The notes beneath the pieces were generated by a model. The model searched no databases. It saw nothing but the letters and a program-made list of their open reading frames with translations, and was not told where the DNA came from. The position numbers and the translations under genes are program-made. From contig CAZKRC010000003.1 in NCBI GenBank assembly GCA_964555105.1, positions 1 to 44,552 of the forward strand: a DNA stretch of 44,552 nt, in the 5' to 3' direction. Of the stretch, positions 1 through 44,552 are shown piece by piece. Each line of letters opens with the position of its first letter. Positions within the stretch are counted from its first letter, which is position 1. The DNA is from an uncultured Bifidobacterium sp. Its GTDB lineage: Bacteria > Fibrobacterota > Fibrobacteria > UBA11236.

Positions 1-939
1 CCCGCAGGCCATGGCCTCGAGGTTGATGATGCCGAAGGGTTCGTACACGGAGGGGCAGACGAACAGCGCCGCGTGTGAGTACAGACTGATCACGTCCTCG
101 CGCGCGAGCATGGCTTCGATCCAGATCACCTTGAGGTCGGGGCGGCGCGTGCGCACGTCGGCGACGCGTTGGCGCATTTCGGCGCCGATCCCGGGCGTGT
201 CGGGAGCCCCGGCGCACAGCACGACCTGGCTGTCCGCCGGGAGGTGCGCCAGCGCGTTCAGGAGGTGGAGGATGCCTTTCTGGCGCGTGATGCGGCCCAC
301 AAAGAGGATGAACGGCACGTCGGCCTCGATGCCGTGGCGGCGCAGCAATCCCGGGTTGGGCCGGTTCCGGTACTCCGCGACATCGATGCCGTTGGGAATC
401 ACGCGCACCTTGTCGGAAGCGACGCCGTAAAGCTCTTCGACGTCGCGCTTCATGGATTCAGACACCGCGATCACGCCGTCGGCGTTCCGGTACGCGGTTT
501 CTTCAAGCCATGAGGACGCGTGATACGCGTTGCCGAGTTGCTCGACCTTCCAGGGACGGTGGGGTTCGAGCGAGTGGGTGGTGAGCACGAGCGGGACGCG
601 AAGCAGCTGCTTGACGAGGCAACCCGCGTACTGGGCGTACCAGGTGTGACAGTGCACCACGTCCGATTCGGTCACGGTGCCCGCCATCATGAGGTCGCGC
701 GCGAGCGTGTCCATCAGCTTGGCGTGCTGCGCGTTCTGGCTGGGCAAGGTGAATGCGGGCGTGAGGCCACGTACGGTCAGATCTCCCTCGCGCACGTCCT
801 GGGCCCCGAAACACAGGACGTCCACAGGATTGCGGCCGGGCTCGAGGCGCGCGAGGGCGCGGCTGAGGTATTCGACATGGACGCCGGCGCCGCCATACAC
901 GTGAGGCGGATACTCATTGGTCAGCAAGGTAATGCGCAT
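1..939 (-). CDS. GT-B family 4 glycosyltransferase, glycogen-synthase-like (3' end runs off the window)
   Basis: Absent from the ORF track because there is no stop codon in the window. My minus-strand translation from ATG 939-937 reads MRITLLTNEYPPHVYGGAGVHVEYL...VPFILFVGRITRQKG...LFVCPSVYEPFGIINLEAMACG, a typical GT4 C-terminal E-x7-E region. Confidence 0.8.
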   Translation of the reverse strand, partial: MRITLLTNEYPPHVYGGAGVHVEYLSRALARLEPGRNPVDVLCFGAQDVREGDLTVRGLTPAFTLPSQNAQHAKLMDTLARDLMMAGTVTESDVVHCHTWYAQYAGCLVKQLLRVPLVLTTHSLEPHRPWKVEQLGNAYHASSWLEETAYRNADGVIAVSESMKRDVEELYGVASDKVRVIPNGIDVAEYRNRPNPGLLRRHGIEADVPFILFVGRITRQKGILHLLNALAHLPADSQVVLCAGAPDTPGIGAEMRQRVADVRTRRPDLKVIWIEAMLAREDVISLYSHAALFVCPSVYEPFGIINLEAMACG

Positions 940-975
940 CGCATGAATTGTACTAAAGGCGTTACACCTGTTCCC

Positions 976-1017
976 CGAAACACGCGTCGAAACACACAGC
1001 GAAACACACGCAACACG
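976..1017. repeat. 12-nt tandem repeat CGAAACAC(A/G)C(A/G)N, three copies plus a partial one
   Basis: cgaaacacgcgt / cgaaacacacag / cgaaacacacgc / aacacg read directly. It lies 37-78 nt upstream of the GT4 start codon. Confidence 0.8.
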
Positions 1018-1237
1018 CTCCGGAAAACCGGACGGCGAGAGCAATGGATCCCGGAGGCCGGGCGGTGTCCGCCCCGCAAGGGCCCTGGCCCTTGCGTCCC
1101 CCCCCCATCATCTTTCAAAGAATCTCGTCCGCCCTTCCTGCGTCACCCGTCCTGCACAGGCGCGAACGGGCGTACGCTGTCCGGCGGAAAGGCGTCGGTT
1201 CCGACGAGCAGGGCGTCCATGCCTCGTCAGGGTGGGA

Positions 1238-2515
1238 TCAGGGTGAGGTCAGGACCGACAGGTTGTGCGTCGCGCCGGAGGACGCGCGCAGGGTCAACTG
1301 GTACAGGCCCGAGGACGACAGGGCGGGCACGTTGATCGTGTGCTCTCCGTTGCCGGACACATGCAGGCTGCCACGCTGCAGTACGCGCCCCGTGACGGCG
1401 CGCACCGTGTAGGCGTAGACGTCCGGCGAGAGCCCGTTGAGGCGCACCTCGCCTCCTGAAGTGCGGACATTGAAGCGGTTGAGGCGCGTGGCGGACGCCA
1501 GCGAGGCCGTACCCTTGGGATGGACGTCCAGACGCAGTTTCATGAAGTCGATGACGTAAGATCCGTCCGCCTGCAGCGGGCTGGCCACACCGCCCTGCAT
1601 CACCACCGCCGAGTCTCCGAATACGGCGGAGTCGAGCTGGATGCGCACGGGAACGCGGCGGGGCATCCGCGCATGCGGCGATGTCCATTCCACCTTCCAG
1701 CTGTTTCCATCCCTGACGGCGGAGGCCGTGTCCAGGGTGAAGTGCGCGCGGTAGTACGCGCCCACGGTTTCGAACGGCGCCACCCAACTGCCGTTGGCGA
1801 CGGCCGTGGTGAGCAGTTGCAGGTTGTTGGCGGGCGTGATGCTGTACACGTCGGGGGTGGGATCGGCCACGTCATGGATGACGAGGGTCGCCCAACGGTT
1901 CTGGTTTTTCGCCGTGTTGAGCGCGTTGATGCCGGCGCTCTGGTTGCTGGGCTGCATGATCAGGCCCTGCACGTTCATCCAGTCGGCGGGCTGCGTGCCC
2001 CACGCGTAGGTCGCGCCTCCGCAACCGCGCGCAATGAAGTTCTCGGCGCTGATGCCCGCCTTGGCGGCGGCGTTGGCGGGCACGTTGCAGTTCGGGTATG
2101 CGAAGGTCACCGACTGGATGGCCGTGTCGAGGCCGCGCAGCGTGTCGGCCATGGCCTTGATGACCTTGGTGACGGAGTCGGCGCCGATCTGGTGCACGTT
2201 CTCATGTTTGTACGTGTGGTTGGTCAGCTCGTGGCCGTCGCGGGCGACCTGGATCCAGTCGGCACGCCGCGCGTTGAATGTCCCCACGTTCTGGATGGCG
2301 ATGTAGAACGTGGCCTTGAGCCCCAGCGAATCGAGCTGGGGGAGGAGATTGGGGAGCTGGCTGGCGCGGGCGTCGTCATAAGTGAAACTCACCGCGCCCG
2401 CGTATCCGTTCCAGGGAACGGTGGTGACAGGGCCGGCCGCGGCCAGCGCCGCACCGGCAAGCGTCAAGATTCCCGTGCGCAGCGCGGAGGAAAACAGGGT
2501 CGGAAAAGCGGGCAT
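1238..2515 (-). CDS. secreted polysaccharide deacetylase (CE4/NodB-like) with a Por-tail-like C-terminal domain
   Basis: 425-aa ORF with N-terminal signal peptide MPAFPTLFSSALRTGILTLAGAALAAA. NodB-like motifs: SFTYDDA and GHELTNHTYKH. The C-terminal about 80 aa end in GLYQLTLRASSG, resembling a secretion sorting domain. Confidence 0.7.
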   Translation of the reverse strand: MPAFPTLFSSALRTGILTLAGAALAAAGPVTTVPWNGYAGAVSFTYDDARASQLPNLLPQLDSLGLKATFYIAIQNVGTFNARRADWIQVARDGHELTNHTYKHENVHQIGADSVTKVIKAMADTLRGLDTAIQSVTFAYPNCNVPANAAAKAGISAENFIARGCGGATYAWGTQPADWMNVQGLIMQPSNQSAGINALNTAKNQNRWATLVIHDVADPTPDVYSITPANNLQLLTTAVANGSWVAPFETVGAYYRAHFTLDTASAVRDGNSWKVEWTSPHARMPRRVPVRIQLDSAVFGDSAVVMQGGVASPLQADGSYVIDFMKLRLDVHPKGTASLASATRLNRFNVRTSGGEVRLNGLSPDVYAYTVRAVTGRVLQRGSLHVSGNGEHTINVPALSSSGLYQLTLRASSGATHNLSVLTSP

Positions 2516-2522
2516 GGGATCC

Positions 2523-4082
2523 TCAGGGTTTGACGGCGGACGGTGCGGAAGCAGCGGAAGCAGCGGCCGGTTTGACGAAGTAAATACCCGCGGGCAGCAT
2601 GCCGTCGGCGCTCACGCGCACCGGCTTGCCGGCCGCAGTCACGACGCGCGCCCCGCGCACCCACTCGGGGGCGCGGCCGCCAGCCAGATGAATGAAGCGC
2701 GCTGCGCCAGAGGCCGGGCGCACGGACGCGCGCGAGACGCCCGGAGCGATGGACGTGGCAATCAGGGGTTGCAGTGCACGATGCACCTTGCGCGCGATAC
2801 TGTCCTGCCCGACGCGGTTCGGATGCACGCCATCGGGCGCGAGGGACTGGAGGTTCAGGAAAGGCGTATGCAAGTCGATCACGCCCGCGACCTGCGTGGG
2901 CCGCGATGAGGCGATCGCGTCGATGGCCGGGCCGAGAGAATCACGGATGATGTCCCCGTTGATGCCGCTGGTGTCGGCGGTCCACCCATTGTTGGGGAAC
3001 GCCCAGTTGCCGTTGACTTTCCACGCCGGGAACGCCTTGAACAACACGAACTTGGGCTTGGGCGTCATGTTGTTGTACAGGGTATCGATGAAGTAGCGGT
3101 AATCGTTCACGAAGCGCGGGCCCTGCCAGAAGTATTTGCGCGCGTCGTTGGTACCGAGCTTGACGGTGATGAAGTGCGGCTTCATCATGAACAGGGTATC
3201 CATCTGGTTCTTGTCGGTCACGTACGACTTGAACGAAGCGCCTGCATTGGGCAGCTGTGCACGCTGCATCCACCAACCGCTTTTACCACCATTCCACACC
3301 CAATAGCGCGGCCCCAACAGCATGTTGAGGCGCAGGGCGTAGGCATCCTTGACGGTCACGCCCCCGGTTGTGCCTGCGGCCTGGGTGATGCTGTTGCCCA
3401 CGCACATGATGCGGATCGACTGGTCGACGAATGCGCGAAATGCCAGACGACCCAGCGTGTCCTGGCCCACGCTGTTTGGCAGAATGCGCTTGGGATTGCC
3501 GTTGGGGGTCAAGTACCGGTCTATCTGCCCCGCGAGGGGGGTGTAGAGGTTGATCGTGTCCGCGCCTTTTTCCAGGGCGATGGCGCGAAGGCGGGGAATG
3601 ATGGAATTCGAGATCACCTGGTTGTTGCGCTCCAACGGGTCCGTGGGAGCGGCGTCGGGCATGACCGGCGTGGGATACACGACGAGGATGCGCGGCTTCG
3701 AGGGCATCGCGGCGAGCGTATCGATCAGGGCCTTGTAGTCAGCCGTAAAGTTCGCACTGTCGTCCCAGTTCATGGCTTTCGAGTCGGAAGAACCCAGTTG
3801 GATGCTCACGATGTCAGGCTCGTAGGCGAACACCTGGGCGAGCAGGCCGGAAGCCCAGTAGCTTGAGTCGCCGCTGCGAAGAGTTGTCGCCCCATCGCCT
3901 CTGAACGTACGCAGGCTGTCTGCGGGCAGGCGGCTTGAGAGGCCGGGGATCCAGTTGGTTGTGTAGTCGCCGATCGCCGCCCAACGCAAGGTCCGTACGG
4001 TCTGGGCATGAGAAGTGACGGCCACCACGCCCATCAGGGCGGCGACGAGAGACGAAACGGCGAGGGTGCGGGAAGGCTTCAT
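2523..4082 (-). CDS. secreted tandem SGNH/GDSL-family hydrolase (carbohydrate esterase-like)
   Basis: Internal start MKPSRTLAVSSLVAALMGVVAVTSHAQ is a signal peptide; ATG 4082-4080 overlaps the upstream stop as ATGA. Two SGNH-like blocks: AAIGDYTT..LGSSDS and CVGNSIT..LGTNDA..DGVHPN. C-terminal PAGIYFVKP is a Por-tail-like motif. Confidence 0.7.
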   Translation of the reverse strand: MKPSRTLAVSSLVAALMGVVAVTSHAQTVRTLRWAAIGDYTTNWIPGLSSRLPADSLRTFRGDGATTLRSGDSSYWASGLLAQVFAYEPDIVSIQLGSSDSKAMNWDDSANFTADYKALIDTLAAMPSKPRILVVYPTPVMPDAAPTDPLERNNQVISNSIIPRLRAIALEKGADTINLYTPLAGQIDRYLTPNGNPKRILPNSVGQDTLGRLAFRAFVDQSIRIMCVGNSITQAAGTTGGVTVKDAYALRLNMLLGPRYWVWNGGKSGWWMQRAQLPNAGASFKSYVTDKNQMDTLFMMKPHFITVKLGTNDARKYFWQGPRFVNDYRYFIDTLYNNMTPKPKFVLFKAFPAWKVNGNWAFPNNGWTADTSGINGDIIRDSLGPAIDAIASSRPTQVAGVIDLHTPFLNLQSLAPDGVHPNRVGQDSIARKVHRALQPLIATSIAPGVSRASVRPASGAARFIHLAGGRAPEWVRGARVVTAAGKPVRVSADGMLPAGIYFVKPAAASAASAPSAVKP

Positions 4083-5239
4083 GGTCTGGAATCCTCGGAG
4101 ACGAGGGGGACGTTGAGGGTCGTGCCGGCGGCACGACCCGTGCGGCCGCGCGCATCGGGCGCGGCCGTGAGACGATACGCGTGCGCCGGCGCCTTCATTG
4201 TGCGGGCGCGCGCGGCGGGGGCACGCAAGGACGTGGTGGTCATATATCCGCTGAGGTTCATCCACGTGCGCAGACTGTCAAGCTTGGCCGTGCTGGGGTC
4301 ATGACCGCCACCCTGCACCACCACCGTCTTGACCGCGACGCCCTTGGCAGTCAGCGAGTCGCGGTAGGCCCCACTGTTGAGTTGGTTGACGAGGTTGTCG
4401 GACGTGCCCCAGTTGATGAAGGCCGGAGGTGTCTGCGGCGTCACCTGCTTTTCGTTCGAGGTATAGTCGACCAGATCCTGCGCCGGGTTCGTGCCGATGT
4501 AGATGTCGCGGCCCGGCTTGTACGCGTAGGCCGTGGTGGTACCCGGCACGTACCGTTCCATGGTGGTCATCGGATAGACGAGCGCCTGGAAGTTGGGGCG
4601 TGACGACACGCGATCGATCGAATCCTTGGGATTGGTATGCCAATGGGGGCCATTGGTCGCATTGGAATCGATCAGGCCCGCGTCGAAATGCGTCGCCGCC
4701 GTGGAGGCGACGTGGCCGCCCGCGGAATAGCCGAGCACGCCGATCCGGTTCGGATCAACGCCATAGGTCGCCGCGTTGGCCCGTACCCAGCGCACCGCGC
4801 GTTGCACGTCCCACATGGCATGCGGATACCCGTAAGGCTTGACGCGGTAGCGCAGGATGAAAACCCGCACGCCGTAACCGGTGAGCGTGTTGGCCGCGGG
4901 GACGCCCTCGCTCGTCCACGGAGAGAGGTTGTCGTAGCCGCCGCCGGGGATCACGATCATCGCCGCGCCGTTGGGATTCGCCGGTGCGTACTCCAGCAGC
5001 CAGGGATTGCGGACGCTGTCGGTGGGCGTATACGTGGACGGATCGGGAATGTTGGCGGGTTTCGGCGCCGCGACCGGCGCGGTGCGGCCTTCCCACAAGA
5101 ACAGGCGTGTCTTGCCGGCGGGAACGTTCTGGGCAGCCGCCAAGGTCCCCCACCCGGACACCATGAGGCCCGCGCATGCCAACCCCAAAGCCGCGACAAC
5201 CGTGCGGCCCTTCCCCCCTGAAAATCCTTTCCGAACCAT
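4079..5239 (-). CDS. secreted alpha/beta-hydrolase esterase
   Basis: Oxyanion-like IVIPGGGY and nucleophile elbow GYSAGGH. Start taken at MVRKGF...LGLACAGLMVSGWGTLAAAQ, a signal peptide; the ORF-track start at 5305 is possible. Confidence 0.7.
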   Translation of the reverse strand: MVRKGFSGGKGRTVVAALGLACAGLMVSGWGTLAAAQNVPAGKTRLFLWEGRTAPVAAPKPANIPDPSTYTPTDSVRNPWLLEYAPANPNGAAMIVIPGGGYDNLSPWTSEGVPAANTLTGYGVRVFILRYRVKPYGYPHAMWDVQRAVRWVRANAATYGVDPNRIGVLGYSAGGHVASTAATHFDAGLIDSNATNGPHWHTNPKDSIDRVSSRPNFQALVYPMTTMERYVPGTTTAYAYKPGRDIYIGTNPAQDLVDYTSNEKQVTPQTPPAFINWGTSDNLVNQLNSGAYRDSLTAKGVAVKTVVVQGGGHDPSTAKLDSLRTWMNLSGYMTTTSLRAPAARARTMKAPAHAYRLTAAPDARGRTGRAAGTTLNVPLVSEDSRP

Positions 5240-5617
5240 AAACTCCCCGAATGAATGTGTCCTAAACCTATCGCAAAGCGTCGTGCGATACAACGCGTTC
5301 CCCACTTAAAAGATCAATGCTGCGGCGAAGATGCCCAAGCCCCGGCGCGCGGGCCTGAAATGTTCCTCCGAAGTTCCCTGAAAGTGCGCCCTGCTCCATC
5401 AGGATCTCATCAGGGTTCCACAGGCCTCCCCCCCAAAAATTCCCAAGAGGTCGAACCTGCGCCACACGGAGCCGCAATCCGTCCGCAAGGTGCGGCGGGG
5501 AAGGGCGCGAATTCGTGCGCAGGGCATGCCGGCGATTCCGCCACCCCCGTATCCTTCTATATTGGAACCGGTATCCGCATGGCGTGAATGCCCACGCCGG
5601 CTCCAACACCCTGAATC

Positions 5618-5944
5618 ATGGCGTTCTCAGAAGAAGAAAAAGACCTCATCGTCCAGTCCCTGCAGTTCTACCTCCAGCAGGCCGGCGCGCAGTTGCCGCC
5701 CCAGGCGATGCAACAGCTGGTGGCGATGGCGAAAAACGTCGTGTCCAAGCTGGACCAGCCCGGCGGCGAGGCTCCCCCGGCGGGCCAGCCCCCTGCCGGG
5801 ATTTCCCAGGAGTGGTTCGAGCGCGTCTGCGTGACGTGCGACAAGCTCACGGCCACGGGTTGTACGGACAAGATCACCGCCAAGTTCCCGGGCAAGTGCG
5901 ACCCCATCCTGATTTATGAGCGCGGTAAAACCGCCCTCGTCTGA
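5618..5944 (+). CDS. hypothetical small protein (108 aa, Cys-containing C-terminus)
   Basis: ORF with GC-rich third codon positions typical of the flanking genes, lying just upstream of rnr. I recognise no family. Confidence 0.5.
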   Translation: MAFSEEEKDLIVQSLQFYLQQAGAQLPPQAMQQLVAMAKNVVSKLDQPGGEAPPAGQPPAGISQEWFERVCVTCDKLTATGCTDKITAKFPGKCDPILIYERGKTALV

Positions 5945-5984
5945 CCCCTTCCCGCCGGCGCACGCCGGCTCACCGAAAGCACTC

Positions 5985-8276
5985 ATGACCGCACTGCATG
6001 CACCCACGGACAAGTCCATCCTGGACATCCTCCGGGCGGCGAACGGCCCTGTGGCGTGGCCGCGTCTCATGGTGGCCCTGGTCACAAGCCTCGAAGAGGA
6101 GCGCGCGCTCAAGAAACTTCTGAAAAAACTCGCGGCCAGCGGACGCATCGTCAAGCTGAAGAGCAAGCGCTACATGCTGCCGCCCGAGGCGTCCGCCCCG
6201 GACGCGGCGCAGACACCGCTCGCGGAGGCGTCGGCGGAGAGCGTGCGCGATCATGTCGTCGTGCCGCGCCCTGCGGGAAAAGCGGGAAAGCGCAAGGCAG
6301 GCCCGGATGGCGGAGAAGATTCCGCGAACGACGCCGACGCTTCGCGGCGCGCCACGGGCACCGCCCCTGCGAAGGGCGGCCCGGATGCGAAGGGTACGGA
6401 AGGCGTCATGGCGCGTGTTGCGCGCGAAGGCAAGTTCCTGTTCGCCATCACCGGCGAAGGCCGCAGCCGTCTCAAATACGTGTTGCCGCGCGGAGAGGAA
6501 GGGGCGGCCAAGCCCGGATCGACGGTGCGCATCAAGCCGCTGGGCCGCAAGGGGCCGTTCGGGTATCCGGCCGCGAAGGTGCTCGCCACCGCGCGCGTCG
6601 AGACCGACTTCGCGGACGTGTCCCGCGCGTTCTTCAAGCGCCACGGGATCCCCGCGGGTTACCCGAAGGCCGCGACCGCCGAAGCCATGGCCCAGCCCGA
6701 ACCGGTTTTCGATCAACAGGCCGCGCGCCTGGACCTGCGCGGGGAGCACATCGTCACCATCGACCCGCCCGAGGCGAAGGATCATGACGACGCGCTCTCC
6801 CTGGAGAAGTTGCCCGACGGGCGCTGGAAGCTCGGCGTGCATATCGCGGACGTGTCGGAATACGTCCGCCTGGACGGTCATCTCGACGAAGAAGCGCTGC
6901 GGCGCGCCTACACCCAGTACCTGCCCTGGACGGCCGCGCCCATGCTGCCGCAACGCCTCTCCGGCGACCTGTGCAGCCTGCTCGAGGGACGCGACCGCCT
7001 CGCCCTGTCCTGTTTCATGGAGGTGGGCGCGGACGGCACGCTGGAGTCTTACCGTTTCGAGGAAACCTTCATCCGCGTCACGCGCTTCTACTCCTACCAG
7101 GAGGCGCAGGGATTGAAGGACCAGGGCGAGCCTTTCCTCTGCCTGCTCTCGGAGTTCACCGACGCGTTGCTGGCCAAACGCAAGCGCGACGGTCATCTCG
7201 ATTTCCAGCTGCCCGAACCGCGCGTGATGCTCGACGAAGCGCGCGCGCCGATGGACATCTACCCCGGCGTGCGCCTGCCTGCGCACGGCTGGGTCGAAGA
7301 ATGCATGTTGCTCGCCAACCAGGCGGCCGCGCGCCATTTGCACAAGCACAAGCTCCCCGGCCTGTTCCGCGTGCACGAACAACCCGATATCGAGGTCGTG
7401 CAGGAACTGTGGAACAACCAGGCGGAACTGAACGCGCGCCTCAACGCGGCTCCGGCCGCTTCCGATGCGATTCCGGAGGGCGCGGCCCGCGCCGGGAAAT
7501 CCGGCCCGGAGACGAAGGCACGCCAAGGAACCAAGGGAACCAAGGCGGCCAAGGCGGCCCAAGGCGCGCCGGGAACCAAGGCGCGCAAAAACCCGCTGGA
7601 CGAACCCGGCGGCGCCGACATGTTCACGAAGATGCGCGAGACCGGGGGCTATCTGAACCCCGTGGTCCAGCAATTCTACGTCCGCCTGCTCGATCCTTCA
7701 CGCGGCGCGCTGCCGCCCCCGGTTCAACGGAAAATCCTGCAGAGCATGAAGAAGGCGCAATACTCCGCCAGCCCGCTGGGGCACTTCGCGCTCGGCTGGC
7801 AATACTACGCACACTTCACCTCCCCCATCCGTCGTTACGCCGACCTGTGGACGCACCGCGTCATGAAGATGCACGCACGCGGCAAGAAGATTCCACGCGA
7901 TCTCCGGAACCGCGCCATCGCGGTCGCGGAGGAGATTTCAGGCCGCGAGATCGACGTCATCAAGACCGAGCGCAAGGCCATGCGCGTCGCGACGGCGTGG
8001 ATCTTCCGCAAGCTCATCGGCCGCGAATTCGACGGCGAGATCAGCGGCGTGGAGAACTTCGGCATGTTCGTGACCGTCACCGCCCCGTACGGCGAAGGCA
8101 TGGTTCCGGTGGCCCGCATGCGCGGGGACTACTATGAAAAGGATCCGGAGTCCGGCCATCTCGTGGGCGCGCGCACCGGTGCGCGCTTCCAGCTGGGCCA
8201 GAAGATCCGCGTGCGCGTCGCCAAAAGCGATCCCCTGATGGGATACGTGGACTTCGACCTGATCGGTCCCGCCTGA
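5985..8276 (+). CDS. rnr: ribonuclease R (RNB family 3'-5' exoribonuclease with C-terminal S1 domain)
   Basis: RNB motifs IDPPEAKDHDDALS and HFALG..YAHFTSPIRRYADL. C-terminal S1-like GEISGVENFGMFVTV. Start chosen at MTALHAPTDKSILDIL, downstream of the preceding ORF's stop; 5916 is the alternative. Confidence 0.85.
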   Translation: MTALHAPTDKSILDILRAANGPVAWPRLMVALVTSLEEERALKKLLKKLAASGRIVKLKSKRYMLPPEASAPDAAQTPLAEASAESVRDHVVVPRPAGKAGKRKAGPDGGEDSANDADASRRATGTAPAKGGPDAKGTEGVMARVAREGKFLFAITGEGRSRLKYVLPRGEEGAAKPGSTVRIKPLGRKGPFGYPAAKVLATARVETDFADVSRAFFKRHGIPAGYPKAATAEAMAQPEPVFDQQAARLDLRGEHIVTIDPPEAKDHDDALSLEKLPDGRWKLGVHIADVSEYVRLDGHLDEEALRRAYTQYLPWTAAPMLPQRLSGDLCSLLEGRDRLALSCFMEVGADGTLESYRFEETFIRVTRFYSYQEAQGLKDQGEPFLCLLSEFTDALLAKRKRDGHLDFQLPEPRVMLDEARAPMDIYPGVRLPAHGWVEECMLLANQAAARHLHKHKLPGLFRVHEQPDIEVVQELWNNQAELNARLNAAPAASDAIPEGAARAGKSGPETKARQGTKGTKAAKAAQGAPGTKARKNPLDEPGGADMFTKMRETGGYLNPVVQQFYVRLLDPSRGALPPPVQRKILQSMKKAQYSASPLGHFALGWQYYAHFTSPIRRYADLWTHRVMKMHARGKKIPRDLRNRAIAVAEEISGREIDVIKTERKAMRVATAWIFRKLIGREFDGEISGVENFGMFVTVTAPYGEGMVPVARMRGDYYEKDPESGHLVGARTGARFQLGQKIRVRVAKSDPLMGYVDFDLIGPA

Positions 8277-8287
8277 GGTGACGCCCG

Positions 8288-9013
8288 GTGAGTCTCCGTA
8301 ACGCCCTCGCCCACCTCACGTCCCTGCGGATTCCGCCGCGCACGCGCATTCCGATCGCGCACTCGCTCCACTATTTTCCCTGGGTGGGCGCGGCGCACGG
8401 CAGCCTCAACATCCTGGGCTTCATCGCCGCGTCGCAGGTTCTGCCCGTGCCGCTGGCCTGCCTGTTCGCCGTGCTGCTCCCGCAGGCGCTGGCGGGGTTC
8501 GGCCCCTGGCGCGGCACGCTGGAGGCGGCACAAGGTCGTCGCACCCGCGGACATCAATCCTTCGCGCCCGGCTTCCGCCCCGACCTGAAGGGCGTGGCGT
8601 TGGTGCTGGCACTCACGCTCGTCAAATGGTTTTCCCTGATGATCATCGCGCCCGACTGGCGGGTCCGGGCCGCCCTGGTCTTCCCCATTCTCGGCATGAG
8701 CGCGCAAACAGGGGCGTTCCTGCGCTCCGTGCGCATGCCCGGCCGCAGTCCGCTGCTGGTGCGCCGCCATCTCCGGGCCGGTTTCCTCAGCGGCGTTTCC
8801 CTCTTCCTCGTCTTTCTCTTCCCGCCGCCCGCGGCGGCGGCGATGCTGGTCGCGGTCGCGTTGGCGACGGGGCTGATCGTGCGCTTCCGGCATCCGCGCC
8901 ACGCGCCGCCACCCCGGCGCGAACTCACGCGCCAAACGGCAGGACTGGTGACGGAAATTTCCGAAGCCGCCATGCTGGCCGCGCTCGTTTTCGCCGGCTT
9001 CATCCTGTTGTGA
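8288..9013 (+). CDS. CobS-like polytopic membrane protein (divergent adenosylcobinamide-GDP ribazoletransferase fold?)
   Basis: GTG start, 241 aa, multiple TM segments. The N-terminus LTSLRIPPRT...YFPWVG resembles the CobS pattern F.SRLPVP...FPLIG, but the DG.AD-type motif is not recognisable. Confidence 0.4.
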   Translation: MSLRNALAHLTSLRIPPRTRIPIAHSLHYFPWVGAAHGSLNILGFIAASQVLPVPLACLFAVLLPQALAGFGPWRGTLEAAQGRRTRGHQSFAPGFRPDLKGVALVLALTLVKWFSLMIIAPDWRVRAALVFPILGMSAQTGAFLRSVRMPGRSPLLVRRHLRAGFLSGVSLFLVFLFPPPAAAAMLVAVALATGLIVRFRHPRHAPPPRRELTRQTAGLVTEISEAAMLAALVFAGFILL

Positions 9014-9134
9014 TCGACCGGTATCGGACCGGTGAGCGGGCGGCCCTGCGCCGCCCGGACCGGCCTGCGCCGCATCTTCCGGGTGCGCGCAGGCCTTTCC
9101 CCACCCGCATCAAACGCACCACCGCCGTGCGCGT

Positions 9135-9428
9135 TTACGCGAAGTCGTAGATCTTCACCTGCGTCCAGTAGTCCTTGAGTTCAAGAAAGCGCTGGTGGAT
9201 CTCATGCACCTGATAGGCGTCGTGACCCGCCGCATCGTCGAATACGGTGACCATGCCGTACGTGTAGGTGCGGTCGATCACCGGGCGATCGGTGTCCGCG
9301 GGCGTTCCGAACCATCCATGGCGGATCGAGGGGATGGTCGTCAGCGCACGACCGCGCGTTTCGAACTCGCGCACCTGCTCGGGGGTGAGATCGGGCTTCA
9401 ACCAGAAATAAACGGAATGAACGAACAT
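9135..9428 (-). CDS. Dabb (stress-responsive alpha/beta-barrel) family protein
   Basis: The 97-aa core MFVHSVYFWLKPDLTPEQVREFE...FDDAAGHDAYQVHEIHQRF matches the Dabb pattern. The track ORF extending to 9902 is an Arg/Ala-rich extension overlapping the next gene. Confidence 0.7.
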   Translation of the reverse strand: MFVHSVYFWLKPDLTPEQVREFETRGRALTTIPSIRHGWFGTPADTDRPVIDRTYTYGMVTVFDDAAGHDAYQVHEIHQRFLELKDYWTQVKIYDFA

Positions 9429-9568
9429 GGGAACTCCGGGAATGAAGTGACGGGTTGACGGAAAATCACGGAACGGTTTCGCGATCAGGGGGGTGGGGCC
9501 GGATGCGGCCGACATGATGAGGGGACGTGACGCCGCACCGGCGGCGGGAGCGTGGGGCCCACGGGTCA

Positions 9569-11023
9569 TCAGGCACGGTCGGGATGCCGTCCCTTCCGGG
9601 GCGGGGCGGTGATGACGGTTTCCGCGAACTCCGCCTTCCCCGCGATGCGCCCGCCGCGCGTCCTGCCGTCCTGCGTCCACGTTTCCACGTAAAAGCTCCA
9701 GAACGCGTTCGCGGCGGCGGCGTAGGAAAACTCCATCGCGCGCGCGCGCGCCGGGACACGCCACGCCTCGAGCCGGGCGGGATCGTTCACCAAGGCGAGC
9801 ATCGCGTCCCGCAACGCTTCCGGTTCCGTGTGGGAGAACACCATTCCGCACGCCTCCGGCACGATGATCTCCTGCGGGCCGCCCAGGTCGCTCACCAAGC
9901 ACGGCAGACCGCAGGCCAGCGCTTCCACCACGCTGTTGCCGAAGGTGTCCGCCAAACTGGGAAACACGAACAGGTCCGCGGACGCGAAGGCTCGCGCCAG
10001 CATTCCGTCCCGGAGGACGCCGGTGAAATGCGCACGGCCGCAGGACTGCAGCAGGGACTTCATGTCCTCAAGGTAGGGGCCGTCCCCCACGACGATCAGA
10101 CGGAGGTCGGGACGCGTCCGCAGCGCCTCCAGGAAAGCGTGCGCGAGCGCGGCGAGATTCTTTTCCACCGAGACGCGCCCCACGTACAACAGCTTCGGGC
10201 CGTCGTCGGGAATGCCGAAGTCCGTCCACACCTGCGGGTCGCGAAGGTCGGGACGGAAGAACGCGAGGTCGACGCCGCGGGGCAGCTTGCGAATGCGCGA
10301 CGGCGTCACGCCCATGGCGGCCACCTTGTCGCGATAGGCGTCGGAAGGCACGATCACCGGCCCCGCGATACGCGTGAAGGCGCGCGTCCAGAACTGCACG
10401 AGGCGCTTTCCCACGCGGCCTTGCATCAGCAGGTCGCTGTACACCATGATGTCGGTGCGGTAATGCGAAACCGTGGTGATGCCGGCGATCTTCGCCACGA
10501 TGAGACACAGGCTGCTCACGGGACCCGGGGTTTCGAACTCGATGACGTCCATCGGGTGCGCCCGCAAAAAATCCAGAAAGCTCTTGAGGCGCAACACCAC
10601 GAGCTCGCTTTGCGCGTAGCCGGCCTGATCCATGGAGAACCGTCCGGGCGCGAGGATCATCCGGTCGTCGGCGCCTTCGCGACGCGGGTGCCGTGTGTGG
10701 AATGCCGGCCCGAACAGCCAGGCGTCGCGGCCCGTGCGGCGCAGCTCGCGCAACTGGATGCGCGAAGCGAGGGCGATGCCGTTCACCTCATCGAGATTGT
10801 CGCTGACGCAGACCACCGCGGGTTCACACGATTCCCCCGCCCGCCGGGCGCGCTCTGCCGCGAGCGCGAAGCGGAGGCGGAGCATGTCCGGGAACTGGCT
10901 GAGCAGTTCCGCGAGGAAATACAACACGAAGCGGAGCACGCCCGGAGTTCCCCAAGGCTGGTGGGGGCGCGTACGGGACGGCTCCCCGGATGGAACGACG
11001 GCGGGCGCGGACATATCCTCCAA
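9569..11023 (-). CDS. GT-B family 4 glycosyltransferase
   Basis: LLYVGRVSVEKN and ADLFVFPSLADTFGNSVVEALACGLPCLVSDLGGPQEII form a GT4 signature. Confidence 0.8.
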   Translation of the reverse strand: MEDMSAPAVVPSGEPSRTRPHQPWGTPGVLRFVLYFLAELLSQFPDMLRLRFALAAERARRAGESCEPAVVCVSDNLDEVNGIALASRIQLRELRRTGRDAWLFGPAFHTRHPRREGADDRMILAPGRFSMDQAGYAQSELVVLRLKSFLDFLRAHPMDVIEFETPGPVSSLCLIVAKIAGITTVSHYRTDIMVYSDLLMQGRVGKRLVQFWTRAFTRIAGPVIVPSDAYRDKVAAMGVTPSRIRKLPRGVDLAFFRPDLRDPQVWTDFGIPDDGPKLLYVGRVSVEKNLAALAHAFLEALRTRPDLRLIVVGDGPYLEDMKSLLQSCGRAHFTGVLRDGMLARAFASADLFVFPSLADTFGNSVVEALACGLPCLVSDLGGPQEIIVPEACGMVFSHTEPEALRDAMLALVNDPARLEAWRVPARARAMEFSYAAAANAFWSFYVETWTQDGRTRGGRIAGKAEFAETVITAPPRKGRHPDRA

Positions 11024-11188
11024 AGATAGCGTTCAGCGCGGACAAACGCACGCGGATGAAGGGGATGGGGGGATGCGCGCGCACGCGCCCTTCGTGAATA
11101 AAGCCCCGTGCGCGCGGGCGGGGGGAAGTTTACGGGACTTCCGGGCGCATATCCTGACGAGCTGTTTACATTAAGGGCCGGAGGCGCC

Positions 11189-12250
11189 ATGCATCATCTT
11201 TTCACGTATTCAGACAGCCCGGTCAGCGCGGACGCTCCGGCGACGCGGCGGGGGTTCAAAGCGGCACTGATCCTGGCCTGCGCCCTGCTCCCGTCCGTGC
11301 CGGCGTCGGCCCAGCAGACGCCGCGCTGGACGCTGATGGATCTGGGGCGCCTGCCGTCGCCGGACGTCGCCGCCATCGTGCGCGACGACCTCGACAACAT
11401 CTATTTCGGAACGCGCGGCGGCCTGACCATCGAAGACCGCACGGGCGGGTTCCGGATCGTGAACAAGGCGACGGTGAAGGGCGGCCCGGCGTCGGACAGC
11501 ATCACCAGCCTCGGCCTTGACCGTTTCCGCGATCTCTGGGTGGGCACCGATGGAGGCGGCCTCGGGGTTTACACCAACGGGTCGTGGCGCGTGCATACGC
11601 GCGAGAGCACCCGGGGCGGCCTGCCCGACGACGGCGTACTCGCGCTCGCCCTGCGGCGCGAGGAACGATGGGTGGGAACGCGCAACGGGTTCGCCGTGTT
11701 GCGCGGTTCGTCGTGGACGACCTGGACCGGAGACCGCATCGCGGGGCGCCTTCCCCACCCCACCGTCACGGCGATCGCGGTGGACTCCTCCGGGGACGTG
11801 TGGCTGGGAACCATCGGCGGGCTCGTGCGCATGCGCGGTTCGTCATGGACGCGCTTCACGCCCGAGGACACCGACGGCGGACTGCCGCATCACGGCATCA
11901 CCGCGTTGCACGTCGAGCCCGGCGGCGCCCTGTGGGTGGGCACGCAGGCGGGTGCGACGCGCCGCGATACCGACGGCTCCTGGCTGGCGTTCGGTCCCGG
12001 CGCGGGACTGGGCGCGCTCGTCAACGAACGCGTGACCGCCATCACCGGAGGTCCCGATGGCGAGGTGTGGCTGAGCCTCCGCGGGGGTGCGGCGCGCTAC
12101 GTCCAGGGCGACTGGACGTTGTACACCCGGGAAAACCTCCCCGGCCTGCTGACGCTGTACGTCAACACCGTCCTGGCGGACGCAAGCGGCGAGATCCGCA
12201 TCGGCACGCAGAAGGGCGTGATCATGCGGGTGCTGGGCACGGGGCGCTAA
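11189..12250 (+). CDS. secreted beta-propeller protein (two-component-regulator propeller / Reg_prop-like repeats)
   Basis: Start at MHHLF followed by a signal-like ALILACALLPSVPASAQQ. Repeated W(V/L)GT..GG(L/F) blades: WVGTDGGGL, WVGTRNGF, WLGTIGGL, WVGTQAG. Confidence 0.6.
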   Translation: MHHLFTYSDSPVSADAPATRRGFKAALILACALLPSVPASAQQTPRWTLMDLGRLPSPDVAAIVRDDLDNIYFGTRGGLTIEDRTGGFRIVNKATVKGGPASDSITSLGLDRFRDLWVGTDGGGLGVYTNGSWRVHTRESTRGGLPDDGVLALALRREERWVGTRNGFAVLRGSSWTTWTGDRIAGRLPHPTVTAIAVDSSGDVWLGTIGGLVRMRGSSWTRFTPEDTDGGLPHHGITALHVEPGGALWVGTQAGATRRDTDGSWLAFGPGAGLGALVNERVTAITGGPDGEVWLSLRGGAARYVQGDWTLYTRENLPGLLTLYVNTVLADASGEIRIGTQKGVIMRVLGTGR

Positions 12251-12257
12251 CCGAACC

Positions 12258-12308
12258 GGTCGCGCGGGCAGGCGGTCCCGGCGGGGTTGGACCAAGGCCC
12301 GCGCGATC
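12258..12308. terminator. possible bidirectional hairpin between convergent genes
   Basis: GGTCGCGCGGGC (12258-12269) pairs with GCCCGCGCGATC (12297-12308) at 11 of 12 positions. The loop is long and there is no U-tract. Confidence 0.3.
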
Positions 12309-12310
12309 CC

Positions 12311-13399
12311 TTACCCCCAAACGTTTTCCTTCACGCTGGAATCGAAACCGACGATGTAGGACGTGATTTCGGTTTCCTGGGGCGCGACCTGCACCGCTGC
12401 GGAACTGATCCAGTTGTCCATCCAGCGCAGCTTGTATTCGGCTTTCGGCCACAGCGGCTCGAGACGAATGGCCTTCATCCGCTGGGAGGCGATGTACTCG
12501 ACGTACTCCTGCAGGATCGGCGCGTTGAGGCCGATGAGCGAGCCTTCCTTGAAGAGGAATTCCGCCCACGCCTTCTCCTGTTCCACCGCCTCTTCGTACA
12601 TCCCGATGGCGTCCTGCTTGCATTCCTCGGCGACCTGCGCCCACTCCGGGCCTTCCAGGCCGCGGATGATGATGTTGATCATGCTTTGCGTGATGCCCAG
12701 GTGGACGTTTTCGTCGCGGCAGATCAGCTTGAGGATGTTGGCCGAGCCGCCCATTTTCTTGAGCGACTCGTTGATGCCGAAGCTGCAGGCGAAGCTCACG
12801 TAGAAACGCACGCCCTCGAGGATGTTGACCGCGACCAGTGCCTTGAACAGCTTCTTCTTGCCCTCGTAGGTGTTGACCGGCAGCAACCCCGCCTCGACCT
12901 GCGATTGTTCCTTGATGAAGTCGTCGTAGGCGGCGACCACCGATTTGGCGCGCTTGCGGATCTCCTCGTTCTCCACGATGTCGTTGAACACGACGGTGGG
13001 ATCGTGGAAGATGTTCTTGATCATCCACTGGTACGACTTGGAATGGTTCACTTCCTGGAAGGCCCACTTGGCGCAACACGCCTCGACTTCCGGCAGCGTG
13101 GAGGCGGACATGAAGGCGTGCACGGGGCCGCGCCCCTGCACCGAGTCGAGGAGGATCTGGTAGCGGAGATTGTAGAGGAAGAGATGCTGGGCGCCCTTGG
13201 GCAGCGTCTGGAATTCGGAGCGGTCAAGCTCCAGATCGATCTCCTGGGGGCGCCAGAAGAAACCCATCATCTTCTCGTAGTAATCGTTGAACTGCCGGTA
13301 CCGCACCATGTCGTCGCGGAGAATGTTGGGCTCTTCGCCGAAGAACATCGGTTGATAGCGGAAGTCGATGTTTTTCTGGTTGTAAAGTGTGCGGGTCAT
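12311..13399 (-). CDS. nrdB: class Ia ribonucleotide reductase beta subunit
   Basis: 362 aa. FWRPQEIDL and EGVRFYVSFACSF are R2 ferritin-like motifs, and the gene sits immediately downstream of nrdA. Confidence 0.9.
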   Translation of the reverse strand: MTRTLYNQKNIDFRYQPMFFGEEPNILRDDMVRYRQFNDYYEKMMGFFWRPQEIDLELDRSEFQTLPKGAQHLFLYNLRYQILLDSVQGRGPVHAFMSASTLPEVEACCAKWAFQEVNHSKSYQWMIKNIFHDPTVVFNDIVENEEIRKRAKSVVAAYDDFIKEQSQVEAGLLPVNTYEGKKKLFKALVAVNILEGVRFYVSFACSFGINESLKKMGGSANILKLICRDENVHLGITQSMINIIIRGLEGPEWAQVAEECKQDAIGMYEEAVEQEKAWAEFLFKEGSLIGLNAPILQEYVEYIASQRMKAIRLEPLWPKAEYKLRWMDNWISSAAVQVAPQETEITSYIVGFDSSVKENVWG

Positions 13400-13445
13400 G
13401 TCGTCCCTTTAAAAGTTGATGTGTGCGGAGATGCGGAGCCGCGCC

Positions 13446-15776
13446 TCAGATGGCGCAGGCCCCGCTTTCGCAGGCTTCACCCTGTGAGGCATAAGCGTCC
13501 GCTCCGGGGGCCAGCGCGGGCAGCGCCTCGCCTTCGACCGATGCCGACTCCTCGCCGGAGAGGTCCAGGGTGTTCTGGTAGTAAAGCTGCTTGTGGCCGT
13601 ACTTGAAGGCGATGCGGCAATCGCTGATCACATCCCCGAGCGAAATCAGTCCGTTCTCGTAACGACGCGGATCGCTGTAGAGGTTGATGGACATGCCCTG
13701 GTCGGCGAACTTCTGCCACACGGCGGCCACCTTCAGGTAACCTTCGTTGCTGTAGTCGTGATCCCAGCACAACTGATAGTGTTCGGCGCGGTCCGCGATG
13801 TACTTGGCCACCGACTTGATCGGGCCCTTCTTGCTGTTCTTCGTGGTGATCAGCGCGCGCAGCGGCTCGATGCCGTTGGAGGTGCCCGAGACGATCGCCG
13901 ACGATTCCGCCGGCATGAAAGCCATCAGCGAGGAGTTGCGCATGCCGTGCGCGGCGATTTCCTTGCGGAGCTCCTCCCACTCCGGCGAAAGCTCCACGGG
14001 GGCGAACGCGTCGACGTTGCGGCTGTAGGTGTCGATCGGGAGCACGCCCTGCGAATACTTGGTGCGGTCGAACTTGGCGCACACGCCCTTTTCCTTCGCC
14101 AGCTGCACCGAGGCGCGCGTCAACCCCAACGCGAACTGCTCCGCGTAGGGGTGGACGACGAAGGGTGCCACCGGATCCGAATACTTCACCTTCTCACGTG
14201 CGAGCAAGTCGGCCAGCCCGATGATGCCCACGCCCAGCGCCCGGCGCTCGCGCGTGAAGCGCTCCGCCGCGGGAATGGCGTATTCCATGTGGTCGATCAA
14301 CTCGTCCAGGAAACGCACCGCCAGTTCACCCACTTCGCCCAGCTCCTCGAACCGGCACTCGGCCACGTTGACCGCCGAGAGGATGCAGGTGAAGATCTCG
14401 CCCTTGTCGCCGTTCACCGCGTCGATCGGTTCGGACGGAAGGTTGATCTCCTGGCAGAGGTTGGAGAACCGGACCGTGTCCAGGAAGGCCGAGTGCGTGT
14501 TGGCATTGTCCATGTCCATCACGTAGATCCGGCCCGTGGTCAGGCGTTCGCTGAAAATGAGACGGGCCAATTCGCGCGCGCTCACGCGCTTGCGGATGCG
14601 CTCGGGATGCCGTTCCTCCTCCTCGCGATACAGGCGGTCGAAGTCGGTGGTGCCCCACGCTTCGTAAAGCCCGGCGGAGGTGTGCGGATCGAACAGGGAA
14701 ATCACCCCGTCGGCCTGCGCCCGCTCCCAGAACCCCGTCCACAGCTGCACGCTGTAGTCCATGGTCCGGATGCGGTTGTCCTCGGTGCCCTTGTTGTTCT
14801 TCAGCACCACCACGTCCTCGATTTCCGGATGCCACACGGGAATGTGGCAGGTGGCCGACCCGCCGCGGATCCCGTTCTGCGAGCAGGATTTCACCGTGGC
14901 CGCGACGATCTTCATGAAGGGCAGAAGCCCGGTGTGGACCACCTCGCCGCCGCGCACCTTGGAGCCCTTGCTGCGGATGCGGCCGAAGTTCACGCCCATC
15001 CCCGCGCGCTGCGCGGTCAGGCGACCGAGGGCGTGCGTGGAGGCGAAGATCGAATCCAGGTCATCGCCGATGTCGATGCCCACGCACGACGCGTACTGGC
15101 GCACCGGCGTGCGCACTCCGGCGATCACCGGCGTGGGCAACGACAGCTTGAACGTCGAGATGGCGTTGTAGAAGCGACGGATCGTCTCCAAACGATACTC
15201 GCTCCCGTGGCGTTCCACATAGCGGCGGAAGCCGGTCAGGGCGATCAGCATGTACGCGAATTGCGGGGTTTCGTAGATGGCCCCCGTCACGCGATCCTGA
15301 ACCAGGTATTTGTCGATCACCTGGCGCAGCCCGGCATAGGGGATTTTGTAGTCGCGGTCATGATCGAGCCACGCGTTCATCTGCTCGATGTCTTCGGGCG
15401 TGTAACCGTCCAGGATCGTGCGGTCGTACACGCCGGCGTCAACGCCGCGCGCGATCACCTCGGAAAGGTGCGGCAACGTCAGCCCCTTGCCGAACACCTC
15501 CTTGCGCAGCGCCATGTTGAGCAAACGAGAGGCCACGAACTGATAGTTGGGGAAGTCGGGCGTGATCAGGTCGGACGCCGCACGGATCAGGATTTCGTGG
15601 ATTTCGCGGGTTTTCACCCCATCGACCAACTGCAATTGCGCCCGCATCTCGATGTCGGAAACCGACACACCGGTCATCCCGTCGCATCCCCAATACAGAA
15701 CCTTGTGGATCTTTTCAAGATCCAGTTCTTCCCGCTCGCCGTTCCGCTTCACCACCCGAATCACATGTTCGCTCAT
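13446..15776 (-). CDS. nrdA: class Ia ribonucleotide reductase alpha subunit
   Basis: 776 aa. N-terminal ATP-cone VVKRNGEREELDLEKI, catalytic-core blocks such as NLCQEI and AFMPAESSA, and a C-terminal Cys pair CESGAC. Confidence 0.92.
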   Translation of the reverse strand: MSEHVIRVVKRNGEREELDLEKIHKVLYWGCDGMTGVSVSDIEMRAQLQLVDGVKTREIHEILIRAASDLITPDFPNYQFVASRLLNMALRKEVFGKGLTLPHLSEVIARGVDAGVYDRTILDGYTPEDIEQMNAWLDHDRDYKIPYAGLRQVIDKYLVQDRVTGAIYETPQFAYMLIALTGFRRYVERHGSEYRLETIRRFYNAISTFKLSLPTPVIAGVRTPVRQYASCVGIDIGDDLDSIFASTHALGRLTAQRAGMGVNFGRIRSKGSKVRGGEVVHTGLLPFMKIVAATVKSCSQNGIRGGSATCHIPVWHPEIEDVVVLKNNKGTEDNRIRTMDYSVQLWTGFWERAQADGVISLFDPHTSAGLYEAWGTTDFDRLYREEEERHPERIRKRVSARELARLIFSERLTTGRIYVMDMDNANTHSAFLDTVRFSNLCQEINLPSEPIDAVNGDKGEIFTCILSAVNVAECRFEELGEVGELAVRFLDELIDHMEYAIPAAERFTRERRALGVGIIGLADLLAREKVKYSDPVAPFVVHPYAEQFALGLTRASVQLAKEKGVCAKFDRTKYSQGVLPIDTYSRNVDAFAPVELSPEWEELRKEIAAHGMRNSSLMAFMPAESSAIVSGTSNGIEPLRALITTKNSKKGPIKSVAKYIADRAEHYQLCWDHDYSNEGYLKVAAVWQKFADQGMSINLYSDPRRYENGLISLGDVISDCRIAFKYGHKQLYYQNTLDLSGEESASVEGEALPALAPGADAYASQGEACESGACAI

Positions 15777-15897
15777 CTGATTGCCATTCCTTCTCCGTCC
15801 CCGGGGACGGGTCTGGGGACATCGCCCCCTGTCAAATTCCTTAAAAGGGAAAAGTACACACTCCGGCCCTCGCCTGCAGGGCGTTTTTCAGGATACA

Positions 15898-15945
15898 GCA
15901 CACTATCAGGTGGCTGTACTAAAACTTGACCACTATATATTGTAT
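15898..15945 (-). promoter_or_regulatory. tandem NrdR boxes upstream of nrdA
   Basis: CCACTATATATTGTAT (15930-15945) is a near-perfect match to the NrdR box acaCwAtATaTwGtgt. A weaker box ACACTATCAGGTGGCT lies at 15898-15913. The box starts are 32 bp apart, about three helical turns. Confidence 0.55.
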
Positions 15946-16205
15946 AAACTACCATCCGGAACCGGATCAAGGTAAGTCGTTGTTTTTGACGGTGTTGAGG
16001 CACTTCCGCCCCGGAAAAGGCACCCGGCGACGCCTCAAACGGTACTCCAGGTGGTACCGCCCCCGGTACCACAGAGGCTACCATACGGATTCATGCGGAC
16101 AAACCCCCAGCCAGCCCCTGCGGCCAATACAGGGTCGAAGGGCATTCTTCAAGCTGCAGGAGGGATGGGGGGGGAACGCCGGGGAACCCGGCGGGGAACG
16201 CAAGA

Positions 16206-16313
16206 GAAAATCAGAAATCAGAAGGTGGAAATCAGAAGGTGGAAATCGGAAGGCGGAAATCAGAAGGCGGAAATCGGAAATCAGAAGGCAGAAAGCGGAA
16301 AAGCGGAGGTGGC
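16206..16313. repeat. tandem array of 14-nt unit GAAATCAGAAGG(T/C)G with 7-nt sub-units
   Basis: gaaaatcagaaatcagaaggtg gaaatcagaaggtg gaaatcggaaggcg gaaatcagaaggcg gaaatcg gaaatcagaaggca gaaagcg gaaaagcg gaggtgg, read directly. Confidence 0.85.
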
Positions 16314-16391
16314 TGGAGGGGCGCGACACGCGAGGCATGAACCACGGTCGCGCGCTGGGCCGTGAGCCGTGGTGAGTTTAAGCTGCGCGCG

Positions 16392-17423
16392 CTACCGCTT
16401 GACCATCGTGAACGAGTACAACGCGGGGTGGGCGTCGTCGACGCGGCCGAGACCGCGATATCCCAGCAACTCGCCGCCGAGGAACATGCGCGCACCCACG
16501 CGTTCGAGTTTGCCGAGCTCCTGCAACACGGACGTCCGCTGCCGGTCCACCGTACGCGCGAACCGCACCGTGTCCCCGCCGGCCACACTGATCTCGAGCC
16601 GGCGCGGCACGGACACGCCGCCCCACGAACTGCGCTCGGGCGCCGTGATGGCCTGCGGCTTGAGCAAGGTCATCACCCCGTTCTCTTCGCGCACTCCGTA
16701 GCCGAACACCGAGGATTTTTCGGTGAAGAACAACCCGCCTTCGGCGCGGCCCGACGTCACCACGTAGCGGTAGCCCGCATCCATGAAGCGCGTGCCGAAC
16801 TGCGACTGACGACTGTGGTCCATCCAGCCGAAGCCGCGCACGGCGATGGTGTCGCCGTTCACCGCCAAGTGTCCCTTCACGCGCGCCTTGGGAATGTGGA
16901 TGGCCAGGCTGACGGTCTCGCCGCCATCCAGCCGGAACAGCCCGTCGCCCCACACCACGCCCGGCGTCATCTTCTCGAACACCAGGTCAAGGAGATAATC
17001 CTTGCCGCCCTTACGGGTGGCGAAGAACACGCGATGCGCGCGCGGCGGCAGGCCTTCCGCAAAGATGTTGGCATGCACGGACAGCCGCGCCGCCGAAGGT
17101 TCCCAGGTGAAGTTCGAGAGCGGATACTCGCGTGCGACGAAGTCGGTCTGTCCCCCGGCCGTCATCACCGCAAGGTCCGCGCCGCACACCGGATCCTTGA
17201 ACTTTCCGAAATGCACGCGCGAGAGGTTGAGCTGCACCTGGATGCCGTCGTTCAACAGGAACTGCCAGGTCCAGAACTCGTTGTGCGTCCTGCCGGGGTT
17301 CGCCTGCGGGCCATAGTCGGCCGGGGTGTCGCGGCGCAGGTCTCCCTGTGGGCTCGTGGCCGCGACCACCGTCGCCGCGCCCGGCGCGAGCAGGACCGCG
17401 CAGGCCAGCAGGGCGCGCACCAT
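16392..17423 (-). CDS. hypothetical secreted protein
   Basis: Start taken at MVRALLACAVLLAPGAATVVAA, a signal peptide; 17468 (MRRPD) is the alternative. The track ORF to 18008 would overlap the divergent gene. No family recognised. Confidence 0.55.
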   Translation of the reverse strand: MVRALLACAVLLAPGAATVVAATSPQGDLRRDTPADYGPQANPGRTHNEFWTWQFLLNDGIQVQLNLSRVHFGKFKDPVCGADLAVMTAGGQTDFVAREYPLSNFTWEPSAARLSVHANIFAEGLPPRAHRVFFATRKGGKDYLLDLVFEKMTPGVVWGDGLFRLDGGETVSLAIHIPKARVKGHLAVNGDTIAVRGFGWMDHSRQSQFGTRFMDAGYRYVVTSGRAEGGLFFTEKSSVFGYGVREENGVMTLLKPQAITAPERSSWGGVSVPRRLEISVAGGDTVRFARTVDRQRTSVLQELGKLERVGARMFLGGELLGYRGLGRVDDAHPALYSFTMVKR

Positions 17424-17484
17424 GCCGCGCGCGCGACCGCTGCTCGACGGTGTGTCAGGACGCCTCATAAGTGATAAAGTATAT

Positions 17485-18807
17485 ATGTCCCGCATGTCCG
17501 ATCCCGTCCACGGCCACGACGCTTCGTGCCGCCCCGCTTCCAGCATACAACATGGCCGCGACACGAACCACCCGGACGTCCGCACCCGCCCGCGGCGGCC
17601 CCGCCGCGCTCCCCCGGCGTCGGGCCTGTTCGCGCTCCGTGCGACCTGCGCCGTGACGCTGGCCCTCGCGACCGGCGCCCTTGCCGCCCGCTCCGCGGCG
17701 CCCCAGCCCCCCCCTGCGCCCGCCGCCTCCCCGACGTCCCATACCCCCCACACCACACCTCCCGACAGCCTCATCCCGTCGAAACTGACCCTGATTCCGG
17801 GCCTCAAGATTTCCCCCGAGATCGGCATCGGTTTGGGAACCATGGCCGTCCACACGGGCTGGCCGCGCCCCGGCGCCCGCATGGAATACCGTATCCTGTA
17901 CACCACGCGCAACCAGATGGAGCTGCGCGTTTCCAACCGCACCGACAACATCTTCGGATCGTTGTGGGAGGCCCGCTTCGAAGGAAGTTTCCAGCGTTTT
18001 CCCGACAATTATTTCGGAGGGGGGAATAATCCCGTCGACGCCGACAAGGTGGAATACTCACCGACGGGGGGGTATGGATTCATGCGTTTCACACGCCCCT
18101 TGCCCTTCATCCACCCGGCCGTACAGGTCGTGGCGGGCGTGCGGGCCGAAGGGTGGGACATCACCGGGATCCGCAAGGACGACGGCTCGCCGGGGGCGGA
18201 TCTCATCCTGGGCCCGCATGTGACGGGACACGACGGCGGCGTCGCGGACCTGTGGGAACTGGGCGTGGAGTACGACAGCCGCGACAGCCGCGATGTGCCC
18301 ACGCGCGGCCTGCACGTGGCGCAGCGCCTGGGGACGTCGCTCGCGGGTGACTTCGCCTTTCAAACCTCCGAGAGCTGGATCGCCGCGCACGGGACTTTGG
18401 GACCACGATGGGAGGTCGCGGGACGACTCTGGCAAAAAACCATGTTCGGAGACCCGCCGTTCTTCGTGCAGCCCGACATCGGCAATGAGGACGTGTTGCG
18501 CGGCGTACCCAACAAGCGTTTCCGCGACCGCAGCGCGCAAGCCGCGCAGGCGGAACTGCGTTTCAACTTCGCCCTTGCCCTGCCCCTCATCCATTCGTGG
18601 CTCGGCAAGGACTGGCAGATCGCGACCTTCGCCGAAACCGGGCGCGTGGGGGATTCCTTCACGGATGCCTCGCGCGGGGACTTGCATTATTCCGGAGGCG
18701 TGGGCGGCCGCCTGATCTTCAACGAACGCACCGGCGCCATGCGCGGCGACCTTGGCTTCAGCCCGCACGGAGTGGCGTTCATCGTGAAGTTCAACCAGGC
18801 GTTTTGA
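17485..18807 (+). CDS. Omp85/BamA-superfamily outer-membrane beta-barrel protein (bacterial surface antigen-like)
   Basis: C-terminal alternating beta-strand pattern ending GVAFIVKFNQAF with a terminal Phe. Motifs RGLHV, LRGVPNKRF and GGVGGRL resemble the Bac_surface_Ag family. A long Arg/Pro-rich region precedes the hydrophobic segment. Confidence 0.6.
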   Translation: MSRMSDPVHGHDASCRPASSIQHGRDTNHPDVRTRPRRPRRAPPASGLFALRATCAVTLALATGALAARSAAPQPPPAPAASPTSHTPHTTPPDSLIPSKLTLIPGLKISPEIGIGLGTMAVHTGWPRPGARMEYRILYTTRNQMELRVSNRTDNIFGSLWEARFEGSFQRFPDNYFGGGNNPVDADKVEYSPTGGYGFMRFTRPLPFIHPAVQVVAGVRAEGWDITGIRKDDGSPGADLILGPHVTGHDGGVADLWELGVEYDSRDSRDVPTRGLHVAQRLGTSLAGDFAFQTSESWIAAHGTLGPRWEVAGRLWQKTMFGDPPFFVQPDIGNEDVLRGVPNKRFRDRSAQAAQAELRFNFALALPLIHSWLGKDWQIATFAETGRVGDSFTDASRGDLHYSGGVGGRLIFNERTGAMRGDLGFSPHGVAFIVKFNQAF

Positions 18808-18808
18808 G

Positions 18809-18973
18809 GTCGGTACTGAGGTCGGTACAGCAGTACAGCAGTACAGCAGTACAGAACAGCGTGGGGTCTCTTCAACCGGTTCCCGGATCCAAGGCGTAAG
18901 AAGGGCCCGGAATCTACTACCCTCGGGCGTTGTACTCTTCTACTGCTGTACTGTTGTACTGCTGTATTGTTCT
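18809..18973. repeat. inverted pair of (GTACAGCA)n microsatellite arms around an about 70-nt spacer
   Basis: Left arm is gtacagcagtacagcagtacagcagtacagaacagc. The reverse complement of the right arm is agaacaatacagcagtacaacagtacagcagtagaag. About 26 of 29 positions are complementary. Confidence 0.8.
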
Positions 18974-18985
18974 ATCGTTCTTCCC

Positions 18986-19603
18986 GTGTCTTCCCCCTCC
19001 CTCCGCCTCTCCGAAATCTTCTACTCGCTCCAGGGCGAGGGCTTTCACGCGGGTACGCCGGCGGTGTTCATCCGCATGGCGGGCTGCAACCTGTCGTGTG
19101 CGTTCTGCGATACCGACTTTTCGTTGAAGGAGCGGATGACGCCGGCGGAGGTGGTCGCGCGCCTCGCGGAGTTCCCCGCCAGGTTCGTGGTGCTCACCGG
19201 CGGCGAGCCGACGATCCAGCCCGAGGCCGTGCGCGCACTGGTGACTGCACTTCATGCGCACGGCTACTACGTGACGATGGAAACCAACGGCACGTCGACG
19301 GACACGCTGGGCGTGGACTGGGTGACCGTAAGCCCCAAGCTCTCGCAAGGCGGAGAGTGGAGCCTCAAGACCGGCGATGAACTGAAACTGGTGTACGAAG
19401 GGCAGGACCTCGCGGCGTTCGAGGACTCGAACTTCGCGCATTATTTCCTGCAGCCCAAGGAAATCCGCACGGCGCAGTTCGGCAAGGGCGAGCGCGACGA
19501 GGCCGCCACCCGGGCCGAGTGGGCGCGCACCATCGACGCCACGCTCGCGCGGCCGCGGTGGAAACTGTCGTTCCAGCTGCACAAGACGCTGGGGTTGCGG
19601 TAG
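18986..19603 (+). CDS. queE: 7-carboxy-7-deazaguanine synthase (radical SAM)
   Basis: LSEIFYSLQGEGFHAGTPAVFIRMAGCNLSCAFCDTDF is the QueE Cx14CxxC-type cluster signature. GTG start. Confidence 0.85.
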   Translation: MSSPSLRLSEIFYSLQGEGFHAGTPAVFIRMAGCNLSCAFCDTDFSLKERMTPAEVVARLAEFPARFVVLTGGEPTIQPEAVRALVTALHAHGYYVTMETNGTSTDTLGVDWVTVSPKLSQGGEWSLKTGDELKLVYEGQDLAAFEDSNFAHYFLQPKEIRTAQFGKGERDEAATRAEWARTIDATLARPRWKLSFQLHKTLGLR

Positions 19604-19723
19604 TTAAACGTCCCCTGAGCAATGCTCGGAGGGCCTTCCGTAAAAGCAAAACGACGCGCGCTCTACCGAACGCCGAACGACCCGTGGCCTTGTCACCCCT
19701 GTTCGTGTGGATCCGTCGGGAAC

Positions 19724-20557
19724 ATGAGCGTGCCGAAGCGACCAGCCCCCACCCCGCGAACTATCTTTGCACCCATGGACGAGGGGTTTTTCAACGTGTC
19801 AGCGCCCACCACCAAAAGCAAAATCAGCAAAATCAACCGTACCGCCCTCGTCGTGTTCTCCGGCGGGCAGGACTCCACCACATGCCTGCATTGGGCGCTC
19901 CGGACCTTTGCCGCCGTGGAAACCGTCTTCTTCGATTACGGGCAACGCCACGCCTCCGAGGAACGCGCCGCCCAGAAGATCGCCTGGCGGCTCAGTGTGC
20001 CCTTGCGCCGTTTTAAAATCGACTTCTTCCGTGAAATGGGCGGCAACTCGCTGACCGACAGCAGCATGGAGATCGACGCCGACGCGAGCCACGGACTGCC
20101 GAACACCTTCGTGCCCGGCCGCAACCTGTTGTTCCTCACGCAGGCGGCCGCCTACGCCTCCACGCGCGGAATCCGCGACGTGGTCACCGGCGTGTGCCAG
20201 ACCGACTACAGCGGTTACCCCGACTGCCGCCACGACACCATCCGCGCCCTGCAACGTTCCTTGCATCTCGGCCTCGGCTGGCCCGAGCGGAACGGCAACC
20301 GCGCGGGAGCCTTCCGCATCCACACGCCGCTGATGTTCCGCACCAAGGCGGAGAGCGTGGCGCTCGCGCAGGCGTGGGATGCGTTCGAGTCGCTCGCCTT
20401 CAGCCACACCTGTTACGAGGGCGTGTTCCCTCCCTGCGGCCGTTGTCCCGCGTGCGTGCTGCGCGCCAAAGGCTTCGCCGCGGCCGGCATCGAGGACCCC
20501 CTGATCCACCGCGCGCAAGCGCCCTCCGCCCCCGAATCCGACAGCCCGGCTCCCTGA
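19724..20557 (+). CDS. queC: 7-cyano-7-deazaguanine synthase
   Basis: PP-loop VVFSGGQDSTTC and C-terminal zinc cysteines HTCYEG..CGRCPACVLR. The start is uncertain: 19622, 19724 or 19775. Confidence 0.85.
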   Translation: MSVPKRPAPTPRTIFAPMDEGFFNVSAPTTKSKISKINRTALVVFSGGQDSTTCLHWALRTFAAVETVFFDYGQRHASEERAAQKIAWRLSVPLRRFKIDFFREMGGNSLTDSSMEIDADASHGLPNTFVPGRNLLFLTQAAAYASTRGIRDVVTGVCQTDYSGYPDCRHDTIRALQRSLHLGLGWPERNGNRAGAFRIHTPLMFRTKAESVALAQAWDAFESLAFSHTCYEGVFPPCGRCPACVLRAKGFAAAGIEDPLIHRAQAPSAPESDSPAP

Positions 20558-20625
20558 CCCTCATGCAGGCCTCCTCTCTTCTGCTGTGCCCGTCGCGCTC
20601 TGATCGCCCCGTCACGCGTTCTTGT

Positions 20626-20656
20626 TTCCGAATTTTGATTTCTGATTTCTGATTTT
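20626..20656. repeat. heptad repeat TGATTTC, reverse complement of the GAAATCA repeat at 16.2 kb
   Basis: ttccgaattttgatttctgatttctgatttt, ending 16 nt before ATG 20672 and 5 nt before the GGAG Shine-Dalgarno. Confidence 0.8.
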
Positions 20657-20671
20657 ACTTGGAGCCTCCCC

Positions 20672-22225
20672 ATGACCACGACCTCCGCGCCCCCTCCTCC
20701 CGCATCGTCCCCCCACTACGACGTGTGCGTGATCGGATCAGGGCCCGGAGGATTCGCCGCGGCCATGCGCGCCTTCGACTTCGGCAAAAAGGTCTGCCTG
20801 ATCGAGGGCAGCCACATCGGGGGCGCGGGCATCATGCACGGGGCCATGACCAGCAAAACCATGTGGGAACTTGCCAAGGACTTCGCCAACGCGTCGTCGG
20901 TGGAGCGCGGCTATCGCGCGGCGGGCCTGATGGTGGATTACCAGGCCGTACGCGACACCATCCTGCAGGCCGCCAAGGAAAAACAGTACCAGATCCTCTC
21001 GCAGATCGAAACCTTCTCGCCGCCGCGCTGGACGAGCCCGGGGTCGCTCACGCTGAAGCGCGGCCTCGCCCGTTTCCACGATGCCGACTCGGTGGACGTG
21101 TCGCTGCAGGACGGCCGCGAGGAGCGCATCACCGCCGACTTCTTCGTGATCGCCACGGGCTCCAAGCCGCGCGATTTTCCCGGCGTGGTGATCGACGGGG
21201 AGCGCGTCGTCAACTCGGACGGCATCCTGTCCTTCCGCGAGTTCCCCAAGCGCCTGTTGATCCTGGGCGCCGGCATCATCGGCTGCGAATACGCCAGCAT
21301 CTTTTCGAACTTCGCGCAGACCAAGGTGCACCTGCTCGACCGGCAATCGCGCATCATCCCTTTCGAGGACGAGGACATCAGCGTCTTCGTCAACCACAAC
21401 CTGGAACAGAAGGGCGTGGTGATCCATCACAACGCCATCCTGCGCAACATCACCAAGCGCCCCGAGTTCATCGAAGTCGTGGTGGACTATGAAAGCGGCC
21501 GCAGCCAAGTGCTCGAAGTGGACGCCGTGCTGGTGTCCGTCGGCCGCGCCCCCAACCTTGCCTCGCTCGACCTCGACAAGGTGGGCGTCACGGTGAACGC
21601 GCGCGGAGGCCTCGACGCCGACGCCGACTGCCGCGTGCTCGGCACCGAAAAGGGCAACATCTACGCGGTGGGAGACGTGACGCAGCGTTCCGCGCTGTAC
21701 AACGTCGCGGAGATGGAAGGCCGCTACGCCATCAAATCGATGTACCAGCGCAACAAGTACCCGCTGCGTTACCACAACATGTCGACCATCATGTTCTTCA
21801 ATCCCGAAGTCGCGGTGGTGGGCCTGAACGAACAGCAATGCCAGGCCCAGGGCATCCCCTACCGCGTGGCCACCTACTCCAACAAGCTGGTCAACCGCGC
21901 CATCGCCATGCGCCGCACCGACGGCTTCGTCAAGATCGTGGTGGCGGAAGACGGCAGCAACCGCATTCTCGGCATGCGCGCGGCGGGCCCGCAGGCCAGC
22001 AGCACCATCATGGTGATCGCGCACCTGATGGACCAGGACAAGGGACTGGAGGACATCATGAAATCCATCCACCCGCACCCCTCCATCACCGAGGGCATCC
22101 AGGAATGCCTGCGCCTGCTCACCGGCAAGTCCATCTACAAGCCCATGGCGTTCCCCGACTTCATGCGCATCCGCCGCTGGACCCCTGAAAACGGATATTC
22201 CGACGTGGACTCCTTGCCGGGTTAA
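20672..22225 (+). CDS. FAD/NAD(P)-dependent pyridine-nucleotide-disulfide-oxidoreductase-family flavoprotein lacking the redox-active cysteine pair
   Basis: YDVCVIGSGPGGFAAA is the FAD Rossmann motif, LLILGAGIIGCEYA the NAD motif, and HPHPSITEG the C-terminal interface motif. The usual GGTCLNVGCIPSK position reads GGAGIMHGAMTSK. Confidence 0.8.
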   Translation: MTTTSAPPPPASSPHYDVCVIGSGPGGFAAAMRAFDFGKKVCLIEGSHIGGAGIMHGAMTSKTMWELAKDFANASSVERGYRAAGLMVDYQAVRDTILQAAKEKQYQILSQIETFSPPRWTSPGSLTLKRGLARFHDADSVDVSLQDGREERITADFFVIATGSKPRDFPGVVIDGERVVNSDGILSFREFPKRLLILGAGIIGCEYASIFSNFAQTKVHLLDRQSRIIPFEDEDISVFVNHNLEQKGVVIHHNAILRNITKRPEFIEVVVDYESGRSQVLEVDAVLVSVGRAPNLASLDLDKVGVTVNARGGLDADADCRVLGTEKGNIYAVGDVTQRSALYNVAEMEGRYAIKSMYQRNKYPLRYHNMSTIMFFNPEVAVVGLNEQQCQAQGIPYRVATYSNKLVNRAIAMRRTDGFVKIVVAEDGSNRILGMRAAGPQASSTIMVIAHLMDQDKGLEDIMKSIHPHPSITEGIQECLRLLTGKSIYKPMAFPDFMRIRRWTPENGYSDVDSLPG

Positions 22226-22511
22226 GGAATATTCGGGGGGGGATGGCGCACGCTTGAGACGCCGAGCGGCCCACGGTCGAACGACAAGAGCGTGCGCGGT
22301 GACGAGACGCAGGGATGTTCGGGACGTAACGCCTCCCTTTCGTGTTTTTTCCGTCATATTCTTGAGAAATCGGGCGTTTTCCGGGTTTTAGAACCTCGGG
22401 TATTATATTTCATGACTCATCCTTCCGCGTTCCCATGCCGTTTTCGTCGCTTTTAAAGACGATTCCCGGCATCTCGCATCAACGCGCACCCATTTGCCTT
22501 TTGGAGCCGTC

Positions 22512-23867
22512 ATGTCCACTTTCCAGCACGTTAAAGTCCCCGCCAACGGCCAGGCCATCACCATCGGAGCCAACGGCGCCCTGAACGTCCCCGACCGTCC
22601 CATCATCCCCTTCATCGAAGGCGACGGCACCGGACCCGACATCTGGAAGGCCTCGCAGCATGTGCTCGACGAGGCGGTGCGCAAGGTCTACGGCGGCACG
22701 CGCAAGATCGAGTGGATGGAAGTGTACGCGGGCGAGAAGTCGCTGTCGGTGTACGGCGAAAACCAGTGGCTCCCCGAAGAGACGCTGACGGCCTTCAAGC
22801 AATACCTCGTGGGCATCAAGGGGCCGCTGACGACCCCCGTGGGCGGCGGCATCACCTCCCTGAACGTGGCCCTGCGCCAGATCCTCGACCTGTACGTGTG
22901 CCTGCGCCCGGTGCGCTGGTACACCGGTGTGCCGTCGCCCGTGAAGCACCCCGAAAAGGTCGACATGGTGATCTTCCGCGAGAACACCGAAGACATTTAC
23001 GCCGGCATCGAATGGGCCGGCGGCACCGAAGGCGCCGCCAGGATCCTCGCCGTGCTGGAACAGGAGTTCCCCAAGCAATTCGGGAAGATCCGCTTCGGCA
23101 CCGAGAAGGCCGCCAGGGACTGGCAGGCACGGCTTGAGAACGCCGGTCTGCCGGCCCGCGACGCGGGCGTGAACGTGGGCGTGGGCATCAAGCCGGTGAG
23201 CAAGCCCGGCACTGAGCGCCTTGTGTACAGCGCAATCGAGTACGCCATCAAGCACGGCCGCAAGAGCGTGACGCTGGTGCACAAGGGCAACATCATGAAG
23301 TTCACCGAAGGCGCGTTCCGCGACTGGGGCTACGGCGTCGCCAAGGAGCTCTTCGGCGCGGTCGAGATCGACGGCGGGCCGTGGTGCAAGATCCCCGACG
23401 GCAAGCCGGGCGCAGGGCTGGTGATCAAGGACGCCATCGCCGACATCGCGCTGCAGCAGGTGCTGACACGCCCCGAGGATTTCGACGTGATCGCCACGTT
23501 GAACCTGAACGGCGACTACCTCTCCGACGCGCTCGCGGCGCAGGTGGGCGGCATTGGCATCGCCCCGGGCGGGAACGCCAACTACCGCAGCGGCCACGCG
23601 ATTTTCGAAGCCACGCACGGCACCGCGCCCAAGTACGCAGGTCTAGACAAGGTCAACCCGGGTTCCGTGATTCTCTCGGGCGTGATGATGCTCGAGCACC
23701 TCGGCTGGACCGAAGCCGCGGACGCCATCGTCACTGCGCTGGAGCGGACCATCGGCGCGAAGACGGTGACCTATGACTTCGCCCGCTTGATGGACGGCGC
23801 GAAGGAAGTCGGCTGCATGGAATTCGGCCGCCTGGTAGGCGAGGCGATCGAAGCGAAGGCGGTTTAA
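22512..23867 (+). CDS. icd: NADP-dependent isocitrate dehydrogenase (prokaryotic homodimeric type)
   Basis: [26 protein letters not shown] and NLNGDYLSD motifs. GGAG lies 6 nt upstream of ATG 22512. Confidence 0.9.
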
Positions 23868-23868
23868 C

Positions 23869-25056
23869 ATGGCCGGTGACGACGTTCTCTTCACGATCAC
23901 CCGTGATCACCTCGACACGGGTTTGCGCGGCTTTCCGGTGGGGACCTGCCCCATCAGCGATGTCGACCCCGTCAAGGGCCTGAGCTACGGCGGTTATCCG
24001 ATCGCGCAACTGGCCGAACTTGAACCCGAGGAAGTGATCCACATCCTGCTGCGCAAGGAACTGCCCGACCCGGCGCGCCTGGCGGTGTTCCACGGCGAAC
24101 TGGTGGGCCAGGGTCCGCTGCACCCCGGCATCCTCAAGCTTCTGGAGTCCTTCCCCCGCGAAGGTCATCCGATGAAATGGTTGATCGGCGGCCTGGTGGG
24201 GATGGGCATGTTCGAACCGAAGAACGATTACCGCAAGGATTGTTTGCGGGTGATCGCCCAGCTCCCCGAGCTGGTGGCCGCCATCTTTCGCATCCGCTCG
24301 GGCTGGGGCGCGCCCATCGCGTCGCGTCCGGAGCTGGGCTGGGTGGAAAACTTCGTGCACATGCTGGGTGTTCCCGGCCTGGGTAAAAACCCCGAGGAGA
24401 TGCAGCGCCTGATCCGCCTGATGCGCGTGTTCATGATCCTGCACTTCGACCACGGCGGCGGCAACCTGTCGACCTTCGTGGGCAAGGCCATCGCCTCGGG
24501 ACATGAGGACATGTACGGCTCGCTCGCCGGCGCGATGGCCGGCCTGGCGGGCCCGTTGCACGGGATGGCCAACCAGGAGTGCCTGCGCTTCGTGAAGGAA
24601 GTGGCCCAGACCGTGAAGGACCCGTCCGACGAAGCGGCGCTGGAGGCCTACATCGAGGAACGCCTGGCATCCGGCGGTGTATTGTTCGGCTTCGGCCACG
24701 CGGTGCTGCGCGTCGAAGATCCGCGCGCCACGGTGCAGTACGCGCTGGGCGAGGAGATCGCGAAGGACGATCCCCTGTTCCGTCTGGCGGTGTCGCTGCG
24801 CAAGGTGGGCGTGGAGGCGTTGAAGAAGCGCCCGAAGATCAGCAACCCCTACCCGAACGTCGACGCGGTGTCGGGCACGTTGCTCAATGCGTGCGGCCTG
24901 ACCGACGAGTCCTACTATACAGTGCTGTTCGGTCTGTCCCGCTGCGTGGGCATCGCATCCCAGATCGTGTGGGAACGCACCGAAGCGCGCGGCGGCAAGG
25001 GCTTGCCGATCGTGCGTCCGAAGTATCTGTACACCGGGCCTGAAGTCAGGGATTGA
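23869..25056 (+). CDS. citrate synthase family protein (atypical active-site block)
   Basis: LHFDHGGGNLSTF, PLHGMANQE, FGFGHAVLRVEDPRA and NVDAVSG match the citrate-synthase fold signatures. The start lies 1 nt after the icd stop. Confidence 0.75.
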   Translation: MAGDDVLFTITRDHLDTGLRGFPVGTCPISDVDPVKGLSYGGYPIAQLAELEPEEVIHILLRKELPDPARLAVFHGELVGQGPLHPGILKLLESFPREGHPMKWLIGGLVGMGMFEPKNDYRKDCLRVIAQLPELVAAIFRIRSGWGAPIASRPELGWVENFVHMLGVPGLGKNPEEMQRLIRLMRVFMILHFDHGGGNLSTFVGKAIASGHEDMYGSLAGAMAGLAGPLHGMANQECLRFVKEVAQTVKDPSDEAALEAYIEERLASGGVLFGFGHAVLRVEDPRATVQYALGEEIAKDDPLFRLAVSLRKVGVEALKKRPKISNPYPNVDAVSGTLLNACGLTDESYYTVLFGLSRCVGIASQIVWERTEARGGKGLPIVRPKYLYTGPEVRD

Positions 25057-25103
25057 TCGCAGGGGCGATTTGCGAATCACTCCTGGCCCCAATTTGAGGG
25101 CAT

Positions 25104-25137
25104 GAAAAAAGGCTTCCGCAAGGAAGCTTTTTTTGTT
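25104..25137. terminator. rho-independent, bidirectional-looking terminator
   Basis: aaaaaaGGCTTCCgcaaGGAAGCttttttt: a GC stem flanked by an A-run and a T-run. Confidence 0.6.
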
Positions 25138-25174
25138 GGTATGGTGGTTGATGCGACGGCTGAAACCTCGCGGG

Positions 25175-25235
25175 ATGTCGGAGCAAATGTCGGAGTAAAT
25201 ATGTCGGAGTAAATGTCGGAGTATGTGTCGGAACC
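25175..25235. repeat. five direct copies of TGTCGGA at 12/14/12/12-nt spacing
   Basis: Copies start at 25176, 25188, 25202, 25214 and 25226, giving (a)atgtcggag(t/c)a units, immediately upstream of the small membrane-protein gene. Confidence 0.8.
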
Positions 25236-25470
25236 TTCATCGAAAGGACCCGCCATGGTCGGTGAAATCTTTGGACTCTCGGTTCTCGCTCTGCTCGTTA
25301 TCCTCATCATTTACTGGCTGCCGGTGATTTGGGTCCTGGTCTCCAATCGCACGGAAGGTGCGACCAAGTTTGTTTGGTTCGTCGTGGCCTTCGTTTTCTC
25401 GTGGGTGAGGTTGATTGCGTTTTTGCTGCTCACATCTCCGAGAGGGAATCGACTCACGAATTCGTATTGA
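25231..25470 (+). repeat. direct repeat copy 1 (small membrane-protein gene plus 24-nt leader)
   Basis: Aligns with 31744-31983, from gaaccttcatcgaaagg to cgtattga. The 5' half is nearly identical and the 3' half is diverged. Confidence 0.85.
25255..25470 (+). CDS. 71-aa two-TM membrane protein (PLDc_N-like small membrane protein), paralogue 1
   Basis: MVGEIFGLSVLALLVILIIYWLPVIWVLVSNRTEGATKFVWFVVAFVFSWVRLIAFLLL. AAAGGA lies 7 nt upstream of the ATG. The family call is from memory of the pattern TM-charged loop-K..W-TM. Confidence 0.6.
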   Translation: MVGEIFGLSVLALLVILIIYWLPVIWVLVSNRTEGATKFVWFVVAFVFSWVRLIAFLLLTSPRGNRLTNSY

Positions 25471-25512
25471 CCCGCGCAGGCTTTTTTCGACCCCCGCGCA
25501 TGCGGCAGGGGT

Positions 25513-26898
25513 TCAAAAATCCAGAGGACTGACCACCTGGTTGCCGATGGACCGCACCGCGTGCGTATAAATCATCGTGGTCTCCACGCTCGAATGGCCC
25601 AGCAATTCCTGCACGGTGCGGATGTCGTATCCCGCCTGCAGCAAGTGCGTCGCGAAGCAATGCCGCAGCGTATGCGCCGAAGCCCGCTTCGCCAGTCCGG
25701 ATTCCAGCACCGCGGCGCGCATCGCCTTTTGAACATGCGACTCATGAAGATGGTACCGCCTGCGCTCGCCCGACTCCGGCACCCGCGTCAACATCCTCGC
25801 CGGGAATACCCACTGCCACGGCCATTCCCGGGGCGCGTTCGGATACTTGCGCTCGAGCGCATCCGGCAGAAACACCCCGCCATAGCCCACGGCCCTATCC
25901 CTCCCATGAAGGTCTTGAACTTCCCCCAGATGCCTTCTCAGGCCGGTCGCCAGCCGATCGGGCAGGGGGAGCGAACGGCTTTTATCCCCTTTACCCGCCT
26001 GAATCAAAAGTCGCCGGGAATCGAAATCAATGTCTTGCACGCGCAGACCCACGGCCTCGAAAAGCCGCAGCCCGCAACCGTACATCAAGCCGCCCAGAAG
26101 GTCGAAGGGAGGCGTCAGTCTGGCGAGGAGACGACTCACCTCGTCGCGACTCAGTACCACCGGAATGCGCGGTCGCCGTTGGGGCCTGGGAACGTCGCGC
26201 AGCCCCGAATATTCCAGGTCGAGCACCTTGGTGTACAAGAACAACAACGCATTGAAAGCCTGGTTTTGCGTCGAAGCCGAGACCGAGCGTTCCACGGCGA
26301 GGTAGGTCAAAAAGGCCTTGGCGTCTTCCGCCGAAATCTCCATCGGCGGCATGTCGCCGATGAATTCCCGAAAGCGGATGACCCAGTGCCGGTAGGCCTT
26401 AAGGGTCTTGGGGGAGCAATGACGGAGCTCCAGTTCGGCTGCCAGGCATCGGAAGGTTTCCGGCCAGCTTTGGGGCGCCTCGGATTTCGGGGGACGGCCT
26501 TCATTCGGGAATAGGGCCGCCCGCGACGACGTGGGCACGATGTCCGTATTCTTCGCCGGCTCCGCATTTCGTAGGATCGGAGAGTCTGGGAAAAGGCTTC
26601 GCAGCACCTCGATGGCCCGTTCCGCCTGCCGTACCTGGAAATCGGGTCGCCCGGAGGCGCGCAGATCGCCCAGGAAAACAGCCGAGGACTCCTTGAGGCT
26701 CGGGTCGCGCCCCCGTACGGAACACTCCGCCAAATAGTCCCGCAACCACTTGTGATAGAAAGGAACGTTGTTGGGGCCGATCCCCGCCCGTCCTTCAAGA
26801 GCCTTTTGAAAGGCCTCGCGCAGACTCGCATAAGTGGGACTCGCTGAAAGAGCATATTCCTCCGCAACTGGAGATCTGGAACCGGATGCTGAATTCAT
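25513..26898 (-). CDS. intI: integron integrase (IntI-type tyrosine recombinase) with an N-terminal extension
   Basis: VSASTQNQAFNALLFLY; the IntI-specific insertion LPDALERKYPNAPREWPWQWVFPA...RRRYHLHESHVQKAMRAAV; catalytic HTLRHCFATHLL, LLGHSSVETTMIYTH. Start set at MNSASGS with GGAG upstream; 27045 is the alternative. Confidence 0.9.
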   Translation of the reverse strand: MNSASGSRSPVAEEYALSASPTYASLREAFQKALEGRAGIGPNNVPFYHKWLRDYLAECSVRGRDPSLKESSAVFLGDLRASGRPDFQVRQAERAIEVLRSLFPDSPILRNAEPAKNTDIVPTSSRAALFPNEGRPPKSEAPQSWPETFRCLAAELELRHCSPKTLKAYRHWVIRFREFIGDMPPMEISAEDAKAFLTYLAVERSVSASTQNQAFNALLFLYTKVLDLEYSGLRDVPRPQRRPRIPVVLSRDEVSRLLARLTPPFDLLGGLMYGCGLRLFEAVGLRVQDIDFDSRRLLIQAGKGDKSRSLPLPDRLATGLRRHLGEVQDLHGRDRAVGYGGVFLPDALERKYPNAPREWPWQWVFPARMLTRVPESGERRRYHLHESHVQKAMRAAVLESGLAKRASAHTLRHCFATHLLQAGYDIRTVQELLGHSSVETTMIYTHAVRSIGNQVVSPLDF

Positions 26899-27104
26899 AA
26901 CCCGCTCCCCCCTTCCGTAGAGGCCATGACGTTCCCGTGAAAAACGGACTTTCAAAGCCATTGCGGAATTATCAGAAAACCGCAGCAATCCATCAGCCGA
27001 GACTGTGACAGCCGCCACGGATCTTTGGCCCCAAAGTTTGGACAAAAAGTCAAGGGGGACAAAGGCTGGCCAAGGGAAGGCACGAACAGCGGCGGTGCGC
27101 CGAC

Positions 27105-27134
27105 TTTACATTCAGATGTTTCTGGTGTTATACT
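27105..27134 (+). promoter_or_regulatory. candidate cassette promoter (Pc): TTTACA-18 nt-TATACT
   Basis: -35 TTTACA at 27105-27110 and -10 TATACT at 27129-27134, oriented toward the cassettes, about 105 nt upstream of the attI crossover. Confidence 0.4.
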
Positions 27135-27245
27135 GAAACGTTATAACATGTCGAACCTGAAGAAATCGGATGGGCTTCGCGGGGTATCCCGTGATATACT
27201 GAACGGCTCCGCGCTATACGGAACCGTTGAAGAATATTGTTAACT
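27129..27245 (+). other. candidate attI with crossover G27239|T27240
   Basis: Three direct repeats of TATAC(T/G)GAA(A)C at 27129, 27195 and 27215, then the core GTTAACT at 27239-27245, whose complement is the R'' of cassette 1. Confidence 0.55.
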
Positions 27246-27257
27246 ATCACCAAGCTA

Positions 27258-27671
27258 ATGAATACGCTCTCTAACCTCGGATCATGGGCCTCCATCATCG
27301 CGCTCCCTATAACGTTTTGGGTTTTAATAGAAACGTACCGCATAAAGCAACATTTTTCGAATCGCGCTCGGCTGCCTGAGATACTAAAGAAGTTGACACA
27401 GCACTCGCGCACCTACTTAGCCAATATTAAACCTGAGAAAGACATTAACCTTGCCTATAAGGACGCTGCAATAATTTTAGGGATTCTCCAAATATTTCGA
27501 TCAAAAACGATATCTAAAAAAGTTGCCTCATTAGATGAAGGCATAACCAAAATTGCACGGATAACCGCAAATAACCAACCAAACGCGAATGAACTTTGGG
27601 AGGCTTACACATCGATAACTAAGATCATCACTTCACTTGAGCAGATTGAACGCGACATGGCTTGGAGCTGA
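27258..27671 (+). CDS. cassette 1 ORF A: hypothetical protein with one N-terminal TM helix and a helical domain
   Basis: MNTLSNLGSWASIIALPITFWVLIETY... The ATG lies 18 nt after the crossover. AT-rich codon usage unlike the host. Confidence 0.6.
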   Translation: MNTLSNLGSWASIIALPITFWVLIETYRIKQHFSNRARLPEILKKLTQHSRTYLANIKPEKDINLAYKDAAIILGILQIFRSKTISKKVASLDEGITKIARITANNQPNANELWEAYTSITKIITSLEQIERDMAWS

Positions 27672-27674
27672 CTA

Positions 27675-28052
27675 ATGCCTAATGAATCTGAAATAAATCG
27701 ACTGTTGAACGACTTAACAAGGGCGACCGCATCAGGTGGTCTTTCCTGGGAGTTGTTGTCCGCCCCGGCCTCGCTTTCGGCTGGAACGGACGATCTATTC
27801 CCTACTTATTTGCAAACTGGGTATAAATCCCAGATAATTGGGCTATATGAGAAAAGATTTCAGAGCTATTTCCCGGATTTGGACAACTTCTTGTGGGACG
27901 CTCGGATTGGATTAATATTTCTCGATAGGCAAAGCCGCATTACGTGGCAATACGACGAAAAAAGTGGTGCTCTTGGCAATCTTTTTGAGATCGCAAAAGA
28001 ATCAGCAACAGGAATTGACGACATCTTTGCAAACTTACTCAGCGATAGTTAA
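27675..28052 (+). CDS. cassette 1 ORF B: hypothetical soluble 125-aa protein
   Basis: Starts 3 nt after the stop of ORF A (tgactaATG). Its TAA stop lies inside the attC R'' box. Confidence 0.6.
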   Translation: MPNESEINRLLNDLTRATASGGLSWELLSAPASLSAGTDDLFPTYLQTGYKSQIIGLYEKRFQSYFPDLDNFLWDARIGLIFLDRQSRITWQYDEKSGALGNLFEIAKESATGIDDIFANLLSDS

Positions 28053-28110
28053 CAACCGGCTTCAGCGGTCGTTCCGCTCCGCGGCCCGCCGCTGATCCGG
28101 ATCGTTAGCT
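28047..28110 (+). other. attC site 1 (64-bp family)
   Basis: R'' AGTTAAC and R' GTTAGCT. Arms CCGGCTTCAGCGG / CCGCTGATCCGG pair with a one-base asymmetry. Confidence 0.8.
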
Positions 28111-28120
28111 GGAGCGATAT

Positions 28121-28672
28121 ATGAGGATAAAAAAATCCAAATCAATGTTTGCCCTAATCGGATGCGTCCTCCTCCTTATCCTGAACGGCAAAGTGGATGG
28201 ACGGGAGGCAGCTCAAGCGTCTCGATCTAATGAAATCGCGGCGACAGCCAGCGACCTTTTCAGCGTACTTGATCGCCAAGCCCAAAGCTTCCGGCCTGCC
28301 ACCCGTAAAGAATGGCTCGCTACCCTTCAATATTATGGGTTCAGCAAACGCAATGGACTGGACAGCTCAGCTTCATGGGATAAGGTTGATTCTACAGGTA
28401 CTCTTCGAGCCACCGCATTCTATAAACAAGACGAAACGAGCATTTGGCTTTTCTTTTTTCCATCAGCCCAGGTGCCGATGGCCGCCCCCGTCTTAGAAGC
28501 GTTGCTACGCAACGCTGAGTCAACGACAATAGAGGACGCCGGAACCGTCGAAGTACGTTTTAAACCAAAGCATTTCAATTTTGGAGGCAAGCAAGGCACT
28601 CGAGTCGAGACTGCTCGACTCCGCGAATCTAATGTGATAATTCGTAGGGCCATCATTGAATGGCGAGATTGA
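28121..28672 (+). CDS. cassette 2: hypothetical lipoprotein or secreted protein
   Basis: MRIKKSKSMFALIGCVLL contains an LIGC lipobox-like motif. GGAG lies 7 nt upstream of the ATG. Confidence 0.6.
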   Translation: MRIKKSKSMFALIGCVLLLILNGKVDGREAAQASRSNEIAATASDLFSVLDRQAQSFRPATRKEWLATLQYYGFSKRNGLDSSASWDKVDSTGTLRATAFYKQDETSIWLFFFPSAQVPMAAPVLEALLRNAESTTIEDAGTVEVRFKPKHFNFGGKQGTRVETARLRESNVIIRRAIIEWRD

Positions 28673-28717
28673 AATGTTGACGTCACTGATTGGCAATGAT
28701 GATTCATATAAATCACC

Positions 28718-28781
28718 AGCTAACAACCGGCTCCAGCGGGCGTTCCGCTTCGCGGCCCGCCGCTAAGCCGGACCGTTAGGC
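28718..28781 (+). other. attC site 2 (64-bp family)
   Basis: R'' AGCTAAC is the exact complement of GTTAGCT at the cassette start. R' is GTTAGGC. About 85% identical to attC1. Confidence 0.85.
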
Positions 28782-28794
28782 AAGCAGAGATCCT

Positions 28795-29523
28795 ATGAAT
28801 CCATCAGCAATTTTTGAAGCCTTTGATCTAGACAAGAAGACGGAGCTAGATAAGGTCTTTTATCTTGCAATTGCTTCACAGCTAGATAATCCAAGTAGCG
28901 AGTTCCATATAACTGACGTGTATCAGTGGTTTGATGAAATTGGACTTTCAAGACCAAACCAAAGCCGTCTGGTAAGCAGGATCAAGAAGGACAAACGATT
29001 TATAAAAGGGGCCAGTGCAAATGGATTCAAAGTTTCGGCAACAGCAATAAAAGCGTCAAAGCAACTTTTCAAGGACTTTCAGATTGTCGAGGAGCCGAAG
29101 GTAAAAGATCAATCTATTCTTCCCATAGCCGTCTACTCGGGTACAAGGAAGTACATCGAAACGATATGTAACCAAATCAATGTAGCCTTTGAGCATGCGG
29201 TTTTTGATGGATGCTCGGTGATGATGAGGCGCTTAATAGAGGTTTTGCTGATTTCTTGTTACGTCAACGAGGGTTCTGAAGCTGAGATAACTGACTCCGA
29301 TGGCAATAGATTTCCGTTATCAAAAATCATCAATTACACACTTTCAAATAGTAAATTTGGACTGGGCAAGACATGCAAAGATTTTCTGCATTCGTTTAGA
29401 ACGCTCGGGAATTTGTCAGCCCACGAAATCTATTACACATGCAAGAGAGCCGAACTCACTGCTGTAGCAACTGAGTTCCGAGTGTCCGTAGAAGAATTGC
29501 TTTTTAAATCAGGACTAAAATAA
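28795..29523 (+). CDS. cassette 3 ORF A: wHTH-like N-terminus plus DUF4145/HEPN-like C-terminal domain
   Basis: The C-terminal half IETICNQINVAFEHAVFDGCSVMMRRLIEVLL ... FRTLGNLSAHE fits the DUF4145 pattern (R..GN...H), recalled from memory. Confidence 0.6.
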   Translation: MNPSAIFEAFDLDKKTELDKVFYLAIASQLDNPSSEFHITDVYQWFDEIGLSRPNQSRLVSRIKKDKRFIKGASANGFKVSATAIKASKQLFKDFQIVEEPKVKDQSILPIAVYSGTRKYIETICNQINVAFEHAVFDGCSVMMRRLIEVLLISCYVNEGSEAEITDSDGNRFPLSKIINYTLSNSKFGLGKTCKDFLHSFRTLGNLSAHEIYYTCKRAELTAVATEFRVSVEELLFKSGLK

Positions 29524-29533
29524 GGAGAAGGAA

Positions 29534-30061
29534 GTGACTCAATCAGTATTTAAGATAAACCTCTCTACTGGCGATGTAGAAATTTCAGGCTCCGAGGAAT
29601 TTGTATCCGCATGTATAGACAGGCTGCCACTTGTAATGAGAGAGCTTGGGCAAGACACGTTGATGGCAAAGGCCCCAGGAAAAAACCCAACAGCAGGCAA
29701 TCAGAATGGTGGCCAAGACGCAGGGAATTCTCAAGGGGCTACAAACAGTTTGGGCGTACCCGACTCATTTGGTGAATGGAAACAGAAGTTCAAAGACGGG
29801 CTTACTCAGGATCAGAAAGTTCTCATGTCAGGATACTATTGCCAAGCACAAAACCCTGAGAACATTTTCAAAACTAAAGAAGCAAATGATATTTTGAAGA
29901 ACCACGGAATCAAGGTTGCGAACGCCGCCAATAATCTAAAGTCGCTCGAAGAGAATAAATACGTGTTTATTGCTAAGAAGTCCGGAAAGTTGAAATTATA
30001 TCGAGTGACAGAGCAGGGACTTCAGCATCTAAACGCACAGATGATGCAACAGAGTGCCTAA
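29534..30061 (+). CDS. cassette 3 ORF B: hypothetical 175-aa protein with a G/N/Q-rich linker and wHTH-like C-terminus
   Basis: Starts 10 nt after ORF A (GTG start, GGAGAAGGAAG upstream). Its stop lies inside the attC3 R'' box. Confidence 0.55.
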   Translation: MTQSVFKINLSTGDVEISGSEEFVSACIDRLPLVMRELGQDTLMAKAPGKNPTAGNQNGGQDAGNSQGATNSLGVPDSFGEWKQKFKDGLTQDQKVLMSGYYCQAQNPENIFKTKEANDILKNHGIKVANAANNLKSLEENKYVFIAKKSGKLKLYRVTEQGLQHLNAQMMQQSA

Positions 30062-30160
30062 CAAATTCTTGCAGACGGACCAAACCATGCTGTCATGTCT
30101 TTTGCAAAGAACGCAAAAGCCACGCCAGCACGCTTTGGCCGCTGAAGAAAGGCGTTCGGC
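30056..30160 (+). other. attC site 3 (105 bp, heterologous type)
   Basis: R'' GCCTAAC is the exact complement of GTTAGGC at the cassette start. R' is GTTCGGC. TTCTTgCAGaCGGaCCAAA pairs with TTTGGCCGCTGAAGAA, leaving single extrahelical bases. Confidence 0.75.
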
Positions 30161-30166
30161 TATATT

Positions 30167-30637
30167 ATGACCGCAGAAGAACTCGCCGCCCATTTCAAGA
30201 AGCTGCATTTGGATCGCTACGAGATCCAAGAGAGAGGCCGACGCACCAATGTGCCTCGGCAGATCCTAAGCGCTGATGAGCGCAATGCTATTCTACGGAA
30301 AACAGATTCACGGTGCCATATTTGCGGAGGATTCATCGATGGCAAGCCATGGCACGCGGATCATGTCCTTTCTCACAGCAGCGGAGGAGCTCATCATATC
30401 GACAACTACCTGCCTGCACACTCGCTTTGTAACAACTACCGTTGGGACTACACTCCAGAGGAGTTTCAATACATCCTCAAACTCGGCGTTTGGCTCCGCA
30501 CCCAGATCGAAAGGCGCACATCAGTCGGAAAGATTGCGGCACTGGCGTTTATCGCATACGAGTCAGCTCGTGTGAGGCGGCGGAAGCGTTCCCCAATAAT
30601 AGAAGAAGCCGAACAAGACGCTGCAGCCAACCCCTAG
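30167..30637 (+). CDS. cassette 4: small HNH endonuclease
   Basis: CHICGGFIDGKPWHADHVLSHSSGGAHHIDNYLPAHSLCN is an HNH/His-Me finger. The 3' end of the ORF lies inside attC4. Confidence 0.75.
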   Translation: MTAEELAAHFKKLHLDRYEIQERGRRTNVPRQILSADERNAILRKTDSRCHICGGFIDGKPWHADHVLSHSSGGAHHIDNYLPAHSLCNNYRWDYTPEEFQYILKLGVWLRTQIERRTSVGKIAALAFIAYESARVRRRKRSPIIEEAEQDAAANP

Positions 30638-30731
30638 CAGCGACTCGCGGTTTTGTTCGGACTTCCGATTCACAAAAACCTTTCCACAAGAGTTCGGCGT
30701 CCGTTCGGGGTGGCTGAGCTTGGCGTTAGTA
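30608..30731 (+). other. attC site 4 (124 bp, heterologous type)
   Basis: R'' GCCGAAC is the exact complement of GTTCGGC at the cassette start. R' is GTTAGTA. AAGacgCTgCAGCCAaCCCC pairs with GGGGTGGCTGAGCTT, leaving bulged bases. Confidence 0.7.
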
Positions 30732-30750
30732 ACCTGGGAGTGGAGCAATA

Positions 30751-31470
30751 ATGAAACGGGTAAGCCTTCTGTCAGTTACGCTTATGGCGATGCTTGTCGG
30801 CTGCGCAACCAATATCAAAATGTCGGTTGTCGAGAATGAAAACGTCACTAAGATTTATAATTCGGGGTACGAGGTCGGTCTTTCCAAAAAGACGGCCTTG
30901 GTTGGCGTATCCGGAGAAAAGACGTCCGATGGATACTTGAGGGTTTGGGTCTACTGCCGGAATGATGGCGCTGAGCCGCTCAATCTCATTCCCGAGAATG
31001 TGTCTGTTCAAGGATATGGCTATGGAGGTCAGCGAGCGCTATTTGTATACCCCCCGGATAGATTTCTCAGAAAGCTTCGAAATTCGCAGGCCTGGGCGTT
31101 AGCTCTTCAACGACTGTCCTCGGGCATCGACGCGTACAACGCAGGAAACAAATCTTCAACTACGTACAGCAGCTCATACAACTCGAATTATGGGTCAACC
31201 TACGGAACATCAACAACTTATAGCTATGATAACGCCGCCGCATACCAGGCTAGGGCAAAAAATCAAGAGCTACTTAACCATCAAGAAGCACAATACAATT
31301 CGATATACAATGCTGTTGAAAATGGAATCCTTAAAAGTGTAACTCTTTTCCCTGGTCAGTTTATTTCTGGAAATGTCATGGTAAAATATTCTATGAATTA
31401 TTCGGATAGCCTGCTGATTTTGGTGCCAGTTGGAAACGATGTTCACAAAATCAAACTCGTGAGAAAATAA
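30751..31470 (+). CDS. cassette 5: hypothetical lipoprotein with an S/T/Y/N-rich low-complexity segment
   Basis: MKRVSLLSVTLMAMLVGCATN contains an LVGC lipobox. GGAG lies upstream of the ATG. Confidence 0.65.
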   Translation: MKRVSLLSVTLMAMLVGCATNIKMSVVENENVTKIYNSGYEVGLSKKTALVGVSGEKTSDGYLRVWVYCRNDGAEPLNLIPENVSVQGYGYGGQRALFVYPPDRFLRKLRNSQAWALALQRLSSGIDAYNAGNKSSTTYSSSYNSNYGSTYGTSTTYSYDNAAAYQARAKNQELLNHQEAQYNSIYNAVENGILKSVTLFPGQFISGNVMVKYSMNYSDSLLILVPVGNDVHKIKLVRK

Positions 31471-31474
31471 TGGT

Positions 31475-31537
31475 TGTGAACAACCGGCTCCAGCCGACGG
31501 CCCGCCTCGCGGCCCGCAGCTGATCCGAACGTTCTCC
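31475..31537 (+). other. attC site 5 (64-bp family), last in the array
   Basis: AACAACCGGCTCCAGC...GCGGCCCGCAGCTGATCCGAACGTT aligns with attC1 and attC2. R'' TGTGAAC is only 4/7 complementary to the cassette start GTTAGTA. R' GTTCTCC is off-consensus. Confidence 0.65.
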
Positions 31538-31630
31538 TGATCAAACTTACCGAAACGCTGGCGGCACAGCAGAAGGACTTTTTGCAGGAAGCCTGAAGTG
31601 CCCTGCTTCGCCTGCACCGCGACGGATATG

Positions 31631-31668
31631 AAGGCCTCCTGGTTGTCCGGGTGGCCTTTTTTGTGTGT
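31631..31668 (+). terminator. hairpin plus T-run after a short in-frame coding remnant
   Basis: AAGGCC-16 nt-GGCCTT followed by TTTTGTGTG, downstream of a stop at 31594-31596. Confidence 0.4.
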
Positions 31669-31743
31669 TCCATCATGGCTTTGGCACTGCTCCGTACTTT
31701 CCACTTGTGGAAAACCCGGGACGTTGTATACTAAACAGTATCT

Positions 31744-31983
31744 GAACCTTCATCGAAAGGCCCCACAATGGCCGGTGAAATTTTTGGACTCTCGGTTCTC
31801 GCTCTGCTCGTTATCCTCATCATTTACTGGCTCCCGGTTATTTGGGTCCTGGTCTCCCCTCGTACGGAAGGCGTGACCAAGTTCGCCTGGTTCATCATTG
31901 CCTTGGTCTTTTCTTGGGTAGGCCTCATCGCGTTCTTGCTGCTTGCACCTACGGGAGGAAATCGGGCCTCAGGGCCGTATTGA
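31744..31983 (+). repeat. direct repeat copy 2 (small membrane-protein gene plus leader)
   Basis: Aligns with 25231-25470. Confidence 0.85.
31768..31983 (+). CDS. 71-aa two-TM membrane protein, paralogue 2
   Basis: MAGEIFGLSVLALLVILIIYWLPVIWVLVSPRTEGVTKFAWFIIALVFSWVGLIAFLLL. 55 of 71 residues are identical to the 25255 copy by my count. Confidence 0.65.
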   Translation: MAGEIFGLSVLALLVILIIYWLPVIWVLVSPRTEGVTKFAWFIIALVFSWVGLIAFLLLAPTGGNRASGPY

Positions 31984-32008
31984 TGAGGTGAAGGGCACGT
32001 GAATTATG

Positions 32009-32040
32009 AAGGCTCCTCCGCAAACGGGGAGCCTTTCGTT
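32009..32040 (+). terminator. rho-independent terminator after paralogue 2
   Basis: AAGGCTCC-11 nt-GGAGCCTT followed by TCGTT. Confidence 0.55.
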
Positions 32041-32114
32041 ATGAGTGACCTTACCGGGGCTTTTGCGGAGGATATGGGGGATATTCTACGCAAAACGGCT
32101 CCCTTTAGGCATTT

Positions 32115-32188
32115 TGAGCCGATAGACTGCAATATTCGGCTCAGTTATTCTCCTTTTATGAGCCGAATAAGGATTATATTCGGCTCAT
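32115..32188 (+). promoter_or_regulatory. two related palindromes (TGAGCCGAATA / TATTCGGCTCA) upstream of and overlapping the fic start
   Basis: IR1 at 32115-32143 is TGAGCCGATA-N8-TATTCGGCTCA. IR2 at 32158-32188 is ATGAGCCGAATA-aggatta-TATTCGGCTCAT, a perfect 12-bp arm. The right arm of IR2 contains the first two bases of the fic ATG and its loop contains AAGGA. Confidence 0.6.
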
Positions 32189-33293
32189 GGTCCGCTACAA
32201 CTGGCAGCTCGATAATTGGCCAGACTTCACCTTCGACATCGCGAAGGTGGAAGACGCGCTATTTGCCTTTGCAGAAAATGCCGGACGCACCACGGGCGCT
32301 TGGCAGGCCTTGCCAGAGGCCGCTCGTTGGGAATCGTTGATCGACATGCTAACGGCCGAGGCCTTGAAGACCTCGAAGATCGAGGGGGAGCACCTCGACC
32401 GCGAGGACGTTCGTTCTTCGCTCCGGAAGAACCTCGGCTTACATGACGACAGCCGCCGGGTCAAGGACAAGCGGGCGGCCGGCATTGCCGCGATGATGAT
32501 CAACGCCCGCAGCACGTGGAATGAACCTTTGACACGAGAGACGCTATTCGCGTGGCACGAGATGCTTCTCGCAGAGAATCATGGCATGCGTGTCGGATCC
32601 TGGAGAACCCACGAGGAGCCGATGCAAGTGGTCTCGGGAGCGATCGGCCGGGAGAAGGTCCATTACGAGGCGCCCCCTTCTTCCCGCGTGCCGGTCGAGA
32701 TGGAGCGCTTCATCGATTGGTTCAACGAGGCACCAAACACTGGCAAGGCGATGCGTCTTGCGCCCATCCGCTGCGCCGTCGCGCACCTTTACTTCGAGTC
32801 CATTCACCCATTCGAGGATGGCAACGGTCGTATCGGTCGTGCCGTGGCGGAGAAAGCCCTCTCGCAAGGGATGGGACGCCCTGTACTCTTGAGTCTTTCG
32901 GAAACCATTGAGGCGGACCGGAAGGCCTATTACGAGGCTTTGAAGCAGGCCCAGCGATCCCACGACGTGACGGAGTGGATGCGCTATTTCACCGATGTCG
33001 TTTTACGCGCCCAGGTTCGTGCCGAAGCGATGATCGATTTTACGGTGCGCAAGGCTCATTTCTTCGATCGCTTTCGCGATACCCTGAGCGAGCGCCAACG
33101 CGTCGCGATCGGGAAGATGCTGGTGCACGGTCCCGGAGGTTTGGGGGACGGCATCAGCGCGGCGAAGTACGCCACGATGACAAAGGTTTCGAAGGCTACG
33201 GCTACACGCGATCTGCAAGAACTGCTCTCGTCAGGAGTCATCGAGCGCTTGGAGGGCGGAGGCCGCAATACGCGGTATCGCGTGGCTCTTTAG
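32187..33293 (+). CDS. Fic/DOC family protein, class II (N-terminal DUF4172-like region with intramolecular inhibitory motif, C-terminal wHTH)
   Basis: Active-site HPFEDGNGRIGR. TSKIEG matches the inhibitory (S/T)xxxE(G/N) motif. N-terminal YNWQLDNWPDFTFD. Confidence 0.85.
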   Translation: MVRYNWQLDNWPDFTFDIAKVEDALFAFAENAGRTTGAWQALPEAARWESLIDMLTAEALKTSKIEGEHLDREDVRSSLRKNLGLHDDSRRVKDKRAAGIAAMMINARSTWNEPLTRETLFAWHEMLLAENHGMRVGSWRTHEEPMQVVSGAIGREKVHYEAPPSSRVPVEMERFIDWFNEAPNTGKAMRLAPIRCAVAHLYFESIHPFEDGNGRIGRAVAEKALSQGMGRPVLLSLSETIEADRKAYYEALKQAQRSHDVTEWMRYFTDVVLRAQVRAEAMIDFTVRKAHFFDRFRDTLSERQRVAIGKMLVHGPGGLGDGISAAKYATMTKVSKATATRDLQELLSSGVIERLEGGGRNTRYRVAL

Positions 33294-33399
33294 AGCCGCA
33301 AAATCCTCAAGTGGTTCGACTGGATGTATCGTTGCTGGTGAAATTCGATGTCATGAAGTGAAGTTGATTTTCACGCGTGGCAGTAAATTTCACACGAAA

Positions 33400-35067
33400 A
33401 TGCATCGTATTTCCAGAGAGCCCCCTACCAAGCAGTGGCACGACATTCGCCAAGCAGTCCTGACCCGGGATAACCACACCTGTATTTCGTGCGGCACCGT
33501 TCCGGAAACAGGCGAAACCGACATCCATCACCTTGTTCCCCGGTCAGCCGGCGGACTGGACGACCCCAGCAACCTGATCACCCTCTGCGACGGTTGTCAT
33601 GCAGCACGGCATCCGAACTTGCAGACCTCACTCTCCCGCCGCATGCTCGAACGCTGGGGACTCCGACTGGCGCACTGGCTTGATCGTCAGAATGAACTAC
33701 GAAATATCGACGAGACCCTGGGCGATGCATTGCGGATGCTGGGGGTCCAACGATTCAGGCACCCACAACTTGAAGTTGTTCTGGCCGCTCTTCGCGGCGA
33801 ATCCTTGCTGCTCGTAAGTGCAACCGGATCGGGAAAGTCCCTGTGCTTCCAGCTCCCCGTTCTGCTCAACCACAAGGTCGGGGTGGTCATATCGCCTCTT
33901 AAGGCCCTGATGAGCCAACAAGTGACCGGTCTTCAAGAGAAACAGATCCCCGGTACGTTCATTAACGGAGACCTCAGTCCCGCCGAAAAAAAACTTCGGT
34001 ACAAGCTCCTCCACAACGGCGTGTACAAGTTCCTTTACTGCACTCCTGAAAGATTCGACCCGAATATGGTCAGACCTGCCGAAGTGGAAGAGATCAGCCG
34101 TCTACGTCCCAGCTACCTCATCATCGACGAAGCGCATTGCATTGACCGCTGGGGTAAAGACTTCCGCCCCAATTATGGGAGACTCGGGAATGTCAGGAAT
34201 GCACTTGGAAAACCTCCGGTTCTGGCTTTCACAGCAACAGCCGGCGTCGATAGCCAAAAGAGAATCTTGCAATCGATCGGAGTCCCGCACGCGCGTGTGA
34301 TCGTCACAGGGGTCAATCGCCCCAACATTGCGATGGCTCGGCTTCCAGACCTGGATGAGCTGAGGCGATACCGTCTTGTCATCGACCTTATACGAGCCAT
34401 GCCTTCAGGTCGAGCAATGATCTTCGTCCCTACCGTTCGGATAGGCCATCGACTGCAAACCGGGCTACATGATCTAGGGCTCGAAATACCATTTTACCAC
34501 TCTCAACTTGGTACGGCTAACGAACGGGACCTGCTACTCGGAAGATTTGTTGGTCGTCTTTCACCGTCGTTGAATCTCATAATCTGCACAAATGCTTTCG
34601 GAATGGGTCTTGATGTTCCAGACGTCAGGCTTGTGATTCATTGGCAGCACCCCGCATCTGTGGAAGATTACCTGCAAGAGTTTGGGCGGGCTGGTCGTGA
34701 TGGCAACCGCTCCATCGCAATTCTCTTTACGGACCGCAAGGACGAAGGATTATTGCGATACATGGCGGAAAAATCCGCCTCGGGTATAGATGGCCCGACT
34801 GATTCACACAACGAAGCATTGCAGGCACGCTACGCGTCGATCTCCCAAATAAAAAAGGTGGCGCTGGCAAGAAGACATTGCTTTCGCAAATTGCTCGTTC
34901 ATTATTTCGGAGGAAATGTCTCAAAGAACCACAAATCCCTCTCTATGAGAATTGTTTCCTGGATTTTCGAAAAAAGGATTCAGACCCAAAAAGTGAAACG
35001 CTGCTGTGACCATTGTGACAACGTCGATCAGGAAAATATTGTCGCGTGGGCGCGCAGCATACTTTAG
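33400..35067 (+). CDS. HNH endonuclease fused to a RecQ-family DEAH helicase core (Zn-binding module present; no recognisable WH or HRDC)
   Basis: HNH: CISCG...DIHHLVPRSAGGLDDPSNLITLCDGCHAARH. Helicase: SATGSGKSLCFQLP, IIDEAHCI, FTATA, CTNAFGMGLD, QEFGRAGRDG. Zn motif: CFRKLLVHYFG...CCDHCD. Start at ATG 33400, with GTG 33358 as the alternative. Confidence 0.85.
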   Translation: MHRISREPPTKQWHDIRQAVLTRDNHTCISCGTVPETGETDIHHLVPRSAGGLDDPSNLITLCDGCHAARHPNLQTSLSRRMLERWGLRLAHWLDRQNELRNIDETLGDALRMLGVQRFRHPQLEVVLAALRGESLLLVSATGSGKSLCFQLPVLLNHKVGVVISPLKALMSQQVTGLQEKQIPGTFINGDLSPAEKKLRYKLLHNGVYKFLYCTPERFDPNMVRPAEVEEISRLRPSYLIIDEAHCIDRWGKDFRPNYGRLGNVRNALGKPPVLAFTATAGVDSQKRILQSIGVPHARVIVTGVNRPNIAMARLPDLDELRRYRLVIDLIRAMPSGRAMIFVPTVRIGHRLQTGLHDLGLEIPFYHSQLGTANERDLLLGRFVGRLSPSLNLIICTNAFGMGLDVPDVRLVIHWQHPASVEDYLQEFGRAGRDGNRSIAILFTDRKDEGLLRYMAEKSASGIDGPTDSHNEALQARYASISQIKKVALARRHCFRKLLVHYFGGNVSKNHKSLSMRIVSWIFEKRIQTQKVKRCCDHCDNVDQENIVAWARSIL

Positions 35068-35306
35068 CTTGCCATCCCCACCTCAACACCCTCTTCAACT
35101 GCCCAGCCGCACCGAAGGCACAAAACGGGCCACAAAGCGTTATTCAATCATCGGGACACCGTTTCCCACCGAGCCTAAATAACGGCTTCTTACAGGGTTA
35201 ATTGCCATTATGGCGTTATTACTTTTTAAAATGGACGTTTCCGATCACGTCTGTGTGCATCCCCCTTTAGCTACCGTTGGCATACAACCCTGAACCGGGA
35301 GACGTC

Positions 35307-36236
35307 ATGTCATTCAGCCCCTTCAAAACCCTGCCGGCGCTTGCGCTTGTCACGCTCGTCGGTTGCCTCTCCGGAAACGACGATGAGAACGGAAACGGCG
35401 GCGGCGTCAGCAACGGGAAGATCACCGTGACGGAGTCGTACACCCTGCACGAGATCATTCCTCAAAGCGAGGCCGCGCCGGGACAGCTCGTGATCGAGGG
35501 CATCGACGAATGGTGCGATGACGGCGTCCTGAAAACCGAGACATACGAATGGATCCAGAACTTCTGGGTCGAGAACAACGTCATGCTGCAGTGGGAAGAG
35601 TACGACTGCAAGGCCATGCGCCTGACCGGCGGCACGAATGGTTCCTCCCCCCTGGGCACCTGGAAATCCACCTCGCTCTACGGCGCCGACATTCCCGATG
35701 ACTTCCGCCTTCCCTTCTGCGAGGATGAAGAGGATGAAGACATCATGTTCGCTCGAGACATGGAAGTAACCCAGGTCGTCACGCAGAACAGCATCCGCAG
35801 CACGATTTCAGCGCGCGTCTGTTTTGCCGAGATGTTCGGCACCCTCATGTTCGTCGGTGATGACGAATCCGAAGGTCCCGTGCTGCAAGACGCGAGCTGC
35901 GAATCGGTCACGCTGGTCAACGACGGCAAGTCGGCCACGCTCGGCTCGAACTTCCGGAACGACAGGATCTCCTTGAGCTTCCAGCATGCCGGCTCCACCT
36001 GCAAGGCGGACTTCCCGCTCAGCTTCGCGGAGATCGGCGACCTCAACTGTTCCGAAGAGCAGGCGGAAGAGGAAGGGTACGAGGAGTTCTACACGTGCAT
36101 GTTCCAGTCCGGATTCTTCGGCGACATGGGTGACATGGGTGACATCGAGCTGGCAAAGACGGCCGCCATGGAAAAGAAGGTCGCAGGCAGCAAGATCGTC
36201 ACCGCCTTACGCAAGGCGATCCGGCGCGGGCTCTGA
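35307..36236 (+). CDS. hypothetical lipoprotein (acidic, Cys-rich)
   Basis: MSFSPFKTLPALALVTLVGCLSG contains an LVGC lipobox. GGGAGA lies upstream. GC returns to the host level here. Confidence 0.65.
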   Translation: MSFSPFKTLPALALVTLVGCLSGNDDENGNGGGVSNGKITVTESYTLHEIIPQSEAAPGQLVIEGIDEWCDDGVLKTETYEWIQNFWVENNVMLQWEEYDCKAMRLTGGTNGSSPLGTWKSTSLYGADIPDDFRLPFCEDEEDEDIMFARDMEVTQVVTQNSIRSTISARVCFAEMFGTLMFVGDDESEGPVLQDASCESVTLVNDGKSATLGSNFRNDRISLSFQHAGSTCKADFPLSFAEIGDLNCSEEQAEEEGYEEFYTCMFQSGFFGDMGDMGDIELAKTAAMEKKVAGSKIVTALRKAIRRGL

Positions 36237-36310
36237 GCCGCCCCCTGTACGATCTGGGGACATAGTTCCCCACGAGTTCGGTCCCCGGTCTCACGGCCGG
36301 CCGCGGCGGG

Positions 36311-37615
36311 GTGGAGCGGGGTTATTTTTCCCTTCCTACCCCGTACCCCGACGCCTCCGTGAGCCCAACCCCTTCCAAATCCTCTCCCCTCTGGGGCCCC
36401 GGCTGGGTCATGTTCCTCAGCTTCGCGGGTCTGTCCGCGACGCAATTCCACAGCTACCTGTTTGAGGGCAAGGGGTTCACGCCGCTCCAGATCGGGGCCC
36501 TTCTGGGCGCGGGCTACGCGGCGGGTTTGCTGGCGCCGGCCGCACAGGTGTACGCCATCCGGCGCCTGAAGGGGCCGCGCCTCCCCCTCGTTCTGGCCCT
36601 CGCGGGTGCAGGCGCGGGCATCGCGCTGCTCCCGTGGGCCGCCTCGTTCGCGCTGGTGCTCCCGATCTTTTTCCTCTCGCTGTTTTCCTCCGCGGGCATC
36701 CATCCTCTCACGGCCGCGTGCGCGCTCGAGGCCACGCGCACGCGCGGGCAGGGCACGTATTTCCTGATCCGCAGCCTGGGCACGGCGGGCTTCCTCGCCG
36801 GATGCGTCGGCAGCTACTTCCAGCCCGGCGCGGAAAAACTCGCGTGGCTCTACCTCGGGTTCGGCCTCGCGTTCTGGGCCTCCATCCCGCTCGCGCTCAC
36901 GCGCTTCCGCCCCGCCGACCCCCGCCAGGCCCCGGAGGACATCCTCGTCACGCCGCACCCGCGGCGCACCCCCGGCATGCGGCGCGCCCTGCGCCTGCTG
37001 TCCGCGCCGCGCCCCCAACGCCTGCTGTGGACTCTCGGCATCATGAACTTCGCCAACGCGATGGCCACCCTCGTGCAGGGCAATTACCTCGTCAATCGTT
37101 TCGGCCTGGGCCAGGAAGCCATCAGCTTCGCCTGGATCATCGCGACCGCGTTCGAGATCCCGTTGATGTTCCTGTGCGCAACGCTCGTGCGCCGCCACGG
37201 CCTGCGCATCGTGCTGGGTCTCGGTTTGCTGGGAACCACCCTGAAGCTTGTACTGCTGGGGCTCGCGAACGACTACACGCTGTTCCTGGCCGGTCTCGCC
37301 TTTCACGGCTGTTTCTTTTCGGGCGGCCTGGTCGGATTCAACCTGTACATCGACAAGCACTTCAAGGTCGCGGACCGCCCCTCGCTGCAATCACTGGGCG
37401 CGCTGTTCTACTCGGGCCTGCCCACCGCCCTCGGCGGGCTCACCGCCGGCCTCCTGTGGCACTTCTTCGGCTTGCGCTCGGTCTACCTGTTCACCGCCGC
37501 GGTCGGCATCGGCGTGGGGCTCTATACGCTCAGGCTTTTGCCCATGCTGCCGGGACACGCACGAAGCGGCAATGGAACAGCACAACGTCACAGCAGCACA
37601 ACATCACAGCAATAA
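36311..37615 (+). CDS. MFS transporter (MFS_1_like / HcaT-type topology)
   Basis: About 12 hydrophobic segments with FLIRSLGTAGF-type loops. Start uncertain, with GTG 36359 as the alternative. Confidence 0.7.
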   Translation: MERGYFSLPTPYPDASVSPTPSKSSPLWGPGWVMFLSFAGLSATQFHSYLFEGKGFTPLQIGALLGAGYAAGLLAPAAQVYAIRRLKGPRLPLVLALAGAGAGIALLPWAASFALVLPIFFLSLFSSAGIHPLTAACALEATRTRGQGTYFLIRSLGTAGFLAGCVGSYFQPGAEKLAWLYLGFGLAFWASIPLALTRFRPADPRQAPEDILVTPHPRRTPGMRRALRLLSAPRPQRLLWTLGIMNFANAMATLVQGNYLVNRFGLGQEAISFAWIIATAFEIPLMFLCATLVRRHGLRIVLGLGLLGTTLKLVLLGLANDYTLFLAGLAFHGCFFSGGLVGFNLYIDKHFKVADRPSLQSLGALFYSGLPTALGGLTAGLLWHFFGLRSVYLFTAAVGIGVGLYTLRLLPMLPGHARSGNGTAQRHSSTTSQQ

Positions 37616-37917
37616 ACACAAAGCGACAGCGTTCCATCAACGGCGCTGTACGGAATTGCGCGGCGGATACCAATCAGCCTGACTTCGCATCCAGCCTTCA
37701 CGTCTCAGGCTCGAAGAGCGGGAAGCCCCCTGCGTTCTTCTGCTGTGATGTTGTGATGTCCCCGAGCACTGCCGAGGCATGAGGGCGCGGAGCAGCGAAT
37801 CATGCTCAATGCTCAATAAAACATAACGCACTGTGAATCAGCGATCACGGCACTAATGACATCTACCGCAGCTGCCCGCTACACTGCTGTGCTGCTGTAC
37901 TGCTGTACTGCTCTACC
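37576..37917. repeat. CACAGCAGCACAAC / GTACAGCAG microsatellite arms in inverted orientation (three blocks)
   Basis: Left block 37576-37630 overlaps the MFS stop. The 37737-37760 reverse complement, gacatcacaacatcacagcagaag, shares a 15-nt exact match. The 37879-37917 reverse complement is ggtagagcagtacagcagtacagcagcacagcagtgtag. Confidence 0.75.
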
Positions 37918-38269
37918 TTCCCCACACCTCCCCGAACCCCGCTTCGTCAAACCCCACCGTGGCCTTCGCGCCGTCGGTCACCAACGGCCTTTTGATCAAG
38001 CGGCCGTTGCCCGCGAGCAATTCCAGCGCCTGGGCATCGGTCAGCGTCGGCAACGTGTCCTTGATGTTCAGCAGCTTGTACTGCTCGCCGCTGGTATTGA
38101 ACAATTTCTTCAGCGGCACGCCCGACTGCTCGAGGATTTTTTTGAGCGCGGTTTTGGAGGGCGGATCCGCCGTGATGTCGCGGAAGGTGTATGGGACGCC
38201 CTTGGCTTCGAGGGCTTTTTCCGCCTTGCGGCAGGTGGAGCATTTCTTGTAGCCGTAAAAAGTGGTCAT
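37913..38269 (-). CDS. ArsC/Spx/YffB-family thioredoxin-fold protein
   Basis: MTTFYGYKKCSTCRKAEKAL...RLIKRPLV is the typical family signature. Confidence 0.8.
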   Translation of the reverse strand: MTTFYGYKKCSTCRKAEKALEAKGVPYTFRDITADPPSKTALKKILEQSGVPLKKLFNTSGEQYKLLNIKDTLPTLTDAQALELLAGNGRLIKRPLVTDGAKATVGFDEAGFGEVWGR

Positions 38270-38391
38270 GGAGGAAAAGTAATAGGCGAGGCAACCGGGT
38301 CCGGGAAGACGGCGGACGTTGCCTTGGTTTGGCTTTCCCCAAAAGATCCTGTTCTCGTAGCAGGATTGTTGGTTTGGCGATAGATTAGACT

Positions 38392-39648
38392 ATGTCTAAA
38401 GCATCGGCACTTGCATTTATAACACTAGGGCTCACCTCTCTCACGGTGGCGCAACCGGGGTACGTCAGCCCTCTCACCGGTTCACTGAACACGCATGACC
38501 CTGTGATGATCAAGCAGGACAGCGTCTATTATCTGTTCCACACCGGGAACGGCGTTCCGATCAAGACCTCCATAAACCGGCTGCAGTGGGACAACGGATC
38601 GCCCTCAAGCGTGTACACCAGCGCCCCGGCATGGCACGCCGCATTCCGCAACTCCATCGACAGCTGGGCGCCTGCCATCTCCCACTGGGGCGGGAAGTAC
38701 TGGCTGTACTACTCCCTCTCGAACTTCGGATCGCGCGTTTCGGCCATCGGCCTGCGTACGAACACCACCCTCCACCCCTCCGACACGGCCTATCGTTGGG
38801 TCGACCATGGCATGGTGGTGTGCACCCACAACGTCCCCACCACGGCACCGGACTGCTTTTTGGCTCCCACGACCAGCGTCAACAGCACCGACACCGCCGC
38901 GTTCAACGCCATCGACCCCGACGTCGTGTTGGACAGTACCGGAACTCCCTGGCTGAGTTGGGGCTCTTTCGGCGCGGGGATCCAGATCATACGCTTGAAC
39001 CCCCTGACGGGAAAGCCCGATACGGGCGAGCAACCCCGCACCATCGCGCACCGCTATACGACGTCGAGCGCGAGCGGCAACGGGTATGAACGATCCATCG
39101 AAGCACCGGTGATCTCGCGCCGCAATGGTTGGTATTACTTGTGGTATTCGCACGACCGTTGCTGCGCGGGCACGATGAGCACCTACAAGATCATGGTGAC
39201 CCGCTCCCGCGACGTGACGGGGCCTTATGTCGACAAGACAGGAAACCCCGCACATCCGCCCTTCCGTGCGGAGGGAGCCATCTCGGGTAACTGGCAAACC
39301 GCCAACGCCGGCACGCTCGTATCGCAAGGAGACGCGACGAACTGGTACGCTACGGGGCACAACGATATTTTCGTGGAGAACGACACGACCTTTCTGGTGA
39401 ATCACGGATACATCCGAAACGGCGGGCAAACGCGCCTGATGATCCGACCGCTTTATTGGGACTCCACGGGATGGCCCACACTCGACTCCACGCAAGGACA
39501 CGTGACGTCGCTCGCCGGCAAGTACTCCGCGCTGCCACCCCGCGTGCAACGCACGATGAAGGGCCTGTGGATTCCCTGGAACGGCTCCCTGAGGGACGTT
39601 CAGGGAAGAAGCCGCACCCGATTCCGGCCCAGCGAGCCGACACAATAA
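38392..39648 (+). CDS. secreted glycoside hydrolase family 43 (endo-arabinanase-like)
   Basis: Signal peptide. HDPVMIKQDSVYYLFHTG, WAPAISHWGGKYWLYYS, NAIDPDVV and IEAPVISRRNGWYYLWYSHDRCC are five-bladed propeller GH43 motifs. Confidence 0.8.
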   Translation: MSKASALAFITLGLTSLTVAQPGYVSPLTGSLNTHDPVMIKQDSVYYLFHTGNGVPIKTSINRLQWDNGSPSSVYTSAPAWHAAFRNSIDSWAPAISHWGGKYWLYYSLSNFGSRVSAIGLRTNTTLHPSDTAYRWVDHGMVVCTHNVPTTAPDCFLAPTTSVNSTDTAAFNAIDPDVVLDSTGTPWLSWGSFGAGIQIIRLNPLTGKPDTGEQPRTIAHRYTTSSASGNGYERSIEAPVISRRNGWYYLWYSHDRCCAGTMSTYKIMVTRSRDVTGPYVDKTGNPAHPPFRAEGAISGNWQTANAGTLVSQGDATNWYATGHNDIFVENDTTFLVNHGYIRNGGQTRLMIRPLYWDSTGWPTLDSTQGHVTSLAGKYSALPPRVQRTMKGLWIPWNGSLRDVQGRSRTRFRPSEPTQ

Positions 39649-39759
39649 CCGAAGTGCGTGCACGCGCGTTCATGACGATCCGAAAATATTGATCCTCCCG
39701 CGTGACGACCGTCACGCGTTGCCCGTAAAAGAGGGCCGGGGCCGATTACACTGTGGGTC

Positions 39760-40560
39760 ATGAACACTTCACGTCCCATCCCCTACGTGTTGACGAACTT
39801 CACGGAACCCGCAACCTCGACGGGCTCGACCGAAGGCCCGCCCGCGCCCATTGCACCCCCAGCGCCCCACACGCCCTCCTTGCTCAGGTCGATCGATCCC
39901 GAGTCGTGGCCGCGCGAGAAAATGGGACACGAGGGCGCAGGCGCCTTGAGCAACCAGGAGTTGCTCGCGGTGCTGTTCGGGCGCGGCCAGAAGGGCAAGG
40001 ACGTGCTCACGCTTGCGGCCGAAGTCACCTTGTATCTCGAGCGCGTCACGGAAATGCCGACGCTTCCCGAACTGACGCACATTCACGGCATCGGCCACGT
40101 CAAGGCGTGCCAGGTGCTCGCCGCGCTCGAACTCTCGCGCCGCTTCCTCACGCGCAGCCACCGCGCGCGCATCCGCAAAGCGTCCGACGCCCTGCCCCAC
40201 CTCGCGTCGTTGCGCGGGCGGCGCCAGGAGTGCTTCATGGTGCTGACCCTCGACGGCAGCCATCAGGTCATCCAGGCGCATGAAGTCACCGTCGGCCTCG
40301 CCAACCAAAGCCAGGTCCACCCGCGCGAAACCTTCGCCTGTGCGCTGGAGGACCGCGCCGTGGGCATCATGATCGCGCACAACCACCCCAGCGGTTCCCT
40401 GGACCCTTCGACGGACGACCTGGCCGTCACGCGTCGCCTGGCCGAAGCCGGGCGCATGCTGGGCATTCCCCTGCTCGACCACCTGATCGTGACGACGGAA
40501 GGATACACCTCGCTACGGGAGCGGTACCCGGATTATTTCGTGGGTTCCCGGAATGCGTAA
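39760..40560 (+). CDS. radC: RadC-family JAB-domain protein
   Basis: PREK...LSNQELLAVLFGRG, a helix-hairpin-helix GIGHVKACQVLAALEL, and the JAMM motif HNHPSG. Confidence 0.8.
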   Translation: MNTSRPIPYVLTNFTEPATSTGSTEGPPAPIAPPAPHTPSLLRSIDPESWPREKMGHEGAGALSNQELLAVLFGRGQKGKDVLTLAAEVTLYLERVTEMPTLPELTHIHGIGHVKACQVLAALELSRRFLTRSHRARIRKASDALPHLASLRGRRQECFMVLTLDGSHQVIQAHEVTVGLANQSQVHPRETFACALEDRAVGIMIAHNHPSGSLDPSTDDLAVTRRLAEAGRMLGIPLLDHLIVTTEGYTSLRERYPDYFVGSRNA

Positions 40561-40561
40561 T

Positions 40562-40597
40562 CCTGTTGTTTTTGCGGCTTTCAGCCTTGAAAACAGG
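40562..40597 (+). terminator. nested hairpin after radC
   Basis: CCTGTTgttttt gc GGCT ttc AGCC ttgaaAACAGG. Confidence 0.4.
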
Positions 40598-40772
40598 CGC
40601 CTGATGCGGGAAGGACAAGGCCCCCACCCCGTGCCCTGACAACCCGGAGGCCCACCGAACCGGGCCCCTGAGCACAGGACGTCCCGGGAAGTCATCCGGC
40701 GAAGGGGCCCATACCCCCCCACCTCAATAGTTCCTAAATTTCTTCTCTTCCTTCTTTTTCGGGACACGTGCA

Positions 40773-42668
40773 ATGAGAAAATGGCGTATTGAGGATTCGG
40801 CCGAGCTGTACAACACGCGCGGCTGGGGGATCGGTTACTTCGGCATCAACGAAAAGGGCAACGCGACGGTGGCGCCCTTGCGTGAACGGGGGCCGGCCAT
40901 CGACCTCAAGGACATCATGGATGAGCTGGCGCTGCGCGACACCAACGCGCCGGTGCTGCTGCGCTTTCCCGACATCCTCGACAACCGCATCGAGAAAATC
41001 TCCCAGTGCTTCGACAAGGCCGGACGCGAGTTCGGCTTCAAGGCCAAGGCGTTCAACGTTTATCCCATCAAGGTGAACCAGCAGCGTCCCGTCCTCGAAG
41101 AGATGGTGCGGCACGGCAAGAAGTTCAACATCGGCCTTGAGGCGGGCTCCAAGCCCGAGCTGCATGCGGTGCTGTCCATCATGGACAACCCCGAGTCGCT
41201 GATCATCTGCAACGGCTACAAGGACGCCGAGTTCATCGAGCTCGCCCTGCTGGCCCAGAAGATGGGCAAGCGCATCTTCATCGTGGTGGAAAAACTCAAC
41301 GAACTGAAGCTGATCCGCGACGTGTCGCGGGCGCTGAACGTGCGCCCCAACATCGGGATGCGCGTCAAGCTGGCGAGCTCGGGGAGCGGCAAGTGGGAAG
41401 AGAGCGGTGGCGACCAGAGCAAGTTCGGCCTCAATTCGTCCGAGCTTCTGGAGGCCGTGGAGTTCGCGCAGTCCGAAGGTTTGGGCGACTGCCTGCGCCT
41501 GATCCACTTCCACCTGGGCAGTCAGATCACCAACATCCGCAAGATCAAGTCGGGCCTGCGCGAGGCCGCGCAGTTCTACGTGCAGCTGCGCCGCATGGGC
41601 GTGCCGGTGGACTTCGTGGACGTGGGCGGCGGCCTCGGCGTGGACTACGACGGCACGCGCAGCGCGAACGCCAACAGTGTGAACTACAGCATCCAGGAAT
41701 ACGCCAACGACGTGGTGTATTCCATGGTGAGCGCGGCCGACAAGGCTGACCTCCCCCACCCCAACGTGGTGGCCGAATCGGGCCGCGCGCTCACCGCACA
41801 CCACTCGGTGCTGGTGTTCAACGTGCTGGAAACCACCGCGCTGCCGCTGTGGAACGAGCAGGACTACCCGGTGAGCGAGAACGACCCCGAGGCCCTGCGC
41901 GAACTGCACGCCATTTTCCGCAACCTGTCCAACAACGGGCTTCTCGAAGCCTGGCATGACGCGTTGCAGATCCGCGAGGACGTGCTCGACGGTTTCAACC
42001 TCGGACTGTTCGACCTGAAAACGCGCGCCGTCGCCGAACGCCTGTTCTGGAGCATCGCGCACAAACTGCACCGCCTCGCGGGCAGCATGAAGAACCCGCC
42101 CTTCGAGTTGCAGAACCTCTCGAAGCTGCTGGCGGAGAAGTATTTCTGCAACTTCTCGCTGTTCCAGTCCCTCCCCGACGCCTGGGCCATCGACCAGATC
42201 TTCCCGATCATGCCGATCCAGCGCCTGAACGAAGAGCCCACGACCCTGGCCACCCTGCAGGACATCACCTGCGACTCCGACGGCCAGATCGACCACTTCA
42301 TCCATTCGGGCGAACTGTCGCGCAGCTTGCCGCTGCACCCGCTCAAGGACGGGGAATCGTACTACCTCGGCGCGTATCTCGTGGGGGCCTACCAGGAAAT
42401 CCTGGGCGACTTGCACAACCTGTTCGGCGACACCAACGCCGTGCACGTGGTGGTCGACAAGGACGGATACCGCATCGAACAGGTACTCGACGGCGAGTCG
42501 GTCGCCGACGTGCTCGACTACGTGCAGTACTCGGCGAAGAAGCTCGTCCGCGACATGGAAACCTGGGTCTCCGCCTCCGTCAAGGAAGGCAAGATCACCT
42601 TGCAGGAAGGCAAGGAGTTTTTGGCGAACTACCGCTCGGGGCTGTACGGTTACACGTATCTGGAGTAG
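40773..42668 (+). CDS. speA: biosynthetic arginine decarboxylase
   Basis: MRKWRIEDSAELYNTRGWGIGYFGINEKGN N-terminus; YPIKVNQ PLP-lysine block; 631 aa. Confidence 0.9.
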   Translation: MRKWRIEDSAELYNTRGWGIGYFGINEKGNATVAPLRERGPAIDLKDIMDELALRDTNAPVLLRFPDILDNRIEKISQCFDKAGREFGFKAKAFNVYPIKVNQQRPVLEEMVRHGKKFNIGLEAGSKPELHAVLSIMDNPESLIICNGYKDAEFIELALLAQKMGKRIFIVVEKLNELKLIRDVSRALNVRPNIGMRVKLASSGSGKWEESGGDQSKFGLNSSELLEAVEFAQSEGLGDCLRLIHFHLGSQITNIRKIKSGLREAAQFYVQLRRMGVPVDFVDVGGGLGVDYDGTRSANANSVNYSIQEYANDVVYSMVSAADKADLPHPNVVAESGRALTAHHSVLVFNVLETTALPLWNEQDYPVSENDPEALRELHAIFRNLSNNGLLEAWHDALQIREDVLDGFNLGLFDLKTRAVAERLFWSIAHKLHRLAGSMKNPPFELQNLSKLLAEKYFCNFSLFQSLPDAWAIDQIFPIMPIQRLNEEPTTLATLQDITCDSDGQIDHFIHSGELSRSLPLHPLKDGESYYLGAYLVGAYQEILGDLHNLFGDTNAVHVVVDKDGYRIEQVLDGESVADVLDYVQYSAKKLVRDMETWVSASVKEGKITLQEGKEFLANYRSGLYGYTYLE

Positions 42669-42674
42669 GAGGGC

Positions 42675-42869
42675 ATCACGACAGCACAGCATCACAGCAG
42701 CACAACAGTAGAACACAGGGCTGCGCGCGCTTTAAGCCTGGAGCGTGAGGCTAGGGGGGGCGTGCAGTCAGTCCGACCCGCACCAGCCGCATGATTTCGC
42801 ACAGCCGTTGATCCAACGCTCTCGTTTTTGTCTTTACTCCTATACCGTTGTGCTGCCGTGCTGTTCCCT
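42675..42869. repeat. inverted CAGCAGCACAAC-type arms around an about 120-nt spacer between convergent genes
   Basis: The left arm contains atcacagcagcacaacagtag. The reverse complement of the right arm is gaacagcacggcagcacaacggtat. Confidence 0.75.
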
Positions 42870-42879
42870 TGCCGTCTTC

Positions 42880-43953
42880 TCAGTCCGCGAGCAACCCGAT
42901 CACCATCAGGGTGGCCAGCGTGATGCCGGTGTAGCCCCAGAAGCCGAGCCCGTCGTTGTTCCGGGCTCCCTTGTTGCCCTTGTCGCGGTCGCGGAAGCTC
43001 ACGCCCACGTCGATGGCGGGACCGTGATCGATGTCCGAGTTGAAGATCACCTGGTACTGGCCGCGCAGCATGACGTTGACGTCGTAGGTGCGGAACAACA
43101 TCATGCCGCCCTGCACGTTCACGGCCGGGCCCGAATTGCGCTTGTTGTCGTCGCCGTCGATGCCTTCATCGCCCCGGACGTAGTGCAACCCCAGGCCACC
43201 GCCGACGAAAGGCGTGAAATCGCTCCGGTTCAGCATGTAACGCAGGCTGATATCCGCGCCGATGGCGTACGGCGTGGACCACACCAGGTCCGCTCCCAGG
43301 ACGAAGTCGTTGCGGAACTCCCAGCTGTTCAACCACGTCAGGCGCACCATCTGGTCGTAACCATGGCGCTTCCTGTCGGGCGGATACACATAGGGGCTTT
43401 CAGAGAGATAGGTGAAGCTGTGGCCCACCGGGAACAGGTAACCGAGCGCCACGCCCGCTTGGTACAAGCTGCGGCGACGCGACGGATCCTCTTCCGCCTC
43501 CCTCGCCGTGATGTTGTCGAGCGAGGCCACCTGTTCTGTGTTGCGGCGCGTCACCAGGGCGTCCGCCATGCGTACGGAAAGCGCCTCCAGATCCTCCACC
43601 GACGTCGCCGTCAGCCGCTGGCTGAACGGGACGCCGCCCTCGGTCTCCAGAATGGTCGCGACGAAAATCCAGCGCGCCCCCAACCTGTGGAGGGTCGCCT
43701 GGACGACGGCATCGGCACCTGCGGCCTGGGCGGCCGCCAGCGCGCACGCGCGGTCCTCGCAGGCCGCCGTGCCGGCGGTCACCTGGTCGGGAGAGCGGTC
43801 CTCAAAGGCGTGCACGAACAGAAGGTTGACCGCGGAGTGATCCGCGGCCGAAAGCTCCGTGGCGGACACGGGAAGAACCAGCAGCGTCCGGCCCACGGAC
43901 GGAAGAGCCAACAACAAGAGCGGGACAGCGGCGCGCAATAAGCGTAAGGACAT
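42880..43953 (-). CDS. hypothetical secreted protein with a C-terminal hydrophobic anchor
   Basis: Start at [21 protein letters not shown], a signal peptide. The beta-rich middle is followed by C-terminal [21 protein letters not shown]. Confidence 0.55.
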
Positions 43954-44071
43954 ATGTTCCTGCGAAGAAAGGGGGTTCGAAAACAATTTCGAACATCACC
44001 AAAACGTACACAATCGGAAACCACCCCGTGAAACGCGGGCGTTCCCCTGCCCGATTCCTACTTTTTCAGGC

Positions 44072-44552
44072 ATGTCGCCCCATCAACCCCTGTTTGAAAC
44101 CGCCCCCGACGCCACCCCCTACCGCCTGCTGACGAAGGATTTCGTCCGGATTGAAAAGGTGGGAGGACGTGAGTTGCTGGTGGTGGAGCGCGAGGGACTC
44201 GCGGGCTTGGCGCGGGAAGCCTTGCGCGACGTCAACTTTTACTTCCGTCCCGGGCATCTGGGCCAACTCCGCGCCATCCTCGAAGATCCCGAAGCCTCGG
44301 ACAACGACCGCTTCGTGGCCATGACCGAGCTCCGCAACGCGGTGGTGGCCGCACAGGGACAACTCCCTTCGTGTCAGGACACCGGCACCGCCACCGTAGT
44401 CGCGAAGAAAGGGCAGTCGGTGTGGACCGGCTTCGACGATGAAGCCGCCATCGCTGAAGGCATCTCCCGCGCCTATCGGGAAGAGAACCTGCGTTACTCG
44501 CAGATGGCGCCGCTCGCCATGTTCGAGGAAAAGAACACCGGCAACAACCTGC
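44072..44552 (+). CDS. class I (Fe-S) fumarate hydratase, N-terminal part (runs off the window)
   Basis: My translation reads [20 protein letters not shown]...[19 protein letters not shown]. The CQDTGTA cluster-ligand motif is diagnostic. No stop in the window, so it is absent from the ORF track. Confidence 0.8.

Follow-up and report, generated by a model that had tools for sequence, protein, structure and literature searches.

Integrons are well described, and a complete one consists of an integrase gene (intI) together with at least one attC recombination site (Cury et al. 2016, PMC4889954). By the same account, the integrase (IntI) is recognised as a tyrosine recombinase with an additional domain near patch III, and its attC sites as a cluster near intI, all on the same strand and spaced by less than 4 kb (Cury et al. 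2016, PMC4889954). In general, attC sites group according to environment and not according to the phylogeny of their hosts (Ghaly et al. 2021, PMC8352920). The system of Vibrio cholerae, with the integrase IntIA (IntI4, 2A3V), shares with the locus described here the IntI-specific insertion, the catalytic residues, attC hairpins and a G|TT crossover, along with a divergent intI and an attI site that adjoins it. The class 1 integrase IntI1 belongs to the same family, and its integron has the same overall layout.

We propose that a 44.5-kb stretch of DNA (hereafter the window) from the metagenome-assembled genome (MAG) of an uncultured Fibrobacteria bacterium carries a complete and probably functional chromosomal integron, whose integrase is apparently active to this day. 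We give this reading a probability of about 0.93. The gene intI diverges from its array, attI adjoins intI, and all five cassettes point rightwards. An earlier, sequence-only reading of the window had already named an IntI, an attI, five attC-bounded cassettes and a G|TT crossover, all of which we recovered, coordinates included.

Integrase and attI

The integrase gene (25513-26898, minus strand) is an uninterrupted reading frame that would be transcribed leftwards to give a protein of 461 aa with the Pfam domains Phage_int_SAM_4 and Phage_integrase. The NCBI ‘integron integrase’ model TIGR02249 scores it at 379 bits (cutoff 265), while the XerC and XerD models yield partial matches of 150 and 136 bits (cutoffs of about 330), so that the trial of integron model against XerC/D proposed in the sequence-only reading came out clearly for an integron integrase. 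Residues 205-508 (numbered in a 510-aa frame) align with residues 13-317 of VchIntIA 2A3V (265.8 bits, E 7.9e-78), and the IntI-specific insertion that had been claimed, ALERKYPNAPREWPWQWVFPA...RRYHLHESHVQKA, is present and lies within this alignment opposite that of 2A3V. The claimed catalytic set is likewise complete: R278, K303, H409, R412, H435 and Y444 are all kept and are invariant in an alignment of 50 homologues. The open frame extends upstream to a TTG at 27045, and a 510-aa integrase had been read from there, but the start is most likely the ATG at 26898, since a 461-aa product, 99.6-100% identical, has been called in other samples. An additional SAM-like domain of four helices spans residues 23-101. 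The G+C content of intI is host-like (61.5%), and its product has closer relatives (P0002-P0004, unnamed; 62-73% identity) than the environmental integrases compared below, which come solely from contigs 2-3.5 kb long.

The attI site (27127-27245, plus strand) holds the only three copies of the direct repeat TATAC(T/G)GAA in the window, at 27129, 27195 and 27215. The crossover falls between G27239 and T27240: homology to the metagenomic contigs L020 and L021 (99% identical) stops exactly at ...AATATTGTT, with unrelated cassette sequence beyond, and homology to L017, L018 and L019, whose integrases are 62-69% identical to this one, stops likewise at ...AATATTGTT, that is, at the GTT of 27239-27241. 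Five contigs of three related platforms have ...CCGTT(G/C)AA(G/T)AATATTGTT in common and diverge after it.

Two further elements lie between intI and the array. A candidate cassette promoter, Pc (27105-27134, plus strand; TTTACA-18-TATACT, its -10 hexamer preceded by TG), matches 10 of 12 consensus positions, ranks in the top two of the promoter-like sequences of 25100-32200 and is oriented into the cassette array, and a similar element is found in L017. Promoter-like sites as such are no commoner in the region than in shuffles (8, with 6.1 +/- 2.2 expected). The palindrome TGTGA-N6-(T/C)CACG at 27004-27019 precedes the start of intI by 106-121 nt. The window shares its core (GTGA-N6-TCAC) with L020/L021, L017/18 and L019 despite the diverged DNA around it, and the palindrome is a candidate site for a regulator, with a half-site pattern that may be CRP/FNR-like.

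attC sites and cassettes

For the attC sites we made a covariance model, R3, which is distinct from the attC model of IntegronFinder. It was trained on 23 attC sites, all from other genomes, although these were themselves matches of a first model partly trained on attC1, attC2 and attC5 of the window, so that its ancestry is not independent. On the window R3 reports exactly five sites, all on the plus strand and with ends identical to those first proposed, and a covariance model thus matches all five positions, as the sequence-only reading had predicted (E 1e-14 to 2e-5). With this model there is no further attC in the window, the next-best match having 11.4 bits (E ~2). The sites are attC1 (28047-28110, 64 nt; 69 bits, E 1.2e-14), attC2 (28718-28781, 64 nt; 68.4 bits, E 1.8e-14), attC3 (30056-30160, 105 nt; 33.3 bits, E 7.7e-6), attC4 (30608-30731, 124 nt; 31.6 bits, E 2e-5, with exact ends) and, as the last of the array, attC5 (31475-31537, 63 nt; 53.6 bits, E 7.7e-11). 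Plus-strand scores of 69, 68 and 54 bits far exceed the minus-strand scores of 20, 20 and 13 bits and thereby define the polarity of the sites. Successive attC sites are at most 1.3 kb apart, and about 1.1 kb separates attC1 from the start of intI.

The expectation that the bottom strands fold held clearly for four of the five sites. Compared with shuffles, as single-stranded DNA, attC1 folds at -19.9 kcal/mol (z -4.1), attC2 and attC5 have z-scores of -2.4 and -3.9, and attC3 reaches -33.6 kcal/mol (z -7.2; top strand -22.1), with three bulged bases on the 3' half of its bottom strand. The extrahelical bases of the hairpins lie on the R''/L'' arm. Site attC4 is the least certain of the five: by free energy alone it is indistinct from shuffles (z -0.75), and its canonical hairpin (-19.0 kcal/mol) is 1.9 kcal/mol above the minimum-energy fold (-20.9 kcal/mol), which pairs R'' with an alternative GTTCGGC, a possible R', at 30692-30698. 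The 64-bp family described at the outset, formed by attC1, attC2 and attC5, was reproduced (100%, 89% and 73% alike). The description of attC3 and attC4 as unrelated to it did not survive, since the box motifs AACAA-N4-(C)TGCAGC and GCTGA-N5/6-GCGTT are common to them and the family, and it is chiefly the length of their central part that sets the two apart from the 64-nt sites.

A further check is whether each cassette begins with the complement of its own R'' box, and here the chain put forward earlier was confirmed base for base. The start and R'' pairs are GTTAACT (27239) and AGTTAAC (28047) for cassette 1, GTTAGCT (28104) and AGCTAAC (28718) for cassette 2, GTTAGGC (28775) and GCCTAAC (30056) for cassette 3, and GTTCGGC (30154) and GCCGAAC (30608) for cassette 4, each with 7/7 matches and an exact complement that spans 10, 9, 8 and 8 nt, respectively. 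The chain is broken at cassette 5 (GTTAGTA at 30725 and TGTGAAC at 31475, 4/7). The rest of the window has 16,490 GTTNNNN/NNNNAAC pairs with the spacing of a cassette, 0.6% of which match at 7/7, and the probability that at least four of five cassettes reach 7/7 by chance is about 7e-9, which answers the question of chance raised by the sequence-only reading. Of the 120 ways to pair the starts with the R'' boxes, only one reaches the observed 32 of 35 matched bases, and three of the R'' heptamers are unique within the window. The related integron L019 obeys the same rule in both of its cassettes (10/10 and 8/8).

On the mechanism that we propose, IntI would join the folded, single-stranded bottom-strand attC of circular cassettes to double-stranded attI at G27239|TT, recombination between two attC sites would excise cassettes, and the candidate promoter at 27105-27134 would drive the five co-oriented cassettes rightwards.

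All five cassettes are read from the plus strand, and their G+C content is 43-54%, compared with 65% in the left flank. Cassette 1 (27240-28104; G+C 44.7%) holds two ORFs (27258-27671, 137 aa, and 27675-28052, 125 aa) that have no match in Pfam, NCBIfam or PADLOC. Cassette 2 (28105-28775) holds one ORF (28121-28672, 183 aa), whose product has what we read as a signal-peptide-like N-terminus. Cassette 3 (28776-30154) again holds two (28795-29523, 242 aa, and 29534-30061, 175 aa), of which the 242-aa protein matches PF13643 (DUF4145; 25.6 bits, cutoff 23.1) and has the motif R202-x7-H210 within FRTLGNLSAH. DUF4145 belongs to the HEPN RNase families (PMC3710099), and an equal R-x7-H spacing is seen in the defence protein RAZR (PMC13017515). 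The two cassette 3 proteins may be a toxin/abortive-infection pair. Cassette 4 (30155-30725) encodes an HNH endonuclease of 156 aa (30167-30637; PF01844, E 2.6e-6; PHROG HNH families down to E 5e-14), and its ORF extends into attC4. Cassette 5 (30726-31531) encodes a 239-aa protein (30751-31470) with, in our reading, a lipoprotein-like N-terminus and with only five homologues among 5.8 billion proteins. Hence the earlier view that every cassette ORF bar an HNH nuclease is hypothetical was right about the nuclease, and wrong about the 242-aa protein, which with its DUF4145/HEPN-type domain is no pure hypothetical.

Cassette replacement and genomic setting

Cassettes have been replaced in natural populations. 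As far as the GTT of attI, the metagenomic contig L021 agrees with the window at 99.4% identity; it then continues with a different first cassette. The initial 27 nt of that cassette are found unchanged in the cassette next to the attI of a platform with an IntI of only 69% identity. At the other end, contigs L026-L030 match the window only rightwards from GTT|CTCC of attC5, upstream of which they have a different last cassette and attC; the distal end of the array is thus G31531|TT in attC5, and with these breakpoints at G|TT both array ends are mapped. That near-identical platforms differ in their first and last cassettes, with the junctions at G|TT, is indirect evidence that the integrase moves cassettes as units.

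Between the genes for citrate synthase and an MFS transporter, the integron occupies part of a variable interval that is low in G+C (25.06-36.2 kb) and rich in defence genes, among them SoFic-like and DpdF-like ones. A 227-nt direct repeat, a gene for a small two-helix membrane protein, lies outside the integron on either side, with the left copy (25225-25451, plus strand) just past the intI 3' end and the right copy (31738-31964, plus strand; 84% identical) about 200 nt past attC5; the central 80 nt of the two are 96% identical. Both flanks of the integron recur among contigs of several samples. The nearest longer relative, L022, whose flanking genes are ~80% identical at the DNA level, has other variable genes and a duplicated citrate synthase 3' end between the genes for citrate synthase and the MFS transporter, but no integron.

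What alternatives might account for these observations? A Xer- or phage-type tyrosine recombinase could by accident stand beside genes with unrelated palindromic repeats (REP-like sequences or terminators), and it would share the catalytic domain common to tyrosine recombinases and the partial XerC and XerD matches. Yet those matches are far under their cutoffs where the integron model is above its own, the IntI-specific insertion is present, the repeats fit attC models of other cassette arrays with the correct polarity, and the population breakpoints fall exactly at G|TT; we consider a non-integron recombinase beside palindromes refuted, with a negligible probability. Another proposal is decay, in which integrase and sites are recognisable and recombination has ceased, since attC5, with its weak R box, is the most diverged member of its family (73%), the complementarity chain is broken at cassette 5 and attC4 folds poorly. 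We judge it very improbable, as intI is intact, keeps all catalytic residues and is 99.6-100% conserved in other samples, and near-identical platforms hold different cassettes at both ends.

We therefore retain the reading of a functional chromosomal integron, and ask how it came to be here. Instead of being a long-resident, sedentary element, it may have arrived with a horizontally acquired island, or may move as a unit, for instance by recombination between the 227-nt repeats that bracket it; in addition to these repeats with their well-conserved centre, the lack of an integron in L022, the low G+C and defence genes of the entire 25.06-36.2 kb interval, the mere five cassettes and the cross-phylum attC type are consistent with such an origin. 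We nevertheless hold this to be doubtful. The ORFs of the interval that were scanned include no match to a transposase, a plasmid gene or a Tn402-type tni gene, intI has host-like G+C, the left and right flanks are found again in contigs of several samples, and neither an empty site nor a circular form was found. Moreover, the repeats are merely 84% alike, which suggests an old duplication or two paralogues.

Comparison with known systems

The sequence-only reading had seen a sedentary-type platform, which we do not uphold: where sedentary integrons have tens to hundreds of cassettes and similar, host-specific attC sites, this array has five cassettes between two mapped ends and sites of 63-124 nt, the three alike being 73-89% identical, and their 64-bp family crosses phyla. 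Nor does the integron belong with the mobile classes 1-5, as its flanks are housekeeping genes and its IntI is under the class 1 cutoff. Specifically, the IntI1 equivalog model NF011946 (NCBIfam) gives 294 bits (cutoff 435), so that this IntI is not class 1, and the ORFs scanned include no Tn402/tni, qacEdelta1/sul1 or resistance cassettes. The short 60-64-nt attC with a central ...CCGC(T/C)(T/C)CGCGG... loop may resemble the aadA type.

Compared with V. cholerae IntIA, the integrase is longer at its N-terminus by about 150 residues, which form a second four-helix domain of the SAM-like type, the array is limited to 5 cassettes as against about 180, and the attC sites are heterogeneous in length whereas the V. 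cholerae VCRs are uniform. An N-terminal extension of this kind is found in environmental long-form integrases from MAGs of Deltaproteobacteria/Desulfobacterota, Binatia, Nitrospiria and Pseudomonadota (411-617 aa, 45-57% identical). Many of these are already labelled ‘integron integrase’ by NCBI or JGI.

The 64-bp attC belong to a cross-taxon soil and sediment type with the family consensus YAACAACCGGCTGCAGCGGACGGTCCGCTGCGCGGCCCGCCGCTGAACCGGAGCGTT, which is found in arrays of MAGs from several labelled phyla and from which the three copies in the window deviate at several positions. Near-identical sites occur in MAGs labelled Gemmatimonadota, Acidobacteriota, Nitrospiraceae and Myxococcales, as well as Anaerolineales, delta- and Gammaproteobacteria, and those of the YAACAACCGGCTGCAGCGGACGGTCCGCTGCGCGGCCCGCCGCTGAACCGGAGCGTT family in other arrays adjoin mostly unrelated genes. 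The integron of the window is a well-formed, yet ordinary representative of a well-known system.

Integrase, attC sites and the complementarity chain

We place the locus at 25513-31537 in the integron family, all of its testable defining features being present and the promoter a candidate only. In the integron region, the minus strand has a single long ORF (25513-27045), the recombinase gene (G+C 61.5%), and seven ORFs, all co-oriented, follow it on the plus strand (27258-31470). The seven are spread over five cassettes, with two each in cassettes 1 and 3, where gaps of 3 nt and 10 nt respectively leave no space for a lost attC. G+C is 65% in the left flank and 43-54% in the five cassette intervals.

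The recombinase IntI passes the NCBI integron-integrase model TIGR02249 (379 bits against a cutoff of 265) and falls below the XerC, XerD and class 1 equivalog cutoffs, in agreement with its identification as IntI-type by the sequence-only reading. Its alignment to the V. cholerae IntI structure 2A3V covers the whole catalytic and core-binding region (E 7.9e-78), and the IntI-specific insertion quoted earlier lies inside that alignment. Across 50 homologues, R278, K303, H409, R412, H435 and Y444 (461-aa numbering) do not vary. Because gene calls from other samples start IntI at ATG 26898, and the purine-rich stretch GGGGGGAG precedes this codon, we assign the product a length of 461 aa.

As Rfam lacks an attC family, we built our own covariance models. 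An automatic model from an RNAalifold consensus (R1) retained only 9 base pairs and was discarded. A pattern derived from the 64-nt attC family retrieved sites that are almost the same in MAGs carrying the labels of many different phyla, and these, together with the three sites of that family in the window, formed the family-specific model R2. R2 finds only attC1, attC2 and attC5 in the window; in the foreign loci it found further, more diverse attC sites on one strand, which identifies those loci as cassette arrays. The more diverse model R3 was built from 23 foreign attC sites only and run over the whole window, on both strands and with filters off. It returned exactly five plus-strand sites, now including attC3 and attC4, and they coincide to the base with those of the sequence-only reading: attC1 (28047-28110; 69 bits, E 1.2e-14), attC2 (28718-28781; 68 bits, E 1.8e-14), attC3 (30056-30160; 33 bits, E 7.7e-6), attC4 (30608-30731; 32 bits, E 2e-5) and attC5 (31475-31537; 54 bits, E 7.7e-11). 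Minus-strand echoes of attC1, attC2 and attC5 score below their plus-strand counterparts and, echoes aside, the best match in the rest of the window reaches 11.4 bits (E about 2).

The sequence-only reading had called attC3 and attC4 unrelated in sequence to the others. This does not hold, since the R3 alignments show the family R''/L'' and L'/R' motifs in both, with central insertions of 57 nt and 72 nt respectively. The bottom strands of attC1, attC2, attC3 and attC5, as ssDNA, fold significantly better than shuffled sequences and carry bulged bases on the R''/L'' arm; the folding energy of attC4 is not significant. In the minimum-energy fold of attC4, R'' is paired with another GTTCGGC, at 30692; the canonical hairpin, which ends at 30731 and is the one chosen by the covariance model, lies only 1.9 kcal/mol above that fold. 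One 64-nt attC, YAACAACCGGCTGCAGCGGACGGTCCGCTGCGCGGCCCGCCGCTGAACCGGAGCGTT, recurs almost unchanged in cassette arrays at other loci (L002, L003, L004, L006, L008, L009, L011 and L012), from MAGs labelled as several different phyla and with mostly unrelated adjoining genes. A Gemmatimonadota MAG and a Myxococcales MAG share one glyoxalase-like cassette at 88% identity.

In integrons, the G|TT crossover puts the last six bases of the circular-form R' at the 5' end of the cassette, and it is from this established biology that the start of a cassette is expected to complement its own R''. All heptamers reported for the five cassette starts and R'' boxes were found in place. For cassettes 1-4, G plus the first six bases is the exact reverse complement of the opening heptamer of the cassette's own attC, and exact complementarity extends to 10, 9, 8 and 8 nt; cassette 5 matches at 4/7 only, as had been said. 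Of the GTTNNNN/NNNNAAC pairs that occur beyond the integron at cassette-like spacing, 0.6% show full complementarity, so that the probability of at least four matches among five cassettes is ~7e-9. Among the 120 permutations, the observed order alone reaches 32/35 matched bases. A related integron (L019), read off its sequence, obeys the same rule at 10/10 and 8/8. Standard IntI-mediated insertion, excision and attC x attC deletion all preserve such a chain.

What might account for the break at cassette 5? Alternative attC4 R' boxes at 30655 (GTTCGGA), 30692 (GTTCGGC) and 30703 (GTTCGGG) bring the match to only 4-5/7, and the covariance model prefers 30725 over all three. ATTCACA at 30668 matches 6/7 of the complement expected for attC5, and we dropped it as a cassette start because it lacks the G and because chance alone would give a 6/7 match within ~150 nt in roughly one case out of five. 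Possible reasons for the break are an R box of attC5 that is simply weak in the circular form, or a change in attC5 after capture.

Array ends, cassette turnover and cassette genes

Contigs carrying related platforms delimit the array on the attI side, where the crossover is G27239|TT. L020 matches the window at 99.3% identity and stops at 27241, and L021 matches it at 99.4% over 25432-27241 and then continues into a different cassette. L017 and L018 (IntI 69% identical) and L019 (IntI 62%) share the motif ...CCGTT(G/C)AA(G/T)AATATTGTT and part from the window immediately after GTT. The first 27 nt of the L021 cassette (GTGCGTAAGAATAAAACAAAAGCTGCG) equal the cassette start at attI of L017 and L018, the overlap between L021 (positions 1-120) and L017/L018 (positions 1-27) being 27 nt only; one cassette start thus occurs at two platforms with just 69% identity between their integrases. 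On the distal side, five contigs encoding a small protein identical to that of 31768-31983 match the window only from GTT|CTCC (31531) rightwards, and upstream of this point carry another cassette, whose ORF we read as probably DUF1801-like, with its own attC of the same box type. This shared breakpoint shows that the array truly ends at attC5, and the variant cassettes at both junctions show that cassettes are replaced at both array ends. With public metagenome contigs alone, attI and the distal end of the array could be placed at single-base resolution and natural replacement of cassettes could be shown.

Upstream of intI, a palindrome TGTGA-N6-CCACG (27004-27019) is kept in platforms with IntI only 62-69% identical, and is perfect in L020 and L021 (TGTGA-N6-TCACG). 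It may be a regulator site and, in our own reading, would resemble CRP/FNR-type sites.

The cassette ORFs had been described as hypothetical apart from one HNH nuclease. The nuclease, in cassette 4, stands; the first gene of cassette 3 has in addition a DUF4145 domain, a HEPN RNase family (PMC3710099), and its product matches the R-x7-H spacing of the RAZR defence protein (PMC13017515). It would be reasonable to see the two genes of cassette 3 as a putative toxin or abortive-infection pair. The other cassette ORFs gave no family match, and PADLOC gave none for any cassette protein. Defence and toxin functions are now turning up in integron cassettes (bioRxiv 10.1101/2024.07.02.601686), and the array offers candidates for such functions in the HEPN-type two-gene pair, the HNH nuclease and three units without assigned function. 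Among the homologues that differ from the cassette 5 protein, the closest (51% identity) lies outside any integron, on a contig that also has phage and IS genes (L031, 4642-6840), where a reverse transcriptase gene (RVT_1, 446 aa) is found immediately upstream of it; this neighbourhood hints that the family may work with an RT-based system.

Genomic setting

Proteins of Fibrobacteria MAGs share 93-95% identity with the arginine decarboxylase encoded at 40773-42668. A relative with the same flanking genes (L022; ~80% DNA identity in them) has other variable genes and no integron between citrate synthase and the MFS transporter, an interval that in the window spans 25.06-36.2 kb, with G+C remaining low as far as ~36.2 kb. 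Two defence-type genes (32187-35067) come directly after the integron on its downstream side, a DUF4172-Fic protein (PADLOC SoFic match, E 1e-47) and an HNH plus SF2/RecQ-like helicase (DpdF model full length, 611 bits). The platform is thus chromosomal, yet in a variable, defence-rich spot. No tRNA or Rfam family was detected in the window, which gives no tRNA-linked island boundary.

L022 has a second copy of the final ~147 nt of the citrate synthase gene ~1.1 kb downstream (2032 and 3135-3281), the expected trace of an element integrating into the 3' end of this gene, and the locus looks like an insertion hot spot; in the window, unlike L022, the 3' end is not duplicated. A short tandem array of ~12-nt units, ATGTCGGAG(C/T)AA, is situated between the citrate synthase terminator and the left small-protein gene (25175-25235). 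Exact-protein look-ups with citrate synthase, the SoFic-like protein and the cassette 5 protein returned no second copy of the contig. A related 3.75-Mb Fibrobacteria genome (L025) has two tandem intI-like genes of 507 and 451 aa (7485-10360), both with SAM_4 and Phage_integrase domains and with small opposite-strand genes upstream; our attC models found no site at that locus.

Two copies of a 227-nt direct repeat bracket the integron (25225-25451 and 31738-31964). Their identity is 84% over the full length, rising to 96% within the central 80 nt and falling to 74% within the last 92 nt, and each consists of a small two-helix membrane-protein gene plus its upstream 20-30 nt, the two genes being paralogous. 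At the same locus in L022, a 184-aa protein (2203-2757) has the same C-terminal module as the repeat proteins. Gain or loss of the whole platform by recombination between the repeats is one possibility.

An extra IntI domain and the place of the locus among integrons

IntI has an additional four-helix domain at its N-terminus, residues 23-101 (26596-26832), which is homologous to the neighbouring SAM-like domain of the same protein (hhalign probability 93%, E 2.4e-7) and separated from it by a disordered linker of ~30 residues. AlphaFold2 models residues 23-101 confidently (pLDDT ~90), in a four-helix pattern that residues 145-225 share. The domain is present in all 120 of the nearest IntI homologues, all of them long forms (411-617 aa), and so is not special to this locus; some homologues, P0007 and P0008 among them, seem, judging by sequence, to have three SAM-like modules each. 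A search with the N-terminal domain as a single sequence, against 1.84 billion representatives, returned for the most part short hits to repeat proteins and was uninformative.

The domain could make an additional DNA contact. Just upstream of the attI crossover are three direct repeats TATAC(T/G)GAA, with no other copies in the window, and these could be its target. The attI1 site of class 1 integrons has integrase-binding direct repeats, which the triplet would resemble; were such a contact real, these enzymes would recognise attI differently from IntI1 or VchIntIA. We hold it unlikely that IntI represents a large uncharacterised subclass with a duplicated N-terminal SAM-like (core-binding type) domain, perhaps with an extra DNA contact, or else that the platform comes and goes through its 227-nt repeats.

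The label of a sedentary-type platform was not sustained, as five cassettes and a cross-phylum attC type fall outside the usual description of sedentary chromosomal integrons; nor is this a class 1-5 mobile integron. No paper describing a Fibrobacter integron with attC came up in a full-text literature search, and the locus adds a cleanly delimited and, judged from sequence, apparently active integron from an uncultured Fibrobacteria lineage. The extra N-terminal domain of IntI, of which we found no description in searchable papers, is its one such feature; the locus is of a known kind, and our understanding of integrons is unchanged by these findings.

Follow-up and report, generated by a model that had tools for sequence, protein, structure and literature searches.

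The DNA analysed here is a single stretch of 44,552 nucleotides (the window), in which a chromosomal integron is followed by two genes on the same strand, one encoding a Fic protein and the other a nuclease-helicase that we refer to as HNH-RecQ. The integron serves as context and lies outside the pair. It comprises an integrase ORF at 25513..27045 on the minus strand (510 aa, domain residues 202-508; TIGR02249, 1.9e-113) and attC sites at 28047-28110, 28718-28781, 30056-30160, 30608-30698 and 31475..31536 (+), the last of which is the last recognisable attC and so marks the left limit of cassette DNA. Scanning for repeats and folds past 31536, we find no convincing attC after either the Fic gene or the helicase gene; the only candidate, at 35177-35221, was rejected as weak (45 nt, folding at -8.7 kcal/mol). 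In the closest relative, the syntenic locus L001, a Fic gene stands beside the same core genes and an integron is absent. On these two grounds we concur with the initial annotation of this DNA that the pair was acquired separately from the cassettes.

An ORF scan places the Fic gene at 32187..33293 on the plus strand, with an ATG start and a product of 368 aa. The HNH-RecQ gene occupies 33400..35067 on the same strand and encodes 555 aa from the ATG at 33400, as it does in the public gene call; the longest ORF for it begins with GTG and spans 33358..35067 (+, 569 aa). GC content is 63-65% in the flanks, where the Fic gene has 60.0% and the helicase gene 53.2%. Both coordinates and composition agree with the earlier description of two same-strand genes 106 nt apart in lower-GC DNA past the integron array. 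No terminator is predicted within the 106-nt gap (33294 to 33399) and the two genes share a strand; therefore they may be co-transcribed at this locus. Besides Fic, the helicase has integron cassettes, an MFS transporter gene and a lipoprotein-like ORF as its neighbours. We looked for a tRNA insertion site and find no tRNA anywhere in the window, and an Rfam scan of 25-37.5 kb returns nothing relevant.

A predicted CbFic2-type Fic with an operator-like array

The first gene is predicted to encode a class II Fic AMP-transferase of the CbFic2 type. Pfam identifies an N-terminal DUF4172 domain (aa 4-85, 1.5e-24), a Fic domain (6.4e-17) and, by a weak match, a C-terminal wHTH (about aa 323-366), and the protein matches CbFic2 (Coxiella burnetii CBU_0822, PDB 8CIL) over its full length (1e-61). 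The Fic motif HPFEDGNGRIGR (aa 207-218, nt 32805-32840) conforms to the active-site pattern HxFx(D/E)GNGRxxR and aligns with HPFDDGNGRIGR of CbFic2. TSKIEG (aa 62-67, nt 32370-32387) lies within DUF4172, N-terminal to the Fic core in the same chain, where it conforms to the inhibitory pattern (S/T)xxxE(G/N) and aligns with TSAIEG at 62-67 of CbFic2. With HPFEDGNGRIGR and TSKIEG both intact, the original reading of this protein as an auto-inhibited class II Fic is, at the domain level, a correct prediction. The likeness to CbFic2 extends to the whole DUF4172-Fic-wHTH architecture (PMC10628234), although the host of CbFic2 is an intracellular pathogen and the window Fic comes from an environmental, Fibrobacterota-like genome. 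SoFic, labelled a single-gene defence system by PADLOC and DefenseFinder, is likewise a class II Fic with a wHTH, and the PADLOC SoFic model matches the window protein at 1.1e-47. We nevertheless rule out a SoFic assignment, since the protein reaches 53.8 bits with the NCBIfam equivalog NF046030, whose cut-off is 550, and DUF4172 occupies the N-terminal position that Fic_N holds in SoFic.

The region around the Fic start codon is rich in repeats. By inverted-repeat scan, an operator-like array at 32116..32188 consists of two palindromes, GAGCCGATA-N7-ATATTCGGCTCA (32116-32143), upstream of the gene, and TGAGCCGAATA-N7-TATTCGGCTCA (32158-32188), over the start codon itself. Three exact copies of the 11-mer TGAGCCGAATA lie within 55 nt, and the rest of the 44.5 kb has none; the operator-like region is 100% identical in the contig L168. 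A further palindrome upstream of Fic, TTTTGCGGAGGATAT-N5-ATATTCTACGCAAAA (32061..32095), shares the core TTTGCGGAG with paired repeats upstream of the L001 Fic (L001 3052-3155). How might such an array be used? In CbFic2, AMPylation is stimulated by DNA, and the wHTH of CccR, from Yersinia pseudotuberculosis, binds palindromes of its own promoter (PMC10628234); in the window the palindromic array overlaps the start codon. We infer that the array is an autoregulatory site, at which the Fic wHTH would bind DNA over the start codon of its own gene. In the enzyme itself, the inhibitory glutamate in DUF4172 would hold activity off, and the Fic core would AMPylate a hydroxyl group of a protein when this block is released. 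Upstream of the array lies a 71-aa membrane-protein ORF (31768..31983, +), copy B of a duplicated gene, with a hairpin 3' of it at about 32009-32035. This small ORF and Fic form one unit that is found in L168 and in another locus, L169, and the two genes travel together.

The helicase has a repeat array of its own. Inverted and direct repeats, GTGAAATT-N21-ATTTTCAC and then AAATTTCAC, lie at 33338..33393 in the gap before the helicase start (two matches, against 0.02 expected). Each gene is thus preceded by a separate array, and the one in the gap may serve to regulate the helicase separately.

HNH-RecQ is an HNH nuclease fused to a RecQ core

HNH-RecQ is a solitary nuclease-helicase gene. Its product begins with an HNH domain (aa 28-81, nt 33481-33642; Pfam HNH at residues 28-71, 5.2e-09), which a conserved linker (aa 82-111) joins to a RecQ RecA1/RecA2 core (aa 112-445, nt 33733-34734; DEAD 1.3e-24, Helicase_C 1.3e-18). 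A Zn-binding-like region follows (aa 447-541, with C494, C535, C536 and C539), for which the Pfam RecQ_Zn_bind match is sub-threshold at 21.5 bits against a cut-off of 25. Neither RQC nor HRDC has a Pfam match, and the protein stops just past the cysteine cluster. With the NCBIfam family model TIGR00614 (recQ_fam) the protein reaches 280.1 bits, above the cut-off of 219.8, which assigns the core to the RecQ family, whereas the equivalog for canonical bacterial RecQ, TIGR01389, reaches 280 against 640. Both the best sequence matches in the PDB and the best fold matches are BLM, RECQL5, RecQ and WRN. Pfam and NCBIfam thereby bear out the initial annotation, which had described an HNH domain fused N-terminally to a RecQ core with no winged-helix or HRDC domain. 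Across 26 aligned homologues there is no variation at the HNH residues, in helicase motifs I, II, III and VI or at the four C-terminal cysteines.

Fic and HNH-RecQ are not conserved neighbours

In the initial annotation the pair was put forward as a candidate defence or addiction module. In such a two-gene system Fic could, for example, be a sensor, regulator or toxin working with, or acting on, the nuclease-helicase. At this locus the shared strand, the 106-nt spacing, the absence of a predicted terminator and the GC content, which marks both genes as foreign, all speak for such a unit. We therefore turn to gene neighbourhoods, which the same annotation named as the check: is a Fic gene conserved upstream of HNH-RecQ? 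It is not. Among about 135 helicase loci (53 from genomes, 82 from metagenomes), a Fic gene lies near the helicase in 3 of the 53 (L001, L023 and L035) and in none of the 82, leaving 132 of 135 loci with no Fic. The three exceptions differ among themselves in Fic subfamily and spacing: they represent three architectures (DUF4172-Fic-wHTH, a short Fic and Fic_N-Fic), and their position and strand vary. The Fic of L035 is of the true SoFic type (1e-116), unlike that of the window.

Breakpoints and sequence identities point the same way. L168 aligns with window positions 31803-33285 at 89% nucleotide identity, and this homology ends at the Fic stop codon, past which a convergent HsdM-like gene (a type I methylase) stands in the helicase's place. 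The Fic of L168 is the closest relative of the window Fic (88% aa identity, with an identical operator region). Fic homologues at 66% identity are located inside CRISPR-Cas loci. Seen from the Fic side, then, the contexts examined hold no helicase and have HsdM or CRISPR-Cas neighbours instead. In L001 the two genes do keep the same order, and yet they lie 3.7 kb apart with three unrelated genes between them. Identity between the window and L001 is about 85% for the flanking core genes, 73% for the helicase and 41% for Fic, so that the two genes are discordant; Bacteroidota Fics (57-67%) are closer to the window Fic than the L001 Fic is. The GC contents of Fic and helicase are also unlike, and the separate repeat array upstream of each gene likewise points to independence. 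Finally, a CbFic2-type Fic is known to work as a single protein (PMC10628234).

A weak association between Fic and the helicase does exist. With 3 of 150 flanking ORFs, Fic is the most frequent Pfam family around the helicase. Over some 1 Mb of flanks, three such neighbours are more than the 0.3 or so that a rough genome-wide estimate predicts, and L001, the closest relative, carries both genes. We attribute this association to shared residence in islands. The two-gene module is largely refuted by the gene-neighbourhood analysis, and we regard it as improbable.

The HNH-RecQ family is sporadic and has no partner gene

Now we consider the helicase on its own. Among 185,579 species genomes, HNH-RecQ occurs in 93 stretches only, spread over several phyla. 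Its distribution is sporadic and shows no synteny, even within Gemmatimonadales, and truncated copies are present in Bradyrhizobium (L038, L054). In 36 of 41 dereplicated loci the gene is poorer in GC than the distant flanks (p = 1e-7). The sequence itself is highly conserved (60-77%). We find no family member in 50,697 phage records, no full-length family in PHROGs and only about two members on plasmids. Two loci (L174, L163) were considered as possible integron cassettes carrying the gene elsewhere; both look like arrays of small genes on one strand, but they lack an attC-like repeat family.

Does the helicase have any partner at all? Across 126 loci in 58 groups no neighbouring family is conserved. 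The few recurrent neighbours are SDR enzymes and Ser/Thr kinases (Ser/Thr-kinase-TPR), and because both families are generic and abundant we dismiss their recurrence as chance. Six-frame clustering of ORFs of at least 25 aa within 500 nt on each side reveals no conserved small partner, and yields only the helicase, its antisense frames and a C-terminal extension of the actinobacterial variants. Matches to LexA/SOS boxes (GTTC-N7-GTTC, GAAC-N4-GTTC, CTG-N10-CAG) in 123 helicase upstream regions are at chance level, so that SOS control is unsupported; in the Rhizobiales and Actinomycetota members the upstream regions contain no SOS box.

The neighbours that do appear are often restriction or defence genes. 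These flank HNH-RecQ in 6 of 9 Pfam-annotated contexts, an anecdotal count that has no matched control: an MZB helicase with PLD; an OLD-type ATPase-TOPRIM; Mrr with HsdMSR and nSTAND; a DUF4011 helicase with RmuC and GmrSD; HsdR with GmrSD/SLFN; and TIR_2 with ThsB_TIR and HsdR. McrBC, MkoA, PIN and HNH_2 are also present among the 150 flanking ORFs. Two contexts (L165, L174) are housekeeping-like or neutral, L165 lying between a tRNA synthetase gene and SecDF. Our search of the literature on HNH, RecQ and defence returned no description or experimental study of an HNH-RecQ fusion.

Alternative identities of the helicase

The first alternative is that HNH-RecQ is a RecQ paralogue of host DNA repair or recombination, analogous to WRN, that processes stalled forks, gaps and G-quadruplexes. 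A true and complete RecQ core (TIGR00614 above its cut-off, BLM, RecQ, WRN and RECQL5 as top matches) would suit a repair enzyme, as would intact motifs under very high conservation, a protein that needs no partner, the occasional housekeeping context such as L165, absence from phages and rarity on plasmids. Against this stand the sporadic, non-syntenic distribution, the GC deficit, the truncated copies, the lack of SOS boxes upstream in Rhizobiales and Actinomycetota members, and the restriction, TIR, OLD or GmrSD neighbours, and on balance we consider a repair role unlikely, though it deserves more weight than the alternatives below. The initial annotation had asked whether the fusion belongs to a widespread housekeeping RecQ clade. 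The family is widespread; it is not housekeeping, given its sporadic spread, missing synteny, low GC and defence neighbours. Because of these non-housekeeping traits, a defence-related role of the helicase alone stays plausible.

A second identity is suggested by the defence models themselves. PADLOC PDLC02859, labelled 'DpdF', spans the HNH-RecQ family end to end, and its match to the window protein is full-length (3e-184). A defence-gene HMM library therefore already includes the family. The NCBIfam DpdF model also matches the helicase core (4.8e-44). Is the helicase then the DpdF of a Dpd (7-deazaguanine DNA modification and restriction) system? With the equivalog NF041063 the protein reaches 151 bits, short of the cut-off of 550. 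Dpd systems have partner genes, and none lies beside HNH-RecQ in the window: there is no other Dpd-family match among its neighbouring ORFs, no Dpd family among the best 25 families listed for the 150 flanking ORFs, and no conserved neighbour of any kind in the 126 loci. A paper on DpdF mentions it solely within a list of helicases. Canonical DpdF is about 800 aa long and is not known to carry an N-terminal HNH. We find this identity highly improbable, and the label of PDLC02859 appears to come from helicase-core homology and not from membership of the system.

A further idea is that of a PsyrTA/RqlHI-type toxin-antitoxin pair in which the helicase would be the toxin and the antitoxin was overlooked. 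The PADLOC PsyrT model does match at 3.2e-68, but the match covers only the generic RecQ core (residues 113-464), no adjacent ORF of at least 25 aa is conserved across loci as a PsyrA/RqlI candidate, and the gene upstream in the window is Fic and not a DprA-like PsyrA. This reading is very hard to credit.

Discussion

The picture that emerges is that Fic and HNH-RecQ are probably independent, horizontally acquired accessory genes that are adjacent by chance in a high-turnover island beside a chromosomal integron. Adjacent same-strand genes that both look like defence genes need not form a system, and at this locus the mapped breakpoints, together with about 135 neighbourhoods, draw a clean line between the two. 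The Fic gene gives the CbFic2/CccR group an environmental member whose operator-like array is very clear. The lasting value of the locus lies with the HNH-RecQ family, which is strongly conserved and partner-less, extends over at least half a dozen phyla and often sits amid restriction, TIR, OLD and GmrSD genes.

What might such a protein do? We picture HNH-RecQ as a self-contained nuclease-helicase that would need no partner gene. Its RecQ motor would engage DNA at 3' single-stranded tails, gaps or forks and move along it 3'->5'. Since the protein has no winged-helix pin, the role of wedge would fall to the Zn domain, as it does in RecQ5-type enzymes. From the motor, the translocated strand would pass to the N-terminal HNH beside RecA1 and be nicked or shredded there. 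In the AlphaFold model the helicase core is good and pLDDT is below 50 for residues 79-119, the HNH-linker region; the proposed strand-feeding geometry therefore lacks structural support. Judging from the genomic contexts, the most likely role would be an attack on foreign or aberrant DNA as a single-gene defence-island function, and it is plausible that HNH-RecQ is a single-gene, Cas3-like nuclease-helicase against foreign DNA. The fuller version, a self-sufficient immune effector or 'RecQ-type Cas3 without a guide' that recognises DNA structures typical of mobile elements as they invade or replicate (3' tails, forks, gaps or G4), unwinds them and cuts with HNH, we offer tentatively, as possible rather than probable. 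If HNH-RecQ is a defence gene, a RecQ-based single-protein effector would join the nuclease-helicase repertoire and the 'DpdF' label that now misleads in a defence HMM library would be put right; as a single-gene effector, it would amount to a new, widespread defence family of soil bacteria that is now hidden under 'RecQ family helicase' and 'DpdF'.

Among known enzymes, the RecQ proteins of the WRN, RecQ5 and RqlH type share with HNH-RecQ the RecQ core with a Zn-binding region. WRN also has an N-terminal nuclease fused to RecQ, but that nuclease is a DnaQ-type exonuclease whereas the one in the window is an HNH endonuclease. RecQ5, like the window helicase, has neither a winged-helix nor an HRDC domain, and mycobacterial RqlH is not known to have either. 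These are conserved genome-maintenance genes, in contrast to HNH-RecQ, which is an accessory island gene. Models for Hna, Nhi and Hhe are not among the best 25 of 37 PADLOC matches in the window; these single-protein nuclease-helicase defence genes, which reside in defence islands, have the same layout as HNH-RecQ. The layout also parallels that of Cas3, in which an N-terminal nuclease and a 3'->5' superfamily-2 motor are joined in one polypeptide: in Cas3 the nuclease is HD, while in the window protein, beside which there is no guide complex or partner, it is an HNH on a genuine RecQ-family core.

The Fic and helicase genes and their surroundings

The Fic gene occupies positions 32187..33293 of the forward strand and encodes 368 aa, and the helicase ORF runs on the same strand from a GTG at 33358 to 35067, with an ATG at 33400 that gives a 555-aa protein. 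Public gene calls have identical 368-aa and 555-aa products, and the placement of the two ORFs in the initial annotation, with a gap of 106 nt between them, is confirmed. The GC content is 60.0% for the Fic gene and 53.2% for the helicase, compared to 63-65% for the flanking chromosome and 46.6% for the cassettes of the adjacent integron.

The integron is real: its integrase matches TIGR02249 (1.9e-113), and attC sites lie at 28047-28110, 28718-28781, 30056-30160, 30608-30698 and 31475-31536. The integrase ORF itself (25513-27045, reverse strand, 510 aa) is covered by the integron-integrase model over residues 202-508 only, which leaves two readings, an internal true start or an unusual N-terminal extension of ~200 aa. 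Two cassettes within 28795-30637 are defence-like in flavour, one with a DUF4145 protein (28795-29523) and a 175-aa partner ORF, the other with a stand-alone HNH endonuclease (30167-30637, 156 aa). Two copies of a gene for a 71-aa membrane protein (25255-25470 and 31768-31983, in direct orientation) bracket the whole integron, from the integrase through the cassettes up to the last attC. The copies share ~86% nucleotide identity, 24 nt of upstream sequence included, and recombination between them would be predicted to delete the integron. In L001, a syntenic relative of the window, the integron is absent from this site and the Fic gene comes directly after core genes. Together with the finding of no convincing attC past 31536 in the window, this bears out the earlier proposal that the pair was acquired apart from the cassettes. 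To the right of the helicase, a lipoprotein-like ORF (35277-36236, 319 aa, 57% GC) with no family match precedes an MFS transporter (36311-37615), the first clearly chromosomal gene; on this side the island probably ends with the 319-aa ORF.

The Fic protein belongs to a characterised group

Pfam assigns DUF4172, Fic and a weak C-terminal winged helix-turn-helix (wHTH) to the Fic protein. The active-site motif HPFEDGNGRIGR (residues 207-218) and the inhibitory motif TSKIEG (residues 62-67) are both present, as had been read from the DNA initially. Over its full length the protein resembles Coxiella burnetii CbFic2 (PDB 8CIL, 1e-61), a class II Fic whose own inhibitory motif, TSAIEG, lies at the same residues 62-67 within DUF4172 (PMC10628234). 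The Fic family is very large, the closest members coming from Bacteroidota at 57-67% identity, and the window protein adds a new member to a known group that has already been characterised structurally. The defence-gene library PADLOC labels it SoFic (1.1e-47), an assignment that we reject: the protein scores 54 bits against the 550-bit cut-off of the curated equivalog and has a different N-terminal domain.

The wHTH of CbFic2 is of the DeoR type and binds DNA with nanomolar affinity, and DNA binding raises the activity of the enzyme; the Yersinia self-repressor CccR, cited in the same study, represses its own promoter and binds palindromic sequences (PMC10628234). Three exact copies of the 11-mer TGAGCCGAATA lie within 32133-32187, with no further copy in the 44.5 kb of the window, and these copies together with a degenerate fourth half-site form two palindromes across the Fic start codon. 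Comparable paired palindromes lie 5' of the Fic gene of L001. From this arrangement we infer that the Fic wHTH autoregulates its own gene through the palindromes at the start codon.

Fic and helicase are exchanged separately

The initial annotation had proposed that the Fic gene and the HNH-RecQ gene form a two-gene defence or addiction module, which raises the question of how often the two are found together. Full-length members of the HNH-RecQ family are encoded at the 53 genome loci and 82 metagenome loci that we compared, and the helicase has a Fic gene in its flanks at 3 of the 53 genome loci and 0 of the 82 metagenome loci. An upstream Fic is thus not conserved, the three cases differing in both type and position: in L001 a DUF4172-Fic-wHTH protein is encoded 3.7 kb upstream with three genes in between, in L023 the Fic is short (223 aa), and in L035 it is a true SoFic-type Fic_N-Fic protein, downstream on the opposite strand. 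When all flanking ORFs were clustered, no family reached beyond 6 of the 58 dereplicated groups, and those that recurred were SDR enzymes and Ser/Thr kinases; a six-frame search found no small conserved ORF adjoining the helicase. Analysis of these neighbourhoods gives no support to a Fic-helicase system.

The relatives of the Fic gene have other neighbours. Two Logan contigs, L168 and L169 (SRR31053234 and SRR31053353), carry a Fic 88% identical to that of the window and match 31803-33285 at 89% nucleotide identity, with the small upstream ORF and the operator region 100% identical. This homology stops at the Fic stop codon, and the next gene is convergent and type I methylase-like (HsdM-like, with an NPPF motif). 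In L168 (1-3061) and L169 the pattern is mosaic, the first ~400 nt being 100% identical and the Fic gene ~88%; this pattern and the convergent HsdM-like gene suggest that small ORF, operator and Fic may move as a unit by recombination. CbFic2-type Fic genes at 66% identity (L170, 3386-4498; L171, 354-1466) lie inside type I CRISPR-Cas loci, between cas4-cas1/cas2 and the GSU0054/GSU0053/cas3 genes.

L001 belongs to an organism closely related to that of the window: its first 3 kb and window 22470-25090 share ~85% amino-acid identity. For Fic, identity to the window is only 41%, while for the helicase it is 73%. The three genes between them in L001 (4577-7786) encode a protein with a weak TIR-effector match, a 240-aa protein and a DUF3800 protein, a set consistent with a defence hot spot whose genes turn over quickly. 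The neighbourhood data, the Fic-side contexts, the L001 identities and a GC content that differs by 7 points between the genes show that Fic and helicase have been exchanged as two separate units within a hot spot and were not inherited as a pair. The domains and the separate acquisition described initially stand, while the two-gene module does not.

The HNH-RecQ family

For the helicase, Pfam gives HNH (residues 28-71), DEAD and Helicase_C, with RecQ_Zn_bind below threshold and no match to RQC or HRDC, in agreement with the initial description of an HNH fused to a RecQ core lacking winged helix and HRDC. The protein passes the RecQ-family threshold of TIGR00614 (280 bits, cut-off 219.8) but falls short on the RecQ equivalog model (280 bits, cut-off 640). 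Its best solved relatives by sequence are BLM, RecQ, WRN and RECQL5, and the same four lead by fold (AlphaFold model, pLDDT 73, pTM 0.68). Across 26 aligned homologues there is no variation in the Cys/His/Asn residues of the HNH, in helicase motifs I, II, III and VI or in four C-terminal cysteines. The family is strongly conserved, and the best 120 clusters are all full length and 60-77% identical to the query.

Searching with the N-terminal module returned 227 representatives at E <= 1e-10. The distribution is sporadic (93 stretches in a scan of one genome per species over 185,579 species), with carriers in Gemmatimonadota, Fibrobacterota, Rhizobiales, Solirubrobacterales and other Actinomycetota, Chloroflexia, Spirochaetaceae and 'Deltaproteobacteria' MAGs; Bradyrhizobium has truncated copies. 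In actinobacterial members (L027, L031, L034-L044 and L052; Solirubrobacterales and related) the C-terminus is extended by a conserved stretch of ~150 aa, missing from the window helicase, and representatives of 700-800 aa are also on record. The family has no members in phage records and very few on plasmids, and no SOS boxes were found upstream of its genes. In 36 of 41 dereplicated loci the helicase gene has a lower GC content than the distant flanks (median difference -4 points, p = 1e-7).

Restriction or defence genes lie within 8 kb in 6 of 9 contigs with precomputed Pfam annotation: an MZB helicase with PLD; an OLD-type ATPase-TOPRIM; Mrr with HsdM/S/R and an nSTAND NTPase; a DUF4011/MTES_1575 helicase with RmuC and GmrSD; HsdR with GmrSD/SLFN_AlbA; and TIR_2 with ThsB_TIR and HsdR. 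Two contexts appear neutral. A set of 150 ORFs flanking the helicase in the genome loci also includes McrBC, MkoA, PIN, HNH_2 and PD-T4-6-like kinases. With 9 contexts and no matched control set, the link with defence genes is suggestive only.

Comparison with known nuclease-helicases

Existing annotation calls HNH-RecQ a 'RecQ family helicase', and PADLOC holds it under a Dpd label; no published description of the fusion was found in the literature searched. The PADLOC model PDLC02859 ('DpdF') spans the family end to end (3e-184). We reject DpdF as the identity of the helicase and treat the label as probable homology of the helicase core only, because the protein scores 151 bits against the 550-bit cut-off of the curated DpdF equivalog and no Dpd partner gene is present at the window locus or conserved beside the family. 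HNH-RecQ is best called a variant within nuclease-helicase proteins, and it is this solitary family that is the candidate for experiment.

RecQ motors move 3'->5' along single-stranded DNA. Since the winged-helix pin is missing, the Zn-domain region would separate the strands, as in RecQ5-type enzymes. A conserved linker joins the HNH to the N-terminal RecA domain, on the side where the tracked strand exits; the AlphaFold model has pLDDT <50 for residues 79-119 and so gives no check on this geometry. With the HNH beside the strand exit, HNH-RecQ would unwind DNA and cut the tracked strand, coupling ATP-driven unwinding to nicking or degradation on tailed, gapped or forked DNA, in a layout, HNH on the N-terminal RecA domain, that parallels Cas3.
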